Of a stretch of DNA of 64,000 nucleotides, positions 1 through 64,000 are shown one piece after another. This DNA is from Gammaproteobacteria bacterium (lineage in GTDB: Bacteria; Pseudomonadota; Gammaproteobacteria; Eutrophobiales; Eutrophobiaceae): the NCBI GenBank assembly GCA_965221695.1, contig OZ244905.1, positions 2,701,384-2,765,383 on the forward strand. Direction: 5' to 3'. How positions within the stretch are numbered: position 1 is the first letter of the stretch; the number at the start of each line of letters is the position of its first letter. The notes beneath the pieces were generated by a model, which did no database searches, was not told the origin of the DNA, and was given only the letters and a program-made list of their open reading frames with translations. Both the position numbers and the translations under genes were made by a program.

Positions 1-403
1 GCTGCAGATGGAAACGGAGTTGCGCCCGCAAAAACAGTTGAAACGGCTACGCGCTCGCCTGGCGTTCGATGATACCCCGGTCGAGGGTTACGAGATACAT
101 GCCGGGATCACGCGAGGTAAAGCTCTGCAAAGGCCGGCAGTGCTGTTACCGGACAGGCAGGATGGCGCGATCTCCGAAGACAACAGCATCCTGGGGTGTT
201 ACCTGCATGGCCTGTTCGATGACGACGCGGCTTGTTCAGCTTTACTGCAATGGGCGGGCCTGGAACGGCCACAGGCAACGGATTACCGCGCCATCAGAGA
301 GCAGCAGATCGACCGCCTGGCCGATGTGATAGAAGAAGAGATCGATTTAACAAGATTATTCCCGCTGCCCCATACCATTCCCGCGAAAGCGGGAATCTAC
401 TGA
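1..403 (+). CDS. cobQ: Cobyric acid synthase, C-terminal (glutamine amidotransferase) fragment; 5' end lies outside the window
   Basis: The translation contains GYEIHAGIT...LGCYLHGLFDDDAACSALLQWAGL, typical of the CobQ/CbiP C-terminus. The frame is open to the window edge. The last ~10 codons (HTIPAKAGIY) are encoded by a REP-A repeat. Confidence 0.75.
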   Translation, partial: LQMETELRPQKQLKRLRARLAFDDTPVEGYEIHAGITRGKALQRPAVLLPDRQDGAISEDNSILGCYLHGLFDDDAACSALLQWAGLERPQATDYRAIREQQIDRLADVIEEEIDLTRLFPLPHTIPAKAGIY

Positions 404-470
404 GACAAGGGGTCGCCCTGCGGGCGACACTGAATTTGACTGGACTCCCGCTTTCGCGGGAGTGGTATGG
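369..470. repeat. REP-A element copy (about 100 bp, three consecutive hairpins with terminal inverted repeats)
   Basis: The sequence is ccataccattcccgcgaaagcgggaat...gtcgccctgcgggcgac...actcccgctttcgcgggagtggtatgg. The same unit recurs at 496, 11.8 kb, 17.8 kb and 24.1 kb. Confidence 0.85.
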
Positions 471-495
471 TGGCGGTGTTCACGGACATGCCCCC

Positions 496-650
496 TATCC
501 CATTCCCGTGAAAACGGGAATCCAGTGAGACAAAGAGTCGCCTTTCGGGCGACACTGTATTGACTGGACTCCTGCTCTTGGGGGAGTGATACGAGGGAAT
601 GCCTTGGCCTTAGGCAACAGTTACGTGCAATCGGGGCGTTCGGATCACTG
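496..650. repeat. Second REP-A copy plus a ~50 bp shared extension
   Basis: The core is cccattcccgtgaaaacgggaat...gtcgcctttcgggcgac...ggactcctgctcttgggggagtgatacg. It is followed by ggaatgccttgg..caacagttacgtgcaatcgggg, which also follows the 17.9 kb copy. Confidence 0.8.
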
Positions 651-664
651 AAAAATGGTTTATA

Positions 665-885
665 ATCGCCGCTGTATGCAGGTTTCCACCGGGCAGGTCT
701 GCCGGGTGGATTAACGGGAAGCCTGGTGAGCTTTCACAAGTGATTCCAGCACTGCCCCCGCAACGGTGATCAGCCTTGGTCCCGGACGTTACCACTGTGC
801 ATCGCATGGGAAGGTGTTCGGGACGTTGACTGGCGACAGTCAGCGCTGTCAGTCCGGAGACCGACCTGGATATGCCGGACCGGGA
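665..885 (+). promoter_or_regulatory. Cobalamin (AdoCbl) riboswitch in the btuB leader; a TATAAT hexamer lies at 661-666
   Basis: Conserved riboswitch blocks are visible: ttaacgggaagcctggtga, gcactgcccccgcaacggt, ccactg...gggaaggtg, and the B12-box-like agtccggagaccgacc. The element sits directly upstream of a TonB-dependent receptor and between cob genes. Confidence 0.85.
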
Positions 886-1033
886 CCAGCCCGCGTGACT
901 CACCATCTGGTGTGAAACACGTCTGAAGCCCGGCGCCGTTAATGACATGTTGCGGAGGGCGGCATAGGGCATTCACCTGCTCATTGTTCCCTCTTTGCTG
1001 CTGTCTGAGTTCGAATTCTACGGGAGTGAAGAT

Positions 1034-2854
1034 GTGAACAAAGCAGTTATCCGGGCGCTGCTGGTTTGCGCCGTTCTCTACGGGCCGGTGATCCAGGCAG
1101 CCCAGCAGGAAGAAATTATCGTAACCGGGACGCGCGCGCCCATTGAAGCAAACAGGTTGCCGGCTGCTGTTACCGTGATTGATCGGGCGGAGATCGAGAA
1201 GCGGCAAGTACAGTCCCTGCCTGATCTGTTGCGCGGCATCGCCGGGATAGACGTGGCGGTCAGCGGCGGCTACGGCAAAGCGGCGGCGGTCCGCCTGCGC
1301 GGCACCGAGAACCATCACGCGCTGGTCGTTGTTGATGGCGTCAGGGTTGGCTCGGCAACCCTTGGCTATGCACCCCTTCACCATACCCCCCTGGCGCATG
1401 TGGACCGTATCGAAATCCTGCGCGGTCCCCGTTCCAGTCTCTGGGGGTCTGAGGCGTTGGGCGGCGTGATTCTGATATCCACCCGCAGGGGTTCAGGAGA
1501 AAAGCCCCGTTACAGCCTGGATGCGGGTGGCGGGTCTTACGGCGCCTTCGAAGTTACCGGCGGCGTCAGCGGCGCATACCGGGATTTTGACTACAGCGCT
1601 GCCGTTTCTCGATTTGATACCCGCGGTATCGATGCGAGACAACCTATCAGCGGCCTGTTTGGTGTCGACCAGCCGGATAAAGACGGTTATGACAATCTTT
1701 CCATGCAGTTGCGCGCGGGCTATGAATTCAGCGCTGACGGCAGGATCGAGGCCTTCCTCCTGAGGACGGAAGGTACTACAGAATACGACGGTAACTTCCA
1801 GGATGAGACCGACTACCTGCAACAGGTCGCAGGTGGTTCGCTTTCAATCAGCCCGCTCGAGCGCTGGAACATGTCTTTGCAGTTGTCTGAGTCCCGGGAT
1901 GAAGCAGATAATTTCTCCCCGTCGGGTGGGCGCTCTTCACGCTTCGACAGCCGGCTCCGGCAGTTGTCATGGCAAAACCATATCGCGTTGTTGAATGATA
2001 ATTCATTGACATTCGGTGTGGATTACCGGGAAGACAAGGTCAGCAGTTCCAGCGGCTACGACCGCACCCGTCGAAACAACACTGGCCTGTTCGGACAGTA
2101 CGGCGTGGATTTTCACGGCCACCAGTTACTGGCATCGGTTCGCTGGGACGATGATGGGGTATTTGGCGACAAGACGACAGGGGGAGTGGGTTGGAATTAC
2201 GCCTGGGGTGACGCGCTGCGTGTGTATGCCGCATACGGTACCGCTTACCGGACGCCCACTTTTAATGAGCTGTTTTTTCCTTTTTTCGGTAATCCGGACC
2301 TGCGGCCGGAGACCGCCGATTCCTGGGAAGCGGGACTGGAGGGCCGGCATGCGCGTTTCCGCTGGCATTTGCGGGCGTATCACATGCAGGCGGAGGACCT
2401 CATCGTTACCGTCTGTGACCAGTTTTTCAACTGTGCCCCGGAAAACGCCAACGAGGCTGAAATAACCGGTGTGGAGGGCGAGCTTTACGCGCAATGGAAT
2501 AATTGGGATGCCGTGCTGGCTGTGGAATATCTCGATCCCGAGGATAAAAACACGGGGAACAGGCTGGCACGCCGGGTGAAGCAGCGGTTATCGATTGACC
2601 TCAGACGGGATTTGGGCAGATTCAGCTTCGGCACACGACTGCTTGCCGAAGGGAATCGGTTCGATAATGCCGCCAACACGATCAGGGTCGGCGGGTTCGT
2701 GACGCTGGATTTATCGGCAGAGTACCGTCTAAATGAGCGCCTGACATTACGCGCAAAGGCGGCAAACCTGCTGGACAAGTCGTACCAGACTGTCAATACC
2801 TACAACTCCTTCGATCGGAACTTCTTCTTGTCGTTCCATTATCGAAGCCGATGA
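1034..2854 (+). CDS. btuB: TonB-dependent vitamin B12 receptor
   Basis: A GTG at 1034 gives the signal peptide MNKAVIRALLVCAVLYGPVIQA. A plug-domain motif (IVTGTRAP) and TBDR barrel repeats follow. A B12 riboswitch lies upstream. The track ORF starts at 995. Confidence 0.85.
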   Translation: MNKAVIRALLVCAVLYGPVIQAAQQEEIIVTGTRAPIEANRLPAAVTVIDRAEIEKRQVQSLPDLLRGIAGIDVAVSGGYGKAAAVRLRGTENHHALVVVDGVRVGSATLGYAPLHHTPLAHVDRIEILRGPRSSLWGSEALGGVILISTRRGSGEKPRYSLDAGGGSYGAFEVTGGVSGAYRDFDYSAAVSRFDTRGIDARQPISGLFGVDQPDKDGYDNLSMQLRAGYEFSADGRIEAFLLRTEGTTEYDGNFQDETDYLQQVAGGSLSISPLERWNMSLQLSESRDEADNFSPSGGRSSRFDSRLRQLSWQNHIALLNDNSLTFGVDYREDKVSSSSGYDRTRRNNTGLFGQYGVDFHGHQLLASVRWDDDGVFGDKTTGGVGWNYAWGDALRVYAAYGTAYRTPTFNELFFPFFGNPDLRPETADSWEAGLEGRHARFRWHLRAYHMQAEDLIVTVCDQFFNCAPENANEAEITGVEGELYAQWNNWDAVLAVEYLDPEDKNTGNRLARRVKQRLSIDLRRDLGRFSFGTRLLAEGNRFDNAANTIRVGGFVTLDLSAEYRLNERLTLRAKAANLLDKSYQTVNTYNSFDRNFFLSFHYRSR

Positions 2855-2924
2855 ACTGACAAGGGCGCCGGGCGCGCTGGCGCTCTTTCAACCTGGGATT
2901 GCCGCATGAATACTTGGGCAAGCT

Positions 2925-3113
2925 AAGGAACCTCTGGATTAAGTCAGAGTTTCCCTAAGGAAACTCTGAACAAGTCCATCCTGGACTTGTCAGAGTACGG
3001 AAAGCAAAAATGCGATTTTTGTTTTCCTCACAAAATCAATGTCTTACAGTCATTGATATTGACGATACATCCTTGTATCGTAGGAACCTCTGACTTAATC
3101 AGAGGTTCCCTAA
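2925..3113 (+). repeat. MITE-B element, full copy (five-hairpin structured repeat)
   Basis: Terminal hairpins aggaacctctg(g)attaagtcagag and aggaacctctgacttaatcagaggttcc are present. Internal hairpins are ctctgaacaagtccatcctggacttgtcagag, ggaaagcaaaaatgcgatttttgttttcc, atcaatg..cattgat and acgatacatccttgtatcgt. The copy is near-identical to those at 22.5 kb (inverted) and 60.7 kb. Confidence 0.9.
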
Positions 3114-3211
3114 TATTACAAAGAGTTTTGTTGTCCACTGGATTCCTGCTGTTGCGGTAATGGTATAGATTGGCGGACAATATCAGGTTGAATAACCCAT
3201 GAGATTGAAAG

Positions 3212-3817
3212 ATGACCGACAAGACAATCAGCGCTGACGAGCACAAGCAGAAGATGCAGGAGCAGCAACGCCAGGTGCGCGCCAAGATCGCGGCGGCGAA
3301 AACAAGGCGCGGGATCATCCTCTACCTGTACGGCAACGGCAAGGGAAAAAGCAGTTCGGCATTCGGCACCCTGGCCAGAAGCATTGGTCACGGTAAAAAA
3401 GGCGCGGTGGTGCAATTCATCAAGGGTAAATGGAAGACCGGGGAGCAAGCGATTTTCAAACAACTGGGCGTGAAACACCTGGTTATGGCAACTGGGTTTA
3501 CCTGGGACACCCAGGACCGGGAGAAGGACATCGCCGCCGCGGCAGCGGTCTGGAACGACGCGCTCCCGTTGTTCCGGGACCCTGCTTACGATATTGTGGT
3601 CCTCGATGAAATAACCTACATGTTCAAGTATGGCTACCTGCCGGCAGACGCCGTCTGCGAAGTCCTGCTGGCCCGGCCGGAGAAACAGAACGTGATTATC
3701 ACCGGCAGGGACCCGATCCCGGAATTGCTGGAGATTGCCGATACCATCAGCGAGGTCAAGGAAATCCGCCATGCCTTCCACCAGGGCATCAAGGCACAGA
3801 AAGGCATAGAGTATTAA
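3212..3817 (+). CDS. cobO: Cob(I)yrinic acid a,c-diamide adenosyltransferase
   Basis: P-loop-like GNGKGKSSSAFG and the QFIKGKW motif are typical of CobO/BtuR. The gene sits in a cob/btuB context. Confidence 0.85.
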   Translation: MTDKTISADEHKQKMQEQQRQVRAKIAAAKTRRGIILYLYGNGKGKSSSAFGTLARSIGHGKKGAVVQFIKGKWKTGEQAIFKQLGVKHLVMATGFTWDTQDREKDIAAAAAVWNDALPLFRDPAYDIVVLDEITYMFKYGYLPADAVCEVLLARPEKQNVIITGRDPIPELLEIADTISEVKEIRHAFHQGIKAQKGIEY

Positions 3818-3977
3818 AGAAGCTCTGAACAAGTCCATCCTGGACTTGCCAGAGCACGCACAACAAAAATGCGATTTTGTTGTGCTCACATATTCAATAA
3901 CTTGCAGTCATTGAATATGGCGATACATCCTTGAATCGCAAGAAGCTCTGAACAAGTCCATCCTGGACTTGACAGAG
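3817..3977 (+). repeat. MITE-B element, variant copy
   Basis: The copy starts at the cobO stop codon. It has the same internal hairpins with sequence variants. Both ends carry aagaagctctgaacaagtccatcctggacttg(c/a)cagag as a direct repeat. Confidence 0.85.
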
Positions 3978-3982
3978 ATTAC

Positions 3983-5653
3983 TTAACCGGAACCTGCGAG
4001 CATTTCCCGCGCATGATCACGGGACTGTTGCGATATCCTGATGCCGCCCAGCATGCGGGCGATTTCTTCCACCCGTTGTTCATCCGTCAGCACATCGACC
4101 CGGGTTTCAGTGGTTATACTGTCGGAGGTTTTCGTTACCCTGAAGTGGTTATCGCCCTGCGAGGCTACCTGCGGCAAATGGGTAACGCACAGTACCTGCC
4201 GGCGTTCCGCTAAGCTGTGTAACCGGTTGCCGACGATTTCCGCGATCCCGCCGGCAATTCCCGCGTCCACTTCGTCGAAAATCAACGTCGACGCGCCGCT
4301 GTCCCGGTTTGCGCTGACCTGCAGCGCAAGGCCGATGCGCGACAGTTCACCGCCGGAGGCGACTTTTCTCAGCGGTAACAACGCTTGCCCGGGATTGGTG
4401 GAAACGAGGAATTCCACCTGGTTGTTCCCGTTTCTGTGGGGTTTCAGGTCCGCACCCGGGGTGACATTGATTTGAAATCTCCCTTCAGGCATACCCAGGG
4501 TACGTATTCTGTCGCTGATGTCCGTAGCCATGTCTGCCGCGCACCGGCGCCGGCATTCACCCAGTTCATCTGCGGCCGATCGGTATTCCTCCAGCGCCCG
4601 TTGTTGTTCCTGTTCGAGTTCCGCCTGGCGCGTGCGATTGTGCTCCAGCGTACCCAGTTGCTGCGTTATCAATTGCTGGTGCGCGTAAAGCTGTTGCGGC
4701 TGTACCCGGTGTTTGCGGGCCAAATCGTGCAACTTCCCCATGCGTTGTTCCACCTCACCCAGGCGCGCAGGGTCCTGGTCCAGCTTGCCCAGGTAAGAGC
4801 GCAGTTCGTCGCTGGCCTCGGCAATGTGCAGAGACGCATTCTCCAGCAGTCCGGTTATGGTTGCCAGGGTTGAATCGAAGCGTTCCAGGTCAGCGAGATC
4901 CTTTTTGATGTGGTTGATCCTGTCGTTTGCCGACTTTTCGCCGGTATATAATCCGTCCAGGGCCTGTTGTGCCGTTTCCAGCAAGCTGTGCATGTTGACC
5001 AGACGCTTGTAATCATGTTCCAGCCGTTCCACTTCGTTCTCTTCCACTTCAAGCGCCTGCAGTTCCTCCACCTGGTACCTGAGCAGGGATAATCGTTCAC
5101 CTGCATCTCCGTCAGGTTCGGTGAGTGCACGCAAGGCCCTGTCTATTTCGTCCCAGTGTTCGTATGCCCGACTGACCCGCGCCAGGACCTCGTCATAGTC
5201 CCCGAAGCCGTCCAGCAATTCCCTTTGCGCATCTCTTTTCAACAACTTCTGGTGTTCGTGTTGCCCATGGATATCTATCAGCAGCGCGCCGATGTCGCGC
5301 AGTAACTGCAAGGGGACGGGAGTGGTATCGATATAAGCGCGCGAAGGGCCTTCCCTGTTAACCGCCCGGCGCAACAGCAATTCGTTTTCTGCGCAGGTGA
5401 TGGACTGTTCGTCCAGTAATTGCATCAGCGACTCATTTCCACCCACATCGAACAGCGCGCTGATCTCGGCGCGTGCGCACCCGGTTCGTATCACTGTGGT
5501 ATCCGCCCGGTCGCCCAGCACCAGCCCCAGGGCATCGATCAAAATGGATTTGCCGGCGCCGGTCTCGCCGGTAAGCACCGTCAGGCCCTCACAGAACGAC
5601 AGCTCGAGATTTTCAATTACCGCCAGATTGTTAATACAAAGATGTTTCAGCAT
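3983..5653 (-). CDS. recN: DNA repair protein RecN
   Basis: N-terminal Walker A (LTGETGAGKSIL), long coiled-coil middle, C-terminal SMC signature (SGGELSRI) and Walker B (LIFDEVD). Confidence 0.95.
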   Translation of the reverse strand: MLKHLCINNLAVIENLELSFCEGLTVLTGETGAGKSILIDALGLVLGDRADTTVIRTGCARAEISALFDVGGNESLMQLLDEQSITCAENELLLRRAVNREGPSRAYIDTTPVPLQLLRDIGALLIDIHGQHEHQKLLKRDAQRELLDGFGDYDEVLARVSRAYEHWDEIDRALRALTEPDGDAGERLSLLRYQVEELQALEVEENEVERLEHDYKRLVNMHSLLETAQQALDGLYTGEKSANDRINHIKKDLADLERFDSTLATITGLLENASLHIAEASDELRSYLGKLDQDPARLGEVEQRMGKLHDLARKHRVQPQQLYAHQQLITQQLGTLEHNRTRQAELEQEQQRALEEYRSAADELGECRRRCAADMATDISDRIRTLGMPEGRFQINVTPGADLKPHRNGNNQVEFLVSTNPGQALLPLRKVASGGELSRIGLALQVSANRDSGASTLIFDEVDAGIAGGIAEIVGNRLHSLAERRQVLCVTHLPQVASQGDNHFRVTKTSDSITTETRVDVLTDEQRVEEIARMLGGIRISQQSRDHAREMLAGSG

Positions 5654-5665
5654 CGGGTAACCGGC

Positions 5666-6532
5666 TCAACCCCAATTCAGTTTATCCCTGAGGATCTTGA
5701 AGTGATCATGGTCCGCAGGATGGATCAGCCGTATTTTCTTGTCCTTCTTCTGTATGTTCACCTTGTCGCCGGTAACCAGTTCACAGACGATTTCTCCGTC
5801 GCAGGTCAGGTAAGCGCGATCAATTTGCGGCGTACCGATGATGACTTCCACTACGTTGTTGCCGTCAATGACCACCGGGCGGTTACTCAGGGTATGCGGG
5901 CAGATGGGGACCAGCACCAGCGCGTTCAGCGCGGGATGCAATATCGGGCCTCCACCTGCCAGCGCGTAAGCGGTTGACCCGGTGGGAGAGGAGATGATCA
6001 TGCCGTCGGAACGTTGCCGGTGAAGAAAATTACCGTCAACAAAGGTCTCGAGTTCTATCAGCTTGGCGATATTGCCTTTTTGTATGATGACATCGTTGAA
6101 AGCGTGGCTTTCCATCAGGGTCTTGCTCTGGCTTTCGATTTCGCAGTGTAATTGAAAGCGTTCATCCTCGATGAAGTTACCGCGCAGGATTTCGTCCAGC
6201 CGGCGGACCACCGCATTCGCGGGAATATCTGCCAGGAATCCCAGGCGTCCGCGGTTGATGCCCAGTAACGGCACGTTGTAATCGGCCAACAGGTGAGCGG
6301 CCCGCAACATGGTGCCATCGCCACCTATGGCTATCGCGAGATCGCAGTTCATGCCGAAATATTCCGCATTTCCCTGCGGCAGATTCAGGTTGGGCACCAG
6401 CGTGGTGGAGAACTCATCTAAGATAACTTCCTTTTTATGTTCCTGGAGGTAGTCTATAACTGTCTGTAAAGTATAAATTATTTCAGAAGTGCTATTATTT
6501 GTAATGATAGCTATGGTGTTGAACATGGTCAT
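5666..6532 (-). CDS. nadK: NAD kinase
   Basis: GGDGTML motif, 288 aa, and the conserved position next to recN. Confidence 0.9.
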   Translation of the reverse strand: MTMFNTIAIITNNSTSEIIYTLQTVIDYLQEHKKEVILDEFSTTLVPNLNLPQGNAEYFGMNCDLAIAIGGDGTMLRAAHLLADYNVPLLGINRGRLGFLADIPANAVVRRLDEILRGNFIEDERFQLHCEIESQSKTLMESHAFNDVIIQKGNIAKLIELETFVDGNFLHRQRSDGMIISSPTGSTAYALAGGGPILHPALNALVLVPICPHTLSNRPVVIDGNNVVEVIIGTPQIDRAYLTCDGEIVCELVTGDKVNIQKKDKKIRLIHPADHDHFKILRDKLNWG

Positions 6533-6613
6533 GGTTTATATTGGCCGGTGTCTTGACTCATCATGACTTAGCCGGTGATTTACCCGGTAATTTACCCAGT
6601 AACCGGGCAGGAT

Positions 6614-6640
6614 TTTGCACTGCCATGAATAGAGTGTTAA
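6614..6640 (+). promoter_or_regulatory. CIRCE-like inverted repeat (putative HrcA operator)
   Basis: tttgcactg-N9-gagtgttaa compared with consensus TTAGCACTC-N9-GAGTGCTAA. It lies about 40 bp upstream of the hrcA start. Confidence 0.55.
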
Positions 6641-6678
6641 ATTTTCCATTGAGAAACTTTGCCACATTACACTGAACA

Positions 6679-7737
6679 ATGCCAAAAAATCGTCTGGAAT
6701 CCGTACAGGATTTGAATGAACGCAGTCTGCTTTTGTTCAAATCACTGGTGGAGCATTTCATCCACGATGGTCATCCGGTCGGTTCGCGTACCCTGTCCAG
6801 GGACTCGAACCTGGATCTGAGCCCGGCTACCATCCGCAATGTGATGGCCGACCTGGAGGACATGGGGCTATTGCGTTCTCCCCATACTTCGGCCGGACGC
6901 GTCCCCACGGCGCGCGGCTTCCGCCTGTTCGTTGACAGTCTGCTCAGCGTTGAACAACTGGAAGAACGAACGGTGGAGCGTATGGCGCGGGAGATGGAAG
7001 CGGAAGCCGATCTGCAGCACCTGGTTGTGCGCACGTCAAGCCTGCTGTCCGATATTACCAAGCTGGCCGCTGTGGTCATGCTGCCGCGCGTCAGGCGGAA
7101 TTCGCTCGAACATATCGAATTCATCCCCCTGTCTGAGAATCGAATCCTGGTCATACTGGTGTTGAGTAACAAGGAGATCCAGAACCGGATCATACATACA
7201 GCAAAATCCTACCCGCAATCTGAGTTGCAAAGAACCGCAAACTATCTCAACTCCACCTTTCGCGGCAAGGATCTGGAGACGATTCGCAGCGAGATGCTCA
7301 CCGAGCTGAGAAGGCTTAAGAAAGACGTTAACGATCTGATGCAGACCGCCATCGAAATGGCACAAAAAGCGTTTGTGTCGCCAACCGCGGAGGATGACGT
7401 GGTGATTTCAGGGCATACCAACCTGATGGGAGTGGCGGAACTGGGCGACCTGGAAAAATTGAAACGATTGTTCGAGAGCTTCAACCAGAAACGCGACATT
7501 CTTCACCTGCTGGAGAACGCAATCAGCGCCAAGGGCGTGCAGATATTCATTGGCGAAGAATCCGGCTACGAGGTGCTGGATGATTGCAGTATTGTTACCT
7601 CTCCGTACCAGCGCGAAGGCCAGGTCCTCGGTGTGCTGGGTGTCATCGGGCCCACCCGTATGGATTACGAAAGAGTCATCCCGGTCGTGGATGTGACCGC
7701 AAGAATTCTGGGCTCGGTCTTGAATTCTACGAATTAG
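6679..7737 (+). CDS. hrcA: Heat-inducible transcription repressor HrcA
   Basis: N-terminal winged helix (LLLFKSLVEHFIHDGHPVGSRTL), 352 aa, followed by grpE-dnaK-dnaJ. Confidence 0.9.
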   Translation: MPKNRLESVQDLNERSLLLFKSLVEHFIHDGHPVGSRTLSRDSNLDLSPATIRNVMADLEDMGLLRSPHTSAGRVPTARGFRLFVDSLLSVEQLEERTVERMAREMEAEADLQHLVVRTSSLLSDITKLAAVVMLPRVRRNSLEHIEFIPLSENRILVILVLSNKEIQNRIIHTAKSYPQSELQRTANYLNSTFRGKDLETIRSEMLTELRRLKKDVNDLMQTAIEMAQKAFVSPTAEDDVVISGHTNLMGVAELGDLEKLKRLFESFNQKRDILHLLENAISAKGVQIFIGEESGYEVLDDCSIVTSPYQREGQVLGVLGVIGPTRMDYERVIPVVDVTARILGSVLNSTN

Positions 7738-7822
7738 TCCATATCTTCTTCTACGGGTAACAGGGCGCCGGTTGCGCGCGCCCGGAATTCATTATTATCG
7801 ATCAGGACATAATGGTCTAATC

Positions 7823-8443
7823 ATGATGGTTGAAGAAAAACAAAATGCCGGCAACGGGGCAGAGCCTGTAACAAACGGGGGATCTTCCCCGGCTGAAGCA
7901 CGGTCAGAAGAGGAGATAACCGGAGCGGTACCCCTGGGTCAGGAGGAGGCCGGTGACGACCCGGACAAGATTTCTGAAGAGATTGCCGAACTCCAGCAGG
8001 AAAACGAACGGCTGAACCTGGAAGTCCGGGAACATGCCGACAACGCGTTGCGCGCCTCGGCGGAACTGGAGAATATCCGTAAACGCACTGCGCGCGATGT
8101 TGAGAATGCCCATAAGTACGCGCTGGAGCGCTTCCTTAATGAATTACTGCCGGTTATCGACAGTATGGAATTGGGCATGAACGCATCGCAGTCGGCGGAA
8201 GACATCGAGAGTTTGCGCGAAGGGATGGACCTTACCCTGAAGATGCTGCTCGACTGCCTGGAGAAGTTCGGGGTTAAAGCCATTGATCCGGCCGGTGATA
8301 AATTCGACCCCGAGTGGCATGAGGCCGTCTCCATGCAGGAACTGGAGGGCGCTGATTCAGGCAAGGTCATCAGCGTAATGCAAAAAGGCTATGAACTGAA
8401 CGGGCGACTGGTCAGACCGGCGATGGTAGTGGTTGCGAAATAG
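7823..8443 (+). CDS. grpE: Nucleotide exchange factor GrpE
   Basis: Acidic N-terminus, coiled coil and the RKRTARD motif. The start was taken at the ATG giving MMVEEKQ; the track ORF starts at 7772. Confidence 0.9.
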   Translation: MMVEEKQNAGNGAEPVTNGGSSPAEARSEEEITGAVPLGQEEAGDDPDKISEEIAELQQENERLNLEVREHADNALRASAELENIRKRTARDVENAHKYALERFLNELLPVIDSMELGMNASQSAEDIESLREGMDLTLKMLLDCLEKFGVKAIDPAGDKFDPEWHEAVSMQELEGADSGKVISVMQKGYELNGRLVRPAMVVVAK

Positions 8444-8532
8444 TGGGGTCAGATTATGGGGCCTGGGCAATATCAGTTTGGTATTTCTGGCGATTTCAGC
8501 GTTTCACCGAACCTTGCTGTGTCCCGCGTAAT

Positions 8533-8563
8533 CCTTGAATTTCGGGGTGATAACCCACACTTA
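8533..8563 (+). promoter_or_regulatory. Sigma-32-like heat-shock promoter upstream of dnaK
   Basis: ccttgaa-N14-cccacactta compared with consensus CCCTTGAA-N13-15-CCCCATNTA. Confidence 0.45.
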
Positions 8564-8613
8564 TATCTCTGGTAAGACAATAAAATTCTGAGCAATATAC
8601 AAGAGGCTTGAAC

Positions 8614-10542
8614 ATGAGCAAAATTATCGGCATAGACCTGGGCACGACCAATTCCTGCGTTGCCGTTCTGGAAGGCGGCCAGGCCAGGGTTATTGAGAAC
8701 AGCGAAGGCGGCAGAACCACGCCGTCCATCGTCGCATTTTCCGACGACGATGAAGTTCTGGTAGGGCAGTCGGCCAAGCGCCAGGCGGTCACCAACCCCA
8801 ACAACACCTTGTTTGCGGTCAAACGTTTGATCGGCCGGCGCTATGATGACAATGTTGTGCAGAAGGATATCAACATGGTTCCGTATAAAATCGTCAAGGC
8901 TGACAACGGCGATGCCTGGGTTGATGTAAAAGGTAAGAAGATGGCCCCCCCGGAGGTCTCGGCGCGCGTGCTGATGAAAATGAAGCAGACGGCTGAGGAT
9001 TACCTGGGTGAAAAAGTGACCGAGGCGGTGATTACCGTTCCGGCCTATTTCAATGATTCGCAACGCCAGGCGACCAAGGATGCAGGCAAGATCGCGGGGC
9101 TGGAAGTTCGGCGCATCATCAATGAGCCTACGGCCGCGGCGCTGGCCTATGGCATGGACAAGAAACAGGGCGACTCCAGGATTGCCGTCTATGACCTGGG
9201 CGGCGGCACGTTCGATGTATCCATCATTGAAATTGCCGAAGTGGACGGTGAGCACCAGTTCGAAGTACTCTCCACCAACGGCGATACGTTCCTGGGCGGC
9301 GAGGATTTTGACCTGCGTATCATCGATTTTCTGTGCGACGAATTCAAGAAGGACCAGGGTATCGACCTGCACAATGACCCGCTGGCCTTGCAGCGTTTGA
9401 AAGAGGCTGCGGAAAAGGCCAAGATCGAACTGTCATCCAGCCAGCAGACCGATATCAACCTGCCGTATATCACCGCGGATGCCGGCGGTCCGAAGCATCT
9501 CAACATAAAGATGAGCCGTTCCAAACTTGAATCACTGGTGGAAGACCTCGTTGATCGTACCATAGAGCCTTGCCGCGTAGCCCTGGAGGATGCCGGCTAT
9601 GCTGCAGCGGATATCACTGACGTCATCCTGGTAGGCGGACAGACCCGCATGCCCAAGGTACAGGAGAAGGTCAAGCAGTTTTTCAATAAAGAACCGCGCA
9701 AGGATGTCAACCCGGATGAAGCTGTTGCGGTGGGCGCGGCCATCCAGGCCGGTGTACTCGGCGGTGACGTGAAGGATGTGTTGCTGCTCGATGTCACGCC
9801 TCTCTCGCTGGGCATTGAAACTCTGGGCGGCGTGATGACCCGTCTCATCGAGAAGAATACGACGATCCCGACCAAGGCACAGCAAGTGTTCTCCACCGCG
9901 GATGATAACCAGACAGCGGTGACCGTGCACGTGTTGCAGGGCGAGCGCGAGATGGTCGCGGGCAACAAGTCCCTGGGCCGCTTCGACTTGTCGGACATAC
10001 CGCCTGCGCCCCGCGGCATACCCCAGATCGAGGTAACTTTTGATATCGACGCCAACGGCATCATGAATGTTTCGGCCAAGGACAAGGCCACCGGCAAGGA
10101 ACAATCCATCGTTATCAAGGCTTCCAGCGGGTTGTCGGATGAGGAAATCGAGAACATGGTCAAAGACGCGGAAGCCCATGCCGAGGAAGACCGGCAGGCA
10201 AAGGAATTGGTCGAGGCCCGCAACCTGGCGGAGAACCTGGTGCATTCAACGAAAAAATCCATGGAGGAACTGGGCGACAAGGTTGAAGAACAGGAGAAAA
10301 AAGACATCGAATCTGCAATAGCCGAGGTAGAGGAAACCGTTAAAGGGAATGACAAGGAGGCCATAGAGGAGAAAACCCGGAAACTGACCGAGATCGCGGG
10401 CAAACTTGCGGAGCGTGCATACCAGCAGGCCGCAGCGGCGGGCGCCAACGGTGAGGGCAAGCCCGCGGGCACGGATAACGGACCCGGCGATGAAAATGTC
10501 GTCGATGCAGAATTCGAGGAAGTGGATGACAACAAGAAGTAA
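8614..10542 (+). CDS. dnaK: Molecular chaperone DnaK (Hsp70)
   Basis: [18 protein letters not shown] start, and Hsp70 signatures throughout. Confidence 0.98.
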
Positions 10543-10562
10543 ATCGGCGAGAAATGCAGGTT

Positions 10563-11693
10563 ATGGCCGCAAAACGAGATTACTATGACGTTCTTGGCGT
10601 ATCAAAAAATGCGTCTGACGCCGATATAAAAAAAGCCTTCCGCCGCCTGGCGATGAAGTACCATCCGGATCGCAATCCGGATGACCAGGAAGCGGAGGAA
10701 AAATTCAAGGAGGCCAAGGAGGCAAATGACATCCTCAGCGACCAGCAGAAACGGGCGGCTTACGACCAGTTTGGCCATGCCGGGGTCAGCACTTCGGCCG
10801 GTGGCGCGGACGGCCAGGGTTTCAGCGGCTTCGGCGATATATTCGACAGTGTGTTCGGAGACATATTCGGCGCGCAAGGACGCGGCGGCCAACGCACCCA
10901 GTCCGGCGCTAACCTCCGTTACGACCTGGAATTGAACCTGGAGGAAGCCATTGCCGGCTCCACCATCAAGATACGGGTACCCAGGCTGATAAGCTGTAAT
11001 GACTGTTCAGGCAGCGGCGCCAAACGGGGATCGAGTCCGTCCCAGTGCCCTACCTGCAACGGCGCCGGACAGATCCGTATGCAACAGGGATTTTTCTCGG
11101 TGCAGCAGACCTGTCCCAAATGCCGCGGCAAAGGAAGCATCATCAATGATCCATGCCGCACGTGCAATGGGCAGGGCAGGGTCCGCGACAGCAAGACTAT
11201 TTCCGTAAAAGTCCCGCCCGGTGTCAATACCGGCGACCGGATACGCCTCACCGGCGAGGGTGAAGCCGGCGAGTACGGCGCCCCACCCGGCGATCTTTAC
11301 GTACATGTCATCGTCAAGGATCACGAGATATTTACCCGCGACGGTTCGGACCTGTACTGTGAAGTGCCAATCAGTTTTGCCGCCGCCGCCCTGGGCCGGG
11401 ATATAGAAATACCCACGCTGGACGGCAAAATCAAACTGCGCATCCCGCCGGAAACCCAGAGCGGCAGGTTGTTCCGCCTGCGCGGCAAGGGCGTGCGCTC
11501 GGTGCGTTCGGCTGCAAGAGGCGACCTGTTATGCCGCGTCGCGGTTGAGACTCCGGTAAACCTGAGCAAACAACAGAAAGACATCCTGGAATCCCTTGAG
11601 GATTCCATGGAGAACGATGAATCACGCTTCCGCCCTAAGGCCAGCAAGTGGTTCGACAGCGTGAAGAAATTTTTCGAAAACGCCAACCGCTGA
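10563..11693 (+). CDS. dnaJ: Molecular chaperone DnaJ
   Basis: J domain ([10 protein letters not shown]...HPDRN), G/F-rich region, and four CxxCxGxG zinc-finger repeats. Confidence 0.97.
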
Positions 11694-11724
11694 CCCGCAT
11701 GCTCAAAGCACTGCATGCCCGGGC

Positions 11725-11975
11725 AACAGCAGGAGTCCAGTCATATTACAGTGTAGTCCGGAGAGCTTACCCATATAGAACGTGGGGCAATCCTTTGTTT
11801 CACCGGTTGAAATAGTTGCCACAGACCAGGGCATTCTCCCGTACCACTCCCGCGAAAGCGGGAGTCCAGTAAAATACTATGTCGCCTGAAAGGCGACCCT
11901 TTGTTCCACCGGCCGGAAAAGCTGTATTCCCACCCAAGCGGGAATCCAGTAAAATAACCGTCTCAAAGAGACACC
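11725..11975 (-). repeat. Cluster of two to three REP-A copies (inverted orientation, partly degenerate)
   Basis: gtaccactcccgcgaaagcgggagtccagt...gtcgcctgaaaggcgac...attcccacccaagcgggaatccagt, plus degenerate flanking copies. Confidence 0.75.
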
Positions 11976-11985
11976 TTATTCACCC

Positions 11986-12789
11986 ATGATCAAAACAGCA
12001 ATATGCGGCGCCGCGGGCAGGATGGGAAAAACCATCCTGGAAGTTGTCAGCGAGAGCGAAGGGATCACGGCGGGCGCGGCCATTGAACAACGCGGCTCAC
12101 CGGCGCTAGGCCGGGACGCGGGCGAACAGGCCGGCATCGGCAATCTCGGAGTCAGCGTGACCGATGATATCGAAACCGTCCTGGATGACTTCGATGTGCT
12201 GATAGACTTCACCCGGGCCGATGCGGTGCTCAAAAACCTGGAAGTTTGCCGTGCAGGCAATAAAAAAGTGGTGATCGGTACCACCGGCCTGACCGGTGAG
12301 CAACAACAGACACTGCACAGGGCCAGCGAAGATATCGCGATCGTATTTGCCCCCAACATGAGCGTCGGTGTTAACCTGTGTTTCAAACTGACGGAACTGG
12401 CCGCAAGCATAGTCGGTGACAGCACGGATATCGAGATTATAGAAGCTCACCATAACCGCAAAATCGATGCGCCGTCAGGCACTGCGGTGCGCCTGGGAGA
12501 AATCATCGCGGCGCAATTGGGGCGCGACCTGGCAGAATGCGCGGTTTACGGGCGAGAGGGTATTACCGGCCCGCGCGATCGCAAGACCATCGGCTTTGAG
12601 ACCATACGCGCCGGTGATATTGTGGGTGAGCACACCGTTATGTTCGCCGGCGAGGGCGAACGGGTGGAGATCAAGCATGTCGCCGGCAACCGCAAGACAT
12701 TTGCCGGCGGTGCAGTGCGCGCCGCGCAATGGGTCATGAGCAAGAAAACCGGCCTGTACAGTATGCAGGACGTGCTGGGGTTGCATTGA
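11986..12789 (+). CDS. dapB: 4-hydroxy-tetrahydrodipicolinate reductase
   Basis: N-terminal GAAGRMG Rossmann motif and the EAHHNRKIDAPSGTA active-site block. Confidence 0.95.
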   Translation: MIKTAICGAAGRMGKTILEVVSESEGITAGAAIEQRGSPALGRDAGEQAGIGNLGVSVTDDIETVLDDFDVLIDFTRADAVLKNLEVCRAGNKKVVIGTTGLTGEQQQTLHRASEDIAIVFAPNMSVGVNLCFKLTELAASIVGDSTDIEIIEAHHNRKIDAPSGTAVRLGEIIAAQLGRDLAECAVYGREGITGPRDRKTIGFETIRAGDIVGEHTVMFAGEGERVEIKHVAGNRKTFAGGAVRAAQWVMSKKTGLYSMQDVLGLH

Positions 12790-12791
12790 TT

Positions 12792-13301
12792 ATGCCGATA
12801 GAAGCGCCATTCCGGGCAAACAGGCAACTGATCGTCCCCGAATGGATCGACTACAACGGCCACATGAACGTGACCTACTATGTCCTCGTGTTTGACCGCG
12901 CCACCGACGATTTTTTCGACTTCATGGGGTTGACCGCCGAATACAGGGCCGCCAGCAATCTCTCGGCCTTCACGGCGGAAATGCATGTGAATTATCTCCG
13001 TGAGGTGAAGGAAGGTGACGAAGTATCCGTAACCACCCAATTGCTGGGTTACGATGCCAAACGCTTCCATTATTTTCACCACATGTACCACGCCGAACAA
13101 GGCTACCTGGCCGCCACCAGTGAACTGCTGTGCCTGTTCATGGACATGAACCAGCGACGGGTAACGCAAATTCCACCCCCGATCCAGGACAGACTGGCCG
13201 AAATCAAGCAAAGCCACGCCGCTTTGCCGTTGCCCGAACAGGTCGGCAGCGTGATGCGAGTGAAACCTGCCGCACCAGCCGATAACGCAGATAATCGATA
13301 A
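12792..13301 (+). CDS. Hotdog-fold acyl-CoA thioesterase family protein
   Basis: EWIDYNGHMNVTYY is characteristic of 4HBT-type thioesterases. The ATG lies 3 nt after the dapB stop. The 3' end is duplicated at 15560-15648. Confidence 0.7.
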   Translation: MPIEAPFRANRQLIVPEWIDYNGHMNVTYYVLVFDRATDDFFDFMGLTAEYRAASNLSAFTAEMHVNYLREVKEGDEVSVTTQLLGYDAKRFHYFHHMYHAEQGYLAATSELLCLFMDMNQRRVTQIPPPIQDRLAEIKQSHAALPLPEQVGSVMRVKPAAPADNADNR

Positions 13302-13406
13302 GAAACCTGTGAGCTACCTTCAACAGAGGGTATGCACAAGGAATGCGCCATCAACTGTGAGCATATCCAGACGGTTTCCAAAGGTGGATTAAGCGGATGG
13401 TGAATT
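13224..13406 (+). repeat. Duplicated segments A1 (13224-13312) and B1 (13318-13406)
   Basis: A1 is about 94% identical by eye to 15560-15648. B1 is about 90% identical by eye to 15337-15425. A and B are contiguous here but permuted in the second locus. Confidence 0.85.
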
Positions 13407-13483
13407 CTGCATATATACTGGATTTTTGCGACCTAAGCGCTTAGACTATGATTATACCCCCTGCGGCTTCGACCGCAGGCCGC

Positions 13484-13513
13484 GGGGCCTCTACGGAGGC
13501 CCCTGCTTTTTTT
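13484..13513 (+). terminator. Rho-independent terminator
   Basis: Stem ggggcctc-tacg-gaggcccc followed by tgcttttttt. It is preceded by a second hairpin, ctgcgg-cttcga-ccgcag, at 13461-13478. Confidence 0.7.
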
Positions 13514-13521
13514 GGTGAGAA

Positions 13522-14145
13522 ATGCGCACATACATCTATGTCGATGGTTTTAACCTCTACTATGGCGCGCTGAAAGACACGGCCTGGAAGTGGCTGGATC
13601 TGACCGCTCTATTCGAGAAAGTCCTCCAACCCAAACACGACATCCTGGCCATAAAGTACTTCACGGCTCACGTTTCAAGCACGCCTGCGGACCCGTTGAA
13701 ACCACAACGGCAAGAGGCCTATCTGCGCGCACTTCGGCATTTCCGACCTGAAGTCGACGTGTATTTCGGGCATTTTCTGAGTCATAAAGTCAGGGCGCCG
13801 CTTGCACATCCTGTGGGAAAACAGCGTTCTGCCAAAGTAATCCGAACCGAGGAGAAAGGTTCGGATGTTAACCTTGCCGTACACTTGCTAAATGATAGCT
13901 GGTTGAATGTCTATGATTGTGCAGTTGTCGTTAGCAATGATAGCGATATCGCCGAGGCAATGCGCCTTGTGAGGGAGCATCAAGGCAAGAGGATTGGATT
14001 GGTGACACCGGGAACTGGCCGCCCGTCCAGCCAACTCATGTTACACGCGGATTTTGCGAGACACATCCGACCGAATGCTTTGAGACAATCACAACTTCCG
14101 GACCAAATTCCCAACACCAACATCAGAAAGCCAGCGCGCTGGTAG
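13522..14145 (+). CDS. NYN-domain (LabA/PIN-like) putative ribonuclease
   Basis: N-terminus RTYIYVDGFNLYYG, then EEKGSDVNLAVHLLNDSW and VVSNDSDI, matching NYN-domain acidic motifs. Confidence 0.7.
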   Translation: MRTYIYVDGFNLYYGALKDTAWKWLDLTALFEKVLQPKHDILAIKYFTAHVSSTPADPLKPQRQEAYLRALRHFRPEVDVYFGHFLSHKVRAPLAHPVGKQRSAKVIRTEEKGSDVNLAVHLLNDSWLNVYDCAVVVSNDSDIAEAMRLVREHQGKRIGLVTPGTGRPSSQLMLHADFARHIRPNALRQSQLPDQIPNTNIRKPARW

Positions 14146-14189
14146 GACTATGACATAAGATTCGAGGAACAACCGTTTCAATCAAGAAA

Positions 14190-14330
14190 ATGTCCTCTAA
14201 AGGCCAGATTGTCATCCCTGAGCAAATACGCACGCAAATAGACCTAGAAGCGGGTTTCCAGTTACAGTACGTAGCCTCACCAATGCGCGTTTGCGGGAGA
14301 TTCTATTACAATCACAGTATCAAAGGTTAA
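14190..14330 (+). CDS. Short AbrB/MazE/SpoVT-like antitoxin ORF, probably truncated (46 codons)
   Basis: My own translation is MSSKGQIVIPEQIRTQIDLEAGFQL..., which matches the swapped-hairpin KGQ(I/V)xIPxxIR motif. It is too short for a full domain and has no adjacent toxin. It is absent from the track because it is under 60 aa. Confidence 0.35.
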   Translation: MSSKGQIVIPEQIRTQIDLEAGFQLQYVASPMRVCGRFYYNHSIKG

Positions 14331-14515
14331 ATCCTTAAAGCGGGATTCGCTTACGCCTCCAGATTCTAAGGTTTCCCAAAATTAAGGCTGGATATGGGTG
14401 CCCCAGGACGCTCGTGCTCAGGATACCATGTCATTGAGAAGCACATAACGCTGCAGGGATCGCGTCGAATGTGTATTCCCAAGGGTATTCGAAGGTGTGT
14501 CCTCTGATCACGGCA

Positions 14516-14971
14516 TCAGGTCAATTCTGCGTGGATACTACGCGCGTCCAGAAGTGGCATATCCAACACAGTTTGAACAAAGCCCGGGCCTTTCTCGTGC
14601 TGTTTAAGGTATCGGCGCAAAATGCCAAAGAATGGCGTCTCAAAGGTTTTCTCGACCGTAGTGATATACTCCCGCGCGTCAGGCTTTGCGCGGCTATCGC
14701 CCCTGAAGTTGCCAAACAGCGCTGCGCTGAGGTTGGGATATGCTTTATTGAAATTTGTCACGGCGCCGGGAAATCCCCTGCCAAGGGAGAGTTTTGGTTT
14801 GTTTATCTGCGCCGCATAGTTGTTGACTTGCTTTTCAACTGTATAGGGCGAAATCTTAACTTCGTCTGCCAGAGTGAGAATACGCTCAATTCTCGCTGCG
14901 TTGGTTGATTGCCGGTTGAGAATGGCATAAGCCCGTTTTGCCAATTCATGCGGATACAACAGGTTCGTCAA
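14516..14971 (-). CDS. Hypothetical protein (151 aa), convergent with the NYN gene
   Basis: This is the only long ORF in the segment and I recognise no family. A helix-turn-helix near STNAARIERILTLADEVKISPYTV is possible. The overlapping + strand ORFs look spurious. Confidence 0.45.
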   Translation of the reverse strand: MTNLLYPHELAKRAYAILNRQSTNAARIERILTLADEVKISPYTVEKQVNNYAAQINKPKLSLGRGFPGAVTNFNKAYPNLSAALFGNFRGDSRAKPDAREYITTVEKTFETPFFGILRRYLKQHEKGPGFVQTVLDMPLLDARSIHAELT

Positions 14972-15073
14972 GTTACCAGTTTACTTGCACCTGACACCAA
15001 TGCGTATAAATTTGACCTAAACTGAATATACTCTTACAGTCTGACCAGACAGATCAGAATTGGGTAGACCGCA

Positions 15074-15379
15074 TTGATAAGAGAAACAAAATGGCAATTA
15101 CAGGAAGCCAAGGCGGACCTGAGTGAGCTGGTAAAGTCCGCTCAGAATAACGGACCGCAACAAATCACTGTACACGGCAAGCCTGCCGCTGTTGTCCTTT
15201 CCTGTTACGACTATACCCGGCTTGCCAGGAGTAAGCCGTCATTCGTCGGTCTGATGCGGCAATCTCCGCTCATAGGCGTAGACCTGCAACTTGAGCGGGA
15301 CCAATCGCTGGCACGCGAACAAACCCTGTGTACTATCTTCAACAGAGGGTATGCCGAAGGAATGCGCCATCAACTCTGA
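15074..15379 (+). CDS. Phd/YefM-type (VapB-like) antitoxin lacking a cognate toxin gene
   Basis: WQLQEAKADLSELVKSAQNNGPQQITVHGKPAAVVLS is a typical Phd/YefM N-terminus. The last ~14 codons lie in repeat B2. No PIN toxin follows. Confidence 0.7.
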   Translation: MIRETKWQLQEAKADLSELVKSAQNNGPQQITVHGKPAAVVLSCYDYTRLARSKPSFVGLMRQSPLIGVDLQLERDQSLAREQTLCTIFNRGYAEGMRHQL

Positions 15380-15425
15380 TCACATCCAGACGGTTTCCAA
15401 AGGTAGATTAATCGGATGGTAAATT
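15337..15425 (+). repeat. Duplicated segment B2
   Basis: Matches 13318-13406. Both copies keep the frame ..FNRGYA(E/Q)GMRHQL-stop. Confidence 0.85.
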
Positions 15426-15559
15426 ATTATCACGCTATACACCTGGAAGAAAAACACCGCAAAGGTTACGAATTACAGCCTGTGGGTAATAACGAGTTCG
15501 CTATGTGGGAAGCAGAACAGGATTGGGGAGACAGTTTAACAAGGGAAAGCCAAGCAGAG

Positions 15560-15648
15560 TTGCCGTTGCCCAAACAAGTCGGCAGCGTGATGCAAGTTAA
15601 ACCTGCCGCACCAGCCGATAACGCAGATAATCGATAAGAAACCTGTGA
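15560..15648 (+). repeat. Duplicated segment A2 (second copy of the thioesterase 3' end)
   Basis: Encodes LPLPKQVGSVMQVKPAAPADNADNR-stop, compared with LPLPEQVGSVMRVKPAAPADNADNR-stop at 13224-13312. Confidence 0.85.
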
Positions 15649-15723
15649 TGATTAAGTATTTCTGAGATTCCAACTGTCACTTTTCACTTGTTCGGAATAT
15701 CCGGAGATTGCTATACTTTCTAC

Positions 15724-15963
15724 ATGTCTTATCATGAACGAATTACGGTGGAACCAGGCAAACGGGGAGGCAAACCCTGTATTCGAAGGTTGCGAATTAC
15801 TGTCAATGACGTACTGGAATATCTTGCTTCCGGAATGACAGAGCAAGAAATCCTAGCTGATTTTCCTGATTTAGAACCAGAAGATATCAAAGCATGTTTG
15901 GCATTTGCTGCCGAGCGAAAACGGAAATTCGTATTGGCGCAAAAAAGTGAAACTGCTTGTTGA
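15724..15963 (+). CDS. DUF433-family antitoxin-like protein
   Basis: ITVEPGKRGGKPCIRRLRITVNDVLEYLASGMTEQEILADFPDLEPEDIKACL is the classic DUF433 pattern. Confidence 0.75.
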   Translation: MSYHERITVEPGKRGGKPCIRRLRITVNDVLEYLASGMTEQEILADFPDLEPEDIKACLAFAAERKRKFVLAQKSETAC

Positions 15964-16279
15964 CGAAAACCTGTCACCCCGTCTAACTGGCTTTCTTTCG
16001 ACCAACTTTCCCGGTTCCGCACATGTGCGCGATGTTGGACTGGCCAGAGCCGATGATGAAACTATCTGGGCCTATGCGAAAAACCATGGATTTGTAATTG
16101 TTTCCAAGGGTTCGGATTTTTTCCTCAAAGCAGTCAAGTCAATGCCTCATCCCAAACTGATTTGGATTCAACGTGGTAACTGTAGTACGAGGGAAGTAAG
16201 GACTCTGTTTGAAGATTACCTGCCTGTTCTTCAAAGCTTTGAAAAAAGTACGGATGTATCCTTTCTTAAAATGGTATGA
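15947..16279 (+). CDS. DUF5615 / PIN-like (Mut7-C type) putative toxin, partner of DUF433
   Basis: VKLLVDENLSPRL...DDETIWAYAKNHGFVIVSKGSDF. A GTG start overlaps the DUF433 stop, which is the usual paired arrangement. Confidence 0.65.
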   Translation: MKLLVDENLSPRLTGFLSTNFPGSAHVRDVGLARADDETIWAYAKNHGFVIVSKGSDFFLKAVKSMPHPKLIWIQRGNCSTREVRTLFEDYLPVLQSFEKSTDVSFLKMV

Positions 16280-16281
16280 CT

Positions 16282-16626
16282 TCAACGGTTGATATCATGC
16301 CTGGCTTCAAACTCAGCTGTGAACTCATCAAGTGGCCGGCCTTGTTCAGACAGGGCATGTCTGATAATCCGCACGCTCTCGGCATAGTTTGCCAATACCG
16401 CTATTTTTTCGTAGGTTTCAGAATCCTGGACTACCACAGCAGCGTTGCCATTGACCGTTAGAAGCTCTGGACGTTTGCTTTTGTTCGGTCGTGTAATATG
16501 CGTCGCCGGTTTCCGGCTGAAGTCAGTGACCGATTGTTGTTCAAACGTGAGCGGAGATTTCGTGTAGGCTTCTGCCACTGGAGATCCTCGGTACGCAGGC
16601 AAAAAAAAGCCGCCAAGGTTGCGCAT
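16282..16626 (-). CDS. Phd/YefM-family antitoxin, orphan
   Basis: The central block is PELLTVNGNAAVVVQDSETYEKI. No toxin ORF lies downstream on the minus strand, because the DUF5615 gene abuts it. The exact start is uncertain. Confidence 0.55.
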   Translation of the reverse strand: MRNLGGFFLPAYRGSPVAEAYTKSPLTFEQQSVTDFSRKPATHITRPNKSKRPELLTVNGNAAVVVQDSETYEKIAVLANYAESVRIIRHALSEQGRPLDEFTAEFEARHDINR

Positions 16627-17142
16627 TGTTAAGAGGCGTGACGGCTATGTTACTCATATTATAGTTCCTGCTGGAAACAGATTCAAGAGAGAGATAGTGT
16701 TTTCCATATTAGCGGGAGATTCTGTTAGCAACAAATTGATTTGTCCGCTTTTGTAACAAATCAATTCCTCTTTTATCTTTACACTGACACCGTCAAGATG
16801 TTAGCGGGAGCTTCTTGTAAATCCCTGATATGGTTGTTAAAGTATTTTGCATGGAAAAATTGATCGAAAGAATAAAACTAGGTCTTGAGAAAGGGCATTA
16901 TTCACGCGAAGAACAAGTATGGGGTAGTGGCGCCGAAGTGGAATTTGAAATACCTACACGCACTTAGAGTTCAACAGCCAGTTGACACAGTCGGCTAACC
17001 TGACAAAAAAGCAAACCAACCGTTATCGGTTGAAAAACTAATCTCTGGTTTAGACAGTTGTGAAACCACAATGGAGGGATCGTTGTCCGAGACCGAATGA
17101 ATCATAACGTGGAATACAAGCCGTTTGACAGCGCGTAAAGAA

Positions 17143-17781
17143 ATGACTCCCGGACAACAATTTGTCGAAGCATTGAGCGAACTCGATTTTGAGAATACGT
17201 TTAACCCTTATTCGGATCAATGTTTTGTTCACGACCTGGATGGTGCGCCAGTCTTTCGGTCACACGCATTGCAGGCTATGCTGGATGCGGCAACTGAGCA
17301 GGAAATTGATTCCCTCTGGATTGGGAGAGACCTTGGCTATCGTGGAGGCAGGCGGACTGGATTGGCCCTGACAGATGACGCCCATATTCAGGCCCATGCC
17401 AAACGCTGGAAGCTGTCGATTCAACGGCCAACAAAAGGCGCTCCGGTTACTGAACAAACAGCAGCGGTAACCTGGCGCGTGCTTGCGCAAATTGAATTAT
17501 CCGTTTTCCTGTGGAATGTCTTCCCACTGCATCCTCATGAACCCGATAATCCTTTCAGTAATCGCTCGCATAACGCGCGCGAACGCAGGGCCGGGGAAGA
17601 ATTTCTCTCTGAGCTTATCCTGCTTCTGAAGCCTCGTCGGCTTGTTGCAATCGGCAATGACGCGGCGCAGACGGTAAACCGTCTGAGACATGGGCATGAA
17701 GCCATCAAAATACGGCATCCTGGCCATGGTGGACAAACCCGGTTCCTTGACCAAGTCAGCGCGCTGTACAACCTGCACTGA
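17143..17781 (+). CDS. Uracil-DNA glycosylase superfamily protein, divergent
   Basis: GRDLGYRGGRRTGLALTDD occupies the position of the GEAPG motif-A block. Also present are VTEQTAAVTW, LWNVFPLHPH and a C-terminal IRHPGHGG (motif B-like). Confidence 0.5.
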   Translation: MTPGQQFVEALSELDFENTFNPYSDQCFVHDLDGAPVFRSHALQAMLDAATEQEIDSLWIGRDLGYRGGRRTGLALTDDAHIQAHAKRWKLSIQRPTKGAPVTEQTAAVTWRVLAQIELSVFLWNVFPLHPHEPDNPFSNRSHNARERRAGEEFLSELILLLKPRRLVAIGNDAAQTVNRLRHGHEAIKIRHPGHGGQTRFLDQVSALYNLH

Positions 17782-17828
17782 GATTTTGCTGATATATGCT
17801 GTGTAAATTTTACTAACTGTCCTGCACC

Positions 17829-17980
17829 CCGAACATTCCGGTACGTACAGGAATTCAGTGAAACAAAGGGTCGCCCTCCGGGCGACACAGAATTTGACTG
17901 GACTCCCGCTTTCGCGGGAGTGGTACGGGGGAATACCTTGTTCTGTGCCAACAGTTACATGTAATCGGGGTGTGCAGAGA
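17829..17980 (+). repeat. REP-A copy plus shared extension
   Basis: ...cagtgaaacaaagggtcgccctccgggcgacacagaatttgactggactcccgctttcgcgggagtggtacggggg, followed by gaataccttg..caacagttacatgtaatcgggg. Confidence 0.85.
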
Positions 17981-18124
17981 GCTGATCATAAGGGTTTAGA
18001 GTTTGCAAACAACGTCTCGGATGAGATGACGTAATCAGGTCATGCCTGCTGGCGGTTTCTCCACATAACCGGCAGGGTTGCGACGGCGGGCCAGTAGTTT
18101 GTCAATTTCCCAGCGGGCGGCTGG

Positions 18125-21100
18125 TTAGACATCGGTGAGGCAGGTAGTCACTCCATTCAATTGTTTTGCGACCGGCAAGCCGTTTTTGAACAATATCCTG
18201 TTGGTATGCAAGGCCGGGATGCGGTCGCCGGGCAATATCACGCCTACCAGGTTCAGCGGATCGGTGGCGGAGATGACGACTGGAGGCAGCTCCTGCGTGG
18301 CGTTTTTCTGTTTCCTCAACAAGGCAATCGCCTCCGGTCGGGCAAATTGTTCGCCGGAGCAGCCTTCGACAAAATAACCGCCACGGATCTCGCCTCGCGC
18401 CTCCATGCGCCGGCACATATACAGCAGCTCTCTCCACGGCGGTAAGTCGGGTTCGCGTTCCAGTACCTTGCGGAACAGCACACCATAACGCTTCAGCAGG
18501 GTATCGACAACCGCGCTCAGCGTGTTTTCGTCCGTGCCCGGCCAGGCGCGCTGTTCCGGGGTTTCGGGGTCTTCCGTTGAACTGACAATGGCCGACCAGC
18601 GCCCTGCGGCATCGACGCTGTTCATGCTCGACGCTCGCCGGCGTCGCCTCCCATGGCCGTAGCCGGGGCGCTTGCTCTCCGGTGTGATCAGTGCCCGGAG
18701 CCCTGCGTAGCTGTCTGAGGTGACGGCGCCGCCAGCGGCCAGTTCAGCCAGCGCCGTTTCCACCTGGGTGCGCAGTAAACCGGTCTGTTGCGCCAGGTCC
18801 ATGAAAAATGATGCGCCCTGGCGCCGCAGGGTGTCCAGGGTTTTTGCTGCTGCGGACGATAACTTCCTGCCCTGGATCGCATCCGGCAGCAGAAGTTTCT
18901 GCCACAGGTCAAGGCGTTCACGGTCCAGCAGGGTGATGGGCGTGTTCCTCAGCAATACCGCTTTGCCCGCAGACATTTCATCCGCTGCAGCCCTGTGCCT
19001 GGCAGAACGCAGGCGCGACCAGACGATGCGGCCACTACTGCACAAGCGGTCCAGGGCCGCGCTGGAGTAGTCGTTCAGGCGGGCAGGCAGGATATCCTTT
19101 TCCCACGCAGCCGCGGCAATGGCGTAACCCTCCAGTTTTTCCAGCGCCGCCAGCAGCGCGGCGTCACCCTCGGGTCGTATTTCACCCATACCGTGCCACG
19201 CAAACAGGAAACGCATATAGCCGGCGGCTGTTACCGGTTTGATTTCCTGCCGTAACGATTGAATGGTATAGCGGTGCATCCTGGCGAGCAGGCCGCGCTC
19301 GCACCACTCTGTCTCCACGGCGTCAGGGCTGTACCGGCCCTGCATCGCATAGCCCTCGTTCTGCAATGCCAGCAGGGACGCGTTAACCTCGGTGGCGCTT
19401 GCGTCAAACAGTTCAGCCAACTCGGCTTCGGTCACGGGTCCGCAGCATTCGAGCCGGGCGCGCACAAGTTCGATCAGCGCGGACTCTCTGGCAGGTCTTC
19501 CTGTACCAAGGGCTGCCTCTGGCGGCATCTCGGATAACTGGATTTTTGCTTCCGCCGTGATGGCGGCAGAGGAGCGCCGGGATGGTGGGGAGGCAGCAGT
19601 ATCGATAGAAGAAGCAGGCGCTGGGGGCAAGCCGGCAGCCGCAGTGGTTGGCCCGCCGGCATATACTGCCTGAGCCTGGGGAAGCCGTTCGGCGCAAACC
19701 CATAGGGTCTGTTTGCCGGCGCGCAGCACGGTTGCGCGTTTCTCCTCCATAAGCCGAGGCAACCAGGGGCGACCGTCTGCCAGCGCCGGGTTATCGCCGC
19801 TGCCTTCGCGTGCACTCATCACGCCGGTAAGCATCAGCGCATCATGCAGTTCATCTGCGTCACGGAATGCCGGCCAGGCTTCACTGCGTACCTGGGCGAT
19901 GGCTTCCGGACTCAAGCGGGCAAGGTTTGCGGCGTCGGCCGGGTCCAGGAAGCGCCTGGCAATGACCGCGTTGGTGCGGCGTTCTTCCGCCGGCGCATCA
20001 TCCAGGAATGCATACGGCCGGGCGTTCAGGATTTCCTGTGCCAGCGGAGAGGGCCCGCCCAGGTCGCGGCAATGGAAGCGGATCCGGCCGTTCTCGTATG
20101 CCCGAAGAATTTCTTCCAGTCCGGCAATGTCCATCAGGTCGTTCAGGCAGTCGTTGACGGTCTGTTCTACCAGCGGATGCCGTGGTATTTCCCTTTCTCC
20201 GATGAGATTGTCCTGGCAGGCCAGTTGGTCGGGGAAGACCACCGCCATCAGGTCCTCGGCATCGCTGCGCTGGAACTGTGCGGGCACTTTCTGCCCGCCG
20301 CTGTTGCGCCTGACGGCCAGGGCCGTGGTGGCATTCCAGCGCCAGTGTGTGGGGAACATCGGCGTCGCCAGCAGCGCCTGGGTGACCGCGTCCCTGACGC
20401 TCGCGGAATTAAGGTAGCGGGTCACATCCTCCAGGGGAAAGCTGTGGATCGCGCCCAGGGATATGACAATGCTGTCGTCCAGGGCTGCGGCCTGCAACTC
20501 AAAATTGAACTGCCGGCAGAAGCGCTTGCGCAGGCCCAGGCCCCAGGCGCGGTTGATGCGGGAGCCGTAAGGGCTGTGCAGCACCAGGTGCTGGTCTCCT
20601 GCCTCGTCAAAAAAGCGCTCGAACACGACATCCTGCCGGGTCGGGACGCGTCCCAGGGCGGCGCGCGCGCCGGCCAGGTGATCGGTCAACTGGCGTGCAG
20701 CCGCCTCGTTCAGATTTAATTCGCCAACCAGCCAGTGATATGCGGTATCCCCGCCCTGCGCCAGTTTTTCATCCATGACGCTGCGCAGGCGTGAGACCGC
20801 ACGACTCAGTTCATCGGACCGGCCCGGCGCCTCGCCGAACCAGAACGGAATGTTCGGAGGCTGGCCTTGTGCGTCCGCAACCCGCACTTTGCTCTGTTCG
20901 ACCTTGAGGATGCGATACGAGGTATTGCCCAGTTGGAAGATGTCGCCAGGCAGGCTCTCGAATGCAAAATCTTCGTTCAATGTCCCGATAAAATGGCCCT
21001 CCGGTTCCAACACCACATCGTAATCGAACTGGTCCGGTATCACCCCGCCGTTGGTAACGGCAGTCAGCCTCGCGCTCTTCCTGGGCCGGATGCGCTTGTT

Positions 21101-22516
21101 GACGCTGTCATGGTGGATGTACCGGCTGCGCCGGCCGCGGCGCGTGGAAAACCCCTGCGCCAGCATGCCCAATACCTCCGTGAATTTCTGCCGCGTCAGT
21201 TCCCGGTACGGGTAAGCGTGCGTCACTTGCCGGAACAATTCATCTTCCTGCAACTCCGCGCAGGCAGCCTCCGCGACCAGGTGCTGCGCGAGCACATCCA
21301 GGTGGCCCTCAGGTATGGCGAGCCGGTCCAGCTCGTCACGCCGCGCCGCGTCCAGCAACGCCGCGCATTCCACCAGGTCATCCCGGCTCAGCGGGAACAG
21401 TCGTCCCTTTGGAGTCGCACCCAGGTGGTGGCCGGAACGTCCAACCCGTTGCAGGAACACGGCAATGGATCGGGGCGAGCCAAGCTGGCACACCAGGTCC
21501 ACATCTCCGATGTCGATGCCCAGTTCCAGCGATGCAGTCGCGACCAGCGCCTTGAGTTCTCCCCGTTTCAGCCGTTGTTCCGCATTCAGGCGATGTTCTT
21601 TTGCCAGGCTGCCGTGATGGGCGGTCACATTTTCTTCACCTACCCGTTCCGCCAGCGCGCGCGCGGCCCGTTCGGCCAGGCGGCGGGTATTGACGAAGAT
21701 CAGCGTGGTCCTGTGCTGCCCAATCAGGTCAGCCAGCCGAGCGTACAATTCCAGCCATACCTCGCCGGCCATCACGGCTTCCAAGGGTGAGTCGGTAAGC
21801 GCCAGCGCGATGTCCATACGCCTGGCATGGCCGCGATCCAGGATGTTGCACTGTTGCTCCCGGTTACCGATCAGGAACCGGGCAATCTCTTCTATCGGCC
21901 GTTGAGTCGCAGACAGGCCGATACGCGCGAACGGGCGTCCGGTGAGCGCCTCCAGCCGTTCCAGTGAAAGCGCCAGGTGCGCCCCCCGTTTGTTTGGCGC
22001 CAGGGCATGAATCTCGTCAATGATCACGTTGCGCACGGTTTGCAGCATATTTCTACCGGAACTGCTGGTGAGCAGGATATAAAGGGATTCCGGGGTGGTG
22101 ACCAGGATATGGGGTGGCGTGCGCCGCATACGCTCGCGCGCTGCCTGCGTGGTATCACCGGTTCGCACCAGGGCGCGGATGTCCGCCGTCGCCAAGCCCT
22201 GTGCCTGCATCCTGTCGCGGATGCCTTGCAGCGGTCCCTGCAGGTTCTTCTGTATATCGTTGGACAAGGCCTTCAGAGGAGAGACATACAGGATATACGT
22301 CTCATCAGCAAGCCGGCCGGCCACAGCTTCCCGCACCAGGTCGTCAATGGCCGCGAGGAACGCGGCCAAGGTCTTGCCGCTACCGGTCGGGGCGGCAATC
22401 AGGGCATGTTTGCCCTGTTTTATCGCAGGCCAGGCGTCCTCCTGTACCGGCGTCGGTCCGGCAAATTCACTGTTAAACCAGGACGCGGTCACCGGGTGAA
22501 AAATATCGGTTGACAT
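18125..22516 (-). CDS. lhr: Lhr-family large ATP-dependent DEAD/DEAH helicase (1463 aa)
   Basis: N-terminus PTPVQEDAWPAIKQGKHALIAAPTGSGKTLAAFL, DEIH box, HHGSL motif, and the long Lhr-type C-terminal extension. Confidence 0.9.
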   Translation of the reverse strand: MSTDIFHPVTASWFNSEFAGPTPVQEDAWPAIKQGKHALIAAPTGSGKTLAAFLAAIDDLVREAVAGRLADETYILYVSPLKALSNDIQKNLQGPLQGIRDRMQAQGLATADIRALVRTGDTTQAARERMRRTPPHILVTTPESLYILLTSSSGRNMLQTVRNVIIDEIHALAPNKRGAHLALSLERLEALTGRPFARIGLSATQRPIEEIARFLIGNREQQCNILDRGHARRMDIALALTDSPLEAVMAGEVWLELYARLADLIGQHRTTLIFVNTRRLAERAARALAERVGEENVTAHHGSLAKEHRLNAEQRLKRGELKALVATASLELGIDIGDVDLVCQLGSPRSIAVFLQRVGRSGHHLGATPKGRLFPLSRDDLVECAALLDAARRDELDRLAIPEGHLDVLAQHLVAEAACAELQEDELFRQVTHAYPYRELTRQKFTEVLGMLAQGFSTRRGRRSRYIHHDSVNKRIRPRKSARLTAVTNGGVIPDQFDYDVVLEPEGHFIGTLNEDFAFESLPGDIFQLGNTSYRILKVEQSKVRVADAQGQPPNIPFWFGEAPGRSDELSRAVSRLRSVMDEKLAQGGDTAYHWLVGELNLNEAAARQLTDHLAGARAALGRVPTRQDVVFERFFDEAGDQHLVLHSPYGSRINRAWGLGLRKRFCRQFNFELQAAALDDSIVISLGAIHSFPLEDVTRYLNSASVRDAVTQALLATPMFPTHWRWNATTALAVRRNSGGQKVPAQFQRSDAEDLMAVVFPDQLACQDNLIGEREIPRHPLVEQTVNDCLNDLMDIAGLEEILRAYENGRIRFHCRDLGGPSPLAQEILNARPYAFLDDAPAEERRTNAVIARRFLDPADAANLARLSPEAIAQVRSEAWPAFRDADELHDALMLTGVMSAREGSGDNPALADGRPWLPRLMEEKRATVLRAGKQTLWVCAERLPQAQAVYAGGPTTAAAGLPPAPASSIDTAASPPSRRSSAAITAEAKIQLSEMPPEAALGTGRPARESALIELVRARLECCGPVTEAELAELFDASATEVNASLLALQNEGYAMQGRYSPDAVETEWCERGLLARMHRYTIQSLRQEIKPVTAAGYMRFLFAWHGMGEIRPEGDAALLAALEKLEGYAIAAAAWEKDILPARLNDYSSAALDRLCSSGRIVWSRLRSARHRAAADEMSAGKAVLLRNTPITLLDRERLDLWQKLLLPDAIQGRKLSSAAAKTLDTLRRQGASFFMDLAQQTGLLRTQVETALAELAAGGAVTSDSYAGLRALITPESKRPGYGHGRRRRRASSMNSVDAAGRWSAIVSSTEDPETPEQRAWPGTDENTLSAVVDTLLKRYGVLFRKVLEREPDLPPWRELLYMCRRMEARGEIRGGYFVEGCSGEQFARPEAIALLRKQKNATQELPPVVISATDPLNLVGVILPGDRIPALHTNRILFKNGLPVAKQLNGVTTCLTDV

Positions 22517-22538
22517 AAGAGAACAGTTTATCCGAAAC

Positions 22539-22698
22539 TTAAGGAACCTCTGATTAAGTCAGAGGTTCCTACGATACAAGGATGTATCGTCAATATCAAT
22601 GACTGTAAGGCATTGATATTGTGAGGAAAACAAAAATCGCATTTTTGTTTTCCGTACTCTGACAAGTCCTGGATGGACTTGTTCAGAGTTTTCTTAAG
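22539..22698 (-). repeat. MITE-B element, full copy, inverted orientation
   Basis: Reverse complement of the 60745-60900 copy with few differences. Confidence 0.9.
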
Positions 22699-22845
22699 TT
22701 CCAGGGGGACGGATTTCAAGCATGCCCTGTATGTTGTAAACAGTACGCCGTCCCTGTACATCAAACAGAAACTTAAAAAATTGCCCAAAGGCAGGCTTAA
22801 GCGCAAACATAAGGGCTTGCCGTTGGCAGCGTGAGGATACCTTGA

Positions 22846-23244
22846 ATGAGCGAAGAGCTGCTGACACATAAAGGCGGCTGCCATTGCGGCGCGGTGAAGT
22901 TCGAGGTGGATGCCCCCGCTGCGATCACCGTGATGGACTGTAACTGCTCCATCTGCCGGATGAGCGGCTACTTGCACCTGCAGGTCCCGAGGTCGCGCTT
23001 CCGGCTGCTGCGAGGCAAGGATGCGCTGTCGACCTACACTTTCAATACCGGTGTCGCGCAACACTATTTCTGCGGCGCTTGCGGCGTCAAGTCATTCTAC
23101 GTGCCGCGCTCATTCCCCGAGGGCTACAGCGTCAACCTCAACTGCCTCGACCGGTCACAGGTAATAAACGTTACGGTGGAAAAGTTTGACGGTGACAACT
23201 GGGAAGCGGCATATAACAGAAAAAAACACACGCCGGTTGATTAA
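22846..23244 (+). CDS. GFA / CENP-V family (glutathione-dependent formaldehyde-activating-like) protein
   Basis: GGCHCGAV...CNCSIC...FCGACG cysteine pattern. Confidence 0.8.
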   Translation: MSEELLTHKGGCHCGAVKFEVDAPAAITVMDCNCSICRMSGYLHLQVPRSRFRLLRGKDALSTYTFNTGVAQHYFCGACGVKSFYVPRSFPEGYSVNLNCLDRSQVINVTVEKFDGDNWEAAYNRKKHTPVD

Positions 23245-23275
23245 GAGAACCTCTGAGATTAAGTCAGAGGTTCCT
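23243..23275. repeat. Solo MITE-B terminal hairpin
   Basis: aagagaacctctgagattaagtcagaggttcct lies between two convergent genes and overlaps both stop codons. Confidence 0.75.
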
Positions 23276-23866
23276 GAGCTTCTCCAGGTCGGCGGGCACA
23301 TCAAGGTCAAATTCGGCTTCGGCAAGAGGGAGTGTGCTGACCCGGTCGGCGTTGTTTTTCAGCATTAATTTTGCCCCAGTATCGCCTTTCAGCGCCAGCA
23401 ATTGCGGGTAAAACTCTGCGGGAATGATGGCCGGTGTGCCGATGACGCCGGCGTAGCGGGCGGCTGCTATATCGGACGGGCTGGCAAGCCAAAGGTTGAG
23501 CAGGCTGTTCAGGTGCTGCTGAGTAACCAGCGCCTGGTCGCACAAGGTAATCATCACGGCCGGACAGTCCGGCTCAAGACTGCGCACTCCTGCTTGAACA
23601 GAGGATGCCAGCCCCTGGCGCCAATCCTTGTTGAGCGCTATGTTGACTCCCAGGTCGTCGACAGCTTGTGCGACGGCCTCCGAGTTGGCGCCGACGACCA
23701 CATTGATCCGGCCGGGCGCGAACAGCGCCAGGAGCTTGTTCACGGCAAGCCGCACCAGGCTGGAACCCTTTATTTCAACCAGTTGTTTACACTGGCCGTA
23801 CCTGCTTGAACCTCCCGCCGCCAGAACTACCGCGGCCGCATTTTGCTCCAGGTTTGACGTCTTCAC
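23264..23866 (-). CDS. MobA/MocA-like nucleotidyltransferase (molybdenum cofactor cytidylyltransferase family)
   Basis: N-terminus AVVLAAGGSSRYGQCKQL matches the LAAGxSxRxGxxK signature. Length 200 aa. Confidence 0.7.
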   Translation of the reverse strand: MKTSNLEQNAAAVVLAAGGSSRYGQCKQLVEIKGSSLVRLAVNKLLALFAPGRINVVVGANSEAVAQAVDDLGVNIALNKDWRQGLASSVQAGVRSLEPDCPAVMITLCDQALVTQQHLNSLLNLWLASPSDIAAARYAGVIGTPAIIPAEFYPQLLALKGDTGAKLMLKNNADRVSTLPLAEAEFDLDVPADLEKLRNL

Positions 23867-24039
23867 GGTTTCAGCCTCTACTGGACTCGCTTAAGGTTAA
23901 TTTGCAAGCGCTGTGCCGGAAAGTTATTGGTGTTAAGCTTACATTGCGCTCCCAGGCTAATGCCGCGCTATGCAGGCCGGAAGCCGACCTCAGCCGTCAG
24001 AGCCAGTGCGGGGAGGCTCAGCGGTGGTAGGCGTCAGTA

Positions 24040-24161
24040 TAGCACAGGCCAAGGTATTGCCCCGTACCACTCCCGCAACAGCGGGAGTCCAGTCAAATAA
24101 GTGTCGCCCGCAGGGCGACTCATCTGTTTACTGGATTCCCGTTTTCACGGGAATGGTACGG
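24040..24161 (-). repeat. REP-A copy (inverted) with part of the extension
   Basis: ccaaggtattgccccgtaccactcccgcaacagcgggagtccagt...gtcgcccgcagggcgac...attcccgttttcacgggaatggtacgg. Confidence 0.85.
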
Positions 24162-24340
24162 AGCGCACGTCAGTTAGTAAAACGTACACAAAAAACCAAT
24201 CGACACCGAAGCCCTTGATTTAGTACACTGTACCATGTTGGTAGACGGGAGTAATCGGAAGATTGCTCCCGTTTTATATGTGTATTGCTATAGCCTGAAT
24301 TTTCTATCAGTTGATGCGAAGTTCGGGTGAATGGAGGAAT

Positions 24341-25474
24341 TTGTTGGGTCATACGGCTTTACTTGCGCTGGCGGATGGCAGTCTCTTCTACGGCGATTCC
24401 ATCGGCGTTGACGGTGCGGCCGTGGGGGAAGTGGTGTTCAATACCTCAATGACGGGCTACCAGGAGATTCTGACGGACCCATCCTACTGCCGCCAAATCA
24501 TTACGTTTACCCAACCGCAGATCGGCAATGTGGGCGTCAATTCGGAAGATATGGAGTCCGCCCGGGTATACGCGTCCGGCATGATCATCAAGCAGGCGCC
24601 CTATCTGCCGAGCAACTGGCGCAACGAGCAATCCCTCACCGACTACCTGGTTGCCAACGAAGTCGTCGCTATTGCGAATATCGATACCCGGCGCCTGACC
24701 CGGCTGTTGCGGGACCAGGGCGCACAAAGCGGTTGCATTGTAGCCGGCGAGCGGCCGGAGGCCGAGCGCGCGCTGGCGCTGGCCCGGGACTTCCCCGGAC
24801 TCAAAGGCATGGACCTCGCCCGTGAAGTCACGACTGCGCAAAACTACCGCTGGCAAGAGGGTGTCTGGTCGTTGGGAGAAGGCCACCGGCGACCGGAGAC
24901 GGCGCGCAAGAAAAAGGTTGTCGCCTATGATTTCGGTGTGAAAAAGAACATCTTGCGCATTCTCTGCGACCTGGGCTGTGAACTGGACGTGGCGCCGGCG
25001 ACCACGAGCGCGCAACAGACGTTGTCCAGTGCGCCTGACGGCGTATTTTTATCCAACGGTCCCGGCGACCCCGAGCCTTGTGATTATGCGATAAACGCGA
25101 TCAGGGAGATTGTGGACGCGGGAATCCCCACCTTCGGTATTTGCCTGGGACACCAGTTGCTGGGGTTGGCCTGCGGCGCGGAAACGGTGAAAATGAAGTT
25201 CGGCCATCATGGCGGTAACCACCCGGTGCAGGAACTGGCGACCGGCAGGGTGATGATCACCAGCCAGAACCACGGTTTTACCGTTGCGGAAGATTCCATC
25301 CCGGACACTTTGACGGTCACGCACCGGTCATTGTTCGACGATACGGTACAGGGCATCCATCACCGGGAACTCCCGGCGTTCGGTTTCCAGGGCCACCCTG
25401 AAGCCAGCCCCGGTCCCCATGACCTCAAGCCGTTGTTCGACCACTTCATGGACCTGATGGAAGCAAACAAATGA
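24341..25474 (+). CDS. carA: Carbamoyl-phosphate synthase small subunit
   Basis: [14 protein letters not shown]-terminus and the GICLGHQ glutaminase site. The start is probably a TTG near 24341-24344, after a GGAGG; the track ORF starts at 24311. Confidence 0.95.
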
Positions 25475-25505
25475 AATCGCTGTGTCCTCTGTGGCTGACA
25501 GATAC

Positions 25506-28715
<3,210 letters not shown>

Positions 28716-28722
28716 CAACAAA

Positions 28723-29199
28723 ATGAACAGAATGCCAATGACAGCTATAGGCGCCGAGCGTTTACGCCGCCAGTTGCACACATTGAAAACGGTAGAGCGC
28801 CCCGGAATCATCCAGTCCCTGGCGGAGGCCAGGGCGCATGGAGACCTTAGCGAAAATGCCGAATATCATGCCGCGCGCGAACGTCAGAGTTTTATTGAAG
28901 GTCGCATCGCGACCATAGAAGAGGCGCTAGCCGTCGCGGAAATCATTGACGTGACGAAAATCGACGCGGACGGTAAAATCGTTTTCGGCGCAACGGCAGA
29001 ATTACTTAATCTTGATACAGAACAAGAAGCCCGTTACCAGATTGTGGGGGAGATGGAAGCGGATATTGACCAGGGACTGCTGTCCGTAAATGCCCCGATA
29101 GCCCGGGCCATGATTGGCAAGGAAGAGGGTGATATCATTCAGGTCGATGCGCCTGGAGGTGTGGTCGAATACGAGATCCTGTCGGTTGCGTATATTTGA
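28723..29199 (+). CDS. greA: Transcription elongation factor GreA
   Basis: The ATG at 28723 gives 158 aa. The sequence contains [15 protein letters not shown]. Confidence 0.95.
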
Positions 29200-29251
29200 C
29201 GTCACAGGGACGGTATGCGGCGCGCTTCCCGCGCGCTAATAATGTCGAGAT

Positions 29252-29866
29252 ATGTCTAAAAGTTCCAAACGCTGGCTGCAGGAACATAACCGGGATAGGT
29301 ACGTTAACCTGGCCCGGAGCCGGCGACTGCGTTCTCGCGCGGTGTTCAAACTTGAGGAGTTGGACCGGCGTCACAGACTGTTCCGCCCGGGACAGACGGT
29401 GCTTGACCTGGGCGCGGCGCCGGGTAGCTGGTCAGCCTACGTGGCTGAAAAGGTTAGGCCCGACGGCAAAGTCATCGCGGTCGACTTGCTGGCGATGCGG
29501 CCTATTGCCGATGTGATCTTCCTGCAAGCTGACCTGAGCAATGCAGCCAACCTGCAGAATTGTATCGCCCGGCTGAGCGAATACCGCGTTGACCTTGTAA
29601 TTTCTGATATGGCCCCCAATTTATCAGGCATAGCTGCCGCGGATCAGGCCAACAGTCTGAAACTGGCGGAAACCGCTCTCCGAATAGCCTGTTCGGCGCT
29701 GCGCGGTAACGGGCATTTTCTGGTCAAGCTGTTTCAAGGAGCTGACAGCGACGCATTCAGAAAGCAATTGACGGAGAAATTTGCTAAAGTATCAGTGAGC
29801 AAGCCGAAGGCGTCGAGGACGAACTCCAGTGAGGTATACATCCTGGCAAAAGGTTATGAGGTTTAA
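29252..29866 (+). CDS. rlmE: 23S rRNA (uridine2552-2'-O)-methyltransferase RlmE/FtsJ
   Basis: SKRWLQEH..., the DLGAAPGSWS SAM motif, and the conserved position before ftsH. Confidence 0.95.
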   Translation: MSKSSKRWLQEHNRDRYVNLARSRRLRSRAVFKLEELDRRHRLFRPGQTVLDLGAAPGSWSAYVAEKVRPDGKVIAVDLLAMRPIADVIFLQADLSNAANLQNCIARLSEYRVDLVISDMAPNLSGIAAADQANSLKLAETALRIACSALRGNGHFLVKLFQGADSDAFRKQLTEKFAKVSVSKPKASRTNSSEVYILAKGYEV

Positions 29867-29902
29867 GAAAGCTTTGAACAAGTCCATCGTTGATCTGTCA
29901 GG
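29866..29902 (+). repeat. MITE-B fragment (degenerate first hairpin)
   Basis: aagaaagctttgaacaagtccatcgttgatctgtcagg lies directly after the rlmE stop. Confidence 0.55.
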
Positions 29903-29984
29903 TGATGCAAACAATGTAAGTGATAGGATGTATGCTGGCAGGCGCTCGTCCGTTTGTTGAGATAAAGCTCAGGCATAAGGCGTT

Positions 29985-31910
29985 ATGATAAAAAGTATAT
30001 TATTGTGGGTAGTCATCGCCCTGGTCATGATGATGGTATTTCAGAATTTTGGGGCCCGGCCCATCGATACCACCATTCCCTATTCGCAGTTTATTCTGGA
30101 TGTAAAAACAGGCAAAGTGCTCTCCGTCATTATCGAGGGCAACACCATCTCCGGCAACCTGGCGGATGGGTCCCGGTTCAACACGTACAGTCCGGAAACC
30201 AGCAATGATGCCCTGATTGGCACCCTGCTGGATAATAACGTGGAGGTGCTGGGCGCCGAGCCCAATAAGAATTCGTTTTGGGCGCACGCTTTTATCTCCT
30301 GGTTTCCTATCTTACTGTTACTGGGCATTTGGATTTACTTCATGCGCCAGATGCAGGGTGGCGGCGGCCGCGGCGCGCTATCGTTTGGCAAGAGCCGGGC
30401 GCGACTGTTGAATGAAGACCAGGTGAAGATTACATTTAACGATGTTGCCGGCGTTGAGGAGGCGAAAGAAGAAGTCGTCGAGCTGGTTGAATTCCTGCGC
30501 GATCCGGGCAAGTTCCAGAAACTGGGAGGTAAGATTCCACGGGGCGTATTGATGGTAGGCTCACCGGGCACAGGCAAGACCCTACTGGCGAAAGCGATAG
30601 CCGGTGAGGCGCAGGTTCCGTTTTTTACCATTTCCGGTTCGGATTTCGTGGAAATGTTCGTCGGCGTAGGCGCCTCGAGGGTGCGCGACATGTTTGAACA
30701 GGCGAAAAAACACGCGCCCTGTATCATCTTCATTGATGAAATCGATGCGGTAGGACGCCACCGCGGCGCTGGTCTTGGCGGCGGTCATGATGAACGTGAA
30801 CAGACACTCAACCAGCTTCTGGTTGAAATGGATGGGTTTGAAGGCAACGAAGGCATTATCGTCATAGCCGCGACCAACCGGCCCGATGTGCTGGATCCGG
30901 CTTTGCTGCGCCCTGGGCGGTTTGACCGGCAAGTGGTCGTCCCATTGCCGGATATCCGGGGGCGTGAACAGATTCTCAAGGTGCATTTGCGCAAGGTCGC
31001 ATTAGCCGATGATGTTGATCCCTCTATCATCGCGCGCGGCACGCCCGGGTTTTCCGGAGCGGACCTGGCCAACCTGATTAACGAAGCGGCGCTGTTCGCG
31101 GCGCGGGCCAACAAGGAACAGGTTGACATGGAGGAGTTTGAACGGGCTAAGGATAAGGTGATGATGGGCGCCGAGCGGCGTTCCATGGTGATGACTGATG
31201 AGGAAAAGAAACTCACTGCCTACCACGAAGCTGGTCATGCCATTGTCGGACGGCTTGTTCCCAATCATGATCCAGTCTACAAGGTTACTATTATTCCGCG
31301 CGGACGCGCCCTGGGTGTCACCATGTTCCTGCCGGAACAGGACAGGTTGAGCTATTCCCGAGAGTTTTTGCAGAGCCAAATCTGTTCCCTGTTCGGCGGC
31401 CGTATCGCCGAGAGCCTGATTTTCGGAGAAGATGCCGTCACAACAGGGGCGAGCAACGATATAGAGCGCGCCACGCTGCTGGCAAGAAACATGGTAACCA
31501 AATGGGGGCTGTCCGAAAAAATGGGACCGCTCGCCTACCAGGAGGATGAAGGAGAAGTCTTCCTGGGACATTCCGTGACCAAGCACTCAACTGTTTCCGC
31601 TGCCACACAGAATGATATTGACGCAGAGGTAAGGCGCATCATTGATTTGAACTATCAGCGCGCAAAAGAGTTGCTTGAAGCAAACATGGAGAAGCTGCAC
31701 ATGATGGCGGAGGCCCTGGTCAAGTATGAAACCATCGATACCGGTCAGATTGACAGCATCATGGAAGGCAAGGAGCCCGGACCGCCGGCTGATTGGCGCA
31801 ATAATCATAAGACGCGTGGCACACAGTCCGGACCTGATGAAACACAGCAGAAAACCGATGATGAGCCAGTTGAAGGCCCTGCCATGGACGGGCCGGCCCG
31901 TCCAGCCTGA
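29985..31910 (+). CDS. ftsH: ATP-dependent zinc metalloprotease FtsH
   Basis: Two N-terminal TM helices, the AAA module (GPPGTGKT-like [11 protein letters not shown]) and the HEAGH zinc site. Confidence 0.98.
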
Positions 31911-31979
31911 AGTATAACCTCTCAGCCACGGAACAGGTTGTCCCGGGTTTTCTTGCCGCCAGCAACAATTCTCTATCGT

Positions 31980-33317
31980 ATGCAGGTTAATTCACGCAAA
32001 TACTTCGGCACCGACGGCATTCGCGGCAAGGTGGGCGAGGAACCCGTCACGCCCGATTTTGTCATGAAATTGGGCTGGGCTATTGGCAAGGCGCTGCATA
32101 AAAACAACGCAGGGCCCATTCTTATCGGCAAAGATACTCGGGTGTCCGGTTATATGTTTGAATCGGCGCTGGAAGCGGGACTGTCTGCCGCAGGCGTTGA
32201 TATTCGCCTGCTTGGCCCAACGCCGACGCCGGCCGTAGCCTACCTGACAAAAAATACCCGCGCCGAGGCAGGTATAGTGATCAGCGCTTCCCACAACCCC
32301 TATTTTGACAATGGCATCAAGATCTTTTCCAGAAACGGCAGGAAACTGCCGGATGCTGTCGAATTATTGATAGAAGAGCATCTGGCGAGTTCCATTGAGG
32401 TTGTGGAACCGAACAAGCTGGGCAAGGCGCGCCGGATTACGGACGCGGCGCGCAGGTATATAGAGTACTGCAAAAGCAGGATCGACTGTGACCTGAACGG
32501 TATTCGTATGGTGGTCGATTGCGCTAACGGCGCAGCCTACAGGATTGCGCCCAAGGTGTTTGAGGAATTGGGCGCCACGGTCAATGCGATAGGTGTGGAA
32601 CCGGATGGCTTAAATATAAACAACGGCTGCGGCGCCACCAAACCGGCAGTTTTGCAACAGACCGTGCTGGAATGCCAGGCGGATGTCGGCATCTCGCTGG
32701 ATGGTGATGGCGACCGCTTGATTATGGTCGATCATAAGGGCCAACTGGTGGATGGCGACGAGTTGCTCTACATCATTGCAAATCACCAACGAAAGACGCT
32801 CAATGGGGGCGTTGTGGGCACGCAGATGAGCAACCTGGGACTGGAGCAAGCGCTGAGGGATATGGGATTTGAGTTTTACCGGTCGCAGGTGGGAGACCGA
32901 TATGTCGCGGAAATGCTGGATGAAAAAAATCTGACGCTGGGAGGTGAACAATCGGGCCATATCGTAAACAGGAATTTTTCGGATACGGGTGATGGCATCA
33001 TTTCCGCGCTACAAGTATTGAAAGCTATGTTGGACACCGGAGAGAATTTGTGTGCCTTAAAAAGTGGCATGAAAAAATTTCCACAGGCGTTATTGAATAT
33101 AGTCCTGCGCAAACCTGTGCGGCTTCAGGATTATCCGGAGATCGACGGCATGGTGAGAGAAGTTGAAAAACAGCTCGATGACCTGGGACGGGTGTTGTTG
33201 CGCTGTTCGGGTACCGAGCCTGTGTTGCGGGTAATGGTGGAAGGCCGGGATGCCGGTAAAGTGCACAAGCTGACGCGCAAACTGGCCGGGGACATTGATG
33301 AGTTGATCAGTGGTTAA
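31980..33317 (+). CDS. glmM: Phosphoglucosamine mutase
   Basis: KYFGTDGIRGKVG N-terminus and the SASHNP phosphoserine loop. The start was taken at the ATG at 31980. Confidence 0.95.
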   Translation: MQVNSRKYFGTDGIRGKVGEEPVTPDFVMKLGWAIGKALHKNNAGPILIGKDTRVSGYMFESALEAGLSAAGVDIRLLGPTPTPAVAYLTKNTRAEAGIVISASHNPYFDNGIKIFSRNGRKLPDAVELLIEEHLASSIEVVEPNKLGKARRITDAARRYIEYCKSRIDCDLNGIRMVVDCANGAAYRIAPKVFEELGATVNAIGVEPDGLNINNGCGATKPAVLQQTVLECQADVGISLDGDGDRLIMVDHKGQLVDGDELLYIIANHQRKTLNGGVVGTQMSNLGLEQALRDMGFEFYRSQVGDRYVAEMLDEKNLTLGGEQSGHIVNRNFSDTGDGIISALQVLKAMLDTGENLCALKSGMKKFPQALLNIVLRKPVRLQDYPEIDGMVREVEKQLDDLGRVLLRCSGTEPVLRVMVEGRDAGKVHKLTRKLAGDIDELISG

Positions 33318-34911
33318 AGAGAACCGGCAGAAACGCATACTGGTAGCCGACAGGATTTCGCCTGAAGGCAAGGAATTCCTTGACGGCCAGGAGAATTTCA
33401 TCACAGATCATATCACCGGACTTGATGAGGCCGGGTTATGTGAGAAAATCGGCGCGTACCATGCGGTAATCGTGCGCAGCGCCACGACGATATCGGCGCC
33501 AGTCCTGGACGCGGCCGGCAGGCTTGAAGTAATCGGCAGGGCCGGCATTGGTGTCGATAATATTGACGTCAACCATGCCACGGGCAAAGGCGTTGTGGTG
33601 CTCAACACCCCGGACGCGAACGTAACGACAACGGCGGAACTGACGTTGGCGCATCTTTTTTCCCTGAGTCGAAACCTGCCCCAGGCCGACTCTTCAGTGA
33701 AAGCAGGAGAATGGAAGCGCGCCCGCTTCATGGGTGTGGAACTGAGCGGCAAGACCCTGGGCATCATCGGCTACGGGCATATCGGCAGGATTGTGGCAGC
33801 CAAGGCGCTGGCCCTGGAAATGCTGGTAATCGCCCATGATCCGTTTGTTACCGAAGAAAAGTTTCTCGCCGACGGCGTTACCGGCGTCGGTCTCGATGAA
33901 CTGCTCAGCGAGGCGGATTTTGTCAGCGTGCATTGCCCGTTGAATGACAAGACCCGTAACATCATCAATGCCGACCGGCTCAAGACAATGAAACGCGGCG
34001 CGCGGCTGATCAACTGCGCCCGCGGCGGGCTCGTCGACGAAACCGCGTTATATGAAGCGCTCAAGAGCGGGCAATTGTCCGGCGCGGCGCTGGATGTATT
34101 TTCCCGCGAGCCTCCGGATGGTTCTCCCCTGTTGGAACTCGATAACGTATTGCTGACGCCGCACCTTGGCGCATCGACCCGGGAAGCACAGGCTGCGGCC
34201 GGCATCGAGATAGCACAGCAGGTCAGCATTTACCTGAAGACCGGTGAACCCATTAACGCGATCAACCTGCCGGCGGTATCATCGGAGGAACTGGTGAAGC
34301 TGCAGCCGTACATGGCGCTGGCGAGACGCCTGGGAAACCTGCTCGGTCTTATGATTCCGGACTCCATACACCGGCTGGAAGTGTCCCTGTTTGGCGAAGC
34401 CGCAGAGCGGGACATGAGCAGCATCGCCACGGAGGGGTTGGTGGGGTTATTGGGTGTCCATATGTCAACCGAGGTAAACCGGGTGAACGCAAAACATATC
34501 GCCGAGCAACAGGGTTTGAGCCTGGTGGAGGCCCGTGGTGGCGAACATCCGGATTACCATTCAGCGGTCAGCCTTTCGGTGCATAACGGTGAAGGCGAAA
34601 CGCGGGTTGTCGGGACACTGTTCCAAAGAAGATACCCGCGCCTGATCAGGATCAACGATTACGAGATAGAAGCCGTGCTGGAAGGACACCTGCTGGTTAC
34701 CAGGCATAATGATCAACCCGGCGTGATCGCCGCCATCAGCAACCTGCTGGCAGGTGAAAAGATCAACATTTCGCGTATGCAACTGGGGATCGTATCCGGC
34801 AGCGACAAAGCGGTCGCGGTGATTGGCGTGTCGACCCCGCTGAACAATGAACTGATGAAGGAACTGGCTCAAATCGAGGCGATAAACAAGGTGATACAGG
34901 TCAGCCTGTAA
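33310..34911 (+). CDS. serA: D-3-phosphoglycerate dehydrogenase (long form with C-terminal ACT domain)
   Basis: GIIGYGHIGR NAD motif. The 533 aa length fits a C-terminal ASB/ACT region. The GTG start overlaps the glmM end by 8 nt. Confidence 0.9.
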   Translation: MVKENRQKRILVADRISPEGKEFLDGQENFITDHITGLDEAGLCEKIGAYHAVIVRSATTISAPVLDAAGRLEVIGRAGIGVDNIDVNHATGKGVVVLNTPDANVTTTAELTLAHLFSLSRNLPQADSSVKAGEWKRARFMGVELSGKTLGIIGYGHIGRIVAAKALALEMLVIAHDPFVTEEKFLADGVTGVGLDELLSEADFVSVHCPLNDKTRNIINADRLKTMKRGARLINCARGGLVDETALYEALKSGQLSGAALDVFSREPPDGSPLLELDNVLLTPHLGASTREAQAAAGIEIAQQVSIYLKTGEPINAINLPAVSSEELVKLQPYMALARRLGNLLGLMIPDSIHRLEVSLFGEAAERDMSSIATEGLVGLLGVHMSTEVNRVNAKHIAEQQGLSLVEARGGEHPDYHSAVSLSVHNGEGETRVVGTLFQRRYPRLIRINDYEIEAVLEGHLLVTRHNDQPGVIAAISNLLAGEKINISRMQLGIVSGSDKAVAVIGVSTPLNNELMKELAQIEAINKVIQVSL

Positions 34912-34921
34912 ATTCCCAATA

Positions 34922-36166
34922 ATGTTAATCAAGGCTTTCAGAGGTTATCGCCCCGACAGGGACAGGGTTGCCAGGGTTGCATCAAGACCGTATGACGTGA
35001 TCACAACGGAAGAAGCCAGGGAGGAAGCAGCCGGCAACCCGTATTCCTTCCTGAACATCGTCAAACCGGAGATCGGTTATCCCGCCGGCACAGAACCCGG
35101 TGACCCGGAAATGTACCGTGCCGCGGCGGCAAACTTCCAAGCCTTGGTCGATAGCGGGACATTTGTCCGGGATGAACAGGAATGCCTGTATATCTATGAA
35201 CTAAGTGTGAACCGGCGTCCGAGGACGGGCATTGTCGCCGCCGCCGCTGTGGACGATTACCTGGACGGCCGTATCAGGAAACACGAATTGACCCGGTTTG
35301 ACAAGGAGGCGGACCGGGCGAACCATATTCGTACAACAATGCTCAACGTGGAGCCGGTGATGTTTGCCTATCGCGATGACCGGCGAATGGGCGATCTTGT
35401 AGATTCAATCAAATCGGGGCAACCGGAGTACGACTTCGTTGACGAGGACTCGGTGCAGCACAGGTTCTGGATCGTCAATGAGCCTGGGACCGTTGCTGCG
35501 ATTATCCGCGCATTTGCCGGCATCCCCGCAACTTACGTGGCTGACGGTCACCACCGCACCGCTGCTGCCGCGATCGTCAGCCAGCAACTGGACAGTGAAG
35601 GCCAAAAGAGCAATGCGGATCAGGGACATCATTTCTTTCTGGCTGTACATTTTCCCGACAGCGAACTGGAAATTCTCGATTACAACCGGCTGGTCACCGA
35701 CCTCAACGCTCTTGAACAAGATGAATTCCTGCGCGAGTTGGGGCTGGCGTTCGTAGTTGAGAGGACTGGAGGGCGGCCCGTAAGACCGAAGCAACCCGGC
35801 GTCATGGGCATGTACCTCGCAGGCAGTTGGTACCGCCTGAGCGCGCGGCCCGGTACGTATAATCCCGATGATGTGATGTCGGCGCTGGGCGTCAGCATCC
35901 TGTCCGACCTGATCCTGGCGCCCATACTGGGCATTCACGACCAGAGGACCGACCCGCGCATAATCTATGTCGGTGGCGTGAGCGGCACAGAGAAGCTCCA
36001 GGAGAGGGTGGACAGCGGCGAAATGGCTGTTGCCTTCACTCTGCACCCGGTATCGATACAGGAACTGATGGCCATCGCTGACTCCGGCAGGATTATGCCA
36101 CCCAAGGCCACCTGGTTTGAACCGAAACTGCGCAGCGGCCTTGTAGTCTACAGTCTTAAGGACTAA
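34922..36166 (+). CDS. DUF1015 domain-containing protein
   Basis: MLIKAFRGYRP...ASRPYDVI N-terminus and ADGHHR motif. This family commonly sits next to serA. Confidence 0.8.
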   Translation: MLIKAFRGYRPDRDRVARVASRPYDVITTEEAREEAAGNPYSFLNIVKPEIGYPAGTEPGDPEMYRAAAANFQALVDSGTFVRDEQECLYIYELSVNRRPRTGIVAAAAVDDYLDGRIRKHELTRFDKEADRANHIRTTMLNVEPVMFAYRDDRRMGDLVDSIKSGQPEYDFVDEDSVQHRFWIVNEPGTVAAIIRAFAGIPATYVADGHHRTAAAAIVSQQLDSEGQKSNADQGHHFFLAVHFPDSELEILDYNRLVTDLNALEQDEFLRELGLAFVVERTGGRPVRPKQPGVMGMYLAGSWYRLSARPGTYNPDDVMSALGVSILSDLILAPILGIHDQRTDPRIIYVGGVSGTEKLQERVDSGEMAVAFTLHPVSIQELMAIADSGRIMPPKATWFEPKLRSGLVVYSLKD

Positions 36167-36260
36167 TTCCGCAGCTTTGCCAACCGTTCTATGCGGTTGC
36201 CCTGCGCAGCGATGCAGGGATAATGTGCTGTACCGCATAATCAGCTACAATAACCAGCCC

Positions 36261-36347
36261 GGAGAGGTGCCAGAGTGGTTGAATGGGGCAGACTCGAAAT
36301 CTGTTGTACGCGTCAGCGTACCGTGGGTTCGAATCCCACCCTCTCCG
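36261..36347 (+). tRNA. tRNA-Ser (anticodon CGA)
   Basis: ggagaggtgccagagtggttgaatggg...gactCGAaatc..., a long variable arm (gtacgcgtcagcgtac), T arm gtgggttcgaatcccac, and an acceptor pairing GGAGAGG/CCTCTCC with discriminator G. No CCA is encoded. Confidence 0.9.
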
Positions 36348-36701
36348 TAACATTCATGCCACAGGCGCATCTGGCGCCTGTGGCATGAATGTTGATGCAA
36401 TGGGGTTCGAACCCACGGTAATTAAATACGGGTTCGACAAATTCGCTGGGAGCGAATTTGAACAGCGTAGCTGGCCCCGGAGGGGCAAACTACATGGATG
36501 TAGTTTGTAATCCCACCCTCTCCGTAACATTCATGGCACAGGCGCTTCTGTCGCCTGTGCCATGAATGTTGATGCAATGGGGTTCGAACCCACGGTAATT
36601 AAATACGGGTTCGACAAATTCGCTGGGAGCGAATTTGAACAGCGTAGCTGGCCCCGGAGGGGCAAACTACATGGATGTAGTTTGTAATCCCACCCTCTCC
36701 G
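36332..36701 (+). repeat. Two tandem 177-bp units, each bounded by the 16-nt tRNA-Ser 3' end (three copies: 36332, 36509, 36686)
   Basis: aatcccaccctctccg occurs three times with an exact 177-bp period. Each unit starts with a 20-bp-stem hairpin (36349-36393; 36526-36570). Confidence 0.9.
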
Positions 36702-36705
36702 CCAT

Positions 36706-37896
36706 CTAATAGTCCGGTAAAGTCCGGAGTCTTCCAAGCGCTTCAATGAAATGTGCTAGTGACAGGATGGTTGTGTCCTGGCTGCCGGGGAATGTATCTT
36801 CGCCAGTGTAAACAACAAATTTCTGTTTTACCTTTAAGTCTTCACAGGCCATGTGAAAGCCTTTTTTCAAGGTTGGAGTTCGGCTTGCTTTGATCTCAAC
36901 GGCCCAGTATTCATCAAGACCAAACTCAATTACCAAATCAATTTCTGCCCCAGCAGATGTGCGATAGAAAAACGGATGAGCGCTTGAAGGTAAGGCGTTA
37001 ATAATGGTCTCAATGACAAACCCCTCCCAGCTTTTTCCGAATATAGGATGCCCCAACAAAGCTTCATAATTCGGAATTTGCAGCAAGGCATGCACAAGAC
37101 CGCTATCGCGTACATAGGTACGTGGTGATTTCACCAGCCGTTTTTTGACGTTCCCATGCCAAGGCTCTAGCCTGCGAACCAATAACAAATCAACCATGAG
37201 GTCCAGATATCGACTAACGGTGACACTCTCTACGCCAAGAGAGCTTGCGAGTTTTGACGCGTTCAGTAGTTCACCTTGTGTATGGGCAAGCATGGTCCAA
37301 AAGCGCATCAAGGTCGTTGCTGGAATTCTTGGTCCTAGCTGAGGGATGTCTCGTTCCAGATAGGTGCGAATAAAATTCTGCCGCCACTGGTGACTGGCCG
37401 CATCATCTTCAGCGGCATAGCTGTCGGGAAACCCACCACGTATCCAGAGCTTTTGTAAGGGCTCTCCGGATGTTTCTTCAATTTCAAAAAGGTTTAAGCC
37501 AGTCAGTTCAGAGTAATGAATGCGGCCAGCAAGGCTCTCAGAGCTTTGTTTTAGCAACTCATTGGTTGCCGATCCTAAAACAAGAAAGCGTCCGTTTCCG
37601 CGCCCCTCACGACGTCTGGCATCAATGATTCCGCGCAGTGACATAAACAAATCAGGGTAGCGTTGGACCTCATCGAGAATGACCAGCTTATCTGCATGTA
37701 GTTCTAGATAGTGGGCAGGGTCTTTGAGCTTTTGGAAATCCTCTGGGTTCTCGAGATCCAAATAAACAGATGGTTGCCCTTTGGCGATCTCATGGGCAAG
37801 CGTTGTCTTGCCAATCTGGCGCGGGCCAAGAATGGCAACAGCCGGATTTTGACTGAGACTTTTGATGATTTTCTGTGTAAGCTCTCTTTCATACAT
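36706..37896 (-). CDS. AAA-family ATPase with C-terminal DUF4143-type domain
   Basis: MYERELTQKI...VAILGPRQIGKTTLAHEIA (Walker A), VILDEVQ (Walker B), about 396 aa. The track ORF extends to 37971. Confidence 0.75.
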   Translation of the reverse strand: MYERELTQKIIKSLSQNPAVAILGPRQIGKTTLAHEIAKGQPSVYLDLENPEDFQKLKDPAHYLELHADKLVILDEVQRYPDLFMSLRGIIDARRREGRGNGRFLVLGSATNELLKQSSESLAGRIHYSELTGLNLFEIEETSGEPLQKLWIRGGFPDSYAAEDDAASHQWRQNFIRTYLERDIPQLGPRIPATTLMRFWTMLAHTQGELLNASKLASSLGVESVTVSRYLDLMVDLLLVRRLEPWHGNVKKRLVKSPRTYVRDSGLVHALLQIPNYEALLGHPIFGKSWEGFVIETIINALPSSAHPFFYRTSAGAEIDLVIEFGLDEYWAVEIKASRTPTLKKGFHMACEDLKVKQKFVVYTGEDTFPGSQDTTILSLAHFIEALGRLRTLPDY

Positions 37897-38276
37897 GCTA
37901 GCAATACTAACACAAAATATTAAATATGCAAGGTAAATGTTTTTGTGGTGATCTGTTTCCAATGAAGGCAAAGCGGGATTAGAACCCGCGATACGGTACC
38001 GTGTTCACAACAAAAACCGGCGCTTGGCGAGGAAGGTGTACAGGCGGGTGGTGAACAAGTCGCCGGTACGGCGAACTTTGCGAGGCACAAACCTCTTATC
38101 ACCCAATGTAATTCGGTTTGTATAGTCCGCAACATCCGTAATTGGTTTTGAAAATCCTGTGTCTATGGACAACCCCCCCATACTTGATTAGCATAAGTCA
38201 TAAGGAGGACCTATCGTGAACGTTGATTTCGTGACAAAGCGCCAGTCTGACAATCTCATGCAAATGCCGACCATCC

Positions 38277-38684
38277 ATGTCCAGGATTCGTTGTTATAGT
38301 ATCGGTCGAGACCCCTCCGCATCCATCGTACTGCGTCATGAGACGGTGTCGCGCAGGCATGCAGAGTTGATTCCCGTATCCGGCGGGCAGGTATACGTCA
38401 CGGATTGCGCCAGCGCCTGCGGGACTTTCATCGATAAGGGCAGGCGCTGGGAGAGGCTTACCCAGGATTTCGTCGGCGCAGGCGGCAGGGTGCGTTTCGG
38501 CGAGGTTGAGGTCAGCGTGCAGAGTCTGCTGGCGGACATTGCCCGCTTGCCTGCCGGCGGTGGAACGGGTCCCGGCGGTTCGGCGGAGCCCGGCGGTACC
38601 CCAGGCGCCGATAAGAAGAAACATGTGGATGCCGGCCGCGGGGTCATGCGCGACCCGGAAACGGGCGAGCCGATTCCCATGTAA
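38277..38684 (+). CDS. Small FHA-domain protein with Gly/Pro-rich tail (operon gene 1)
   Basis: YSIGRDPSASIVLRHETVSRRHAEL...VTDCASACGTFI carries the FHA G-R...S-R-x-H...GT pattern. Confidence 0.75.
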   Translation: MSRIRCYSIGRDPSASIVLRHETVSRRHAELIPVSGGQVYVTDCASACGTFIDKGRRWERLTQDFVGAGGRVRFGEVEVSVQSLLADIARLPAGGGTGPGGSAEPGGTPGADKKKHVDAGRGVMRDPETGEPIPM

Positions 38685-38699
38685 TCGGACAGACAGACC

Positions 38700-39473
38700 A
38701 TGAACCAGAGAATGAGGATATTCATAGGGGCGCTGGGCGCGGGCGTGATCTTCATCGGCCTGCTCAGCCTGTTTTTCTCCGAAGGTTTCTTCGCCGACTT
38801 CCTGCTGGACCGGAATTCGAAGTTCATGCCCTACCCGGTCACGATACAGAATATCATGTGGCTGGTGTTCTTCATCGGGGCGGGAGAATTGCTGTCGCGC
38901 TACCTGCAGACGGACCGGGAAATCAGCCAGATCCGCCTGGGACTGTTGCCGGAGGACAGCACAACCCTATTGCGCAAGCAAGATCTGGGCGGCGTGTACC
39001 AGCGCGTCAAGGAAACCATGCACCCGGCGCCGGGCGCTGCGGAGGATTCCTATTTCCTGCAACGCCTGCTGTCCCGTTGTATCCTGCAGTTCCAGGTCAG
39101 CGGCGCCATTGATAAGGCAAACAACATGTTCAACTCCAGCCTGGAGTTGTTCCAGCACGAGGTCGAGCTGAGGTACAATGCCATTCGCTATATCGTCTGG
39201 CTGATCCCGACCCTGGGGTTCATCGGCACCGTGGTCGGCATCGCGCTGGCGCTCAGCAACGCCGGCAGCGTCGACAACTTCCAGGACCCCACCTTGCTGA
39301 AACAGCTTACCCAGAGTCTCGGCGTAGCGTTCTTTACCACCTTGCTGGCCTTGCTGCAATCCGCGGCGCTGATGTTCGCGCTGCATGTCGTACAAGGACA
39401 GGAGGAAGCGTCGCTGAACCGGATAGGGCAGTATTGCCTGGATAACCTGATTAACCGGTTGTACGAGACTTGA
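38700..39473 (+). CDS. MotA/TolQ/ExbB-family proton-channel-like membrane protein (operon gene 2)
   Basis: Predicted TM helices are present. The C-terminal block IPTLGFIGTVVGIALAL...LGVAFFTTLLALLQSAALMF matches the MotA_ExbB signature PxLGxxGTVxG...AxxTTxxGL. Confidence 0.7.
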   Translation: MNQRMRIFIGALGAGVIFIGLLSLFFSEGFFADFLLDRNSKFMPYPVTIQNIMWLVFFIGAGELLSRYLQTDREISQIRLGLLPEDSTTLLRKQDLGGVYQRVKETMHPAPGAAEDSYFLQRLLSRCILQFQVSGAIDKANNMFNSSLELFQHEVELRYNAIRYIVWLIPTLGFIGTVVGIALALSNAGSVDNFQDPTLLKQLTQSLGVAFFTTLLALLQSAALMFALHVVQGQEEASLNRIGQYCLDNLINRLYET

Positions 39474-39715
39474 TGGGGGTCGCCTGCGCGAGACAAATCG
39501 GCAGGACAGCCGATTTGCGCAGCGACTGCTGCCCGCAGGGTTGTATCCAGGGAAGGATGCAATGAGTGACGGAAGGAGAGAGGAATGACGGGTGGGTTCA
39601 AGAATGACGGTTAAGGGGCGAAGGGAGGTGTCGGCAAGTGGGTGTCGGCAAGTTGAACGCAGGGTGGTTTTCTGTTAAATTTTCATCAACCGCAACACCA
39701 GAAGGGGAGGACATC

Positions 39716-40375
39716 ATGCCGGTAAAACGCGATGCGGACGGGAACATCATAAAGGAACAGACAAGAACTACCGGAGTGGGTGATCCGGTGTTGCCGACCT
39801 TGGGGCGCTCCACTGTCGGCGCCACGGTCGGCCCCGGCAGGTCTCCCGAGACCAACCCCGGCCAGTCATCGGGTTATGAGGCCCAGACGGTGCTGGCAGG
39901 TTCGCCCCGTGTCGCGGAAGGGGAAGCCAGGACCCGGATCTACCGGCCCGGCAGGACGGGGCGGCAACAGCCGGAGACACCGGCTCCAGGTACGGGCGCT
40001 GAGGACGCGACGTCCTCTGCCATGGACGACCCGCCCGTAGGCTGGCTGGTCGTCGTCAGTGGGCCGGGACAGGGGAACTACATGGCCGTCGGCAACGGTT
40101 CGAATTCAGTCGGACGCGATGAGCGCGAGCGAGTGCGCGTGGATTTCGGTGACGAGTTGATCTCCCGCAGCGACCATTCAACGATCACCTACGATCCCAG
40201 GGGTAAGAAGTTTTACCTGCAGCACGGCGCCGGAAAAAACCTCACTTACCTGGAAGGCAAACCTGTCCTGGCGCCGACCGAACTGCCCGGGTTTTCCCGG
40301 ATCACGATTGGGAACACCGAATTGCTGTTCATCCCGCTCTGTTGCGATCAGTTTGACTGGGACGACTACACGTAA
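39716..40375 (+). CDS. FHA-domain protein with Thr/Pro/Gly-rich disordered N-terminus (operon gene 3)
   Basis: The ATG at 39716 is preceded by gaaggggagga. The C-terminus reads GWLVVVSGPGQGNYMAVGNGSNSVGRD...ISRSDHSTITYD...NLTYLEGKPV...ITIGNTELLF. Confidence 0.8.
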   Translation: MPVKRDADGNIIKEQTRTTGVGDPVLPTLGRSTVGATVGPGRSPETNPGQSSGYEAQTVLAGSPRVAEGEARTRIYRPGRTGRQQPETPAPGTGAEDATSSAMDDPPVGWLVVVSGPGQGNYMAVGNGSNSVGRDERERVRVDFGDELISRSDHSTITYDPRGKKFYLQHGAGKNLTYLEGKPVLAPTELPGFSRITIGNTELLFIPLCCDQFDWDDYT

Positions 40376-40384
40376 CAGGTCGTT

Positions 40385-41368
40385 ATGAATGCCCTCAAGC
40401 AGTGGGTGTCGGGAGAGCAGATCCAGGGAGACCGAAATTACCAGGAAGACTATTTCTCGCTCAGCCTGCTTTCCCAGGGCCGGGAACCTCCGGATGAAGA
40501 CTGCCTGCTGCTCGTGCTGGCCGACGGCATGGGCGGACATGCCGGCGGCGCCGTTGCCAGCGAGACGGTAGTCAAGGCATTCCAGGAGGGCTTCAACCGC
40601 GATGCAACCGGGATCGCAGAGCGTTTCAGCGCCGGCATCGACACCGCCAACAACGCCGTCAGGGAAAAACAACAGGCCGATCCGGAACTGTCCGAGATGG
40701 GTTGCACCCTGGTGGCCGCGCTGGTGGTCGGGTCGACCCTTTACTGGACCAGCGTCGGCGATTCCATACTGTGGCTGTGCCGGCAGGGACATTTGCAGAG
40801 ATTGAATGCGGACCATTCCATGAAACCGCTGTTGCTGGACCTGGTCGAATTGGGCAGGATGACCGAAGAAGAGGCGCTGAGCGATTACCGGATCAACCAG
40901 CTACGCTCGGCCATTTTCGGCGAGGAGGTTCAGCTGATTGACATGAACGCGGACGGTTTCCAACTGGAGAGTGGTGATCTCGTTTTACTGGCCAGCGACG
41001 GCCTGGAAACCCTGTCCGGGCAAAGCATGACAGATGTCATCGAGGCCCGCGCGGACGATGCCGATGAGATAGTGAACGCCCTGCTTGACGCAGTTGCCAT
41101 GGCGGGGGTGCGCGGGCAGGACAATACTACGGCGCTGGCGTACCGGGTCGGCCAGGGGCATGATTCACTGCACGGCGTACTGGCGGGCATCAGCACAGAT
41201 GACAAGGATGCCGTATTCGAGCAGCAAGTGAAACCCTCCCGAACCTGCGAGTTGCGCCCGGCACAGGAACAGGAAGCGCCGGCAAAGCGGCCCGGCATCT
41301 TCGCCCGAGCCATACATGCCTTCTCCGGTAGACCGGCGCGTCAAGACACTCGTGACGGGAAGCAATGA
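40385..41368 (+). CDS. PP2C-family Ser/Thr protein phosphatase (operon gene 4)
   Basis: RNYQEDY, LADGMGGHAGG, LASDGL and GQDNTTA motifs. Confidence 0.85.
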   Translation: MNALKQWVSGEQIQGDRNYQEDYFSLSLLSQGREPPDEDCLLLVLADGMGGHAGGAVASETVVKAFQEGFNRDATGIAERFSAGIDTANNAVREKQQADPELSEMGCTLVAALVVGSTLYWTSVGDSILWLCRQGHLQRLNADHSMKPLLLDLVELGRMTEEEALSDYRINQLRSAIFGEEVQLIDMNADGFQLESGDLVLLASDGLETLSGQSMTDVIEARADDADEIVNALLDAVAMAGVRGQDNTTALAYRVGQGHDSLHGVLAGISTDDKDAVFEQQVKPSRTCELRPAQEQEAPAKRPGIFARAIHAFSGRPARQDTRDGKQ

Positions 41369-43104
41369 CAGCAATACGAGCATTGATGTTGTGTGCGCTT
41401 CTGGTGTACCTGCCGGCAGGCAACAGCCAGACGACCGGTGATGACGCAGAAGCGCCGGCTGTTTCCTCTGCCACTGCACCCGCTGTGCCTGCTGATACGC
41501 CCGTGACAACGGAGGACCCAGCGCAAATAGCCGCCCCCTCAGCGGATACAGCCACGGCGATTGCCGCGGTTGTGCAGGTTCCCGAACCCGTAGATTTCAG
41601 TGCGGTGCGGCCCCACCTGGTGGTCATAAGAGAAGGGATGGACGCCGCCGCACGTCGCACGCCGGGATTCAGCATCAGCGACCAGGGCCATATCCTGACT
41701 TATTCCGGAGAATTACGCGCCCGGGAGTACTACCTTGTCTCGGTTGCAGGCGGTCAGGTCTTTACTGCTGCGCTGCTTGATGAAGATGAAGACACCGGCC
41801 TCATGCTACTGAGGATCGCAGGAGAAGGGCACGGCCTCACCGCCCTGAAGTTTGCCAGAACGACGCTGGAAGCCGCGGTGCCGCTCTATGCAGTACGGTT
41901 CGACCCGGTGCGGGCGGAGCCGTTCGTGCCCGTTCCCGGCACGGTCACGCGGTTGCCTGCAACGGATGAGGAGACACCGGCAATCGTGCATAATGCCCTG
42001 TTCAATACGGCGGCCGCCGGGACGCCCTTGTTCAACCGTTGTTACCAGGCGGTCGGTGTCAGCGTGCTGCAAAGGAAGGGCTTCCCGCCGAGAACTCTCG
42101 ATCCCCAACAACAGGGTAGCGCCATCTCCCTGGCGGCCTACTCGTTGAGCGTGATCCTGGCGTCGGCCAACCTGACCCTGCCCATCGCTGAGGCGGAGTG
42201 CCAGAGTGCGGAGGAGGAGGCGCGACTGCGGCTGGAACAACTTCAGCAGGAAAAAGAGGCGGAGCGGGCAAATGCCGAAGCCCTGGCCCTTGCCGCCGCG
42301 GAGGAAGCGCTGCGCAGGGAGGCGGTAATGAACCTGGAGCGGGAAGCAGCGCAACAGCAGCTTGAACAGGCGCGCCAAGAGAAAGAAGCGGCCCTGCAGG
42401 CGGAGCGGGCAAGTGCCGAAGCCGATAAGCGCCGTTTGGAAGAAGAAGCGCAGCAACAACTTGAACAGGCGCAGCAGGAGAAGGAACAGGCCCTGCAGGC
42501 ACAACAGCAGGAGAATGAACAGGCTCTGCAGGTGGAGCGGCAGGAGACCGAACAGGCCCGGCGGGAAGCCCGGCAGGCGACGCATACGGGGAAACAGATC
42601 CTGCTGTTATCGCTAGCGGTCGTCTTCGTCCTGGCGCTGGTCTTCTTCCTGGTCCTGCGCGCCAGGCGTAAACACCTGCAACGCGTGGAACAGGAAAAAC
42701 AGCAGTTCGCCCAGGACCTGGACAGGGCAGAGGCAGACCTGTCAGACGCCTCCGAGAGGGAGCAGCTACGCGCCGGCGCCCCCGACGTGTTTATCGAGGG
42801 TGTCACGCCGCAGAACGAGCGCATCGCCCTGAAAATACCCGGCGCCTCACTGGTCAAACCCTCAGGTGTCACGGTAGGCAGGAGTCCCTCCGAATCCGAG
42901 TTCGTCATCAATCACGAACAGGTCTCCCGCCGCCATTTCCGCCTCATGCTGGTGTCTGGGCAGGTGATGATCGAAGATATGGGCTCGACCAATGGGACCG
43001 TCGTGAACGGCGTGCCCCTCAGTCCCGGCGCCCGGCAGACGCTGGGCGACGGCAGCCGCATGCAGGTCGGGCGCGTGACGATGACGGTGCGGATAGGTCT
43101 CTGA
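41365..43104 (+). CDS. Bitopic membrane protein: signal peptide, trypsin-like (apparently inactive) periplasmic domain, repetitive coiled coil, TM helix, cytoplasmic FHA domain (operon gene 5)
   Basis: Signal MTAIRALMLCALLVYLPAGNSQ. The HtrA-like layout (GFSISDQGHILTY...DTGLMLLRI...AAAGTPLF) lacks an obvious His or Ser. QQLEQAxQEKExALQA repeats follow, then TM ILLLSLAVVFVLALVFFLVL. The FHA region reads VTVGRSPSESEFVINHEQVSRRHFRL...STNGTVVNG. Confidence 0.65.
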   Translation: MTAIRALMLCALLVYLPAGNSQTTGDDAEAPAVSSATAPAVPADTPVTTEDPAQIAAPSADTATAIAAVVQVPEPVDFSAVRPHLVVIREGMDAAARRTPGFSISDQGHILTYSGELRAREYYLVSVAGGQVFTAALLDEDEDTGLMLLRIAGEGHGLTALKFARTTLEAAVPLYAVRFDPVRAEPFVPVPGTVTRLPATDEETPAIVHNALFNTAAAGTPLFNRCYQAVGVSVLQRKGFPPRTLDPQQQGSAISLAAYSLSVILASANLTLPIAEAECQSAEEEARLRLEQLQQEKEAERANAEALALAAAEEALRREAVMNLEREAAQQQLEQARQEKEAALQAERASAEADKRRLEEEAQQQLEQAQQEKEQALQAQQQENEQALQVERQETEQARREARQATHTGKQILLLSLAVVFVLALVFFLVLRARRKHLQRVEQEKQQFAQDLDRAEADLSDASEREQLRAGAPDVFIEGVTPQNERIALKIPGASLVKPSGVTVGRSPSESEFVINHEQVSRRHFRLMLVSGQVMIEDMGSTNGTVVNGVPLSPGARQTLGDGSRMQVGRVTMTVRIGL

Positions 43105-43818
43105 ATGAACCGTTCATTGTGGTGCGGTTTGATATTTCTCAGCCTCTGGGGTCTGAGTTACCAGGGTGGCGCGGATATTGATGACCAGGAAGAACATTTC
43201 AGGGAGGAGCAGGGGGCGCAACAGGATCAGGAAGCCGCGCGACGGGAACGCAAGCGTGCCCGACAGGCAGAACAGGAGGCGCTCCGGCAACAGGAAGCGG
43301 CGCGCCAGCGCGTGGTTCAGCAAAATCTGTTCGTAACCTTGCTGGCTCTGTTGACCCTGCTGGCCTTGATACTGGCCTTGAGAAAACCCCGGCAGGCCAT
43401 TGTTTGGGCCGCCGGCCACGCAATCGAACCACTCAGTCGGCGCTTCAAACCGGCAGGGCGCTTGCCCGCGCCGGGCGCAGCCCGCGCCGGGACGGCAAAC
43501 GTCGTACTTACGGGCTTTGACAGCCGGGGCAAACCGGTGAATATCCCGTTGCCGGAGGAGGAACTGGATCGGAAACGGGGCGGTTTCACCCTGGGGCGCC
43601 ATCACCTGCTGGTCGATACGGCGCTGGACGATGACCGGATATCGAAGCGCCATGCCCGGTTCACCCGCAACGGTCACGGCTATTTTATCGAAGACCTCAA
43701 TTCGAGAAACGGCACTGTGATCAACGGTGAGCAACCCTGCGCGCCGTTCAAACCCATGCGAATCAGGCCCGGCGACACGGTGCGGCTAGGCGGCATGGAG
43801 TTGCTCGTATCGGCCTGA
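43105..43818 (+). CDS. Membrane-anchored FHA-domain protein (operon gene 6)
   Basis: N-terminal hydrophobic segment, a charged E/Q/R-rich stretch, TM LFVTLLALLTLLALILAL, and a C-terminal FHA (FTLGRHHLLVDTALDDDRISKRHARF...SRNGTVING). The ATG abuts the gene 5 stop. Confidence 0.75.
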   Translation: MNRSLWCGLIFLSLWGLSYQGGADIDDQEEHFREEQGAQQDQEAARRERKRARQAEQEALRQQEAARQRVVQQNLFVTLLALLTLLALILALRKPRQAIVWAAGHAIEPLSRRFKPAGRLPAPGAARAGTANVVLTGFDSRGKPVNIPLPEEELDRKRGGFTLGRHHLLVDTALDDDRISKRHARFTRNGHGYFIEDLNSRNGTVINGEQPCAPFKPMRIRPGDTVRLGGMELLVSA

Positions 43819-43831
43819 TTCGGAAGCGCCC

Positions 43832-44635
43832 GTGAGGCTACGCAGCAAGGAGATCAATGTCTTCAACATGTCCGCGCTGGACCTGTTCGCCTCCGCGCTG
43901 GGTGCGTTTATCCTTATTTCCGTGGTCTTGTTTCCCTATTTTCCCAACACCGGCGATTCCCAGGAACGGGTGGACGAGGTCAAGGCGCAACTGGCTGAGG
44001 CCAATGCGCGATTGGAGGAAACCAGCGCCGAACTGGAGCAGGTCCGCGCCCGGTTGAACCCCGCCCTGGAACAAGAACTGCAGGTCGCACGAGAACAACT
44101 CGGCGCGTGCCAGGCCCGACTCCGGGAGGCAGAGGCCGCGCTAAACGCCTGCCAGGTTGAACAGCGAGAAGTTGCATCATTGGATTCCGCGCTGGGCGCC
44201 TGCGAGAACCGCAACCGGCAGATGCAACAGGAACTGCAATCCTGCGAGAATGAATTGCGCAAGAAATTCGTGCTGGTCGTGATCAGCTGGGGCACGCCGG
44301 ACGATATCGACCTGCACGTGATCGATCCGCAAGGCCGGGAGTTCTTCTACGGGCGCAAACACATCCCCGGTTCCCTGGCAAAACTGGAAGAGGACAACAC
44401 CAGAGGTCCCGGCAATGAGATCTGGCTGCACCCGGCCGCGGAGCCGGGCGCCTACGAGGTTTACTACAAATATTACGATGGATCAACCGGCAACGTGCAG
44501 GTGCGCGGCGCGGCGCTGACGCCCCGCGGCAGGACGGAGTTGCCGGACATCACTCTGCGGTACGTGGGTGAGAAGCCCCTGGTGGCAACCATTTTCGTCA
44601 ATGAGGATGGCAACGCTGAGGTGAGGGCATGGTAA
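43832..44635 (+). CDS. Bitopic protein with MotB/ExbD/TolR-like Asp-containing TM helix, Cys-bearing coiled coil and C-terminal DUF2135 (YfaP)-like domain (operon gene 7)
   Basis: N-terminus MRLRSKEINVFNMSALDLFASALGAFILISVVLF (compare TolR SEINIVPLLDVLLVLLLIF and MotB ADFMTAMMAFFLV). The coiled coil has four xAC(Q/E)/SCE motifs. The C-terminus reads VISWGTPDDIDLHVIDPQGREFFYG...EEDNTRGPGNEIW...PGAYEVYYKYY. Confidence 0.6.
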   Translation: MRLRSKEINVFNMSALDLFASALGAFILISVVLFPYFPNTGDSQERVDEVKAQLAEANARLEETSAELEQVRARLNPALEQELQVAREQLGACQARLREAEAALNACQVEQREVASLDSALGACENRNRQMQQELQSCENELRKKFVLVVISWGTPDDIDLHVIDPQGREFFYGRKHIPGSLAKLEEDNTRGPGNEIWLHPAAEPGAYEVYYKYYDGSTGNVQVRGAALTPRGRTELPDITLRYVGEKPLVATIFVNEDGNAEVRAW

Positions 44636-44660
44636 CGCGGCGGGAGGGGAATTTTCCGCA

Positions 44661-44690
44661 TTGACACGATTTCCCAGGCCCCCTTAGAAT
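44661..44690 (+). promoter_or_regulatory. Sigma-70-like promoter candidate upstream of the kinase gene
   Basis: TTGACA (44661-44666), an 18-nt spacer, then TAGAAT (44685-44690). A perfect 9-bp inverted repeat, ccggtgaca-N11-tgtcaccgg, follows at 44700-44728. Confidence 0.4.
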
Positions 44691-44766
44691 ACGGTTTAAC
44701 CGGTGACACAATTTAATTCTGTCACCGGATTTACGGGGCAAACATAACAAACAAAGACGGCCTTCC

Positions 44767-47373
44767 ATGAACTCCGACCACCTGCATGCCCTACCGCCCG
44801 GCACGCGCCTTGAAGAATTTCGGCTGGAGGCGCAGGTGGGCGCCGGCGGGTTCAGCATCACCTATCGGGCCTATGACGAATTACTGGACAAGGTGGTGGC
44901 CGTCAAGGAATACCTGCCGCGGGATTTCGCCACCCGCACCGCCGGCAATACAGTGGCGCCCATATCCGATGCGGACGCCCGGGATTACCAGTGGGGCCTG
45001 ACCCGGTTCCTGGACGAGGCCCGCACGCTGGCCAGGTTCGACCATCCGCATCTCAACAAGGTGCGTCGTTTCTTCGAGGCCAACGGCACGGCCTACATGG
45101 CGCTGGAGCATATCCATGGCGAGACCCTGGCTACCCGGTTAAGCCGCGAGCGGCGCTTGCCGGAAACGGACCTGCTGCGCCTGCTGGAGGAAGTGTTATC
45201 GGGACTTGCTGTGATTCACGAGGCTGGCTACGTGCACCGGGACATCAAACCGGGCAACCTGATGCTGCGCGAGGAAGACGACAGCATAGTGCTGCTGGAC
45301 TTCGGCGCCGCGCGCCAGGCAGTGGGCCAGAGTTCCAAGTCAATCACCAGCATCCTGACACCGGGCTATGCCCCGATAGAGCAGTACGAAAGCAAAGCGG
45401 ACGCCGTCGGACCGTGGAGTGATATCTATGCATTGGGGATGGTGGCGTACAAGTGCATCAGCGGCGCGGGTGACGGGGAGTTGCCCGATGCCGTGACCCG
45501 GGCCCGCTCCCAACGCAAAGGGGGTAAGGACCTGGCGATGGCGGCGGAGGTGGGCCAGAGCAGGTACAGTGCGAAGCTGCTGGCGGCGATAGACTGGGCC
45601 ATCGAGGTGGATGAGGAGTCCCGGCCGCAGGGGGTGGGTGAGTGGAGTGAGGCGCTGGTGGGGAGCGGGAGCAAGCAACGAGCCGCCAAACCGGCGCCTA
45701 ATACAACGGCACGGTCTGCAAAGGCTCCGGCCACCGAGCGCCAGGGTATGAATTGGTACAGCATGGCCCTGACCGCGGTGATAGTGGTGTTACTGGGAGC
45801 GAGCGCCTGGCAGGGCTGGCGGCTGTATCAGGGGATGCCCGGGCTTGGCGTAGACGGCGCCGCCACGGCAGTTGAGTCGCAGGCAAACGCACAGGGCAAA
45901 GCAGAGTTAGCAGCAGAACCCTATGCACAAACACCAACGGTAACGCCAGAACAAGGCTCCGGGCCTGACGCGCCCACACTGGCCGCGCCGGTTGAGGAAG
46001 ACGAAGTCGCCCGGCTGCTGGCTGCAGCCGAAGCCGACTTGGAGGCAAGACGCCTGACCAGTCCGCAGGGGAACAACGCCTGGGAGAAGTACCGGCGGGT
46101 ATTGGGTTTATCCTCCGCGCACCCCGAGGCCATAGCGGGGATGGAGCGGGTGATCGGGAGTTACATGGACCTGTTCGGCGCTGTTCTGGAGCAGGAGGAT
46201 TTTGACCAGGCGGAGGGGTATCTCTCACGCATCCGCGACCTGCACCCGGATTCGCCACTCTTGTTGACGGGGAAAGAACGTTTGGAACAAGCCCGGCAGG
46301 CTCATGTCGAGCGGTTGGCGGAAGAAGAGCGCCTGCGCCAGGCCGAGGAAGCGGCGCGCCAGGCGGAACAGGAGCGCCAGCGAATAGCACAGGAAATCGA
46401 GAGACACTGGCAGTCCTTTGAGACGGCAATGCAGCAAGACAAATTGGACCGGGCGGAAGACAGTCTCAACCTCGTGCGGGAGTTGGACTCGGACGCGCCG
46501 GGGTTAGCGGATGCGGAACGACGCCTGTCACAGGCGCGGGAAGCATCCCGGCAGAAGGCGCTGCAGTATGCCGGTGAGATGGTCTCCATCCCTGCCGGCA
46601 GTTTCCGCATGGGGGACCTGACAGGCGCTGACGCTGAGAAACCGGTCCACAGTGTGCGAGTCGCGGCCTTCAGCATGGGCAAGTATGAGGTAACGGTGGG
46701 CCAGTTCCAGCGGTTTGTGGAGGCGACGGGGTACCTCACGGATGCGGAGCGTTATACGGACGGCAAAGCAGGTTGTTCTGTCTATACAACAAAAAGATGG
46801 AAGTACACCGAGGGCAAGAGTTGGCGCAATCCGGGGTTTTCAGTCGGAGACAAGCACCCGGTGGTGTGCGTGAACTGGAATGATGTGCAGGCGTTCGTGA
46901 AGTGGCTGAACGGCAATACCGATGGGGATTTCCGCTTGCCGACCGAGGCGGAGTGGGAGTATGCGGTGCGCGCCGGGAGCAGTACGAAGTATCATTTCGG
47001 CAATGATGAGTCACAACTGTGCCGGTTTGCCAGCCATGCGGACAGCGGGACGGATATTGATTGGAAAAACAAGTCCTGCTCGGACGGTGTGGGCGAACGC
47101 ACCGCCGAAGTGGGCCGTTACCAGCCGAACAGTTTCGGGCTGTATGACATGCACGGCAATGTCTGGGAGTGGGTGACAGATTGCTGGAATGAGAGTTATG
47201 TGGGCGCCCCGACAGACGGTAGCGCCTGGACGAATGGGGACTGCAGCCGGCGCGTCATTCGGGGCGGGGCCTGGGACAGCTCACCGTGGAACCTGCGTTC
47301 CGCGCACCGTTACGGGAGCTCCCGTTCGAATCACAGCTCTTATCTGGGCTTTCGCTTGGCCCGGGACAACTGA
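44767..47373 (+). CDS. Transmembrane Ser/Thr protein kinase fused to a C-terminal FGE-sulfatase (SUMF1/formylglycine-generating enzyme family) domain (operon gene 8)
   Basis: Kinase motifs GAGGFSITY, VAVKEY, HRDIKPGNLML, DFGAAR and TPGYAPIEQY. TM WYSMALTAVIVVLLGASAW. A helical/coiled periplasmic linker follows. The FGE domain reads MVSIPAGSFRMGD...FRLPTEAEWEYAVRAG...GLYDMHGNVWEWV...RVIRGGAWDS...LRSAHR. Confidence 0.85.
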   Translation: MNSDHLHALPPGTRLEEFRLEAQVGAGGFSITYRAYDELLDKVVAVKEYLPRDFATRTAGNTVAPISDADARDYQWGLTRFLDEARTLARFDHPHLNKVRRFFEANGTAYMALEHIHGETLATRLSRERRLPETDLLRLLEEVLSGLAVIHEAGYVHRDIKPGNLMLREEDDSIVLLDFGAARQAVGQSSKSITSILTPGYAPIEQYESKADAVGPWSDIYALGMVAYKCISGAGDGELPDAVTRARSQRKGGKDLAMAAEVGQSRYSAKLLAAIDWAIEVDEESRPQGVGEWSEALVGSGSKQRAAKPAPNTTARSAKAPATERQGMNWYSMALTAVIVVLLGASAWQGWRLYQGMPGLGVDGAATAVESQANAQGKAELAAEPYAQTPTVTPEQGSGPDAPTLAAPVEEDEVARLLAAAEADLEARRLTSPQGNNAWEKYRRVLGLSSAHPEAIAGMERVIGSYMDLFGAVLEQEDFDQAEGYLSRIRDLHPDSPLLLTGKERLEQARQAHVERLAEEERLRQAEEAARQAEQERQRIAQEIERHWQSFETAMQQDKLDRAEDSLNLVRELDSDAPGLADAERRLSQAREASRQKALQYAGEMVSIPAGSFRMGDLTGADAEKPVHSVRVAAFSMGKYEVTVGQFQRFVEATGYLTDAERYTDGKAGCSVYTTKRWKYTEGKSWRNPGFSVGDKHPVVCVNWNDVQAFVKWLNGNTDGDFRLPTEAEWEYAVRAGSSTKYHFGNDESQLCRFASHADSGTDIDWKNKSCSDGVGERTAEVGRYQPNSFGLYDMHGNVWEWVTDCWNESYVGAPTDGSAWTNGDCSRRVIRGGAWDSSPWNLRSAHRYGSSRSNHSSYLGFRLARDN

Positions 47374-47463
47374 AACGAAGGCATTATAAAGACTCTATAC
47401 ACAGGACTATCCGGCTGGATTCCCTTTTCCCCTTCTATCTCATCGGCAATCGCCTGGCGAACT

Positions 47464-49089
47464 TCACCGCATCGATTTTTGCAGTACCGAGAAGTTTCTT
47501 ACCCAAGGCTCTAGTTTGCGTATTTCATCGGGCAAATCATCTATAGCTCTTTCGGCAAGCTCATAGTCATGGTACAGACCATAAAACACGCGATAGTAAG
47601 TTATCTGCTCGATCTCGATCCTGATATAGGCAATCTGCTGTGTCAGGTTATTCTGTTTGAGGAAATTTAGCACACGTTCTTCACTGGAAAAGCTGGCCAG
47701 TTGCAAAGTGTAGTGATACGGAGATTGTGCGGCGACCCAGTCTTCCCGCCTGATAGCGGTCTCACCGGCGTCAGAGGCATCCTCGCCAGCCAACTCATCT
47801 TCATCGGAAATGACCTCGCTGGTGGTCGCAACCAGATCGGAAATGGCCTCTGGTACAGCCGCAATGTATTCCGCTGTCGCTGGTACAGGGCTGGTGTCCG
47901 CGGTCTCTGCAACAGTCTCCGGCGTTTCCTCCTCCGCGGCGTTCAGCGCGATCTCGGCGGTGTCCTCATCCGTCTGAGCAGCTACGATGGTCGGCGTTTC
48001 TTCGACAGCAGGCGCTGTGTCTTCTGCTTCAGTTGCCTCAGCAGCAGTTTGAGCAAGGCTGGTCTCCGCGGTCTCTGCAACGATCTCCGGCGCTTCCTTC
48101 TCCGCATCGAACAGTGCGGTCTCGGCTGTGTCTTCGTCCGACTGAGCGGCTATGGTCGGCGCTTCCTCCTGCGTGACGCTCAGTGCGGTCTCGGCAGCGT
48201 CCTCATCCGGCTGAGCAGCTATAATCGGTGTTTCCTCGACGGCAGGTACCGTATCTTCTTCAGTTGCCTGCGCAAAGGGTTCTGTTGTTTCCTGCATTGC
48301 AGGCGCTTGCGATACGGTCGTGTCCTCTTCAATATCGACATAAGCAAGTCTTTGTAAGCTTTCTTCTGCCTGTTGCAGACCCCCGGCGGCCGCGCGTTGA
48401 TACCATTTTTTCGCCTCCACCAGGTCCTTTTCTACCGCGTAACCATTTTCATAGTACACGCCCATGTTGAATTGCGCCTGTGGGACATCGGCGTCAGCGG
48501 CTTTTCTGAACCAGAGTAGCGCTACATCATAGTCCTGGTCGACGCTGTAACCGAAGGCGTACATGACAGCCAGGCTGTATTGCGCATTTCCGTTTCCCTG
48601 CTCTGCTGCTTGGCGGAAAAGCCGGGTGGCTGTTTCATAATCCCGGGTAATCTGCTCACTGCCGTTGAAGTACAAAAGGCCAAGGTTGAACAGCGCATCC
48701 GATTGCCCGGCCGCCGCGGCCAGCTTCCACCATTGCATGACTTTAGACGGGTCTTTTGTGACACCATCACCGTGCAAGTACTTGACGCCGAGCTCGAATT
48801 GGGCGTCGGGGTGCCCTTGATCCGCCGCAAGCAAGTACCATTTTACTGCTTCGGCAGAATCTGCGTTAACGCCATGGCCATAGTCATACATGAGGCCAAG
48901 CATTCTTTGCGCATCCGAGTTGCCGTCCTCAGCCAGTGGTTGCAGTATTTCGTAGGCTTTTTCGTAGTCTTTGGCCAGGTAGGCCTGTCTCGCCGTTTCA
49001 AAAGATTGCGCCAGCACAGGGCCGGAAAATACCAACCCCAATAACAGGAAAGGAATTAACTTGGTCAGCATAAACCGTATCTTTGACAT
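47464..49089 (-). CDS. Exported Sel1-repeat protein with acidic repetitive linker and C-terminal SPOR domain
   Basis: Signal-like N-terminus, about five Sel1 repeats (DAQxxLGxxYxxGxGVxxDxxxAxxWY), an E/T/A/D-rich repeat region, and the C-terminal YTLQLASFSSEERVLNFL...YYRVFYGLY. Confidence 0.75.
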   Translation of the reverse strand: MSKIRFMLTKLIPFLLLGLVFSGPVLAQSFETARQAYLAKDYEKAYEILQPLAEDGNSDAQRMLGLMYDYGHGVNADSAEAVKWYLLAADQGHPDAQFELGVKYLHGDGVTKDPSKVMQWWKLAAAAGQSDALFNLGLLYFNGSEQITRDYETATRLFRQAAEQGNGNAQYSLAVMYAFGYSVDQDYDVALLWFRKAADADVPQAQFNMGVYYENGYAVEKDLVEAKKWYQRAAAGGLQQAEESLQRLAYVDIEEDTTVSQAPAMQETTEPFAQATEEDTVPAVEETPIIAAQPDEDAAETALSVTQEEAPTIAAQSDEDTAETALFDAEKEAPEIVAETAETSLAQTAAEATEAEDTAPAVEETPTIVAAQTDEDTAEIALNAAEEETPETVAETADTSPVPATAEYIAAVPEAISDLVATTSEVISDEDELAGEDASDAGETAIRREDWVAAQSPYHYTLQLASFSSEERVLNFLKQNNLTQQIAYIRIEIEQITYYRVFYGLYHDYELAERAIDDLPDEIRKLEPWVRNFSVLQKSMR

Positions 49090-49262
49090 TGTTTATCTCA
49101 CAGTCATTCTACCTGCTTCACCATTATGGCAAGGATTTTATAACACGCTACAACAGGTGAATACGTTGCATAGCATATCATTTCTTAGAATAAATGACAC
49201 TCTCGTCAGGACTGAAAAATATTCAATCCGTTGAATACCTGACAGCCTCCAAACTCAAATAC

Positions 49263-49312
49263 TGGGAGCGCGGGCGTTCCGCCCGCAGGCAGGCGAGACG
49301 CCCGCGCTCCCA
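49263..49312 (-). terminator. Long GC-rich hairpin just downstream of the enolase-family gene stop (putative terminator)
   Basis: The 14-bp arms are tgggagcgcgggcg / cgcccgcgctccca. On the minus strand they are followed by a moderately U-rich tract (gtatttgagttt). Confidence 0.45.
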
Positions 49313-49314
49313 GG

Positions 49315-50520
49315 CTAGGCCTTGGAAACCCGCACGCTGGCATCGTCCCGTTTGTGCAGGTCCGGCAGCAGGTCAATACCGATCCCCGGGTCCGGGTCCA
49401 GCGTGACCATGCCGTTTTCCACGACCGGCAGTTTGGTCGTCACGTCCTTGTACCAGCCGGTGTACAAGGCCCGGACCGATTCCTGGAATATCGCGTTAAC
49501 CGCGTTAAGCGACAGGTGTACGGATGCCGCCCATACCACGGGGCCGGTGCAGTCGTGCGGCGCCACCGGAAGTCCGTAAACCTCGGCCAGGCTGGCAATG
49601 TGTTTGGCTTCGGTTATGCCGCCGACCCAGCCGATATCCGGCATCGCAAAATCGGTGGCGCGCTGCTCAAACAGGTCCCGATAACCCCAGCGCGTTGCCA
49701 CCGTCTCACTCGCACAAACAGGGATGGATGCGCGCGCGCGAAACTCGGCCAGGTTTTCCAGGCTGTCCGACTTCACGGGGTCTTCAATGAAATAAGGCTG
49801 GTACGGTTCCAGCGCATGGGAAATAGCGATTGCGGTGGTCAGGTTCCAGAGCGAGTGGCACTCGACCATGATGTCCATCCGGTCGCCCGCGGCGGCGCGG
49901 ATTTTCTCAAATGGCTCCAACGCCGCGTCAAGTTCCGCGGCGCTTATTCTGTTGCCCAGGTTGCGTTCTGCGGCGAAGTCGAAAGGCCAGATTTTCATCG
50001 CGCTAATGCCTTCCTCCAGCAGGCTGAGCGCCAGTTCGTCAGCGCGGTTCAGGAACGCGTCCAGGTCTTCATAGGGTCCGTGTTCCGTGCCTATGCCCCA
50101 GTTCGATGTCTTCTGCCCTTCGGTGGAACGGATGTAGGTATAACCGGCGCAGGTATTGTAAACCCGGATGGCATCCCGCGACCTGCCGCCCAGCAAGTCA
50201 TACAGCGGCTGTCCTGTAAGCCGGCCCCAGAGGTCCCATAGCGCCATGTCAATCGCGGACAGCGCCCGCATCTCTGCGCCCGTGCTTCTGAAGCCCAGGT
50301 AGCCCCGCAGTTGCTTCCAGTGCAAGTCCCGTTGCAACGGGTTTTTCCCCAGCAGGTATGGCGCAATGGTTTCGTGGATATGCGCCTCGACGGACTCGGC
50401 GCCCAGAAAAGTCTCGCCCAGGCCGTAGACGCCCTGGTCCGAATGTACCTTGACCCAGACCAGGTTGCCGTAGGAACTGAGGCGCAGGGTTTCTATGCGG
50501 GTAATTGTGATGTTGTTCAT
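49315..50520 (-). CDS. Enolase-superfamily enzyme (mandelate racemase / muconate lactonizing family, acid-sugar dehydratase-like)
   Basis: N-terminal capping domain ITRIETLRL...VWVKVHSDQGVYGLGE, barrel residues (MVECH, EDP), 401 aa. Confidence 0.75.
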   Translation of the reverse strand: MNNITITRIETLRLSSYGNLVWVKVHSDQGVYGLGETFLGAESVEAHIHETIAPYLLGKNPLQRDLHWKQLRGYLGFRSTGAEMRALSAIDMALWDLWGRLTGQPLYDLLGGRSRDAIRVYNTCAGYTYIRSTEGQKTSNWGIGTEHGPYEDLDAFLNRADELALSLLEEGISAMKIWPFDFAAERNLGNRISAAELDAALEPFEKIRAAAGDRMDIMVECHSLWNLTTAIAISHALEPYQPYFIEDPVKSDSLENLAEFRARASIPVCASETVATRWGYRDLFEQRATDFAMPDIGWVGGITEAKHIASLAEVYGLPVAPHDCTGPVVWAASVHLSLNAVNAIFQESVRALYTGWYKDVTTKLPVVENGMVTLDPDPGIGIDLLPDLHKRDDASVRVSKA

Positions 50521-50563
50521 AGCGTCGGGTTTCCTTTAATTCAGGTAGGGACGGTTTTACGCG

Positions 50564-50601
50564 CTCTGACAAGTCCAGGATGGACGTGTTCAGAGTTTCC
50601 C
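50564..50601 (-). repeat. MITE-B fragment (first hairpin only)
   Basis: ctctgacaagtccaggatggacgtgttcagagtttccc. Confidence 0.6.
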
Positions 50602-50676
50602 AAAATCATAAAATGTTGACATAGATTACAAAAACACGGCATTATCTGCTTACTATTTTATGGGGGTGTTATAAAA

Positions 50677-52950
50677 ATGAAAAATTTCTTTCATTGTACA
50701 TTGCTGTTGCTATTCTTCAGTTCCAGTATCTCCTCTGCCGCCGTCCTTGAAGAAATCATCGTCACCGCCACCAAGCGTGAGGAAAGTTTACAGGATGTGC
50801 CGGTATCCGTATCGGTTATGGACGGCGTGGCGCTGGACAACGCTTCGATAAACAGTCTTGATGAACTGACATTGCGCATGCCATCGGTGATGATGACCGA
50901 AGCTCAGGCGGCAACCAATATTTTTATCCGCGGCGTCGGTTCGGGGCAGAACTACGGTTTTGAACAGTCCGTCGGCATGTTCATAGACGGCGCCTATTTC
51001 AGTCGCAGCCGCGCCTTTCGCAACCCCTTCTTTGATGTGCAACGTGTGGAAGTCCTTAAGGGCCCGCAGACCGTGCTGTTCGGCAAGAATGTCGTTGCCG
51101 GCGCGTTCAATATTGAAACCCGGCGTCCGACCGAGGAATGGGAAAACAGTATCAGCGCCTACTGGGATCCGGAGTATGACGGCAAGGAGTTCACTGCAGT
51201 CGTATCCGGTCCGCTCAGCGACAACGTGGGTATTCGTCTCGCCGGCAAATACTACGATGTCGATGGCTATATCGAAAATTCGCTCCCCGGTGTGCCCGAC
51301 CCGTACCAACGCGAGCATTATCTCATCCGCGGCACCATCCAGTGGGATATCACTCCTGATTTCAGCGCTACCCTGAAAGGGGAATTCGGCGCCTATGACG
51401 TGACCGGCGGTTACCATACCCAGCCGCAGTTCCTGTCGGCCAATCACCTGGCGCTGACGCAGGCCAATGACCCGCAGGCGGAAGCTGCATTCGATTACCG
51501 GGTCTCCATCCCGGCGCCCCCGGGCGATCCGTTTTTTGACGGTCTGTTCAATGATACCAACATGGAAAATGTGACCCTGACCCTGGACTGGAACGCCGGC
51601 GGTCACCAGGTTAAGTCCATCACCAGCTATGTCGCCTTCGATTTTGAGGCATTGACCAATAATGATCACACCAACCTCAGGATAGTTGCCGGACCGCAAC
51701 GGCAGGATTCGGAGACCATCTCTCAGGAGCTCCGCATCACCTCGCCGCAGGACCAGTTCATCGAATATATTATTGGGGCCTATTATGCCGATGATAAATA
51801 TCGAACCCGTCTGCAAGCGTCTCTTGACCTGGGTCAGTCCGCATTGGCCGCGGTATTTCCCATCGTGCGCCTCGGCAGGAACCAGCAGACCCGGCAGGAT
51901 GGCGAGACCTGGGCGGTATTCGGCGAGGCCACGATGAATTTCACGGACCGGGTGCGCTTGATCCTGGGCGCCCGTTATACGGAGGACCGCAAAACGGCTG
52001 ACAAACGGCTCTGGTATTCCGATGTGTCTACATTGGACAATGCCGTGCCGGATCCGGCCATCGCTGCAATCTATAACGGCGTTATCGGTGTGGAACATGA
52101 CCTCCGGGGCGTGAAACGCAAGACCGATGACGTCCCATTTGCCGTGACCGGTGAATTTGATGCAAGTGATGACCTGATGGTCTATGTAACCTATAGAGAA
52201 GGGTTCAAGGCCGGCGGGTTTGATGAGGACTTTAATTCCGGCGTGTTCTCGGAATATGAATTTGAAGACGAGCAGGTGGAGTCGTTTGCATACGGCGCCA
52301 AGATGACACTGGCGGACGGCAGGGCGTATATCAATGCCGAATATTTCCACTCGGAATACAGCAACCTACAGGTCTCAACCTTCTCCGTCGCCAGTTTCCT
52401 GGTAGGCAATGCAGCCTCGGCCACCACCCAGGGGCTGGATGTAGACGCACGTTGGCTGGTCACGGATCAATTCAGTGTAGGCGGCGCGTTTGTCTGGTTG
52501 GACGCCGAATACGATAACTACGAATCCGGCCCCTGCTTGCTTGACGCTGCCGGCAACGAAATCGCGGACTTTTGTGACCTGTCGGGTCGCCCGCTGCAAT
52601 ACGCGCCTGATATCGAATTCAATATCTACGCGGATCTGGTCGTGCCTGTCTACCAGGGCTGGGAACTTGGGCTGACCGGCGATCTCACCTATTCGGATGA
52701 CTTCTACCTGGCAGGCGATCTCGATCCGGACTATGTGCAGGAAGACTATGCCAAGCTCAATGCCACCCTGAGCCTGGCCTCACCCGACGGCAGGTACCGC
52801 TTTTCTGTCATCGGCAAGAATCTGACCGACAAGCAGACTTCGCACCAGCAGAATGATATTCCGCTGGCAGGTTTGTATGGCGGCAAGGCCGGTTCGGCAT
52901 TCTCCGACCCGCCGCGCGTCGTCGCACTGCAGGCAGAGGTTAAATTCTGA
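50677..52950 (+). CDS. TonB-dependent receptor
   Basis: Signal peptide, plug motif LEEIIVTATKREESLQDVPVSVSV, 757 aa, terminal ...LQAEVKF. Confidence 0.9.
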   Translation: MKNFFHCTLLLLFFSSSISSAAVLEEIIVTATKREESLQDVPVSVSVMDGVALDNASINSLDELTLRMPSVMMTEAQAATNIFIRGVGSGQNYGFEQSVGMFIDGAYFSRSRAFRNPFFDVQRVEVLKGPQTVLFGKNVVAGAFNIETRRPTEEWENSISAYWDPEYDGKEFTAVVSGPLSDNVGIRLAGKYYDVDGYIENSLPGVPDPYQREHYLIRGTIQWDITPDFSATLKGEFGAYDVTGGYHTQPQFLSANHLALTQANDPQAEAAFDYRVSIPAPPGDPFFDGLFNDTNMENVTLTLDWNAGGHQVKSITSYVAFDFEALTNNDHTNLRIVAGPQRQDSETISQELRITSPQDQFIEYIIGAYYADDKYRTRLQASLDLGQSALAAVFPIVRLGRNQQTRQDGETWAVFGEATMNFTDRVRLILGARYTEDRKTADKRLWYSDVSTLDNAVPDPAIAAIYNGVIGVEHDLRGVKRKTDDVPFAVTGEFDASDDLMVYVTYREGFKAGGFDEDFNSGVFSEYEFEDEQVESFAYGAKMTLADGRAYINAEYFHSEYSNLQVSTFSVASFLVGNAASATTQGLDVDARWLVTDQFSVGGAFVWLDAEYDNYESGPCLLDAAGNEIADFCDLSGRPLQYAPDIEFNIYADLVVPVYQGWELGLTGDLTYSDDFYLAGDLDPDYVQEDYAKLNATLSLASPDGRYRFSVIGKNLTDKQTSHQQNDIPLAGLYGGKAGSAFSDPPRVVALQAEVKF

Positions 52951-53002
52951 CTTGCATAATCGGTAACTGCCCGGCGAAAGAGCGGCTGGTACGGTTCCTC
53001 TT

Positions 53003-54784
53003 TTGGTGATGCGAACCGGTTGCAAAGCGGGAACGCCTTTTTACAGCACGCTGTTGGTCGTGGCGATGCTGTCAGTTATTGTGCCCGGGGCGCCTGCGCG
53101 TGATACCAGCCTGTACTGGGGTGACACCCATTTACACACGAACAACTCACCCGACGCATCGCTGAACGGCAACATTCGCATTGGTCCGGAAGAGGCGTTC
53201 CGTTTCGCCCGCGGCGAAGCCGTCGAAGGCCACAGCGGCGCACCGGCAAAACTGGAAAGGCCGCTGGACTTTCTGGTGGTAAGTGACCATGCTGAATATC
53301 TCGGCTTGCTGCCGAGAATACGCGATGGCGATACGCTGGTATTGAAAAATGCTGTGACCCGGCGCTGGCGCGACATGATAGACAGCGGTGATGGGGAACA
53401 GACCTGGAAAGCGATGTTTGAAGTCCTGGAGGACATTGAGACGAACAACCCGAGTTTCGATGATACGGATATAAGGCATTCCACCTGGGGGCGCTTTATC
53501 GAACTTGCCGACAGATATAACGAACCGGGCAGGTTTACCGCATTCATCGGTTTTGAGTGGACCTCGATGCCGGACGGGAACAACCTGCACAGGGTGGTCA
53601 TTTTCCGGGACGGCGCCGCAAAGGCAGGAACGGTATTGCCGTTCTCGGCGTTTGACGGCGATGACCCGGAACAACTCTGGGCGTTCCTGGAGAATTACGA
53701 GACGGACACGGGGGGCAGGGCGCTTGCCATTCCCCACAACGGTAATATGAGCAACGGTCGCATGTTCCCGGAAACAGACTTCGAGGGTAGACCGATCGAC
53801 GGGGATTACGCTCGCGCCAGGTCCCGCTGGGAACCCCTGTATGAAGTCACCCAGATCAAGGGTGACGCGGAGACACATCCGCAATTATCTCCCCGGGACC
53901 TTTTTGCCGATTTCGAGAACTGGGACAGGGGCAACATCACTGCAACAGCGCTGAAACAGACCGGGATGCTCAAGGCCGAATATGCGCGCGCGGCGCTGCA
54001 GACGGGCCTGGGACTCGAACGGCAGGTCGGCGCCAATCCGTACCGTTTCGGACTGATCGGCAGTTCGGATGCGCATACCGGATTTGCCGCCGTGGCTGAG
54101 CGGAACTTCTGGGGCAAGTTTTCCGTGTACGAGCCTGGTTTGCACCGCCTGACACACCACTCGGTTGTGAAGGGCAGGCAGGGGAAGACATACGATATCT
54201 GGGCTTACGAGATGGTTGCCTCGGGTTATGCCGCGGTCTGGGCAACGGAAAATACCCGCGCCGCGCTGTTCGATGCCATGCAACGCAGAGAAGTTTACGC
54301 CACCACCGGCTCGCGTATCAGGCTACAGTATTTTGCGGGCTGGGATTTCCTGCCCGAGGATGCAAACGGCGACGATTTTGCCGCCAATGGTTATCGAAAC
54401 GGCGTGCCCATGGGCGGCACACTGAGCGCCGCCCCGGCAAACTCCGGGCCGGCGTTCATCATCAATGCGCTCAAGGACCCGGCCGGCGTTTCGCTTGAAC
54501 GGGTCCAGGTCATCAAGGGATGGGTCGATGAAAATGGAGACACTCATGAAATCATCCATGATGCAGCCGTTGCGGAAAACGGCGCAGTCGGTTTCCACAC
54601 CTATTGGCAAGACCCGGATTTTGATCCCCGGCAGCATGCCTTTTATTACCTGAGGGTCCTTGAGATACCCAAACCCCGCTGGACGACACTGGAGGCTCGG
54701 CGGCTGAATACGGCTCTGCCGGAACAGGTACCTGCGCAGATACAGGACAGGGCATACAGCAGTCCCGTCTGGTACAGTCCGTGA
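53003..54784 (+). CDS. DUF3604 domain-containing protein (PHP-like metal-dependent hydrolase fold), exported
   Basis: Signal-like N-terminus and SLYWGDTHLHTNNSPDAS, typical of DUF3604. 593 aa. Confidence 0.75.
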   Translation: MVMRTGCKAGTPFYSTLLVVAMLSVIVPGAPARDTSLYWGDTHLHTNNSPDASLNGNIRIGPEEAFRFARGEAVEGHSGAPAKLERPLDFLVVSDHAEYLGLLPRIRDGDTLVLKNAVTRRWRDMIDSGDGEQTWKAMFEVLEDIETNNPSFDDTDIRHSTWGRFIELADRYNEPGRFTAFIGFEWTSMPDGNNLHRVVIFRDGAAKAGTVLPFSAFDGDDPEQLWAFLENYETDTGGRALAIPHNGNMSNGRMFPETDFEGRPIDGDYARARSRWEPLYEVTQIKGDAETHPQLSPRDLFADFENWDRGNITATALKQTGMLKAEYARAALQTGLGLERQVGANPYRFGLIGSSDAHTGFAAVAERNFWGKFSVYEPGLHRLTHHSVVKGRQGKTYDIWAYEMVASGYAAVWATENTRAALFDAMQRREVYATTGSRIRLQYFAGWDFLPEDANGDDFAANGYRNGVPMGGTLSAAPANSGPAFIINALKDPAGVSLERVQVIKGWVDENGDTHEIIHDAAVAENGAVGFHTYWQDPDFDPRQHAFYYLRVLEIPKPRWTTLEARRLNTALPEQVPAQIQDRAYSSPVWYSP

Positions 54785-56997
54785 TGCCGAAGAATGCCGA
54801 TAAATTCAGGCATTGTCCCGGTCTCCTCCTGTGTTTGTGCATAGCCCTGACGGCCTGTGCCGAACCGGATGTTCCCGCGGATGGCGTGCTGACCGCGACC
54901 AACGGGGAAGCGGAGTTTGGTCAGATCGATGACGAGCGCATACTGAACCATGCGGATGACCCCGACAACTGGCTGGCCCATGGGCGTGATTACAGTGAGA
55001 AGCGGTTTTCACCTCTCAGTGAGATAAACAAGTCCAATGTATCCGGACTGGGTCTGGCGTGGGCGCTCGATATGGGCACGAACCGGGCGCAGGAGGCAAC
55101 GCCCATCGTCGTGGACGATACACTTTTTCTCACCAGCGCCTGGAGCCGCGTGTTCGCCATTGATGCCCGCACGGGTTCAATACGCTGGAAATACGATCCG
55201 CAAGTGCCCGGCGCCTGGTCGCGGCGCGCCTGTTGCGACGTGGTCAACCGCGGCGTTGCCGTATACCGCGGGCGCGTCTATGTGGGCAGTCTTGACGGTC
55301 GCCTGATAGCTTTGGACGCGGCGACCGGCGCAGAGGTTTGGCAAGTGGACACGCTCATCGATCGGGACCGGTTTTACACCATCACCGGCGCGCCTCGGGC
55401 CGCCCGCGGCAAAGTTTACATTGGCAATGGCGGCGCAGAGTTCGGCGTGAGGGGATATGTGTCGGCCTACGATGCGGATACGGGCAAACTTGCGTGGCGT
55501 TTTTATACCGTTCCCGGCGATCCTTCGCAACCCTACGAACATCCCGAACTGGAACTGGCCGTTGCCACCTGGAGTGGTAATGAATGGTGGAAATACGGAG
55601 GCGGCGGGACAGTATGGAATTCGATCGTGTACGACGCCGAATTCAATCATCTTTATATCGGCGTCGGTAACGGTTCCCCCTGGGCGCGCGCGATACGCTC
55701 ACCGGGCGGCGGCGACAACCTGTTTCTGTCCTCAATCGTAGCCCTGGATGCCGACAGCGGCAGGATGAAATGGTATTACCAGACCACACCGGCGGATAAC
55801 TGGGACTATACCGCGGTGCAGGACATGGCCCTGGCGGAGCTGGAAGTCGGCGGGGAACTGCGCAAGGTATTGTTGCAGGCGCCGAAGAACGGGTTTTTCT
55901 ACGTGCTTGATCGCAGTGACGGTGAATTGCTGCGCGCGCACCCATACAGCGCAGTGAACTGGGCAACCCATGTCGACCTGGAAACCGGGCGGCCCGTGGA
56001 AAACCCTGATCTGGATTATCTCGAACAGGAAAAATGGGTGCTGCCGGGTTCCGCAGGCGCCCATGGCTGGCAGGCCATGTCCGTCGATGAAATGAGCGGC
56101 CTGGTGTATATCCCCACCCAGGAAAGTCCTCTTATCTTTGCCATGGCCGATGAATGGAAACAGAGCGGGCGCTTCGAGAGAAACCCCGGCAGATGGAATA
56201 TCGGCCTTGAGGTCGGGCGCCTGGCGCAGTTGTTTGTTGATAATGTTGCGACCCAACCGGCGCCGGCAGGCGCGCTGAAGGCATTCGACCCCATCAGTGG
56301 AGAGACCCGCTGGGAGGTGCGCAATCCCTATTACTGGAACGGCGGGGTACTGGCCACACAGGGCGGCCTGGTATTCCAGGGGGATGCCAACGGTGTCTTG
56401 TCTGCCTACGACAAGGAAAACGGCGACAGCTTATGGCAGTTCAATACCTGGACATCCATACTTGCGCCGCCGGTCACCTACAGCATCGACGGCACGCAAT
56501 ATGTTGCGTTGCTGACCGGTGGCGGCGGCGCCGACCTGTTCGGCGGCGAAGCGGACACGGCTACGAGCAAATACGGGAACAGGGGACAACTGCTGGCATT
56601 TCGCCTCGGTGGAGATGCGCTGCTGCCCGAACCCGAGCCGTTGGACAAGCGCATACCGGAACAGCCCGCGGTAACGGTGGACAGCATGGTGATTGCGCAG
56701 GGAGAACTGCTGTATAACAACTTCTGCGCCACGTGCCATGGCCTGTTGGCGCGCTCGGGTGGGTCTATCCCTGACCTGAGACTGATGTCCGACCAAAGCC
56801 ATGCCCTGTTCCATGATATCGTCAGTGATGGGATCCTGTCCGCGAACGGCATGGCGGGATTCGGGGATATCCTGACTACGGCTGAAGTTGAAAAAATTCA
56901 CCACTATGTGCGCGCGCGGGCCTCGGAAGACAGGGCCGTGGCAACAGGCGATAAGCAACAGGCGACACTGACCTGGCTGTCGCCGCCGGAAGAGTAA
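54781..56997 (+). CDS. PQQ-dependent dehydrogenase, quinohemoprotein type (C-terminal cytochrome c domain)
   Basis: PQQ beta-propeller repeats (W-rich, DAxTGxxxW motifs) and a C-terminal CATCHG heme-binding site. The GTGATG start overlaps the DUF3604 stop. Confidence 0.85.
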   Translation: MMPKNADKFRHCPGLLLCLCIALTACAEPDVPADGVLTATNGEAEFGQIDDERILNHADDPDNWLAHGRDYSEKRFSPLSEINKSNVSGLGLAWALDMGTNRAQEATPIVVDDTLFLTSAWSRVFAIDARTGSIRWKYDPQVPGAWSRRACCDVVNRGVAVYRGRVYVGSLDGRLIALDAATGAEVWQVDTLIDRDRFYTITGAPRAARGKVYIGNGGAEFGVRGYVSAYDADTGKLAWRFYTVPGDPSQPYEHPELELAVATWSGNEWWKYGGGGTVWNSIVYDAEFNHLYIGVGNGSPWARAIRSPGGGDNLFLSSIVALDADSGRMKWYYQTTPADNWDYTAVQDMALAELEVGGELRKVLLQAPKNGFFYVLDRSDGELLRAHPYSAVNWATHVDLETGRPVENPDLDYLEQEKWVLPGSAGAHGWQAMSVDEMSGLVYIPTQESPLIFAMADEWKQSGRFERNPGRWNIGLEVGRLAQLFVDNVATQPAPAGALKAFDPISGETRWEVRNPYYWNGGVLATQGGLVFQGDANGVLSAYDKENGDSLWQFNTWTSILAPPVTYSIDGTQYVALLTGGGGADLFGGEADTATSKYGNRGQLLAFRLGGDALLPEPEPLDKRIPEQPAVTVDSMVIAQGELLYNNFCATCHGLLARSGGSIPDLRLMSDQSHALFHDIVSDGILSANGMAGFGDILTTAEVEKIHHYVRARASEDRAVATGDKQQATLTWLSPPEE

Positions 56998-57001
56998 TAC
57001 C

Positions 57002-58126
57002 ATGCAGATAACAGATGTGCGCCTGCGCCGTTTACGGGTCATCGAGGAAGTGGGGACGGTGCAACTGGCCTGGAGTCCGGGCGATCAGATGCTGATCCAA
57101 AAAGGGGGCGGCGGTTTTGTTGAAGTTCTGACTGATGAAGGTATTGCCGGAATTGGTCCGGAGGTGGATGACCGCTTCATCCCGGTGTTGAAGAAGATAC
57201 TCATCGGCAGGGACCCCATGGAAGTGGAAAAGCTCAGCGCGATGCTGGAGTATTACCTTCAGGCAGGGACCCATTACCAACATGTGGCCGGAGTGGATAT
57301 CGCGCTGTGGGATATCGTGGGCAAGGCCAGGGGCTTGCCCCTGTATAAACTATGGGGCGGAAGTAAGGATCGTATTGTGCCCTATGCCGCAATGATCATG
57401 TTGTCCACGCCTGAGGAAAGGGCGGATATGGCGCGCCGGCTCAGGGATCAGGGCTGGCAGGCAATAAAGCTGCGTCTGCACCATGAGACCATGGCGGAAG
57501 ATATCCGCACGGTGGCCAAGGTCAGGGACGCAGTGGGCAGCGATATGCGCATCATGGTGGATGCCAACCAGGCACAATCCAAGGGTGACTGGCAACCGGG
57601 GGTGAGATGGGACTACCGGCGCGCGTACGACACCGCGCTGGAATTGCAACAGCTTGACTGCGTATGGCTGGAGGAGCCCAGGCCGCGCTATGCATTCGAG
57701 GAGCTGGCCAGGCTGAATGATTCGGTGGAGATAGACCTGGCAGGCGGTGAAAATGCCGCTGTCCTTTACGAGTTTCAACAGATGTGCGAACTGGGCGCCT
57801 ACAGCATATTGCAACCGGAATGCCTGGTATTGACCGGGATCACCGAAACCCTGAAGGTGGGGGAGATTGCAAAAAAATACGGCAAACAGGTTGCCCCCCA
57901 TAACGGCTACGTGAAACTCGGGTTGATCGCCCATATGCACATGGTGGCAAGCTGGCCGCACGCACCGTACCTGGAGCTGATCCACGACCCACCCGTCGGC
58001 GATTACCGCAATTTTTTTGCGTTGATGGATAATCCACCCCTGGTTGATGAACACGGGTGCATGACCGTACCGTCAGCGCCCGGCCTCGGCGTGGATATAG
58101 CCCCGGACCTGATCATCCCTGACTGA
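57002..58126 (+). CDS. Enolase-superfamily enzyme (mandelate racemase / muconate lactonizing family), paralog 2
   Basis: DIALWDIVGKARGLPLYKLWGG, MVDANQA and LEEP motifs. Confidence 0.8.
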   Translation: MQITDVRLRRLRVIEEVGTVQLAWSPGDQMLIQKGGGGFVEVLTDEGIAGIGPEVDDRFIPVLKKILIGRDPMEVEKLSAMLEYYLQAGTHYQHVAGVDIALWDIVGKARGLPLYKLWGGSKDRIVPYAAMIMLSTPEERADMARRLRDQGWQAIKLRLHHETMAEDIRTVAKVRDAVGSDMRIMVDANQAQSKGDWQPGVRWDYRRAYDTALELQQLDCVWLEEPRPRYAFEELARLNDSVEIDLAGGENAAVLYEFQQMCELGAYSILQPECLVLTGITETLKVGEIAKKYGKQVAPHNGYVKLGLIAHMHMVASWPHAPYLELIHDPPVGDYRNFFALMDNPPLVDEHGCMTVPSAPGLGVDIAPDLIIPD

Positions 58127-58163
58127 GCAACCCCTGTCCTGATCGCCGGTCGTGATCCCAAAC

Positions 58164-58196
58164 AAGGGGACCTCTGATTAAGTCTCAGAGTTTCCC
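58164..58196. repeat. MITE-B terminal-hairpin fragment
   Basis: aaggggacctctgattaagtctcagagtttccc. Confidence 0.6.
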
Positions 58197-58277
58197 AAGA
58201 TATCTATTCAGGGACCCTGTTCAACAATTTGTGTTACTCTGCGGTGAAATAAAAGCGAATAACATCGGGAGAACCCT

Positions 58278-59387
58278 ATGCACGTACATGCACTGGCGGC
58301 CGTTGCGCGGTCGCCCGAGGCGCCGTTTGATTTTCGCGAAATGGAACTGCTGCCACCGCGCAGTAACGAAGTACAGGTCAGGATTGCGGCGACCGGTATC
58401 TGCCATACGGATATTGCAGTCAAAGAACAGGCATTTCCATTGCCCTTGCCCATGGTGCTGGGCCATGAAGGCGCCGGGGTTGTCGAGGCGGTAGGTGAAG
58501 AAGTCACCCATCTACAGGTCGGGGACCATGTCGTGTTATGTGGCGATTCCTGTGGTAGGTGCGGTAATTGCCACCAGGGGTTGCCGTTTTACTGCCGCGA
58601 ATTCCCGGAGCGCAACCTGAGTGGCCTGCGCACTGACGGCAGCACCAGCCTGGTGTGCGATGGAGAGCCGATGCGGGGACGGTTTGTCGCCCAGTCGTCA
58701 TTTTCCACCCGGGTGATCGGCGCCGCAAGAGGCGCAATAAAAGTCCCCGGCGATTTACCCCTTGAATTGTTGGGGCCGCTGGGCTGTGGACTTGCCACCG
58801 GCGTGGGCACGGTGATGAATGCGCTGCGTCCGAGCGCCGGTTCAAGTATCGCGATTTTCGGCGCCGGAACCGTAGGGCTTGCCGCGGTGATGGGCGCGCG
58901 CCTTTCGGGTTGTACCTGCATAATCGTTACCGACATCCGGCCCGCGCGGCTTGAAATGGCGCGCGAACTGGGCGCGACCCATGTGCTTGATGCCGGTACG
59001 GAGGATGTGGTTGACGCGATCCATTCCATTACCGGCGGCGGCGCCAATTATGCGGTCGAATGCACGGGTGTACCCGAAGTCGTTATCCAGTCGGTCAACT
59101 GCCTTGCCCCGCCCGGCTGGTGTGCGCAGGTTGGGGTGACGCCTGCCGCCGCCACCGTGCCCCTGGAAATGGACCAGGTGATTTTCGGGCGCGGCCTGCG
59201 CGGTGTGGTGATGGGCGAAGCGAATGTGCAGGTCTTTGTACCGTTCCTGGCCGACCTGTTCAGGCAGGGGCGGCTCCCCTATGACCGCTTCGTCAAGTTC
59301 TATGACTTTGCCGATATCGACCGGGCAGTACATGACAGCGCCGTCACCGGCGAGGTGATCAAGCCGATCCTGCGCATGCCGGAATAG
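58278..59387 (+). CDS. Zinc-dependent NAD(P) alcohol dehydrogenase (aryl/benzyl-alcohol dehydrogenase-like)
   Basis: GICHTDIAV, GHEGAGVVEAVG, the structural-zinc cysteines CGRCGNC, and GAGTVGLAA. Confidence 0.85.
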   Translation: MHVHALAAVARSPEAPFDFREMELLPPRSNEVQVRIAATGICHTDIAVKEQAFPLPLPMVLGHEGAGVVEAVGEEVTHLQVGDHVVLCGDSCGRCGNCHQGLPFYCREFPERNLSGLRTDGSTSLVCDGEPMRGRFVAQSSFSTRVIGAARGAIKVPGDLPLELLGPLGCGLATGVGTVMNALRPSAGSSIAIFGAGTVGLAAVMGARLSGCTCIIVTDIRPARLEMARELGATHVLDAGTEDVVDAIHSITGGGANYAVECTGVPEVVIQSVNCLAPPGWCAQVGVTPAAATVPLEMDQVIFGRGLRGVVMGEANVQVFVPFLADLFRQGRLPYDRFVKFYDFADIDRAVHDSAVTGEVIKPILRMPE

Positions 59388-59433
59388 GTTAGTCCCTTTT
59401 CCTTTTAATTCTGATTATGTTCAGAGCAAAGCC

Positions 59434-60747
59434 GTGGCGTCAAGACAAGGCTCAGTCCGCAGTCCGGTGAATAGTCTGAATCCCTCCCTGCGGGAATACT
59501 GGCCCCGGCGTTACACGCTGACCGGCCTGGCGGTTATCGCGATGTTCATCTGCTACATGGACCGGGTGAACATTTCCATTGCCATCATACCGATGGCTGA
59601 CGACATGGGTTGGCAGCCGGAACAACAGGGCATGGTATTGTCGTCTTTTTTTCTCGGTTACCTGTTAACCCAGGTCCTCGGTGGCCGCCTGGCGGATCGC
59701 CATGGCGGCAAGCTTGTGCTGGGAGTTGCGGTACTGGTCTGGTCGTTGTTCACGTTTGTCACACCCGTAGCTGCAATGGCCGGTTTCGGCGCACTGCTCC
59801 TGGCGCGTATCGGTATGGGCGCAGGCGAAGGCGTGGCGTTGCCGGCCGTTTACAGTCTCTACGGTCGCTGGTTGCCGCGTCATGAGTTTTCCCGCGCCAT
59901 TGGCGCTACCTTTTCTGCGATGACCCTGGGGATTGTTTTCGGCATGGCAGCCACGCCCTGGATCATCGTCAATTTCGGTTGGCACTGGGCATTTTATTCA
60001 TTCGGTCTCGCCGGTTTTGCCTGGTTCATCTTCTGGCACAAAAGCGCTGCGTCGCATCCTGACCTGCATTCGGGTATCAGCGAGCAAGAGCGCGCGCTGA
60101 TACGCAGGGATGCGGCGCCGGTCACGGCAACACAGGCGCCGCCCTGGGGCCAGTTGTTAACCACACCGGCCGTCTGGGCTATCATCGTGGCCCATTTCTG
60201 TTCCAACTGGGGTGTGTACGTGCTGCTGGCGTGGATGCCCACCTATATCAACAAGGGGTTGCAGGTTGATTTCAATGCGGTGGGCTTGTATGCAATGATC
60301 CCCTACATCGCCGCCTTCCTGTTCTTTAACATAGCCGGCGCGCTCGCAGACAGACTGGCCATGCGTGGTTGGGAGACAATAAAAATCCGCAAGTTGATGC
60401 AAGTCATCGGTTTTGGCGGACCGGCGCTGATCCTGATGTTCGTCGGTAATGTCGATAATGCAGAAGCCGCGATTGCATTGATGACACTGGCCAATATTTT
60501 TATAGCCTTCAATGCGGGCGCTTTCATCGTCAACCACCTGGACATAGCCCCGAAATACGCCGGCGTTTTGATGGGCCTGTCGAACACGGCAGGCACAATA
60601 CCGGGTATCATAGGCGTTTATGTCAGCGGAATGATACTGGGGCTGACTGGTTCGTGGACGCTGGTGTTTCAGCTCGCAGCGCTGGTATACCTGCTGGGGC
60701 TGGTATTCTACCTGGCGTTCGCATCGGGCAAACGCCTGTTTGATTAG
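59434..60747 (+). CDS. MFS transporter (anion:cation symporter-like)
   Basis: About 12 predicted TM helices and GGRLADRHGGK (MFS loop 2-3 motif). The GTG start is uncertain. Confidence 0.8.
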   Translation: MASRQGSVRSPVNSLNPSLREYWPRRYTLTGLAVIAMFICYMDRVNISIAIIPMADDMGWQPEQQGMVLSSFFLGYLLTQVLGGRLADRHGGKLVLGVAVLVWSLFTFVTPVAAMAGFGALLLARIGMGAGEGVALPAVYSLYGRWLPRHEFSRAIGATFSAMTLGIVFGMAATPWIIVNFGWHWAFYSFGLAGFAWFIFWHKSAASHPDLHSGISEQERALIRRDAAPVTATQAPPWGQLLTTPAVWAIIVAHFCSNWGVYVLLAWMPTYINKGLQVDFNAVGLYAMIPYIAAFLFFNIAGALADRLAMRGWETIKIRKLMQVIGFGGPALILMFVGNVDNAEAAIALMTLANIFIAFNAGAFIVNHLDIAPKYAGVLMGLSNTAGTIPGIIGVYVSGMILGLTGSWTLVFQLAALVYLLGLVFYLAFASGKRLFD

Positions 60748-60900
60748 GGAAACTCTGAACAAGTCCATCCTGGACTTGTCAGAGTACGGAAAACAAAAAT
60801 GCGATTTTTGTTTTCCTCACAATATCAATGCCTTACAGACATTGATATTGACGATACATCCTTGTATCGTAGGAACCTCTGACTTAATCAGAGGTTCCTT
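60745..60900 (+). repeat. MITE-B element, full copy
   Basis: The copy starts at the MFS stop codon. All five hairpins are intact. Confidence 0.9.
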
Positions 60901-60917
60901 AGTTTTGGAGACAACTT

Positions 60918-61778
60918 ATGCAATGGCAAATAGGCAAGGTAAAAATAACCCGTGTGGTTGAGTTGGTCGTCAGCGGAGACAACGAATTTGTGTTGCCGGA
61001 CGCGCAAAACGAAAAGTGCCTGGCATACGACTGGATGCAGCCGCACTTCATGGATGAAAAAGGGTTTCTTCTTTTCAGCGTGCATGGTCTGATTGTCGAT
61101 ACCGGCGCCCACAAGGTCATGGTCGACACCTGTATCGGCAATGACAAGCAGTTGGCGGTTCCCACCTGGAATAATATGCAGACGAACTTTCTGGAAGACA
61201 TGAAGGCCGCCGGGTATGCGCGGGAGGATATCGATACGGTGCTGTGCACGCATCTTCACGTCGACCATGTGGGTTGGAATACCATGCTGGTGGACGGTAA
61301 ATGGACGCCAACCTTCAACAACGCCCGCTACCTGGTGGCGAAATCAGAGTGGGAGCACTGGGATGCCCATGAGGAGGAGATTGAGATAGGCCCGGTCATG
61401 CAGCAGTCCGTCCGGCCTGTAGTAGAGGCGGGGTTGATGGAACTGGTTGATCAGGATTACAGGGTCTGTCCCGAAATTAGACTGATACCGACACCCGGCC
61501 ATACTCCGGGTCATGTGAGCGTGCTGATCTCGTCCGAAGACAACCAGGCGCTGATTACCGGCGATTTTATCCACCACCCGGTACAGATGACACGGCCTGA
61601 TTGGTGCAGTTCGGCAGATTCCGACTCCGCGCAAGGCCTGCTCACCAGGAAGGAGATCCTGGAACGGTATGCCGCCACCGAGGTCCTGATTATCGGCAGC
61701 CATTTCCCCACACCGACCGCCGGTTATATCAAGCCCATGAGTAACGGTGATAATTACTGGCTGGACGTGAATGATTGA
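60918..61778 (+). CDS. MBL-fold metallo-hydrolase
   Basis: CTHLHVDHVGWN (HxHxDH motif) and the downstream TPGHTPGH. Confidence 0.8.
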   Translation: MQWQIGKVKITRVVELVVSGDNEFVLPDAQNEKCLAYDWMQPHFMDEKGFLLFSVHGLIVDTGAHKVMVDTCIGNDKQLAVPTWNNMQTNFLEDMKAAGYAREDIDTVLCTHLHVDHVGWNTMLVDGKWTPTFNNARYLVAKSEWEHWDAHEEEIEIGPVMQQSVRPVVEAGLMELVDQDYRVCPEIRLIPTPGHTPGHVSVLISSEDNQALITGDFIHHPVQMTRPDWCSSADSDSAQGLLTRKEILERYAATEVLIIGSHFPTPTAGYIKPMSNGDNYWLDVND

Positions 61779-61790
61779 CCGGAGTTTCTT

Positions 61791-62969
61791 ATGACCCGTA
61801 TCAAGTCGGTGGCCCTGACGGAATTTGAGTTTGGCGTGGACAACATAGGGCTGGAGACCGCGGCTGCCGGTGTCGGCAACATGGCCTATGTCAAGGGCAA
61901 CCGGTTCAAGGCCAGGCGCTGGGCCGTAAGCATCAGCGCCGACGAAGGCGCAACAGGTGAATATGTGACCAACTGGGTGGGAACGCCGTCATCGTTCGGC
62001 CAGGCATCCATGCTGGCGCCGTTGCTCGTCGGGCGTGACCCCGAACACAGGGAACAGATCTACAACGACCTGAAATGGGAAATACGGGCCTATGACCACA
62101 TGGGGCACGGCCCATTGGATATTGCCTTGTGGGACCTGGCAGGCAAGCTCCACGGCGTATCCATCAAGAGCATGCTTGGCGGCTACCGTGACAGGTTGCC
62201 GGTCTACGCGAGCACCTACGGGGGCCAGGAAAGCCCGGGCGGGTTGCACACGCCGGCGGATTTTGCCGACTATGCCGAACACTGCCTCGCTGCCGGTTTC
62301 CACGGCTTCAAGATCCACGGCTGGCGCAACAGCATACTGGCGCGTGAGATGGAAAACCTGCGCGGCGTGCGGGACAGGGTGGGAGATGATTACCCGGTGA
62401 TGATTGATCCGGCCTGCATGCTGGAAACCTGGATGGATGCCCTGGAACTGGGCAGGGTAGCCGACGAGGTCGGTTGCCTCTGGTATGAAGACCCCTACAA
62501 GGACGCGTCGGTCTCCGCGTTCGCGCACAGCCGCCTGCGGGAAAAACTGAAAACGCCGTTACTGGTCAGCGAGCATGTGCGCGGCCTGGAACAGAAAGCG
62601 TCCTTTCTGGTCAACGGCGGGTGCGACATGATCCATGCAGACCCGGAATACGATATGGGCATCACGGGCGTAATGAAAATAGCCCATTTCTGCGAAGCCA
62701 TGGGACTGGATGTGCAGATTCATGCTGTCGGCCCCGCCCATCGCCTGTGCATGTCGGCGATGCGCAACACCCTGATGTATGAAATGGCGCTGGTCGGCCC
62801 GGACATGCCCAACATCGTAGCGCCGGTATATACCTGTGGCTACTCGGATCGGGCGGAGGACCTGCCCGCCGACGGATTTCTGCCCGTTCCCGACGGCCCC
62901 GGCCTGGGCGTCAGCTATGACTGGGACTATATAAATGCCCACCAGACCAGGCGCCTGGTGTTTGAGTAA
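61791..62969 (+). CDS. Enolase-superfamily enzyme (mandelate racemase / muconate lactonizing family), paralog 3
   Basis: DIALWDLAGKLHGVSIKSMLGG, MIDPA and YEDP motifs. 392 aa. Confidence 0.75.
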   Translation: MTRIKSVALTEFEFGVDNIGLETAAAGVGNMAYVKGNRFKARRWAVSISADEGATGEYVTNWVGTPSSFGQASMLAPLLVGRDPEHREQIYNDLKWEIRAYDHMGHGPLDIALWDLAGKLHGVSIKSMLGGYRDRLPVYASTYGGQESPGGLHTPADFADYAEHCLAAGFHGFKIHGWRNSILAREMENLRGVRDRVGDDYPVMIDPACMLETWMDALELGRVADEVGCLWYEDPYKDASVSAFAHSRLREKLKTPLLVSEHVRGLEQKASFLVNGGCDMIHADPEYDMGITGVMKIAHFCEAMGLDVQIHAVGPAHRLCMSAMRNTLMYEMALVGPDMPNIVAPVYTCGYSDRAEDLPADGFLPVPDGPGLGVSYDWDYINAHQTRRLVFE

Positions 62970-63067
62970 CGGAGGTCAGCAGGCAAAGACCCAGGGCAGG
63001 CCGGCAGCAATCCGGAAACAGCGAACCGCCGGTTGAACCTCAGAAGCCCCCTGGTCCGGTCTCGCTT

Positions 63068-64000
63068 TTACCAGTTATAACCGACTTCAACGCCATAGGT
63101 GCGCGGCGGTCCTTGCATCTGATGGGCAAATCCCAGGGCCGAAATAATATCCTGGCCGGAGGACATGTACTTTGCGTTAGTGAGATTCATGACCCACACC
63201 GCTGCGTCCCAGTTGCCGTTATCCTGTTGGAAACTAAGACGCCCGTTCAGTAGGAAGTAGCCGTCTTCTTCCAGGATCAGGCGGTTGTTGGGTTCCAGGA
63301 AATGCTCGTCGACATACTTGAAGTCAGCCTGGAGGTAAGGACGAACTCCTCCCATCATGGGCAACTCGTAACGCGCTCTCCCATTGAAGGACCAGTCGGG
63401 CGCGTTGGTAATTTCATTACCCTTGATGGTTGAGGCTGGTCCGCCTGCCAACGAAGACAGGACCACATCGGTCTTGACGATCTCGTTATCCAGCCAGCTT
63501 AAGCCGACATCAATATAGAGCCGGTCAGTCATCAGCCATTGCAGAGAACCCTCGGCCCCGAAGATTTCCACATCGCCGGCGTTCTGTAGGCGGGCGCTCA
63601 CCTCGGTACCGCGCACGAAGGTAGCCTGGTACCCTTCAAAGTCATAGAAGAATCCGCTGCCGTTGAACTGCATGCGTCCGTCCAGCAAGGTCCACTTGAA
63701 GCCGCCCTCGTAGGCTCGCAGGGATTCGACGCCGAACGGCTGCAACGACGGCTGGGAAAAAATTACCGCGCCGGAATACCCACCACTGCGGAAACCTTCG
63801 CTGACTGATATATACCACATCATATCGTCGGTCGGGCTGTATTTGAGTGCGACACGGAAGTCCACGTTTTCCTCTTCCTGTTTGTTGTCGAAATCCAAGG
63901 GGCCGCCAGGCATAAACCCGTCGCAAGTGCCGCCTGCTGTAATAGGCAAGGCTGACAATGGACAAGGTGTGAAACCGGGAGTTGTCAGGGAAGTAAAAGC
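63068..64000 (-). CDS. TonB-dependent receptor, C-terminal barrel portion (5' end beyond the window)
   Basis: Barrel repeats and the terminal ...YGVEVGYNW. By my own translation, the reading frame stays open from 63958 to the window edge. Confidence 0.8.
   Translation of the reverse strand, partial: AFTSLTTPGFTPCPLSALPITAGGTCDGFMPGGPLDFDNKQEEENVDFRVALKYSPTDDMMWYISVSEGFRSGGYSGAVIFSQPSLQPFGVESLRAYEGGFKWTLLDGRMQFNGSGFFYDFEGYQATFVRGTEVSARLQNAGDVEIFGAEGSLQWLMTDRLYIDVGLSWLDNEIVKTDVVLSSLAGGPASTIKGNEITNAPDWSFNGRARYELPMMGGVRPYLQADFKYVDEHFLEPNNRLILEEDGYFLLNGRLSFQQDNGNWDAAVWVMNLTNAKYMSSGQDIISALGFAHQMQGPPRTYGVEVGYNW

What the first reader, a model, noticed from the sequence alone, without database searches (positions are those of the whole stretch)
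43832..44635. Gene 7: periplasmic coiled coil with four regularly spaced Cys motifs, then a YfaP/DUF2135-like domain
After the TM helix the protein has about 110 aa of heptad-like sequence. It contains LGACQ, LNACQ, LGACE and QSCE, four Cys in similar local contexts. This suggests inter- or intra-chain disulfides in the periplasm.

The C-terminal ~120 aa read VVISWGTPDDIDLHVIDPQGREFFYG...LEEDNTRGPGNEIW...PGAYEVYYKYY. From memory this matches the DUF2135 domain of YfaP-type proteins, which usually occurs with vWA or alpha-2-macroglobulin-like envelope systems. I have not seen that domain fused to a stator-type TM anchor.
Basis: partly seen in the sequence, partly recalled or inferred. Interest (0 to 1): 0.55.

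Follow-up and report, generated by a model that had tools for sequence, protein, structure and literature searches.

The report
Stator-like anchor with cysteine-stapled stalk
Gene 7 most likely encodes the membrane-anchored partner subunit of an undescribed proton-driven MotA/ExbB-type complex, built from an aspartate-bearing membrane helix, a long periplasmic coiled coil with core cysteines, and a head domain related to E. coli YfaP that has a TerD-like fold.

Summary
Gene 7 (43832-44635, 267 aa) has one N-terminal membrane helix, a predicted 99-residue helix, and Cys at 93, 107, 124 and 138. All four sit at heptad position d.

The anchor has an invariant Asp17 and weak ZorB/MotB-like matches. 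A MotA/ExbB-family gene lies within 10 kb in 63 of 79 related loci and directly upstream in 13. The same head also occurs on proteins with a true MotB_plug N-terminus, and paralogs carry a vWA head instead. So the "stator anchor + YfaP-like head" fusion is a widespread, unnamed family, linked to FHA, PP2C and Ser/Thr-kinase genes.

All four Cys are conserved in close orthologs. Across the wider family their number runs from 0 to 8, is usually even, and their spacing is mostly a multiple of 7. The best reading is a B subunit of a 5:2-type motor with a disulfide-stapled stalk. Stoichiometry, disulfides, Ca binding and the head's ligand are inferred, not shown.

The parts
43832..44635 (+). Gene 7 CDS, 267 aa, GTG start: predicted B-type (anchor) subunit
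   Evidence: ORF and translation. 941 homologs at E<=1e-3 begin at the same position. Relatives occur in 359 species-level genomes.
43871..43939 (+). Single N-terminal TM helix (aa 14-36) holding invariant Asp17 (codon 43880-43882). The short basic cytoplasmic N-terminus MRLRSKE lies before it.
   Evidence: AF2 helix 14-36. D17 is invariant in 44 homologs and in 34 diverse N-termini, where F11 is also invariant. PADLOC ZorB1 matches aa 6-70 at E 3.8e-4. 21 of 34 diverse N-termini hit ZorB models and no other family.
43928..43960 (+). Conserved juxtamembrane motif LFPYFPNTGDS (aa 33-43), on the periplasmic side of the TM helix
   Evidence: P35, F37 and P38 are invariant; N39 and G41 are nearly invariant. 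The AF2 model is not helical and has low confidence at 36-42. Its role (plug or neck) is inferred only.
43961..44257 (+). Periplasmic coiled-coil stalk (aa 44-142)
   Evidence: AF2 gives one continuous helix, with block pLDDT about 61-84. Only coiled-coil families hit this region in Pfam and NCBIfam. The a/d heptad pattern has a 3-residue register shift between V114 and L121, read directly from the sequence. Close orthologs differ in length by exact heptads: 267, 274 and 281 aa.
44108..44110 (+). Cys93 (LGACQ), heptad d
   Evidence: Conserved in 28 of 30 orthologs at >=70% identity.
44150..44152 (+). Cys107 (LNACQ), heptad d
   Evidence: Conserved in 29 of 30 close orthologs.
44201..44203 (+). 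Cys124 (LGACE), heptad d. It is followed by Asn128, which falls at an a position.
   Evidence: Conserved in 29 of 30 close orthologs. The placement of Asn128 at a is read from the sequence.
44243..44245 (+). Cys138 (QSCE), heptad d: the neck cysteine, 22 residues before DLH
   Evidence: Invariant in alignment A1. At a fixed distance of 22 residues in 119 of 121 homologs. Present in 80 of 80 sequences at 55-70% identity.
44267..44632 (+). C-terminal beta-sandwich head (aa 146-267): YfaP-type domain with a TerD-like fold
44300..44317 (+). DDIDLH motif (aa 157-162) on the second strand of the head
   Evidence: D158, D160, L161 and H162 are invariant. Shared with YfaP (DLDLHV). hhalign places it on TerD DFDLDA.
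44384..44419 (+). LEEDNTRGPGNE loop (aa 185-196): candidate Ca-binding loop
   Evidence: E186, E187, D188, N189, G192, P193, G194, N195 and E196 are invariant. YfaP has LDMDVTTGYGPE at this position. hhalign places it on the TerD GDNRTGEG segment with P 0.004. Ca binding is inferred.
38700..39473 (+). MotA/ExbB/TolQ-family gene (257 aa): predicted A-subunit partner
   Evidence: Pfam PF01618 E 1.1e-10, 41.7 bits against a cutoff of 22.9. Weak ZorA hits. A homolog lies within 10 kb in 63 of 79 related loci and directly upstream on the same strand in 13. Same A->B order on a Rhizobium plasmid.
38277..43818 (+). Co-oriented cluster genes around the A subunit: FHA (38277-38684), FHA (39638-40375), PP2C (40385-41368), trypsin-like + coiled coil + TM + FHA (41365-43104), TM + FHA (43105-43818)
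   Evidence: Pfam hits. Homologs are found in 49-56 of 79 related loci.
44767..47373 (+). Ser/Thr kinase with a TM segment and a C-terminal FGE-sulfatase-type domain
   Evidence: Pfam Pkinase E 1.7e-31 and FGE-sulfatase E 1.1e-67. A homolog is found in 61 of 79 loci.

Best explanation
Gene 7 is the B-type subunit of an undescribed ion-driven complex of the MotA/ExbB family, playing the role that MotB, TolR, ExbD or ZorB plays in known systems. The A subunit is the gene at 38700-39473.

Proposed mechanism:
- The protein inserts N-in. Two copies of its TM helix sit inside a ring of A subunits, and the invariant Asp17 is the proton-carrying residue (inferred by analogy with 5:2 motors).
- In the periplasm, the two chains form a parallel, in-register coiled coil of about 100 residues (roughly 15 nm).
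- The core d positions of this coiled coil carry four cysteines. In the oxidising periplasm these would form symmetric interchain disulfides, which would covalently staple and stiffen the stalk (inferred).
- The stalk ends in two YfaP-type beta-sandwich heads with a TerD-like fold and a conserved acidic DxD...EEDN.xG.GxE surface. These probably bind Ca2+ and fix the dimer to a periplasmic or envelope partner (inferred; the ligand is unknown).
- Paralogs replace this head with a vWA domain, so the head behaves as an exchangeable binding module.
- The linked FHA proteins, PP2C phosphatase and Ser/Thr kinase probably gate assembly or output by threonine phosphorylation (inferred from gene linkage only).
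For: Anchor:
- One TM helix with an invariant Asp.
- The only model families that diverse N-termini hit are ZorB/MotB models: 21 of 34, best E 6e-5.

Partner:
- The neighbouring gene passes the Pfam MotA_ExbB threshold.
- It is linked in 63 of 79 loci, with motAB-like A->B adjacency (10-81 bp) in 13, and again in Rhizobium leguminosarum pRlBT01d.
- No other protein in the cluster has an Asp-bearing TM helix.

Independent support for the head:
- The same head is fused to N-termini that pass the Pfam MotB_plug threshold (P0204, P0252, P0268; E 1e-14 to 8e-33).

Stalk:
- A continuous helix.
- Cys at heptad d in 131 of 195 cases.
- Spacings are multiples of 7 in 92 of 123 cases.
- Asn128 falls at an a position, and stalk-length differences come in whole heptads. 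Both fit a parallel in-register dimer.

Head:
- Homology to YfaP.
- TerD-like fold.
- Invariant acidic residues that hhalign lays onto the TerD segment GDNRTGEG.
- A vWA head in paralogs with the same anchor.
Against: - No Pfam or NCBIfam ExbD, TolR or MotB model matches the anchor. hhalign against E. coli TolR finds nothing. The ZorB hits are weak.
- Sixteen of 79 loci show no MotA-like gene within reach. At least six of these (SAR86-type and relatives) have long flanks and appear to be orphan genes.
- Linker length ranges from 10 to 275 residues, and about 30% of clusters have no stalk Cys. Neither a long stalk nor disulfides are therefore essential to the family.
- The strong preference for an even number of Cys (57 vs 11; 44 vs 3) is not required by symmetric interchain bonds and hints at another pairing scheme.
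- The sequence link to TerD is marginal: P 0.004, probability 8%, and no hit with thinner profiles.
- No multimer model, no biochemistry and no ligand are available.
Confidence: 0.6

Rival explanations
1. This is the same complex, but the B dimer is the moving part rather than the fixed anchor. The disulfide-stapled coiled coil would act as a drive shaft, carrying rotation or force from the inner membrane to a periplasmic or outer-membrane target held by the heads, as GldM/PorM does in GldLM motors. The A ring would be held still by the cytoplasmic FHA proteins.
For: - The stalk is long and predicted rigid, with covalent staples at core positions.
- The head is an exchangeable binding module.
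- Several membrane-anchored FHA proteins in the cluster could immobilise the A ring.
Against: - Family members with 10-12-residue linkers have no shaft at all.
- There is no similarity to GldM or PorM in any search.
- Nothing in the data distinguishes a rotor from a stator.
Confidence: 0.15
2. The cysteines do not form symmetric interchain staples. Instead they pair within one chain, for example as a helical hairpin with twin C-x13-C motifs (C93-C138 and C107-C124), or they act as a redox or metal sensor that changes stalk shape.
For: - Even Cys numbers dominate: 57 vs 11 clusters and 44 vs 3 genomes.
- Cys appear as C-x13-C units, in patterns 14, 14/16/14 and 14/16/14/16/14.
- In the query, the 14/17/14 pattern is symmetric about a Ser/Asp/Gly-rich segment. 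That segment contains Pro in some homologs.
Against: - AF2 gives one unbroken helix at 44-142 with no hairpin.
- Many patterns are not symmetric, for example 44/14/24 and 21/16/45.
- Members with two Cys cannot staple a hairpin.
- Two Cys 14 residues apart on one helix are too far apart to bond.
- All Cys share the same core heptad position, which suits parallel d-d' pairs.
Confidence: 0.25
3. Gene 7 is not part of a motor. It is a membrane-anchored periplasmic adaptor or co-sensor of the Ser/Thr-kinase pathway, and the TM aspartate serves only helix packing.
For: - Orphan copies without any MotA-like neighbour exist.
- No ExbD or MotB Pfam match.
- The kinase, PP2C and FHA genes are linked about as often as the MotA-like gene.
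Against: - An invariant Asp in a lone TM helix next to a MotA/ExbB-family gene is the signature of B subunits.
- The identical head sits on true MotB_plug anchors.
- No other candidate B subunit exists in the cluster.
Confidence: 0.12
4. The cluster is a Zorya-like or TerY-P-like anti-phage or conflict system, and gene 7 is its ZorB-type envelope sensor.
For: - The best model-library matches for both subunits are ZorA and ZorB.
- The kinase matches defence kinases such as PD-T4-6.
- vWA + PP2C + kinase triads (TerY-P) are known as defence modules (PMC11090510).
- The head co-occurs elsewhere with caspase, trypsin and lectin domains.
- Several genomes carry two copies.
Against: - The A subunit is 257 aa and lacks the long ZorA tail.
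- No ZorC, ZorD or ZorE, and no nuclease, is in the cluster.
- All Zor hits are far below family thresholds.
- There is no match in 50,697 phage records.
- The kinase hits are generic for the kinase fold.
Confidence: 0.1

Closest known systems
MotB/PomB (flagellar stator B subunit)
   Same: An N-in single TM helix with an essential Asp, encoded next to a MotA-family gene, with a periplasmic domain that fixes the dimer. Some proteins with this same head carry a true MotB_plug N-terminus.
   Different: Gene 7 has no MotB_plug match. It has no OmpA-like peptidoglycan-binding domain. A Cys-bearing coiled coil stands in place of the plug and linker. No flagellar genes are nearby.
TolR/ExbD (Tol-Pal and Ton energisers)
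   Same: Short basic N-terminus, an E-I-N-(I/V) motif and then an Asp-bearing TM helix, by eye. The A partner has the ExbB/TolQ-like three-TM layout and a P-x-L-G-x-x-G-T-V motif.
   Different: No ExbD Pfam hit and no hhalign signal against TolR. No TolA or TonB-like partner is present. The periplasmic domain has a different fold.
ZorB (Zorya anti-phage system)
   Same: This is the only model family that the N-terminal anchor hits. The A subunit weakly hits ZorA.
   Different: The hits are weak (E 1e-3 to 6e-5). The A subunit lacks the long ZorA tail. There are no ZorC, ZorD or ZorE genes and no peptidoglycan-binding domain.
GldM/PorM (periplasmic shaft of GldLM/PorLM motors)
   Same: The concept only: a dimeric B-type subunit that extends far into the periplasm from a 5:2-type motor.
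   Different: No sequence or fold similarity was found. GldM is built of globular domains, not a coiled coil.
E. coli YfaP / Pfam DUF2135
   Same: The head domains are homologous: 41% identity over 83 aa, with shared SW, DxDLHV, D.xT.G.GxE and G.Y.VY..YY motifs.
   Different: YfaP is a secreted protein in the alpha-2-macroglobulin (yfaS) operon, with no TM Asp anchor and no coiled coil. The Pfam DUF2135 model (48 positions) does not match gene 7.
TerD (tellurite-resistance, Ca-binding beta-sandwich)
   Different: TerD is cytoplasmic and about 190 aa. The sequence link is marginal. The full TerD motif GDN(R/L)TG(E/A)GDGDDE, quoted from my own knowledge of Pan et al. 2011, is only partly present.
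TerY-P triad (vWA + PP2C + Ser/Thr kinase)
   Same: A metal-binding adhesion-type domain (vWA in paralogs, TerD-like here) is linked to a PP2C and a Ser/Thr kinase. The triad is described in PMC11090510.
   Different: In this cluster the vWA or TerD-like module is periplasmic and tethered to a MotA/ExbB-type complex. FHA proteins are added. No homology to TerY itself was tested.

Membership tests
Pfam DUF2135 (PF09906) / YfaP family | Match to the PF09906 model at or above its gathering score (22 bits) | tested here: not met
   No hit for the whole protein or for the isolated head, even at E<=10. The model has 48 positions and covers only YfaP 199-244. Related multi-copy proteins reach 20.5-20.7 bits.
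Pfam DUF2135 (PF09906) / YfaP family | Significant sequence similarity to the C-terminal domain of YfaP | tested here: met
   BLASTP 41% identity over 83 aa, E 1e-13. Family profile against YfaP E 2.2e-14 over YfaP 143-236. Database-level tblastn hits to annotated YfaP and DUF2135 genes at E 3e-6 to 2e-5.
Pfam DUF2135 (PF09906) / YfaP family | Genomic context with alpha-2-macroglobulin (yfaS) or VIT/vWA envelope genes | tested here: not met
   There is no A2M, VIT or vWA gene in the window cluster, whereas YfaP lies in the yfaA-yfaT-yfaS-yfaQ-yfaP gene run. Paralogs with the same anchor do carry a vWA head.
Stator-type B subunit (MotB/TolR/ExbD/ZorB) | Single N-terminal TM helix with a conserved Asp near its cytoplasmic end | tested here: met
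   AF2 helix 14-36. D17 is invariant in A1 (44 sequences) and A4 (34 diverse N-termini).
Stator-type B subunit (MotB/TolR/ExbD/ZorB) | Encoded with a MotA/ExbB/TolQ-family A subunit | tested here: met
   PF01618 hit above threshold at 38700-39473. Linked in 63 of 79 loci and directly adjacent in A->B order in 13. Also found in Rhizobium.
Stator-type B subunit (MotB/TolR/ExbD/ZorB) | Match to a curated B-subunit model (MotB_plug, ExbD, ZorB) | tested here: inconclusive
   No Pfam or NCBIfam hit and no hhalign signal against TolR. However, 21 of 34 N-termini hit PADLOC ZorB1 (best E 6e-5), and only ZorB models are hit.
Stator-type B subunit (MotB/TolR/ExbD/ZorB) | A5B2 assembly and ion-dependent function | not testable with these tools
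   No multimer prediction or experiment was available.
MotB/ZorB proper | OmpA-like peptidoglycan-binding C-terminal domain | tested here: not met
   The C-terminal domain is a YfaP-type, TerD-like beta-sandwich with no OmpA hit.
TerD family (PF02342) | TerD-like beta-sandwich fold | tested here: met
TerD family (PF02342) | Sequence or profile match to TerD | tested here: inconclusive
   No Pfam hit. No hit with thin profiles. A deeper profile gives P 0.004 and probability 8% over 48 columns, with the motifs in register.
TerD family (PF02342) | Ca-binding motif GDN(R/L)TG(E/A)GDGDDE (quoted from my own knowledge of Pan et al. 2011) | tested here: inconclusive
   Gene 7 has an invariant EEDNTRGPGNE. 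The D-N-x-x-G-x-G core aligns, but the trailing acidic run does not. Ca binding was not tested.
Zorya defence system | ZorA with a long C-terminal tail plus ZorC/ZorD (or ZorE and others) | tested here: not met
   The A subunit is 257 aa with only weak ZorA hits, and no other Zor protein is in the cluster.

The most novel reading that the evidence does not exclude
The cluster encodes a new kind of envelope machine. It would be a proton-driven MotA/ExbB-type rotary unit whose B dimer is a covalently (disulfide) stapled coiled-coil shaft tipped with exchangeable metal-dependent binding heads, either YfaP/TerD-like or vWA. Its activity would be switched by a eukaryote-like Ser/Thr kinase, a PP2C phosphatase and several FHA proteins. 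If so, this would be the first case of threonine phosphorylation gating a 5:2 motor, and it would give the orphan DUF2135/YfaP domain its first functional setting.
Probability: 0.3. Interest if true: 0.8.

Novelty: new variant of a known kind. Interest (0 to 1): 0.6.

Why it matters
Ion-driven 5:2 complexes (MotAB, ExbBD, TolQR, GldLM, ZorAB) power very different envelope functions. Each newly characterised output module has revealed new biology.

This family is widespread. Relatives occur in 359 species-level genomes, including Gammaproteobacteria, Alphaproteobacteria, Binatia, Latescibacterota, Acidobacteriota, Campylobacterota and Planctomycetota. The head domain has about 3,000 clusters. 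Yet the family has no name in Pfam, NCBIfam or the source databases, and I found no paper on it.

The findings connect three things:
- an E. coli y-gene domain (YfaP/DUF2135) with the TerD fold;
- that domain with stator-type anchors;
- both with Ser/Thr phosphosignalling.

The core-position cysteines give a simple experimental handle (non-reducing gels, Cys-to-Ser mutants) on how a B-subunit stalk is built. Cultured hosts exist, including Rhizobium leguminosarum, Nitrincola, Thiomicrospira and Hansschlegelia, so the predictions can be tested.

Tried and rejected
- **Pfam and NCBIfam on the whole protein, the head and the N-terminus.** Only coiled-coil noise came back, with no DUF2135, ExbD, MotB_plug or TerD hit.
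- **PDB sequence search with family profiles.** Coiled-coil noise only.
- **The afdb50 fold library.** It was unavailable, so YfaP-type AlphaFold models could not be compared.
- **hhalign of the head against a 3-sequence TerD alignment.** No signal. A TerD homolog search returned only sequences 86-98% identical to the query, which added little. A deeper head profile then gave a marginal P of 0.004.
- **hhalign of the family against E. coli TolR, and BLASTP of the A subunit against TolQ.** Nothing beyond the PxLGxxGTV motif.
- **Correlation of gene 7 stalk length with the periplasmic length of the linked TM-FHA proteins.** Spearman 0.30, p 0.07, and the measure is crude, so this is not usable.
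- **Source names for eight homolog clusters.** None carried a name.
- **Literature searches.** I searched for DUF2135, YfaP, TerD+MotB, ExbB+FHA+PP2C, and surveys of MotAB/ExbBD/TolQR/ZorAB/GldLM. No description of this family turned up. The 2025 mBio survey groups non-flagellar homologs together without mentioning it.
- **Phage collection.** No match.
- **Rejected readings.** Heme or Fe-S binding by the Cys is unlikely, since there is no CxxCH or cluster spacing. An antiparallel pairing of the two B chains is also unlikely: both TM helices are parallel, and Cys at d on both chains would give non-canonical packing.
Full report
**1. What is in the sequence**

Its GTG start is supported by homologs that begin at the same position with MRLRSKEIN or MK.RSREIN.

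An AlphaFold2 model built on 44 homologs (mean pLDDT 78.8) shows three parts:
- a TM helix at 14-36;
- one continuous helix at 44-142;
- a beta-sandwich at 147-266 with pLDDT above 90.

The basic N-terminus (MRLRSKE) ahead of a single TM helix puts the rest of the protein in the periplasm. This topology follows from the positive-inside rule and is not a tested result.

The window matches a Gammaproteobacteria MAG contig, CBDCSC010000001.1, with 99% protein identity for gene 7.

**2. The cysteines**

The only Cys in the protein are C93, C107, C124 and C138, spaced 14/17/14 residues apart. Their contexts are LGACQ, LNACQ, LGACE and QSCE.

A local register test places all four at heptad position d, with Leu three residues before each. 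Across the family:
- 131 of 195 stalk Cys are at d, against 10% for control S/T/Q residues;
- Leu is at C-3 in 118 of 195;
- spacings between consecutive Cys are multiples of 7 in 92 of 123 cases (p 2e-51).

Read directly from the sequence, Asn128 falls at an a position between C124 and M131. A 3-residue register shift lies between V114 and L121. Close orthologs are 267, 274 or 281 aa long, so the stalk changes by whole heptads.

Together these features fit a parallel, in-register coiled coil with Cys in the core.

Conservation depends on evolutionary distance:
- At >=70% identity, all four Cys are kept in 28-29 of 30 sequences.
- At 55-70% identity, the first three are kept in 58-64 of 80, and C138 in 80 of 80.
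- C138 lies exactly 22 residues before DLH in 119 of 121 homologs.
- Among 97 representatives of 50%-identity clusters with this architecture, the Cys number is 0 (29 clusters), 2 (39), 4 (10), 6 (7), 8 (1) or odd (11).

The excess of even numbers also holds in species-level genomes, at 44 even against 3 odd. Symmetric interchain bonds do not explain this excess, and it remains unexplained (note).

**3. The head domain**

Pfam gives no hit for the head, even at E<=10. However, direct comparison with E. coli K-12 YfaP, fetched from NC_000913.3, gives 41% identity over 83 residues with E 1e-13. A profile of 22 family heads hits YfaP 143-236 with E 2.2e-14.

The discrepancy has a simple cause. 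The Pfam DUF2135 model has only 48 positions and covers YfaP 199-244. The shared motifs SW, DxDLHV, D.xT.G.GxE and G.Y.VY..YY lie mostly upstream of that stretch.

A tblastn search of gene 7 against plasmid records independently retrieves genes annotated YfaP or DUF2135.

No solved structure is related by sequence. By fold, the domain is closest to TerD proteins:
- Foldseek gives TM-scores normalised to the query of 0.68 and 0.64.

With a deeper head profile, hhalign aligns residues 7-55 of the isolated head segment (which begins at E141, so about residues 147-195 of the protein) to TerD 23-85, with P 0.004. This places DIDLH on DFDLDA and EDNTRGPG on GDNRTGEG. The result is marginal but agrees with the fold match.

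From my own knowledge of Pan et al. 2011, that TerD segment forms its Ca-binding sites. On this basis I infer, but have not shown, that the invariant D158, D160, E186, E187, D188, N189 and E196 form a metal site.

**4. The anchor and its partner**

Asp17 is invariant in 44 homologs, and Asp17 and Phe11 are both invariant in 34 diverse N-termini. Curated ExbD and MotB models do not match the anchor, and hhalign against TolR finds nothing. However, 21 of 34 N-terminal segments hit the PADLOC ZorB1 model (best E 6e-5), and ZorB models are the only families hit.

The gene at 38700-39473 passes the Pfam MotA_ExbB threshold, with E 1.1e-10. In 79 related genome loci:
- a homolog of this gene lies within 10 kb in 63;
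- the kinase is present in 61, PP2C in 56, and the FHA proteins in about 50;
- in 13 loci the MotA-like gene ends 10-81 bp upstream of the gene 7 homolog on the same strand, as in motAB or exbBD.

The same order is seen on Rhizobium leguminosarum plasmid pRlBT01d. No other protein of the cluster has an Asp-bearing TM helix.

**5. The family at large**

A profile search of 1.84 billion cluster representatives finds 2,996 proteins with this head at E<=1e-3, and 442 at E<=1e-10. Most of the best 150 are 190-290 aa long and have the same N-terminal anchor.

Other architectures also occur:
- a true MotB_plug N-terminus (P0204, P0252, P0268; E 1e-14 to 8e-33);
- a trypsin domain;
- a caspase domain with four copies of the head;
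- zinc-ribbon and C-type lectin proteins with several copies;
- an anchor-head-M15 peptidase protein.

In Latescibacterota, paralogs keep the anchor and a Cys-free coiled coil but end in a vWA domain. The architecture is therefore modular: anchor, then a stalk of variable length (10-275 residues), then an exchangeable binding head.

Six or more loci, mostly SAR86-type, carry the gene without any partner nearby.

**6. Mechanism**

The best-supported reading is that gene 7 is the B subunit of an undescribed MotA/ExbB-type, proton-driven complex.

Shown computationally:
- the anchor features;
- the gene linkage;
- the helix and heptad pattern;
- the homology and fold of the head;
- its recurrence on MotB-type anchors.

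Inferred by analogy with solved 5:2 motors:
- the A5B2 stoichiometry;
- proton transfer through Asp17;
- a parallel B2 coiled coil.

Inferred from position and compartment:
- symmetric d-d' disulfides that staple the stalk;
- Ca-dependent binding by the head;
- control by the kinase, PP2C and FHA proteins.

The rivals are a rotating-shaft version, intrachain or redox-sensing cysteines, a non-motor adaptor, and a Zorya-like or TerY-P-like defence role. They are listed with their evidence in the rival-explanations section. The TerY-P parallel (vWA + PP2C + kinase; PMC11090510) is a lead, not a test.

**7. Comparison with what is known, and novelty**

Functionally the protein resembles MotB, TolR, ExbD and ZorB. 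It fails the model-based membership tests for each of these families, and it lacks the peptidoglycan-binding domain of MotB and ZorB.

Its head is a member of the YfaP homology group but falls outside the narrow Pfam DUF2135 model. It shares the TerD fold.

No source database names the family. No paper in the library describes it. The 2025 survey of MotAB homologs does not mention it.

I rate it a new variant of a known kind, with interest 0.6. It is a widespread, testable and unannotated family, but its function is still only predicted.

Noticed in passing
window 44661-44728: A near-consensus sigma-70 promoter (TTGACA-18-TAGAAT, 11 of 12) lies in the gap between gene 7 and the kinase gene. 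It is followed by a palindrome with 14-nt arms, CCGGTGACACAATT/AATTCTGTCACCGG, 39 nt upstream of the kinase start. This looks like an operator. No terminator follows gene 7.
   Followed up: partly
L066-L079 (e.g. L066:10001-10921, L075:9020-9967 and 10001-10951): Latescibacterota paralogs have the same Asp-bearing anchor and a Cys-free EKAKLEQ-type coiled coil, but end in a vWA head instead of the YfaP-like head. L075 and L076 carry two such genes in tandem.
   Followed up: partly
gene 7 stalk, window 43961-44257, and homologs P0001-P0030: Close orthologs are 267, 274 or 281 aa long. The stalk grows by whole TSAELEQ-type heptads, so the register is preserved while the length varies.
   Followed up: partly
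family-wide: The number of stalk Cys is even far more often than odd (57 vs 11 clusters; 44 vs 3 genomes). Cys come as C-x13-C units. Simple symmetric interchain disulfides do not explain this.
   Followed up: partly
L082 (Rhizobium leguminosarum BT01 plasmid pRlBT01d, NZ_CP125637.1 155158-173889): The complete cluster is present in a cultured, genetically tractable bacterium: FHA at 7778-8107, MotA-like at 8182-8898, a Cys-free gene 7 homolog at 9001-9738, plus PP2C and two kinases.
   Followed up: partly
L009+L041 (OZ244744.1), L017+L031 (OZ241358.1), L030+L038 (CBDFGK010000003.1): Several genomes carry two copies of the system. In one case the copies are about 30 kb apart.
   Followed up: no
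L015, L016, L018, L019 (SAR86-type and related MAGs): These loci hold orphan gene 7 homologs with long flanks and no MotA-like, FHA, PP2C or kinase gene nearby.
   Followed up: partly
window 41365-43104 and 43105-43818: Two FHA proteins in the cluster are membrane-anchored, with periplasmic coiled coils. The larger one also has a trypsin-like domain and a Cys in an AECQS context resembling the gene 7 motifs. A crude test for co-variation of stalk lengths was inconclusive.
   Followed up: partly
window 44767-47373: The Ser/Thr kinase has a TM segment, a long helical region and a C-terminal FGE-sulfatase-type (C-type-lectin-fold) domain that is probably periplasmic. It scores highly against defence-kinase models such as PD-T4-6, which are generic for the kinase fold.
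   Followed up: no
window 47464-49089 (-): The ORF downstream on the opposite strand has a signal peptide, Sel1-like repeats (by eye) and a long acidic, repetitive Thr/Glu/Ala-rich region. It was not analysed.
   Followed up: no

What the first reader, a model, noticed from the sequence alone, without database searches (positions are those of the whole stretch)
44767..47373. Transmembrane Hanks-type kinase with a periplasmic FGE-sulfatase (SUMF1-like) domain as putative sensor
All catalytic kinase motifs are present (VAVK, HRDIKPGN, DFG, APIE). A single TM helix follows at about aa 330-350. After it comes ~230 aa of helical, E/R/A-rich linker, then a complete FGE-sulfatase fold (RLPTEAEWEYA, HGNVWEW, RGGAW).

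No sulfatase gene is nearby, so a sulfatase-maturation role is unlikely. The domain is more plausibly a ligand-binding or redox-sensing ectodomain. Fusions of this kind are annotated generically in databases, but as far as I know their function is uncharacterised. Here the fusion sits at the end of an operon that supplies four potential FHA readers.
Basis: partly seen in the sequence, partly recalled or inferred. Interest (0 to 1): 0.6.

Follow-up and report, generated by a model that had tools for sequence, protein, structure and literature searches.

The report
Receptor kinase with frozen hypervariable lectin-fold sensor
This membrane kinase carries an outward-facing domain that looks like a sulfatase-maturing enzyme but has lost its catalytic residues; it is instead the kind of binding domain that close relatives rewrite with a mutagenic retroelement, although this genome shows no such element nearby and its copy is unchanged in sister genomes.

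Summary
ORF 44767-47373 encodes an 868-aa protein with an intact Hanks kinase, one TM helix (aa 330-348), a helical periplasmic linker and a complete FGE-sulfatase fold. It ends an operon with four FHA proteins and a PP2C phosphatase. No sulfatase gene was found in the window.

Both FGE catalytic cysteines are missing, here and in 114 of 114 homologues.

The last ~41 codons (47242-47364) are a diversity-generating-retroelement (DGR) variable region. In the 78%-identical orthologue the gene is followed by bAvd, a reverse transcriptase and a template repeat. Twenty of 21 mismatches between that repeat and the gene fall at template adenines. Two further loci show the same signature. Across the family, variability sits at exactly those codons (2.85 vs 0.55 bits).

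In this window there is no RT, Avd or template repeat. Homology with the DGR-bearing loci ends ~70 nt past the stop codon. Two sister genomes have identical variable regions. The receptor therefore looks fixed here.

Kinase-lectin DGR targets are already catalogued. The conserved eight-gene cassette around this one (MotA/ExbB-like, MotB-like, pseudo-protease) appears undescribed.

The parts
38166..38194 (+). Promoter-like site upstream of the operon (9 of 12 match)
   Evidence: This is a consensus match only, and the number of sites found is not above the shuffled expectation.
38277..38684 (+). Small cytoplasmic FHA protein (135 aa), first gene of the cassette
   Evidence: Pfam FHA E 3.2e-13. 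It has no TM helix. Orthologues sit in the same position in L085, L086, L087, L088, L090 and L091.
38700..39473 (+). MotA/ExbB/TolQ-like protein with three TM helices (257 aa)
   Evidence: Pfam MotA_ExbB scores 41.7 bits against a cutoff of 22.9. TM helices are predicted at aa 7-25, 161-179 and 209-227. There are weak ZorA hits only. It has no sequence relative in the PDB.
39638..40375 (+). Cytoplasmic protein with a disordered N-terminus and a C-terminal FHA domain. The start codon is uncertain; the public gene call corresponds to 39716.
   Evidence: Pfam FHA E 4.4e-6 at aa 157-225. The gene call in L001 is at 1151-1810.
40385..41368 (+). PP2C-type Ser/Thr phosphatase
   Evidence: Pfam PP2C_2 and PP2C score above their cutoffs. 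NCBIfam Stp1/IreP scores 140 bits, below its cutoff of 230. The metal-binding motifs ADGMGGH and SDGL are visible in the sequence.
41365..43104 (+). Bitopic protein: signal peptide, periplasmic trypsin-like pseudo-protease, coiled coil, TM helix (aa 412-430), cytoplasmic FHA domain
   Evidence: Pfam Trypsin_2 and FHA. TM prediction. The catalytic His, Asp and Ser are all replaced when aligned with active paralogues in L090 and L091 (TNHHV->TYSGE, KDLAV->TGLML, GNSGGP->AAAGTP).
43105..43818 (+). Bitopic protein: N-terminal hydrophobic segment, short charged periplasmic coil, TM helix (aa 74-92), cytoplasmic FHA domain
   Evidence: Pfam FHA E 3.2e-17. TM prediction.
43832..44635 (+). 'CC' protein: N-terminal TM helix with an invariant Asp17 (MotB/ExbD/TolR-like), periplasmic coiled coil, conserved C-terminal beta-sandwich
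   Evidence: The family has 897 homologues, unnamed and almost all without a meaningful Pfam domain. The segment MSALDLFASALGAFILI and D17 are invariant. There is a weak ZorB/MotB hit at aa 6-70, E 3.8e-4. In the model, the beta domain has pLDDT of about 90. Its only fold match is a weak TerD-like one, E 2e-4.
44661..44690 (+). Promoter-like site (TTGACA-18-TAGAAT, 11 of 12 match) in the 131-bp gap before the kinase gene
   Evidence: Consensus match only.
44767..47373 (+). Receptor Ser/Thr kinase with a periplasmic FGE/CLec-fold domain (868 aa)
44821..45468 (+). Hanks-type kinase catalytic domain (aa 19-234 by Pfam; conserved up to about aa 300)
   Evidence: The catalytic residues are invariant. 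Mean column entropy is 0.44 bits over aa 19-290, the lowest of any region of the protein.
45754..45810 (+). Single TM helix (aa 330-348)
   Evidence: Hydropathy scan. Basic residues lie on the N-terminal side, which implies an N-in, C-out topology (inferred).
45991..46572 (+). Periplasmic all-helical linker (aa ~409-602), preceded by about 56 disordered residues
   Evidence: AlphaFold model, helices at model residues 57-250. Some homologues carry TPR Pfam hits in this region.
46573..47364 (+). FGE-sulfatase / C-type-lectin-fold domain (aa 603-866), PvdO-like, lacking the catalytic Cys pair
   Evidence: Pfam E 1.1e-67. By sequence, PvdO 5hha matches at E 6.7e-47 and true FGEs at about 1e-30. 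By Foldseek, PvdO has TM 0.81, FGEs 0.72-0.82 and TvpA 0.69.
47242..47364 (+). DGR variable-region equivalent (aa 826-866, CSRRVIRGGAWDSSPWNLRSAHRYGSSRSNHSSYLGFRLAR). No template repeat is present in the window.
   Evidence: Compared with the L083 template repeat, 17 of 31 template-adenine sites differ against 15 of 92 other sites (p 8e-5). The rate at non-adenine sites equals the gene-wide divergence of 18.6%. Family entropy is 2.85 vs 0.55 bits. Sister genomes are identical here.
47374..47440 (+). Conserved element after the stop codon, shared with DGR-bearing orthologous loci. Homology ends at about 47440, where the other loci continue into a terminator hairpin (in the DGR-bearing loci followed by bAvd).
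   Evidence: Alignment A4.

Best explanation
What it is. The gene encodes a bitopic receptor Ser/Thr kinase. The catalytically competent Hanks domain is cytoplasmic. After one TM helix come a disordered stretch, a helical stalk and an FGE-fold domain in the periplasm. That domain is not an enzyme. [quoted passage not shown] Its hypervariable residues occupy the loop where true FGEs hold their copper-binding cysteine pair.

Relation to DGRs. The protein belongs to a clade of receptor kinases whose C-terminal ~41 codons are rewritten by an adjacent bAvd-RT-template cassette in sister lineages. In this genome the cassette is absent from the orthologous site, and the variable region is identical in two sister genomes. 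The receptor is therefore most likely a fixed specificity.

Inferred mechanism. A ligand binds the variable-region surface and promotes kinase activation and autophosphorylation on Thr. Candidate sites are the activation loop (T194, T198) and the Thr-containing juxtamembrane segment. The phospho-Thr sites recruit the four co-operonic FHA proteins. Two of these span the membrane. One carries a periplasmic pseudo-protease domain. The PP2C phosphatase resets the system. The MotA/ExbB-like protein and the MotB-like 'CC' protein are the most plausible output device.

Shown versus inferred. Shown: domain content, loss of the FGE catalytic residues, the DGR origin of the variable region, absence of the DGR in the window, and conservation of the cassette. 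Inferred: topology, ligand gating, FHA docking, and the nature of the output.
For: - Kinase motifs are intact and invariant.
- FGE fold: Pfam E 1e-67. The model has pLDDT 82. Foldseek matches PvdO, FGE and TvpA.
- Both catalytic Cys are absent, and 0 of 114 homologues has CxxxxC there.
- DGR in the 78% orthologue L083: bAvd and RVT_1 lie directly downstream. The RT carries IGNLTSQ and YVDD motifs. Between VR 12536-12658 and TR 14216-14338, 20 of 21 mismatches fall at TR adenines, p 3e-14.
- The same holds in L089, where two kinase genes match one TR (16 of 17 and 20 of 20), and in L088 (11 of 13). L087 has bAvd after the operon-terminal kinase.
- Four RT relatives share exact contig lengths with kinase homologues.
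- In the family alignment, VR codons with a TR adenine at position 1 or 2 average 2.85 bits against 0.55 bits for the rest, p 1.2e-7.
- The window VR differs from the L083 TR at 55% of adenine sites and 16% of other sites. Background divergence is 18.6%.
- The window has no RT or Avd by tblastn, and no TR copy.
- Sister-genome proteins differ at 14 and 10 residues, none in aa 826-866.
- A synteny break lies about 70 nt after the stop codon.
- The cassette is conserved with the kinase in L083-L088, L090, L091 and L005.
Against: - Nothing here is biochemical. No ligand is known.
- FHA-kinase coupling rests on operon linkage and on analogy with other Hanks kinase/PP2C/FHA modules.
- Only 64 kb of a roughly 3.54-Mb genome could be read, so a remote DGR acting in trans is not excluded.
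- With only 10-14 substitutions per sister protein, fewer than one would be expected in the VR by chance. Identical VRs therefore argue against recent DGR activity but do not prove fixation.
- The adenine-site classification uses the L083 template as a proxy, because no cognate template is available.
- The strongest sequence relative, PvdO, is annotated as an oxidoreductase, so some catalytic or cofactor-binding role cannot be formally excluded.
- A strong promoter-like site before the kinase gene suggests it may also be transcribed on its own.
Confidence: 0.7

Rival explanations
1. The variable region is still being diversified, in trans, by a DGR (RT, Avd and template repeat) located elsewhere in the ~3.5-Mb genome. 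The receptor would then be a live hypervariable sensor.
For: Remote DGR targets are documented (PMC10907252; PMC7517822). In L089 one template serves two kinase genes. Only 64 kb of the genome could be examined.
Against: Three distinct sister sequences on five contigs have identical VRs. None of the best 120 relatives of the clade's RT lies on a contig of this genome's length. The window VR differs from the nearest known TR at non-adenine sites at the background rate, as decayed paralogues do in L088. A search for a cognate TR in metagenome and viral collections found nothing.
Confidence: 0.15
2. The FGE-like ectodomain does not bind an external ligand. It docks onto a partner protein of the same system (the periplasmic pseudo-protease, the CC protein's beta-sandwich, or another envelope protein). 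This would parallel the separate periplasmic FGE-family protein TagR, which promotes PpkA kinase activation in the Pseudomonas H1-T6SS pathway.
For: TagR is assigned to COG1262 and acts upstream of PpkA. Three cassette proteins have periplasmic parts. The pseudo-protease has lost catalysis, which suits a binding role.
Against: A surface that must keep recognising a fixed, co-encoded partner should not be hypervariable. In this clade it is the most variable part of the protein and is DGR-mutagenised.
Confidence: 0.12
3. The domain is a PvdO-like or other FGE-superfamily enzyme or cofactor binder (oxidative chemistry on a small molecule), with the kinase reporting substrate turnover or redox state.
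For: PvdO is the best PDB hit, E 6.7e-47, and the best NCBIfam hit, 194.8 bits. PvdO also lacks the FGE cysteines.
Against: The score is far below the PvdO equivalog cutoff of 500. The ORFs scanned with Pfam include no obvious pyoverdine-type genes such as non-ribosomal peptide synthetases. The putative active-site loop is hypervariable across homologues, which is incompatible with a conserved catalytic site.
Confidence: 0.05
4. It is a true formylglycine-generating enzyme fused to a kinase, maturing a sulfatase encoded outside the window.
For: There is a full-length Pfam FGE-sulfatase match. One distant homologous locus (L091) has a sulfatase gene about 9 kb away.
Against: Both catalytic cysteines are absent here and in all 114 homologues. 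No sulfatase was found in the 64-kb window.
Confidence: 0.02

Closest known systems
DGR variable proteins with an N-terminal Ser/Thr kinase and a C-terminal CLec/FGE-sulfatase domain (Wu et al. 2018 category b12, PMC5758913; cyanobacterial STK-CLec variable proteins and their non-diversified paralogues, Vallota-Eastman et al. 2020, PMC7517822)
   Same: The domain order is the same: a Hanks kinase at the N-terminus and an FGE-type CLec domain at the C-terminus, with the variable region in the last ~40 codons. Orthologues show adenine-specific VR/TR mismatches. Both DGR-linked and DGR-less paralogues exist.
   Different: Most cyanobacterial examples are predicted to be cytosolic. This clade has a TM helix and a periplasmic CLec domain. 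It sits in a dedicated cassette of FHA, PP2C, MotA-like, MotB-like and pseudo-protease genes that those papers do not describe. The window copy has no DGR nearby and an invariant VR.
TvpA, Treponema denticola variable protein (PDB 2Y3C)
   Same: It has the FGE-subtype C-type-lectin fold with a C-terminal DGR variable region and no FGE activity (PMC5758913). It matches by sequence at E 7e-13 and by fold at TM 0.69, E 6e-14.
   Different: In the literature seen here, TvpA is described only as a variable protein thought to mediate surface interactions, and no kinase, TM-helix signalling module or FHA operon is mentioned. Identity to the modelled domain is only about 25%.
PvdO (Pseudomonas aeruginosa, PDB 5HHA)
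   Same: It is the closest solved sequence relative (E 6.7e-47) and is co-linear through the C-terminal loop without gaps. It also lacks the FGE Cys pair (visible in the alignment). That PvdO is periplasmic is from my own knowledge.
   Different: PvdO is a stand-alone protein of pyoverdine maturation. The window domain scores 194.8 bits against the PvdO equivalog cutoff of 500, has no obvious pyoverdine gene context, and is fused to a kinase.
Formylglycine-generating enzyme (human SUMF1; Thermomonospora curvata and Streptomyces coelicolor FGE)
   Same: Same fold (TM 0.72-0.82) and same Pfam family. Conserved scaffold motifs such as RLPTEAEWEYA and HGNVWEW are shared.
   Different: The Cu(I)-binding cysteine pair in LCHxSYC is replaced by a 3-residue deletion plus hypervariable residues. 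No sulfatase partner was found.
Threonine phosphorylation pathway of the P. aeruginosa H1-T6SS (TagR, PpkA, PppA, Fha1)
   Same: It combines a transmembrane Hanks kinase, a PP2C phosphatase and an FHA reader, and a periplasmic FGE-family (COG1262) protein acts upstream of the kinase.
   Different: There the FGE-like protein is a separate polypeptide. From my own knowledge, PpkA's periplasmic domain is vWA-like. The output is a T6SS, and the window has no T6SS genes. That system has no DGR link.
MotAB / ExbBD / TolQR / ZorAB ion-driven stator complexes
   Same: The MotA_ExbB-family 3-TM protein is accompanied by a single-pass protein whose TM helix carries an invariant Asp. There are weak ZorA and ZorB profile hits.
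   Different: The two genes are not adjacent. There is no OmpA/PG-binding or TonB-type partner domain and no ZorC/ZorD. All scores are far below family cutoffs. The pairing is an inference.

Membership tests
Hanks-type (eukaryotic-like) Ser/Thr protein kinase | Gly-rich loop, VAxK lysine, alpha-C glutamate, HRD catalytic loop with Asn, DFG, and APE motifs | tested here: met
   GAGGFS, K47, E84, H157-R-D159...N164, D178-F-G and A202-P-I-E205 are all present. All are invariant in 20 homologues. Pfam Pkinase scores 110 bits against a cutoff of 31.7.
Hanks-type (eukaryotic-like) Ser/Thr protein kinase | Phosphotransfer activity | not testable with these tools
   This needs an in vitro autophosphorylation assay.
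Formylglycine-generating enzyme (functional FGE) | FGE-sulfatase fold | tested here: met
   The Pfam match covers the full profile length, E 1.1e-67. Foldseek TM is 0.72-0.82 to solved FGEs.
Formylglycine-generating enzyme (functional FGE) | Catalytic, copper-binding cysteine pair (human C336/C341; LCHxSYC motif) | tested here: not met
   GGSFLCHESYCNRYR aligns to GGAW---DSSPWNLR. None of 114 homologues has CxxxxC in this loop.
Formylglycine-generating enzyme (functional FGE) | Cognate sulfatase substrate encoded nearby | tested here: not met
   No Pfam Sulfatase match among the larger window ORFs scanned. No signature motif lies in a real ORF. The rest of the genome was not available.
PvdO (dihydropyoverdine maturation protein) | Score above the NCBIfam equivalog cutoff | tested here: not met
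   NF051459 scores 194.8 bits against a cutoff of 500.
PvdO (dihydropyoverdine maturation protein) | Pyoverdine biosynthesis gene context | tested here: not met
   The neighbours identified by Pfam are FHA, PP2C, MotA-like, Sel1/SPOR, enolase-superfamily and TonB-receptor genes, with no non-ribosomal peptide synthetase or other obvious pyoverdine-type gene. No specific pvd-gene search was run.
DGR variable protein (CLec/FGE-sulfatase type) | C-terminal C-type-lectin/FGE-fold domain with the variable region in the last ~40 codons | tested here: met
   The fold is shown. The window segment 47242-47364 is co-linear with the verified VRs of L083 and L089.
DGR variable protein (CLec/FGE-sulfatase type) | Variation concentrated at codons that carry adenines in the template repeat | tested here: met
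   At family level the values are 2.85 vs 0.55 bits, p 1.2e-7. For the window against the L083 TR, 55% of adenine sites differ against 16% of other sites, p 8e-5.
DGR variable protein (CLec/FGE-sulfatase type) | Cognate template repeat whose mismatches to the VR fall only at adenines | tested here: not met
   The window contains no second copy of the VR. None was found in the metagenome or viral collections. The feature is met in the orthologous loci L083, L088 and L089. The rest of this genome was not searchable.
DGR variable protein (CLec/FGE-sulfatase type) | DGR reverse transcriptase and accessory Avd in cis | tested here: not met
   tblastn with the L083 RT and Avd against the window gives only noise, E > 0.6. 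Synteny with the DGR-bearing loci ends at about 47440.
DGR variable protein (CLec/FGE-sulfatase type) | Evidence of ongoing diversification between strains or within populations | tested here: not met
   P0121 and P0122 differ from the window protein at 14 and 10 residues, none within aa 826-866. Read-level heterogeneity is not testable here.
T6SS threonine phosphorylation pathway (PpkA/PppA/Fha1/TagR) | Kinase + PP2C + FHA embedded in a T6SS gene cluster | tested here: not met
   The kinase, PP2C and FHA genes are present, but no T6SS core domain was seen among the window ORFs scanned. The TagH model TIGR03354 scores 38 bits against a cutoff of 120.
Zorya (ZorAB) anti-phage system | ZorA and ZorB above the family thresholds, plus ZorC/D or ZorE | tested here: not met
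   ZorA scores 18-23 bits against an NCBIfam cutoff of 500. The ZorB hit has E 3.8e-4 over the TM region only. No ZorC/D/E hits were found.

The most novel reading that the evidence does not exclude
The eight-gene cassette is an undescribed envelope-surveillance system. Its parts are a small FHA protein, a MotA/ExbB-like protein, an FHA protein, PP2C, a pseudo-protease-TM-FHA protein, a TM-FHA protein, a MotB-like coiled-coil/beta-sandwich protein, and the CLec receptor kinase.

In this reading, periplasmic lectin-fold receptors are diversified by a DGR in some lineages, multiplied as tandem paralogues in others, and fixed in this genome. They detect foreign or self-derived envelope ligands and signal through phospho-Thr/FHA docking to an ion-driven MotA/MotB-like motor or channel. 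That would be a bacterial analogue of a receptor-kinase immune sensor with a somatically variable binding site.

Context that hints at a conflict role: these loci lie among toxin-antitoxin, Abi, transposase and mobile-element genes in relatives. In the window the cassette sits next to a PADLOC candidate defence ATPase.
Probability: 0.25. Interest if true: 0.8.

Novelty: new variant of a known kind. Interest (0 to 1): 0.5.

Why it matters
DGR-diversified signalling proteins are known only from sequence surveys. Nobody has established what their variable lectin domains bind or what the kinase does downstream.

This clade offers an unusually complete and testable wiring diagram:
- a periplasmic hypervariable receptor;
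- an intact kinase and a dedicated phosphatase;
- four phospho-Thr readers;
- a candidate membrane output device.

All of these sit in one conserved cassette. Natural 'live' versions (DGR-linked), multiplied versions and 'frozen' versions are available for comparison.

The result also gives a practical annotation rule. A kinase-FGE-sulfatase fusion that lacks the Cys pair should be read as a CLec receptor kinase and checked for a variable region. It should not be annotated as a sulfatase-modifying enzyme or as 'Pkn1/PknD'.

Tried and rejected
- **Sulfatase maturation role.** Rejected: no Cys pair and no sulfatase.
- **PvdO membership.** Rejected on the score cutoff and on gene context.
- **Anti-phage kinase families.** PD-T4-6 and MAD6 in PADLOC hit the kinase domain strongly (E 5e-45). 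The hit is to the generic kinase domain only, and the NCBIfam MAD6 score (127 bits) is far below its cutoff of 460. I did not treat this as membership.
- **DGR parts in the window.** Self-repeat search and tblastn/blastn with the L083 RT, Avd and TR found nothing except the VR itself.
- **RT elsewhere in the genome.** I matched contig lengths in an RT homologue search. None of the best 120 RT relatives is on a 3,539,060-, 3,512,735- or 678,879-bp contig. The list is truncated, so this is weak negative evidence.
- **Cognate template search.** I searched the metagenome and viral collections for the VR's 3' constant segment. The 73 hits are all unrelated FGE-like C-termini (at most 57 of 123 identity) with no RT.
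- **Genome-collection scan.** The scan showed breadth (Gammaproteobacteria, cyanobacteria, Bacteroidota, a Latescibacteria MAG) but did not find the source genome or close relatives.
- **Organism identification.** Exact-sequence lookups returned no names. Gammaproteobacteria is only a guess, based on the labels of the nearest named RT and kinase relatives.
- **CC and MotA-like proteins.** PDB sequence searches found only coiled-coil noise or nothing. The fold search of the CC model gave only a weak TerD-like match.
- **TagR paper.** The original paper (PMC3402362) is not held in the library.
- **Viral contigs.** They carry only stand-alone FGE-like domains, never the kinase fusion, and only 2 of 78 have an RT nearby. 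The DGR link is therefore specific to this clade and not generic to FGE-like domains.

Full report
**1.

The ORF at 44767-47373 (+) is the longest in its neighbourhood and translates to 868 aa. Pfam places a protein kinase domain at aa 19-234 (E 1.7e-31). It places a full-length FGE-sulfatase domain at aa 603-866, covering profile positions 3-255 of 255 (E 1.1e-67).

K47, E84, H157/R158/D159, N164, D178/F179/G180, P203/E205 and D219 are invariant in an alignment of 20 homologues with 52-79% identity.

A single hydrophobic helix lies at aa 330-348, with basic residues on its N-terminal side. An AlphaFold model of aa 353-868 was built on 62 sequences and has mean pLDDT 82. It gives about 56 disordered residues, about 190 residues of helix including one 60-residue helix, and then the FGE fold.

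The gene closes a same-strand operon with gaps of 15, 164, 9, -4, 0, 13 and 131 bp. Four of the upstream proteins contain FHA domains and one is a PP2C phosphatase. None of the ~46 larger ORFs of the window that I scanned is a sulfatase. No sulfatase signature motif lies in a real ORF.

**2. The FGE-like domain is not an FGE**

Against solved structures, the best sequence match is PvdO (5hha, E 6.7e-47). True FGEs score about 1e-30. In the alignments to the Thermomonospora curvata and Streptomyces coelicolor enzymes, the motif holding the two copper-binding cysteines (GGSFLCHESYCNRYR) aligns to GGAW---DSSPWNLR. The first Cys falls in a 3-residue deletion and the second aligns to Pro.

None of 114 full-length homologues has a CxxxxC pair in that loop, and only one has any Cys there. 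Fold comparison agrees with the family assignment. PvdO has TM 0.81, FGEs 0.72-0.82, and the DGR variable protein TvpA 0.69 (E 6e-14).

The domain is not PvdO either. The NCBIfam equivalog scores 194.8 bits against a cutoff of 500, and there is no obvious pyoverdine gene context.

**3. The unexpected finding: a DGR variable region**

I looked at the genomic context of the closest homologue, P0002 (78% identity, loci L083 and L084). Two genes lie directly downstream of the kinase gene: a bAvd-family protein and a reverse transcriptase. The RT carries the IGNLTSQ and YVDD motifs, which from my own knowledge are typical of DGR RTs (sequence).

A 123-137-nt repeat links the last codons of the kinase gene (12536-12658) with a copy just 3' of the RT gene (14216-14338). 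Of 21 mismatches, 20 are at adenines of the second copy (Fisher p 3e-14). That is the diagnostic signature of mutagenic retrohoming from a template repeat (TR) into a variable region (VR).

Other loci show the same signature:
- In L089, two kinase genes both match one TR, with 16 of 17 and 20 of 20 mismatches at adenines.
- In L088, the target next to the DGR gives 11 of 13. Two further paralogues there look decayed (10 of 22 and 15 of 36).
- In L087, the operon-terminal kinase is followed by bAvd at the contig end.
- Four relatives of this RT sit on contigs whose exact lengths match contigs carrying kinase homologues.

Across 114 homologues, VR codons whose TR counterpart has an adenine in position 1 or 2 average 2.85 bits of entropy. 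The other VR codons average 0.55 bits (Mann-Whitney p 1.2e-7). The kinase domain averages 0.44 bits. The residue spectra at the hot positions (N, S, Y, D, G, A, H, F, T...) are what AAC mutagenesis produces.

The first hypervariable patch (aa 837-842) is exactly the loop that holds the catalytic cysteines in true FGEs.

**4. What the window's own copy looks like**

Window segment 47242-47364 (aa 826-866) is co-linear with these VRs. Compared with the L083 TR, it differs at 17 of 31 adenine sites (55%) and at 15 of 92 other sites (16%) (p 8e-5). The 16% equals the 18.6% divergence of the two genes in the rest of the FGE domain. The window's VR is therefore a diverged member of the same VR lineage, with extra scrambling at adenine-templated positions.

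The window contains none of the other DGR parts. There is no second copy of the VR. tblastn with the RT and Avd gives only noise, and the TR matches only the VR itself.

An alignment of the DNA after the stop codon shows about 70 conserved nucleotides shared with L083, L087, L089 and L085. In those loci the homology continues into a GC-rich terminator hairpin, and in the DGR-bearing ones into the bAvd start. In the window it stops at about 47440, just before the end of a convergent Sel1/SPOR gene.

Two sister-genome variants of the protein differ at 14 and 10 residues, none within the VR. A search of the metagenome and viral collections for a cognate TR found only unrelated FGE-like C-termini.

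The most economical reading is that this lineage carries a fixed receptor derived from a DGR-diversified family. Since only 64 kb of a ~3.54-Mb genome could be read, I keep a 15% rival for a remote DGR acting in trans.

**5. The cassette**

The same gene set accompanies the kinase in L083-L088. It also does so in distant 5.4-5.6-Mb genomes (L090, L091), in a gammaproteobacterial MAG (L005), and, with a kinase that shows no FGE match, in a Latescibacteria MAG (L003).

Its members in the window are:

| Coordinates | Product | Key evidence |
|---|---|---|
| 38277-38684 | Small cytoplasmic FHA protein | |
| 38700-39473 | MotA/ExbB-family protein with 3 TM helices | Pfam above cutoff, |
| 39638-40375 | Cytoplasmic FHA protein | |
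| 40385-41368 | PP2C phosphatase | |
| 41365-43104 | Signal peptide, periplasmic trypsin-like domain, coiled coil, TM helix, cytoplasmic FHA | |
| 43105-43818 | TM-anchored protein with cytoplasmic FHA | |
| 43832-44635 | 'CC' protein | |

The trypsin-like domain has lost His, Asp and Ser of the catalytic triad. Paralogues in L090 and L091 keep all three.

The CC protein belongs to a family of 897 unnamed homologues. It has an invariant N-terminal TM helix (MSALDLFASALGAFILI) that carries an invariant Asp17. It also has a variable-length coiled coil and a highly conserved beta-sandwich. The only fold match for that sandwich is a weak TerD-like one.

An Asp in a single TM helix next to a MotA/ExbB-like protein is the arrangement of the MotB/ExbD/TolR stator subunits. 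PADLOC gives a weak ZorB hit over exactly that segment. I regard the pairing as a reasonable inference, not a demonstrated fact.

No paper in the searchable library describes this cassette.

**6. Mechanism proposed**

Shown by sequence:
- an intact kinase;
- an FGE-fold domain without catalytic residues whose former active-site loop is hypervariable;
- DGR mutagenesis of that loop in sister loci;
- four FHA proteins and a PP2C in a conserved operon, three of them with membrane or periplasmic parts.

Inferred from established knowledge of Hanks kinases, FHA domains and DGR variable proteins (Mtd and TvpA bind ligands through the VR surface):
- ligand binding at the VR surface in the periplasm;
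- kinase activation and Thr autophosphorylation (activation-loop T194 and T198 are invariant; the juxtamembrane segment PNTTARSAKAPATER offers further candidates);
- docking of the FHA proteins;
- reset by PP2C.

Speculative: the output acts through the MotA-like/MotB-like pair. The pseudo-protease serves as a periplasmic co-receptor or scaffold.

An 11-of-12 promoter-like site at 44661-44690 suggests the kinase gene may also be expressed independently.

**7. Comparison with what is known**

- The 2025 atlas of bacterial Ser/Thr kinases lists FGE-sulfatase as one architecture of its 'Proteo1' family.
- Wu et al. 2018 list a kinase + FGE-sulfatase DGR target as category b12. They note that TvpA has the FGE motif but no FGE activity.
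- Vallota-Eastman et al. 2020 found Ser/Thr kinase + CLec to be the most common multidomain DGR target in cyanobacteria. Most are predicted cytosolic, non-diversified paralogues exist, and the authors proposed ligand-gated or substrate-selecting roles.
- A 2024 survey found 'Pkn1' and 'PknD'-annotated proteins with the VR in a CLec domain among the recurrent DGR targets.
- Kaur et al. 2020 and Dore et al. 2024 interpret DGR-diversified FGE-type domains as invader sensors in conflict systems.
- FGE-sulfatase sensors on STAND NTPases and metacaspases fit the same theme.
- The nearest functional analogue for an FGE-family protein acting on a Hanks kinase is TagR (COG1262) upstream of PpkA in the Pseudomonas H1-T6SS pathway. 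There the two are separate proteins and the output is a T6SS.

The present case is therefore a known kind of protein in a new setting. The lectin domain is periplasmic. The gene sits in a dedicated envelope-spanning cassette. This particular genome lacks the retroelement.

The DGR link is specific to this clade. Only 4 of 58 genomic and 2 of 78 viral FGE-like loci retrieved have an RT nearby, and none of the viral ones has the kinase.

**8. Verdict**

Its 'non-enzymatic sensor' interpretation is right in outline. The redox idea is unsupported. The key biology, a DGR-lineage variable lectin domain, was missed.

Novelty is moderate. The fusion and its DGR association are catalogued but have not been studied experimentally. 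The cassette and the DGR-less 'frozen' state are new details. Interest 0.5.

Noticed in passing
window 36706-37971 (-): An AAA_14/DUF4143 ATPase lies immediately upstream of the cassette and divergent from it. It matches the PADLOC candidate defence family PDC-S01 at E 3e-95. This is a hint that the cassette sits in a defence-type neighbourhood.
   Followed up: partly
window 36323-36676: Two tandem copies of a 177-nt unit at 95% identity lie just past the 3' end of the AAA_14/DUF4143 gene. Their nature is unknown.
   Followed up: no
window 41365-43104: The periplasmic trypsin-like domain of the FHA protein has lost all three catalytic residues. Paralogues in distant versions of the cassette (L090 8576-9973, L091 8631-9986) keep HHV / D / GNSGGP.
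   Followed up: yes
window 43832-44635: The 'CC' protein defines a family of about 900 unnamed proteins. It has an invariant Asp-bearing TM helix and a conserved beta-sandwich with the motifs ISWGT.DDIDLHV.DP.GREF and AKLEEDN.GPGNEIWLHP. The only fold match is a weak TerD-like one.
   Followed up: partly
window 47464-49089 (-): A convergent gene encodes five Sel1 repeats plus a C-terminal SPOR (peptidoglycan-binding) domain. Its internal 108-nt DNA repeats at 47886-48230 lie in the part of the gene that encodes the Sel1-repeat region and probably correspond to those repeats. The gene replaces the DGR cassette seen at this position in L083.
   Followed up: partly
window 2949-3117, 3813-4001, 60738-60906, 29862-29927: A dispersed repeat family of about 170 nt (up to 93% identity between 2949-3117 and 60738-60906) occurs in intergenic positions and looks MITE- or REP-like.
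   Followed up: no
window 351-407, 560-651, 11820-11876, 17827-17985, 24043-24099: A second dispersed intergenic repeat contains a CTCCCGCGAAAGCGGGAG-type hairpin.
   Followed up: no
window ~14000-18000: A low-GC island (about 47.5%, against about 57% elsewhere) holds a NYN-domain gene, a UDG-superfamily gene and internal ~100-nt repeats (13210-13406 vs 15322-15648). It may be horizontally acquired.
   Followed up: no
L083 413-1024: A stand-alone FGE-like gene upstream of the cassette has a C-terminal segment (897-1010) that also matches the DGR template, with 21 of 29 mismatches at adenines. It is probably a second, older target of the same DGR.
   Followed up: partly
L002 6749-21878; also L088 and L089: Kinase-FGE genes occur as tandem arrays of up to four paralogues within 15 kb, without an RT in L002. 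Receptor multiplication may be an alternative to DGR diversification.
   Followed up: partly
L083 14502-22667, L086 15920-22712, L089 9592-12888: The regions downstream of the kinase or DGR in relatives are rich in toxin-antitoxin, AbiEii, nucleotidyltransferase, transposase and MobC/AlpA-type genes. This indicates variable genomic islands.
   Followed up: no
L003 (Latescibacteria MAG OY282352.1): The same MotA-like / FHA / PP2C / trypsin-FHA / FHA / CC gene set (39-61% identity) accompanies a 54%-identical kinase whose long gene shows no FGE match. The cassette is therefore older than the FGE-type ectodomain, or independent of it.
   Followed up: no
L091 1141-2601: A true sulfatase gene lies about 9 kb from the cassette in one distant genome, on the opposite strand and separated by unrelated genes. 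No such gene is seen in the window, and the linkage is probably coincidental.
   Followed up: no

What the first reader, a model, noticed from the sequence alone, without database searches (positions are those of the whole stretch)
60745..60900. MITE-B: a 160-190 nt element made of five consecutive hairpins, at least eight full or partial copies, almost always starting at a stop codon
Full copies lie at 2925-3113, 3817-3977 (variant), 22539-22698 (inverted) and 60745-60900. Fragments lie at 23243-23275, 29866-29902, 50564-50601 and 58164-58196.

The unit is a string of five hairpins: ctctgaacaagtcca-tcc-tggacttgtcagag, ggaaaacaaaaa-tgcga-tttttgttttcc, atcaatgcc-ttacaga-cattgat, acgataca-tcc-ttgtatcgt, and aggaacctctga-cttaa-tcagaggttcct.

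The copies sit immediately 3' of genes (btuB, cobO, rlmE, GFA, MFS and others). They may act as transcript-stabilising or terminating structures, or as non-autonomous mobile elements. Internal variants such as the 3817 copy change both arms of hairpins, which suggests selection for structure. The element also creates spurious conserved peptides (..LNKSILDLSEYGKQKCDFCFPHNINAL..) in the ORF track.
Basis: seen in the sequence. Interest (0 to 1): 0.6.

Follow-up and report, generated by a model that had tools for sequence, protein, structure and literature searches.

The report
IS5-type miniature transposon with five hairpins
The repeated 151-base, five-hairpin element is a small non-coding "hitch-hiker" transposon (MITE) whose ends match insertion sequence IS5; it inserts at T/C-T-A-A/G sites, which is why it often sits on stop codons, so it is an ordinary kind of mobile DNA with an unusually well-preserved hairpin architecture.

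Summary
The window holds four full copies and five short or decayed ones. The element folds into five consecutive hairpins (RNA z = -12.5, DNA z = -15.5).

It is a non-autonomous transposon (MITE) of the IS5 group. Its terminal inverted repeats match the ends of E. coli IS5 at 15-17 of 19 bases. They match 90% over 39 bases, including hairpin 1, with the left end of an annotated IS5-family IS on Achromobacter plasmid pA81. Copies are flanked by a 4-bp direct repeat, identical in 37 of 68 copies against 7.5 expected, with consensus YTAR, the IS5 target. YTAR contains TAA/TAG, which explains the overlap with stop codons.

No transposase lies in the window or in 74 related loci. Orthologous cobO loci lack the element. 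Copies occur in at least 28 assemblies, both unclassified Gammaproteobacteria and Xanthomonadales.

Hairpins 2-5 differ in sequence between subfamilies but keep pairing: 95% of cells pair and 37 of 57 pairs show double changes. There is no G-U excess, no significant orientation bias and no sparing of stems by copy-specific mutations. Selection therefore seems to act on the element, not on a host RNA function.

There is no Rfam or Pfam match. Verdict: a new member of a known kind, of modest interest.

The parts
60744..60747 (+). Left target-site duplication TTAG. It contains the TAG stop codon (60745-60747) of the MFS transporter gene 59434-60747.
60748..60898 (+). Full 151-nt MITE copy, the copy named in the finding. 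The left inverted repeat GGAAACTCTGAACAAGTCC starts at 60748. The right inverted repeat ends ...TCAGAGGTTCC at 60898.
   Evidence: (174 bits)
60753..60784 (+). Hairpin 1: the inner part of the left inverted repeat plus its inverted copy, with loop TCC. The core GAACAAGTCCATCCWGGACTTG is identical in all retrieved copies, but that is by construction of the search.
60788..60816 (+). Hairpin 2 (GGAAAACAAAAA-TGCGA-TTTTTGTTTTCC), rich in A-tracts. High-GC genomes carry an unrelated GC-rich sequence that still pairs.
   Evidence: 11 of 12 pairs with double changes
60821..60849 (+). Hairpin 3, central. Its left arm carries TATCAATGCCTTA, which matches the IHF consensus WATCAANNNNTTR.
60851..60870 (+). 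Hairpin 4 (ACGATACA-TCCT-TGTATCGT). The loop motif CATCC is conserved and shared with the loop of hairpin 1.
60872..60898 (+). Hairpin 5: a partial direct copy of the left inverted repeat (GGAACCTCTGA) paired with the right terminal inverted repeat (TCAGAGGTTCC).
   Evidence: (D8)
60899..60902 (+). Right target-site duplication TTAG. The next gene (Lactamase_B, ATG at 60918) starts 16 nt later.
2927..2954 (+). 28-nt mini-element (hairpin 5 module only), flanked by CTAA at 2923-2926 and 2955-2958.
2959..3109 (+). Full copy between the TonB-dependent receptor gene and cobO. Its TSD is CTAA at 2955-2958 and 3110-3113; the left CTAA is shared with the mini-element.
   Evidence: (170 bits)
3818..3982 (+). 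Variant copy with a second hairpin-1 module as its right end. TSD TTAA lies at 3814-3817 (contains the cobO stop) and 3983-3986 (contains the stop of the convergent gene 3983-5653). The element is absent from the orthologous loci L079 and L080.
   Evidence: (121 bits)
22543..22693 (-). Full copy in inverted orientation. TSD TTAA lies at 22539-22542 and 22694-22697. It sits between the start of the Lhr-type helicase gene (18125-22516, - strand) and the GFA gene.
   Evidence: (170 bits)
23246..23274 (+). Solo hairpin-5 element with flanks TAAG and TGAG. The TAA stop of the GFA gene (23242-23244) lies in the left flank. The convergent NTP_transf_3 gene (23264-23866, - strand) ends on the TGA inside the element.
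58167..58195 (+). Solo hairpin-5 element flanked by CAAG on both sides (58163-58166 and 58196-58199).
50564..50600 (-). Solo hairpin-1 element with a degraded outer left end.
   Evidence: (D14)
29867..29940 (+). Decayed copy. The related genomes L043 and L024 carry intact full copies in the same intergenic space.

Best explanation

Shown:
- It is 151 bp long and non-coding, and has imperfect terminal inverted repeats, GGAA(A/G/C)(C/G)TCTGAACAAGTCC on the left and the inverse of GGAACCTCTGA on the right.
- It is flanked by a 4-bp direct duplication of the target, with consensus (T/C)TA(A/G).
- Hairpin 1 is not a MITE invention. The same inverted repeat plus adjacent inverted copy forms the left end of a full-length IS5-family IS.

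Inferred:
- The element is moved in trans by an IS5-group DDE transposase encoded elsewhere in the genome. That enzyme recognises the ends and cuts the target with a 4-bp stagger.
- Because the target contains TAA or TAG and is duplicated, insertion exactly on a stop codon rebuilds the stop and is harmless. Copies therefore accumulate at gene ends and in short intergenic spacers.
- The short forms (hairpin 1 alone at 42 nt, hairpin 5 alone at 28 nt, H1+H5, H1+H4+H5) are deletion derivatives. They arise between the internal direct repeats of the end sequence, which occurs four times in the element.
- The three inner hairpins are kept by selection on the element's own propagation, or by DNA-level palindrome correction, rather than by a host RNA function.
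- The central hairpin 3 probably carries an IHF site, as E. coli IS5 does in its bent 3' region. IHF would bend the 151-bp DNA so that the two ends can meet.
- When a copy is co-transcribed with its neighbours the RNA will fold into hairpins. That is a side effect.
For: Terminal repeats:
- The E. coli K-12 IS5A ends read GGAAGGTGCGAATAAG and GGAAGGTGCGAACAAGTCCCT.
- The high-GC form of this element starts GGAAGGTCTGAACAAGTCC (17 of 19 match). The window form starts GGAAACTCTGAACAAGTCC (15 of 19 match).
- Bases 2-40 of the element match, at 89.7%, the sequence 40 nt upstream of an annotated 'IS5 family transposase' on plasmid pA81. That IS starts TTAA|GGAACCTCTGAACAAGTCCTCTGGACCTGTCAGA and ends ...CTTGTTCAGACCTTCC.
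- Its transposase gave tblastn hits only below E = 1e-3 in the window and the 74 related loci, as did E. coli InsH; the one relaxed hit was E = 0.82.

Target duplication:
- 37 of 68 delimited copies have identical 4-mers on both sides. The permutation mean is 7.5 and the maximum in 10,000 permutations is 18. 57 of 68 differ by at most one base.
- Non-consensus flanks are also duplicated: TGAA, TAAA, ATAA, CTAT, TTAT, CAAG.
- The consensus is T/C, T, A, A/G.
- The literature gives IS5 as 1195 bp with 16-bp inverted repeats, a 4-bp duplication C(A/T)A(G/A), and an IHF site in the centre of the bent 177-bp 3' region (PMC11677980, PMC11894529).

Mobility:
- The cobO orthologues at 87% amino-acid identity (L079, L080) lack both flanking copies, and the sequence aligns on both sides of the downstream one.
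- Modular deletion forms keep the flanking repeats.

Structure:
- The five hairpins are the minimum-free-energy fold.
- On 57 distinct full copies, 95.0% of cells pair, against 82.1% for shuffles and 33-45% for slid partners. 37 of 57 pairs and 329 cells have changes on both sides. 0 of 500 shuffles reach any of the five measures.
- An independent MAFFT plus RNAalifold run gives 18 of 32 pairs with double changes.
- The window copy is only 54-63% identical to the high-GC copies, yet keeps all five hairpins.

Against a host RNA role, and so for element-level selection.

IHF lead:
- The strict consensus is present in 25 of 57 copies, always at relative position 0.53-0.57, against 0.26 copies expected from shuffles. 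It occurs in both GC classes.
- An H3-like AATCAATCACTTA lies in inverted orientation in a different IS5-type MITE on a Xanthomonas perforans plasmid.
Against: - No transposase partner was found in the same genome.
- No clean, base-exact empty site was obtained. The cobO comparison is across 87% amino-acid identity and has an 11-nt difference at the junction.
- Near-identical strains all carry the same copies, so recent movement is not shown.
- The right inverted repeat of the low-GC form shares only about 11 nt with the left one.
- Conservation of three internal hairpins is not expected for a typical MITE and is not explained by transposase recognition of the ends.
- The largest subfamily has TTCAA instead of ATCAA in the putative IHF site.
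- The invariance of hairpin 1 was imposed by the search pattern.
- Alignment A3 was fitted to the structure, and the copies are related, so the counts are not independent events.
Confidence: 0.85

Rival explanations
1. The element is mainly a host-selected structured RNA. Candidates are a 3'-UTR stabiliser against exonucleases, a transcription terminator or an sRNA, and its spread would be secondary.
For: - The predicted RNA folds are very stable and there is strong covariation.
- Several window copies lie directly after stop codons.
- The copy at 60748 lies inside a probable operon, 16 nt before the next start codon, so it is probably transcribed.
- The review PMC10969869 notes such roles for other MITEs.
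Against: - No hairpin is followed by a T-run that belongs to the element. The one terminator-like hit uses locus-specific flank.
- There are 27 G-U pairs against 74 A-C mismatches, so wobble is not tolerated preferentially.
- Copy-specific variants hit stems at 0.43 per column and unpaired columns at 0.58 (p = 0.30), and 25 of 41 break pairs.
- Orientation in tandem gene contexts is 22 sense against 12 antisense, and 14 of 55 copies lie between divergent starts.
- The old copy at 29867 has decayed.
- There is no Rfam match at any useful score.
Confidence: 0.08
2. The hairpins are REP/BIME-type palindromic units mobilised as single-stranded DNA by a REP-associated tyrosine transposase (RAYT), or by an IS200/IS605-type enzyme.
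For: - Individual hairpins occur alone.
- The composite is a mosaic of palindromes with a central IHF-like site, like E. coli BIME-1/RIB elements (from established knowledge).
- The conserved loop motif CATCC in hairpins 1 and 4 could be a hairpin-recognition feature.
Against: - The copies have 4-bp target duplications, which HUH/Y1 single-strand transposition does not make.
- The ends are IS5-type inverted repeats, shared with an IS that encodes a DDE transposase.
- There is no RAYT homologue in the window or the 74 loci (tblastn with E. coli RayT, best E = 0.36).
- There is no conserved GTAG-type 5' tetranucleotide.
Confidence: 0.03
3. The element is an IS5-type MITE, but its inner hairpins have no function for host or element. 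On this view they persist because imperfect palindromes are corrected to perfect ones by intra-strand template switching or hairpin repair, and because all copies descend from a few palindromic masters.
For: - Pairing is almost purely Watson-Crick (3041 of 3228 cells).
- Double changes distinguish subfamilies rather than single copies.
- About 13 of 41 'private' stem variants are compensated within one copy, which fits arm-to-arm correction.
Against: - The same order of five hairpins survives at 54-63% sequence identity and across a 20-point GC shift. This is hard to explain without any constraint.
- The ATCAA...TT motif in the left arm of hairpin 3 stays conserved where its partner does not pair: pair 136-165 is unpaired in 13 sequences.
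- The other IS5-type MITEs found here (Klebsiella plasmids, X. perforans) do not show five regular hairpins.
Confidence: 0.25

Closest known systems
IS5 of E. coli and IS5-group insertion sequences (for example the IS on Achromobacter xylosoxidans plasmid pA81, transposase WP_011255161.1)
   Same: - The terminal inverted repeat sequence matches: 15-17 of 19 bases to IS5, and 90% over 39 nt to the pA81 IS, including the adjacent inverted copy that forms hairpin 1.
- The target duplication is 4 bp with consensus YTAR.
- A putative IHF site lies some 60-95 bp from the right end.
   Different: - The element has no transposase gene and is 151 bp instead of about 1.2 kb.
- The interior is three extra palindromes that have no counterpart in either IS.
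- The right end is folded back on a partial direct copy of the left end.
Correia elements (NEMIS) of Neisseria
   Same: - Both are about 150-bp MITEs with deletion variants, in high copy number, and sit in intergenic or co-transcribed positions.
- Both have a central IHF site.
- Both form a hairpin when transcribed (review PMC10969869; the rest from established knowledge).
   Different: - Correia elements have 26-bp inverted repeats unrelated in sequence, and a TA duplication.
- They form one long hairpin from the two ends rather than five local ones.
- Their parent transposase is unknown.
E. coli BIME-1 / RIB-RIP elements (REP-IHF-REP mosaics)
   Same: Both are a mosaic of palindromes with an IHF consensus in the middle, and are often found at the 3' ends of transcription units.
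   Different: REP elements have no target duplication and no IS5-type ends, and are linked to RAYT. None of those features was found here.
Published IS5-related MITEs include BrickBuilt of Porphyromonas (PMC4596501).
   Same: - The ends are of the GGAAGCTCTGAA... type and the flanks are CTAA/TTAG.
- The size is 100-155 bp.
- The Xanthomonas element shares an H3-like AATCAATCACTTA module.
   Different: - The interiors are different and lack the regular five-hairpin layout.
- In the Xanthomonas element the H3-like module is inverted.

Membership tests
MITE (bacterial miniature inverted-repeat transposable element) | Short (under about 300 bp), with no coding capacity | tested here: met
   The element is 151 nt. 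The six-frame translation gives only short stop-interrupted peptides with no Pfam family.
MITE (bacterial miniature inverted-repeat transposable element) | Terminal inverted repeats | tested here: met
   GGAAnCTCTGA... pairs with ...TCAGAGnTTCC. The repeat is 11 nt in the low-GC form and 17 nt (GGAAGGTCTGAACAAGT) in the high-GC form.
MITE (bacterial miniature inverted-repeat transposable element) | Target-site duplication flanking each copy | tested here: met
   37 of 68 copies have identical 4-mers, against 7.5 +/- 2.3 by permutation. 57 of 68 differ by at most one base.
MITE (bacterial miniature inverted-repeat transposable element) | Many dispersed copies per genome | tested here: met
   There are 9 copies or remnants in 64 kb of the window.
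MITE (bacterial miniature inverted-repeat transposable element) | Presence/absence polymorphism at orthologous sites | tested here: inconclusive
   The element is absent next to cobO in L079 and L080 (87% amino-acid identity) and the flanks align. The junction is not base-exact, and near-identical strains all carry the copies.
IS5 family, IS5 group (as parent of the MITE) | Inverted repeats of the GGAAGGTGCGAA... type | tested here: met
   15-17 of 19 bases match the E. coli IS5A end read from NC_000913. The match to the end of an annotated IS5-family IS on pA81 is 89.7% over 39 nt.
IS5 family, IS5 group (as parent of the MITE) | 4-bp duplication of a C(A/T)A(G/A)-like target | tested here: met
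   By position, the duplicated flanks are T29/C7, T31, A34, A24/G11. The IS5 target is taken from PMC11677980.
IS5 family, IS5 group (as parent of the MITE) | A cognate DDE transposase in the same genome that can act in trans | not testable with these tools
   None was found in the window or in the 74 loci of 8 kb.
REP / BIME elements mobilised by RAYT | No target duplication, a conserved 5' tetranucleotide (GTAG type) and an associated RAYT gene | tested here: not met
   A 4-bp duplication is present. There is no GTAG-type motif at the hairpin feet. No RayT homologue was found.
Curated RNA family (Rfam 15) | Score at or above a family's gathering threshold | tested here: not met
   There is no hit on any copy at gathering thresholds. 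The best permissive hits score 12-24 bits against thresholds of 42-114.
Intrinsic (Rho-independent) terminator | A GC-rich stem followed directly by a T-run that is part of the element | tested here: not met
   The only terminator-like call at the 60748 copy uses the flank TAGTTTTGG, which lies outside the element. Other copies have different flanks.
IHF-binding site (consensus WATCAANNNNTTR) | A consensus match at a fixed position; binding by IHF | tested here: inconclusive
   A strict match is present in 25 of 57 copies at relative position about 0.54, against 0.26 expected. The largest subfamily has one mismatch (TTCAA). Binding cannot be tested here.

The most novel reading that the evidence does not exclude
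The inner hairpins may be functional parts of the transposition substrate. On this reading an IS5-group transposase, with IHF bound at hairpin 3, would need the extruded or single-stranded hairpins to bring the two ends of a 151-bp element together, and perhaps an internal binding site marked by the CATCC loop motif shared by hairpins 1 and 4. This would be a structure-dependent mode of MITE mobilisation. It would explain why the five-hairpin layout survives at 54-63% sequence identity in genomes of 44-73% GC.
Probability: 0.2. Interest if true: 0.55.

Novelty: new member of a known kind. Interest (0 to 1): 0.3.

Why it matters
- For annotation: the family generates spurious conserved ORFs (for example ..LNKSILDLSEYGKQKCDFCFPHNINAL..). 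It supplies or overlaps stop codons of real genes (23264-23266, 3983-3985). It is frequent enough, at about one copy per 7 kb here, to break short-read assemblies.
- For biology: it is a clean example of how a TAA/TAG-containing target site steers a transposon onto stop codons without harm.
- It links a widespread gammaproteobacterial repeat to the well-studied IS5, which has a tractable transposase and a known dependence on IHF.
- The preserved hairpin architecture gives a testable case for whether MITE interiors are selected for their own mobility. Otherwise the element is ordinary mobile DNA.

Tried and rejected
- E. coli genomes, megablast of the element: no match.
- Rfam at gathering and permissive thresholds: nothing relevant.
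- Pfam on the element's translated frames: nothing.
- Literature search for the end sequences as text strings: only unrelated primer hits. Searches for IS5-derived MITEs in Xanthomonas and relatives found no description of this element.
- Viral contigs: one match only, not pursued.
- Exact-protein look-ups for strain variants with empty sites. The MFS and GFA neighbours returned only contigs that already carry the element, and cobO is not on record.
- tblastn for an IS5-type transposase or RayT around copies: none.
- All-against-all comparison of the 74 loci for fortuitous empty sites: only shared or filled sites.
- The MAFFT alignment put hairpin 2 of the two GC classes out of register, so RNAalifold missed it. 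This was corrected with a covariance model.
- A first, longest-ORF gene call gave wrong neighbours (for example at 3818) and was replaced by a codon-model call.
- Considered and dropped: integron attC site (the copies are dispersed and have no R/L core sites) and an IS630/Tc1-type TA duplication (the duplicated unit is 4 bp, including non-TA variants).
Full report
**1. Observation**

Reading the four stated regions shows the same roughly 150-nt unit each time. A blastn of the 60745-60900 copy against the window recovers the following:
- 2959-3109 (97%)
- 22541-22691 (99%, inverted)
- 3823-3878 plus 3946-3977 (a variant)
- short matches at 2925-2954, 23247-23275, 29875-29888, 50564-50601 and 58170-58196

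A covariance model built later finds the same set and nothing more at E < 0.001.

As RNA it folds at -75.8 kcal/mol, against -29.5 +/- 3.7 for shuffles (z -12.5). As DNA it folds at -53 kcal/mol (z -15.5).

One correction is needed. '2925-3113' is a 28-nt mini-element (2927-2954) followed by a full copy (2959-3109).

**2. What the ends are**

Each copy begins GGAAnCTCTGAACAAGTCC and ends TCAGAGnTTCC, so it has terminal inverted repeats. In high-GC genomes the repeat is longer: GGAAGGTCTGAACAAGT at both ends.

I read the ends of IS5A from E. coli K-12. They are GGAAGGTGCGAATAAG and, on the transposase-proximal side, GGAAGGTGCGAACAAGTCCCT. The element matches the latter at 17 of 19 positions in its high-GC form and 15 of 19 in the window form.

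A search of plasmids with a high-GC copy hit Achromobacter xylosoxidans pA81 at 89.7% over 39 nt. The match is the left end of an IS whose gene is annotated 'IS5 family transposase'. That IS begins TTAA|GGAACCTCTGAACAAGTCCTCTGGACCTGTCAGA and ends CTTGTTCAGACCTTCC. Hairpin 1, meaning the end repeat followed by its own inverted copy, is therefore inherited from a full-length IS.

Neither this transposase nor E. coli InsH has a homologue in the window or in the 74 related loci. E. coli RayT has none either.

**3. Target duplication, and why stop codons**

The four bases outside the two ends are identical in the window copies:
- TTAG/TTAG at 60748
- CTAA/CTAA at 2959 and at the mini-element
- TTAA/TTAA at 3818 and at 22543
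- CAAG/CAAG at 58167

Over 68 delimited copies from many genomes, 37 have identical flanks. The permutation mean is 7.5 (sd 2.3, maximum 18 in 10,000 permutations). 57 differ by at most one base. Unusual flanks such as TGAA, TAAA, ATAA and CTAT are duplicated too.

The consensus is (T/C)TA(A/G). This is the 4-bp C(A/T)A(G/A) duplication described for IS5 (PMC11677980). Every canonical target contains TAA or TAG on one strand or the other, and the duplication restores it. Insertion on a stop codon therefore leaves the gene intact. Four window flanks do contain a stop codon: 60745-60747, 3815-3817, 3983-3985 on the minus strand, and 23242-23244.

This is not a rule, however. Using gene calls from a codon model of my own, I counted 69 copies. 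About 12 have a stop inside the duplication. Of 55 copies with both neighbours classified:
- 22 lie in sense orientation between tandem genes
- 12 lie in antisense orientation between tandem genes
- 14 lie between divergent starts
- 7 lie between convergent ends

These gene calls are crude.

**4. Mobility and distribution**

They come from at least 28 assemblies:
- many unclassified Gammaproteobacteria MAGs, including CBDCSC01, which is 98.6% identical to the window over 7.8 kb
- Xanthomonadales/Lysobacterales (Rehaibacterium terrae, Thermomonas, Aquimonas, Pseudoxanthomonas, a Rhodanobacteraceae MAG)

The window itself is 100% identical to an ENA metagenome contig.

Full length is 151 nt in most copies. 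Shorter forms keep the flanking repeats:
- hairpin 1 alone (42 nt)
- hairpin 5 alone (28-29 nt)
- H1+H5
- H1+H4+H5

The end sequence occurs four times in the element: the left end, the right arm of H1, the left arm of H5 and the right end. Deletions between these direct repeats would therefore yield exactly these forms. This step is inferred.

The cobO orthologues at 87% amino-acid identity (L079, L080) lack both the upstream and the downstream copy. For the downstream one the flanks align on both sides of a 165-nt gap. The junction differs by 11 nt, so this is not a base-exact empty site. Near-identical strains all share the insertions.

**5. The hairpins**

The window copy and the high-GC copies are only 54-63% identical overall. 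Hairpins 2, 3 and 4 have largely different sequences, yet all five hairpins are present in the same order.

I counted pairs on a model-based alignment of 58 full copies (57 distinct):
- 95.0% of 3228 pair cells are standard pairs, against 82.1% in shuffles and 33-45% with slid partners.
- 37 of 57 pairs and 329 cells have changes on both sides.
- No shuffle out of 500 reaches any of the five measures.

An independent MAFFT/RNAalifold run gives 18 of 32 predicted pairs with double changes.

Three caveats apply. Hairpin 1's core is invariant by construction of the search. Alignment A3 leans towards the structure it was fitted to. The copies are related, so cells are not independent events.

**6. 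RNA gene or DNA parasite?**

Four results argue against a host-selected RNA:
- Pairing is almost purely Watson-Crick: 3041 cells, with 27 G-U and 74 A-C. A selected RNA would tolerate G-U.
- Among 44 low-GC copies, variants private to one copy fall on stems at 0.43 per column and on unpaired columns at 0.58 (p = 0.30). 25 of the 41 in stems break the pair.
- Orientation is not significantly biased.
- No hairpin has a T-run of its own, and no Rfam family matches.

The covariation therefore separates subfamilies. That is what one expects if only masters with intact hairpins multiply, or if palindrome arms correct each other. Which of the two holds is open.

**7. A lead on hairpin 3**

The left arm of hairpin 3 carries TATCAATGCCTTA, which matches the IHF consensus WATCAANNNNTTR.
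- The strict consensus is present in 25 of 57 distinct copies, always at relative position 0.53-0.57 and in both GC classes. Shuffles give 0.26 copies.
- The largest subfamily has TTCAA, one mismatch.
- E. coli IS5 is reported to carry an IHF site in the centre of its bent, A-tract-rich 177-bp 3' region (PMC11894529). At that place its sequence reads GATTCAAGGCATTTAC.
- Hairpin 2 of the low-GC form is made of A-tracts.
- A different IS5-type MITE on a Xanthomonas perforans plasmid carries AATCAATCACTTA in the opposite orientation.

A central IHF bend would help the two ends of a 151-bp DNA to meet. This is inference, and binding was not tested.

**8. Comparison and verdict**

The element meets the defining features of a MITE and of derivation from an IS5-group IS. 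The exception is the cognate transposase in the same genome, which could not be looked for. It fails the features of REP/RAYT elements, intrinsic terminators and any Rfam family.

It resembles Correia elements in size, deletion variants and a central IHF-like site. It resembles BIME-1/RIB in being a palindrome mosaic. It differs from both in its ends and in its target duplication.

I found no description of this particular family in the searched literature. That library is incomplete, and ISfinder could not be consulted. The element is a new member of a known kind. The only unusual feature is the strongly preserved five-hairpin interior.

Noticed in passing
window 351-651, 11719-11956, 17827-17985, 24043-24099: A second dispersed repeat family of about 100-125 nt. 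It is built from inverted TCCCGCGAAAGCGGGA hairpins around a central GTCGCCCTGCGGGCGAC hairpin. Two tandem units lie just upstream of the cobalamin riboswitch (663-883).
   Followed up: no
window 36261-36701: An 87-nt tRNA gene is followed by two 177-nt tandem repeats (95% identical). Each ends in a copy of the tRNA 3' end (GTAGTTTGTAATCCCACCCTCTCCG) and contains a long hairpin (CATGCCACAGGCGC...GCGCCTGTGGCATG). An AAA_14/DUF4143 ATPase gene lies next door at 36706-37971 (- strand). This looks like repeated integration scars at a tRNA gene.
   Followed up: partly
window 16608-16645 (- strand): Rfam match to abiF RNA (RF03085) just above its gathering score: 40.2 bits against 37.
   Followed up: no
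window 23264-23266; also L012, L058, L062: Some genes end on the TGA inside the element's inverted repeat (CTCTGA), 11 nt into the element. The MITE therefore supplies the stop codon and the last few codons. The window example is the NTP_transf_3 gene 23264-23866 (- strand).
   Followed up: partly
L011 548-767, L065 4461-4682, L027 6167-6337 (genome OZ252091): Three copies carry a further insertion of 20-70 nt in the loop of hairpin 2 (for example CCCGTATCAAAGCCTGCCCCGTAC...GTACGGGGCAGGCTTTGATACGGG). The insert is itself a palindromic repeat, so this is a second small element nested in the first.
   Followed up: no
L159 about 2505-2606 (Klebsiella michiganensis pK516_KPC); about 758 plasmid records: An unannotated IS5-type MITE of roughly 100 bp (GGAAGCTCTGAAAAAGCCC...GGGCTTTTTCAGACCTTCC), flanked by CTAA and TTAG. 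It is present on hundreds of Klebsiella, Citrobacter, Escherichia, Aeromonas and Pseudomonas plasmids.
   Followed up: partly
L160 2505-2656 (Xanthomonas perforans plasmid CP077786): A 152-bp IS5-type MITE with a CTAA duplication. It shares the end sequence, and an inverted H3-like AATCAATCACTTA module, with the element studied here.
   Followed up: partly
L001, L007, L028: Copies that are 97-98% identical lie in MAGs labelled 'Proteobacteria' and 'Acidobacteriaceae'. A further match lies in a 'Saccharimonadia' MAG (L051). This reflects either horizontal spread or binning errors.
   Followed up: no
all full copies, hairpin 1 and hairpin 4 loops (window 60766-60772 and 60857-60864): Both loops carry the motif CATCC (CCATCCTGG and ACATCCTTGT). 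It is conserved across subfamilies while the stem of hairpin 4 varies. This remains unexplained.
   Followed up: no
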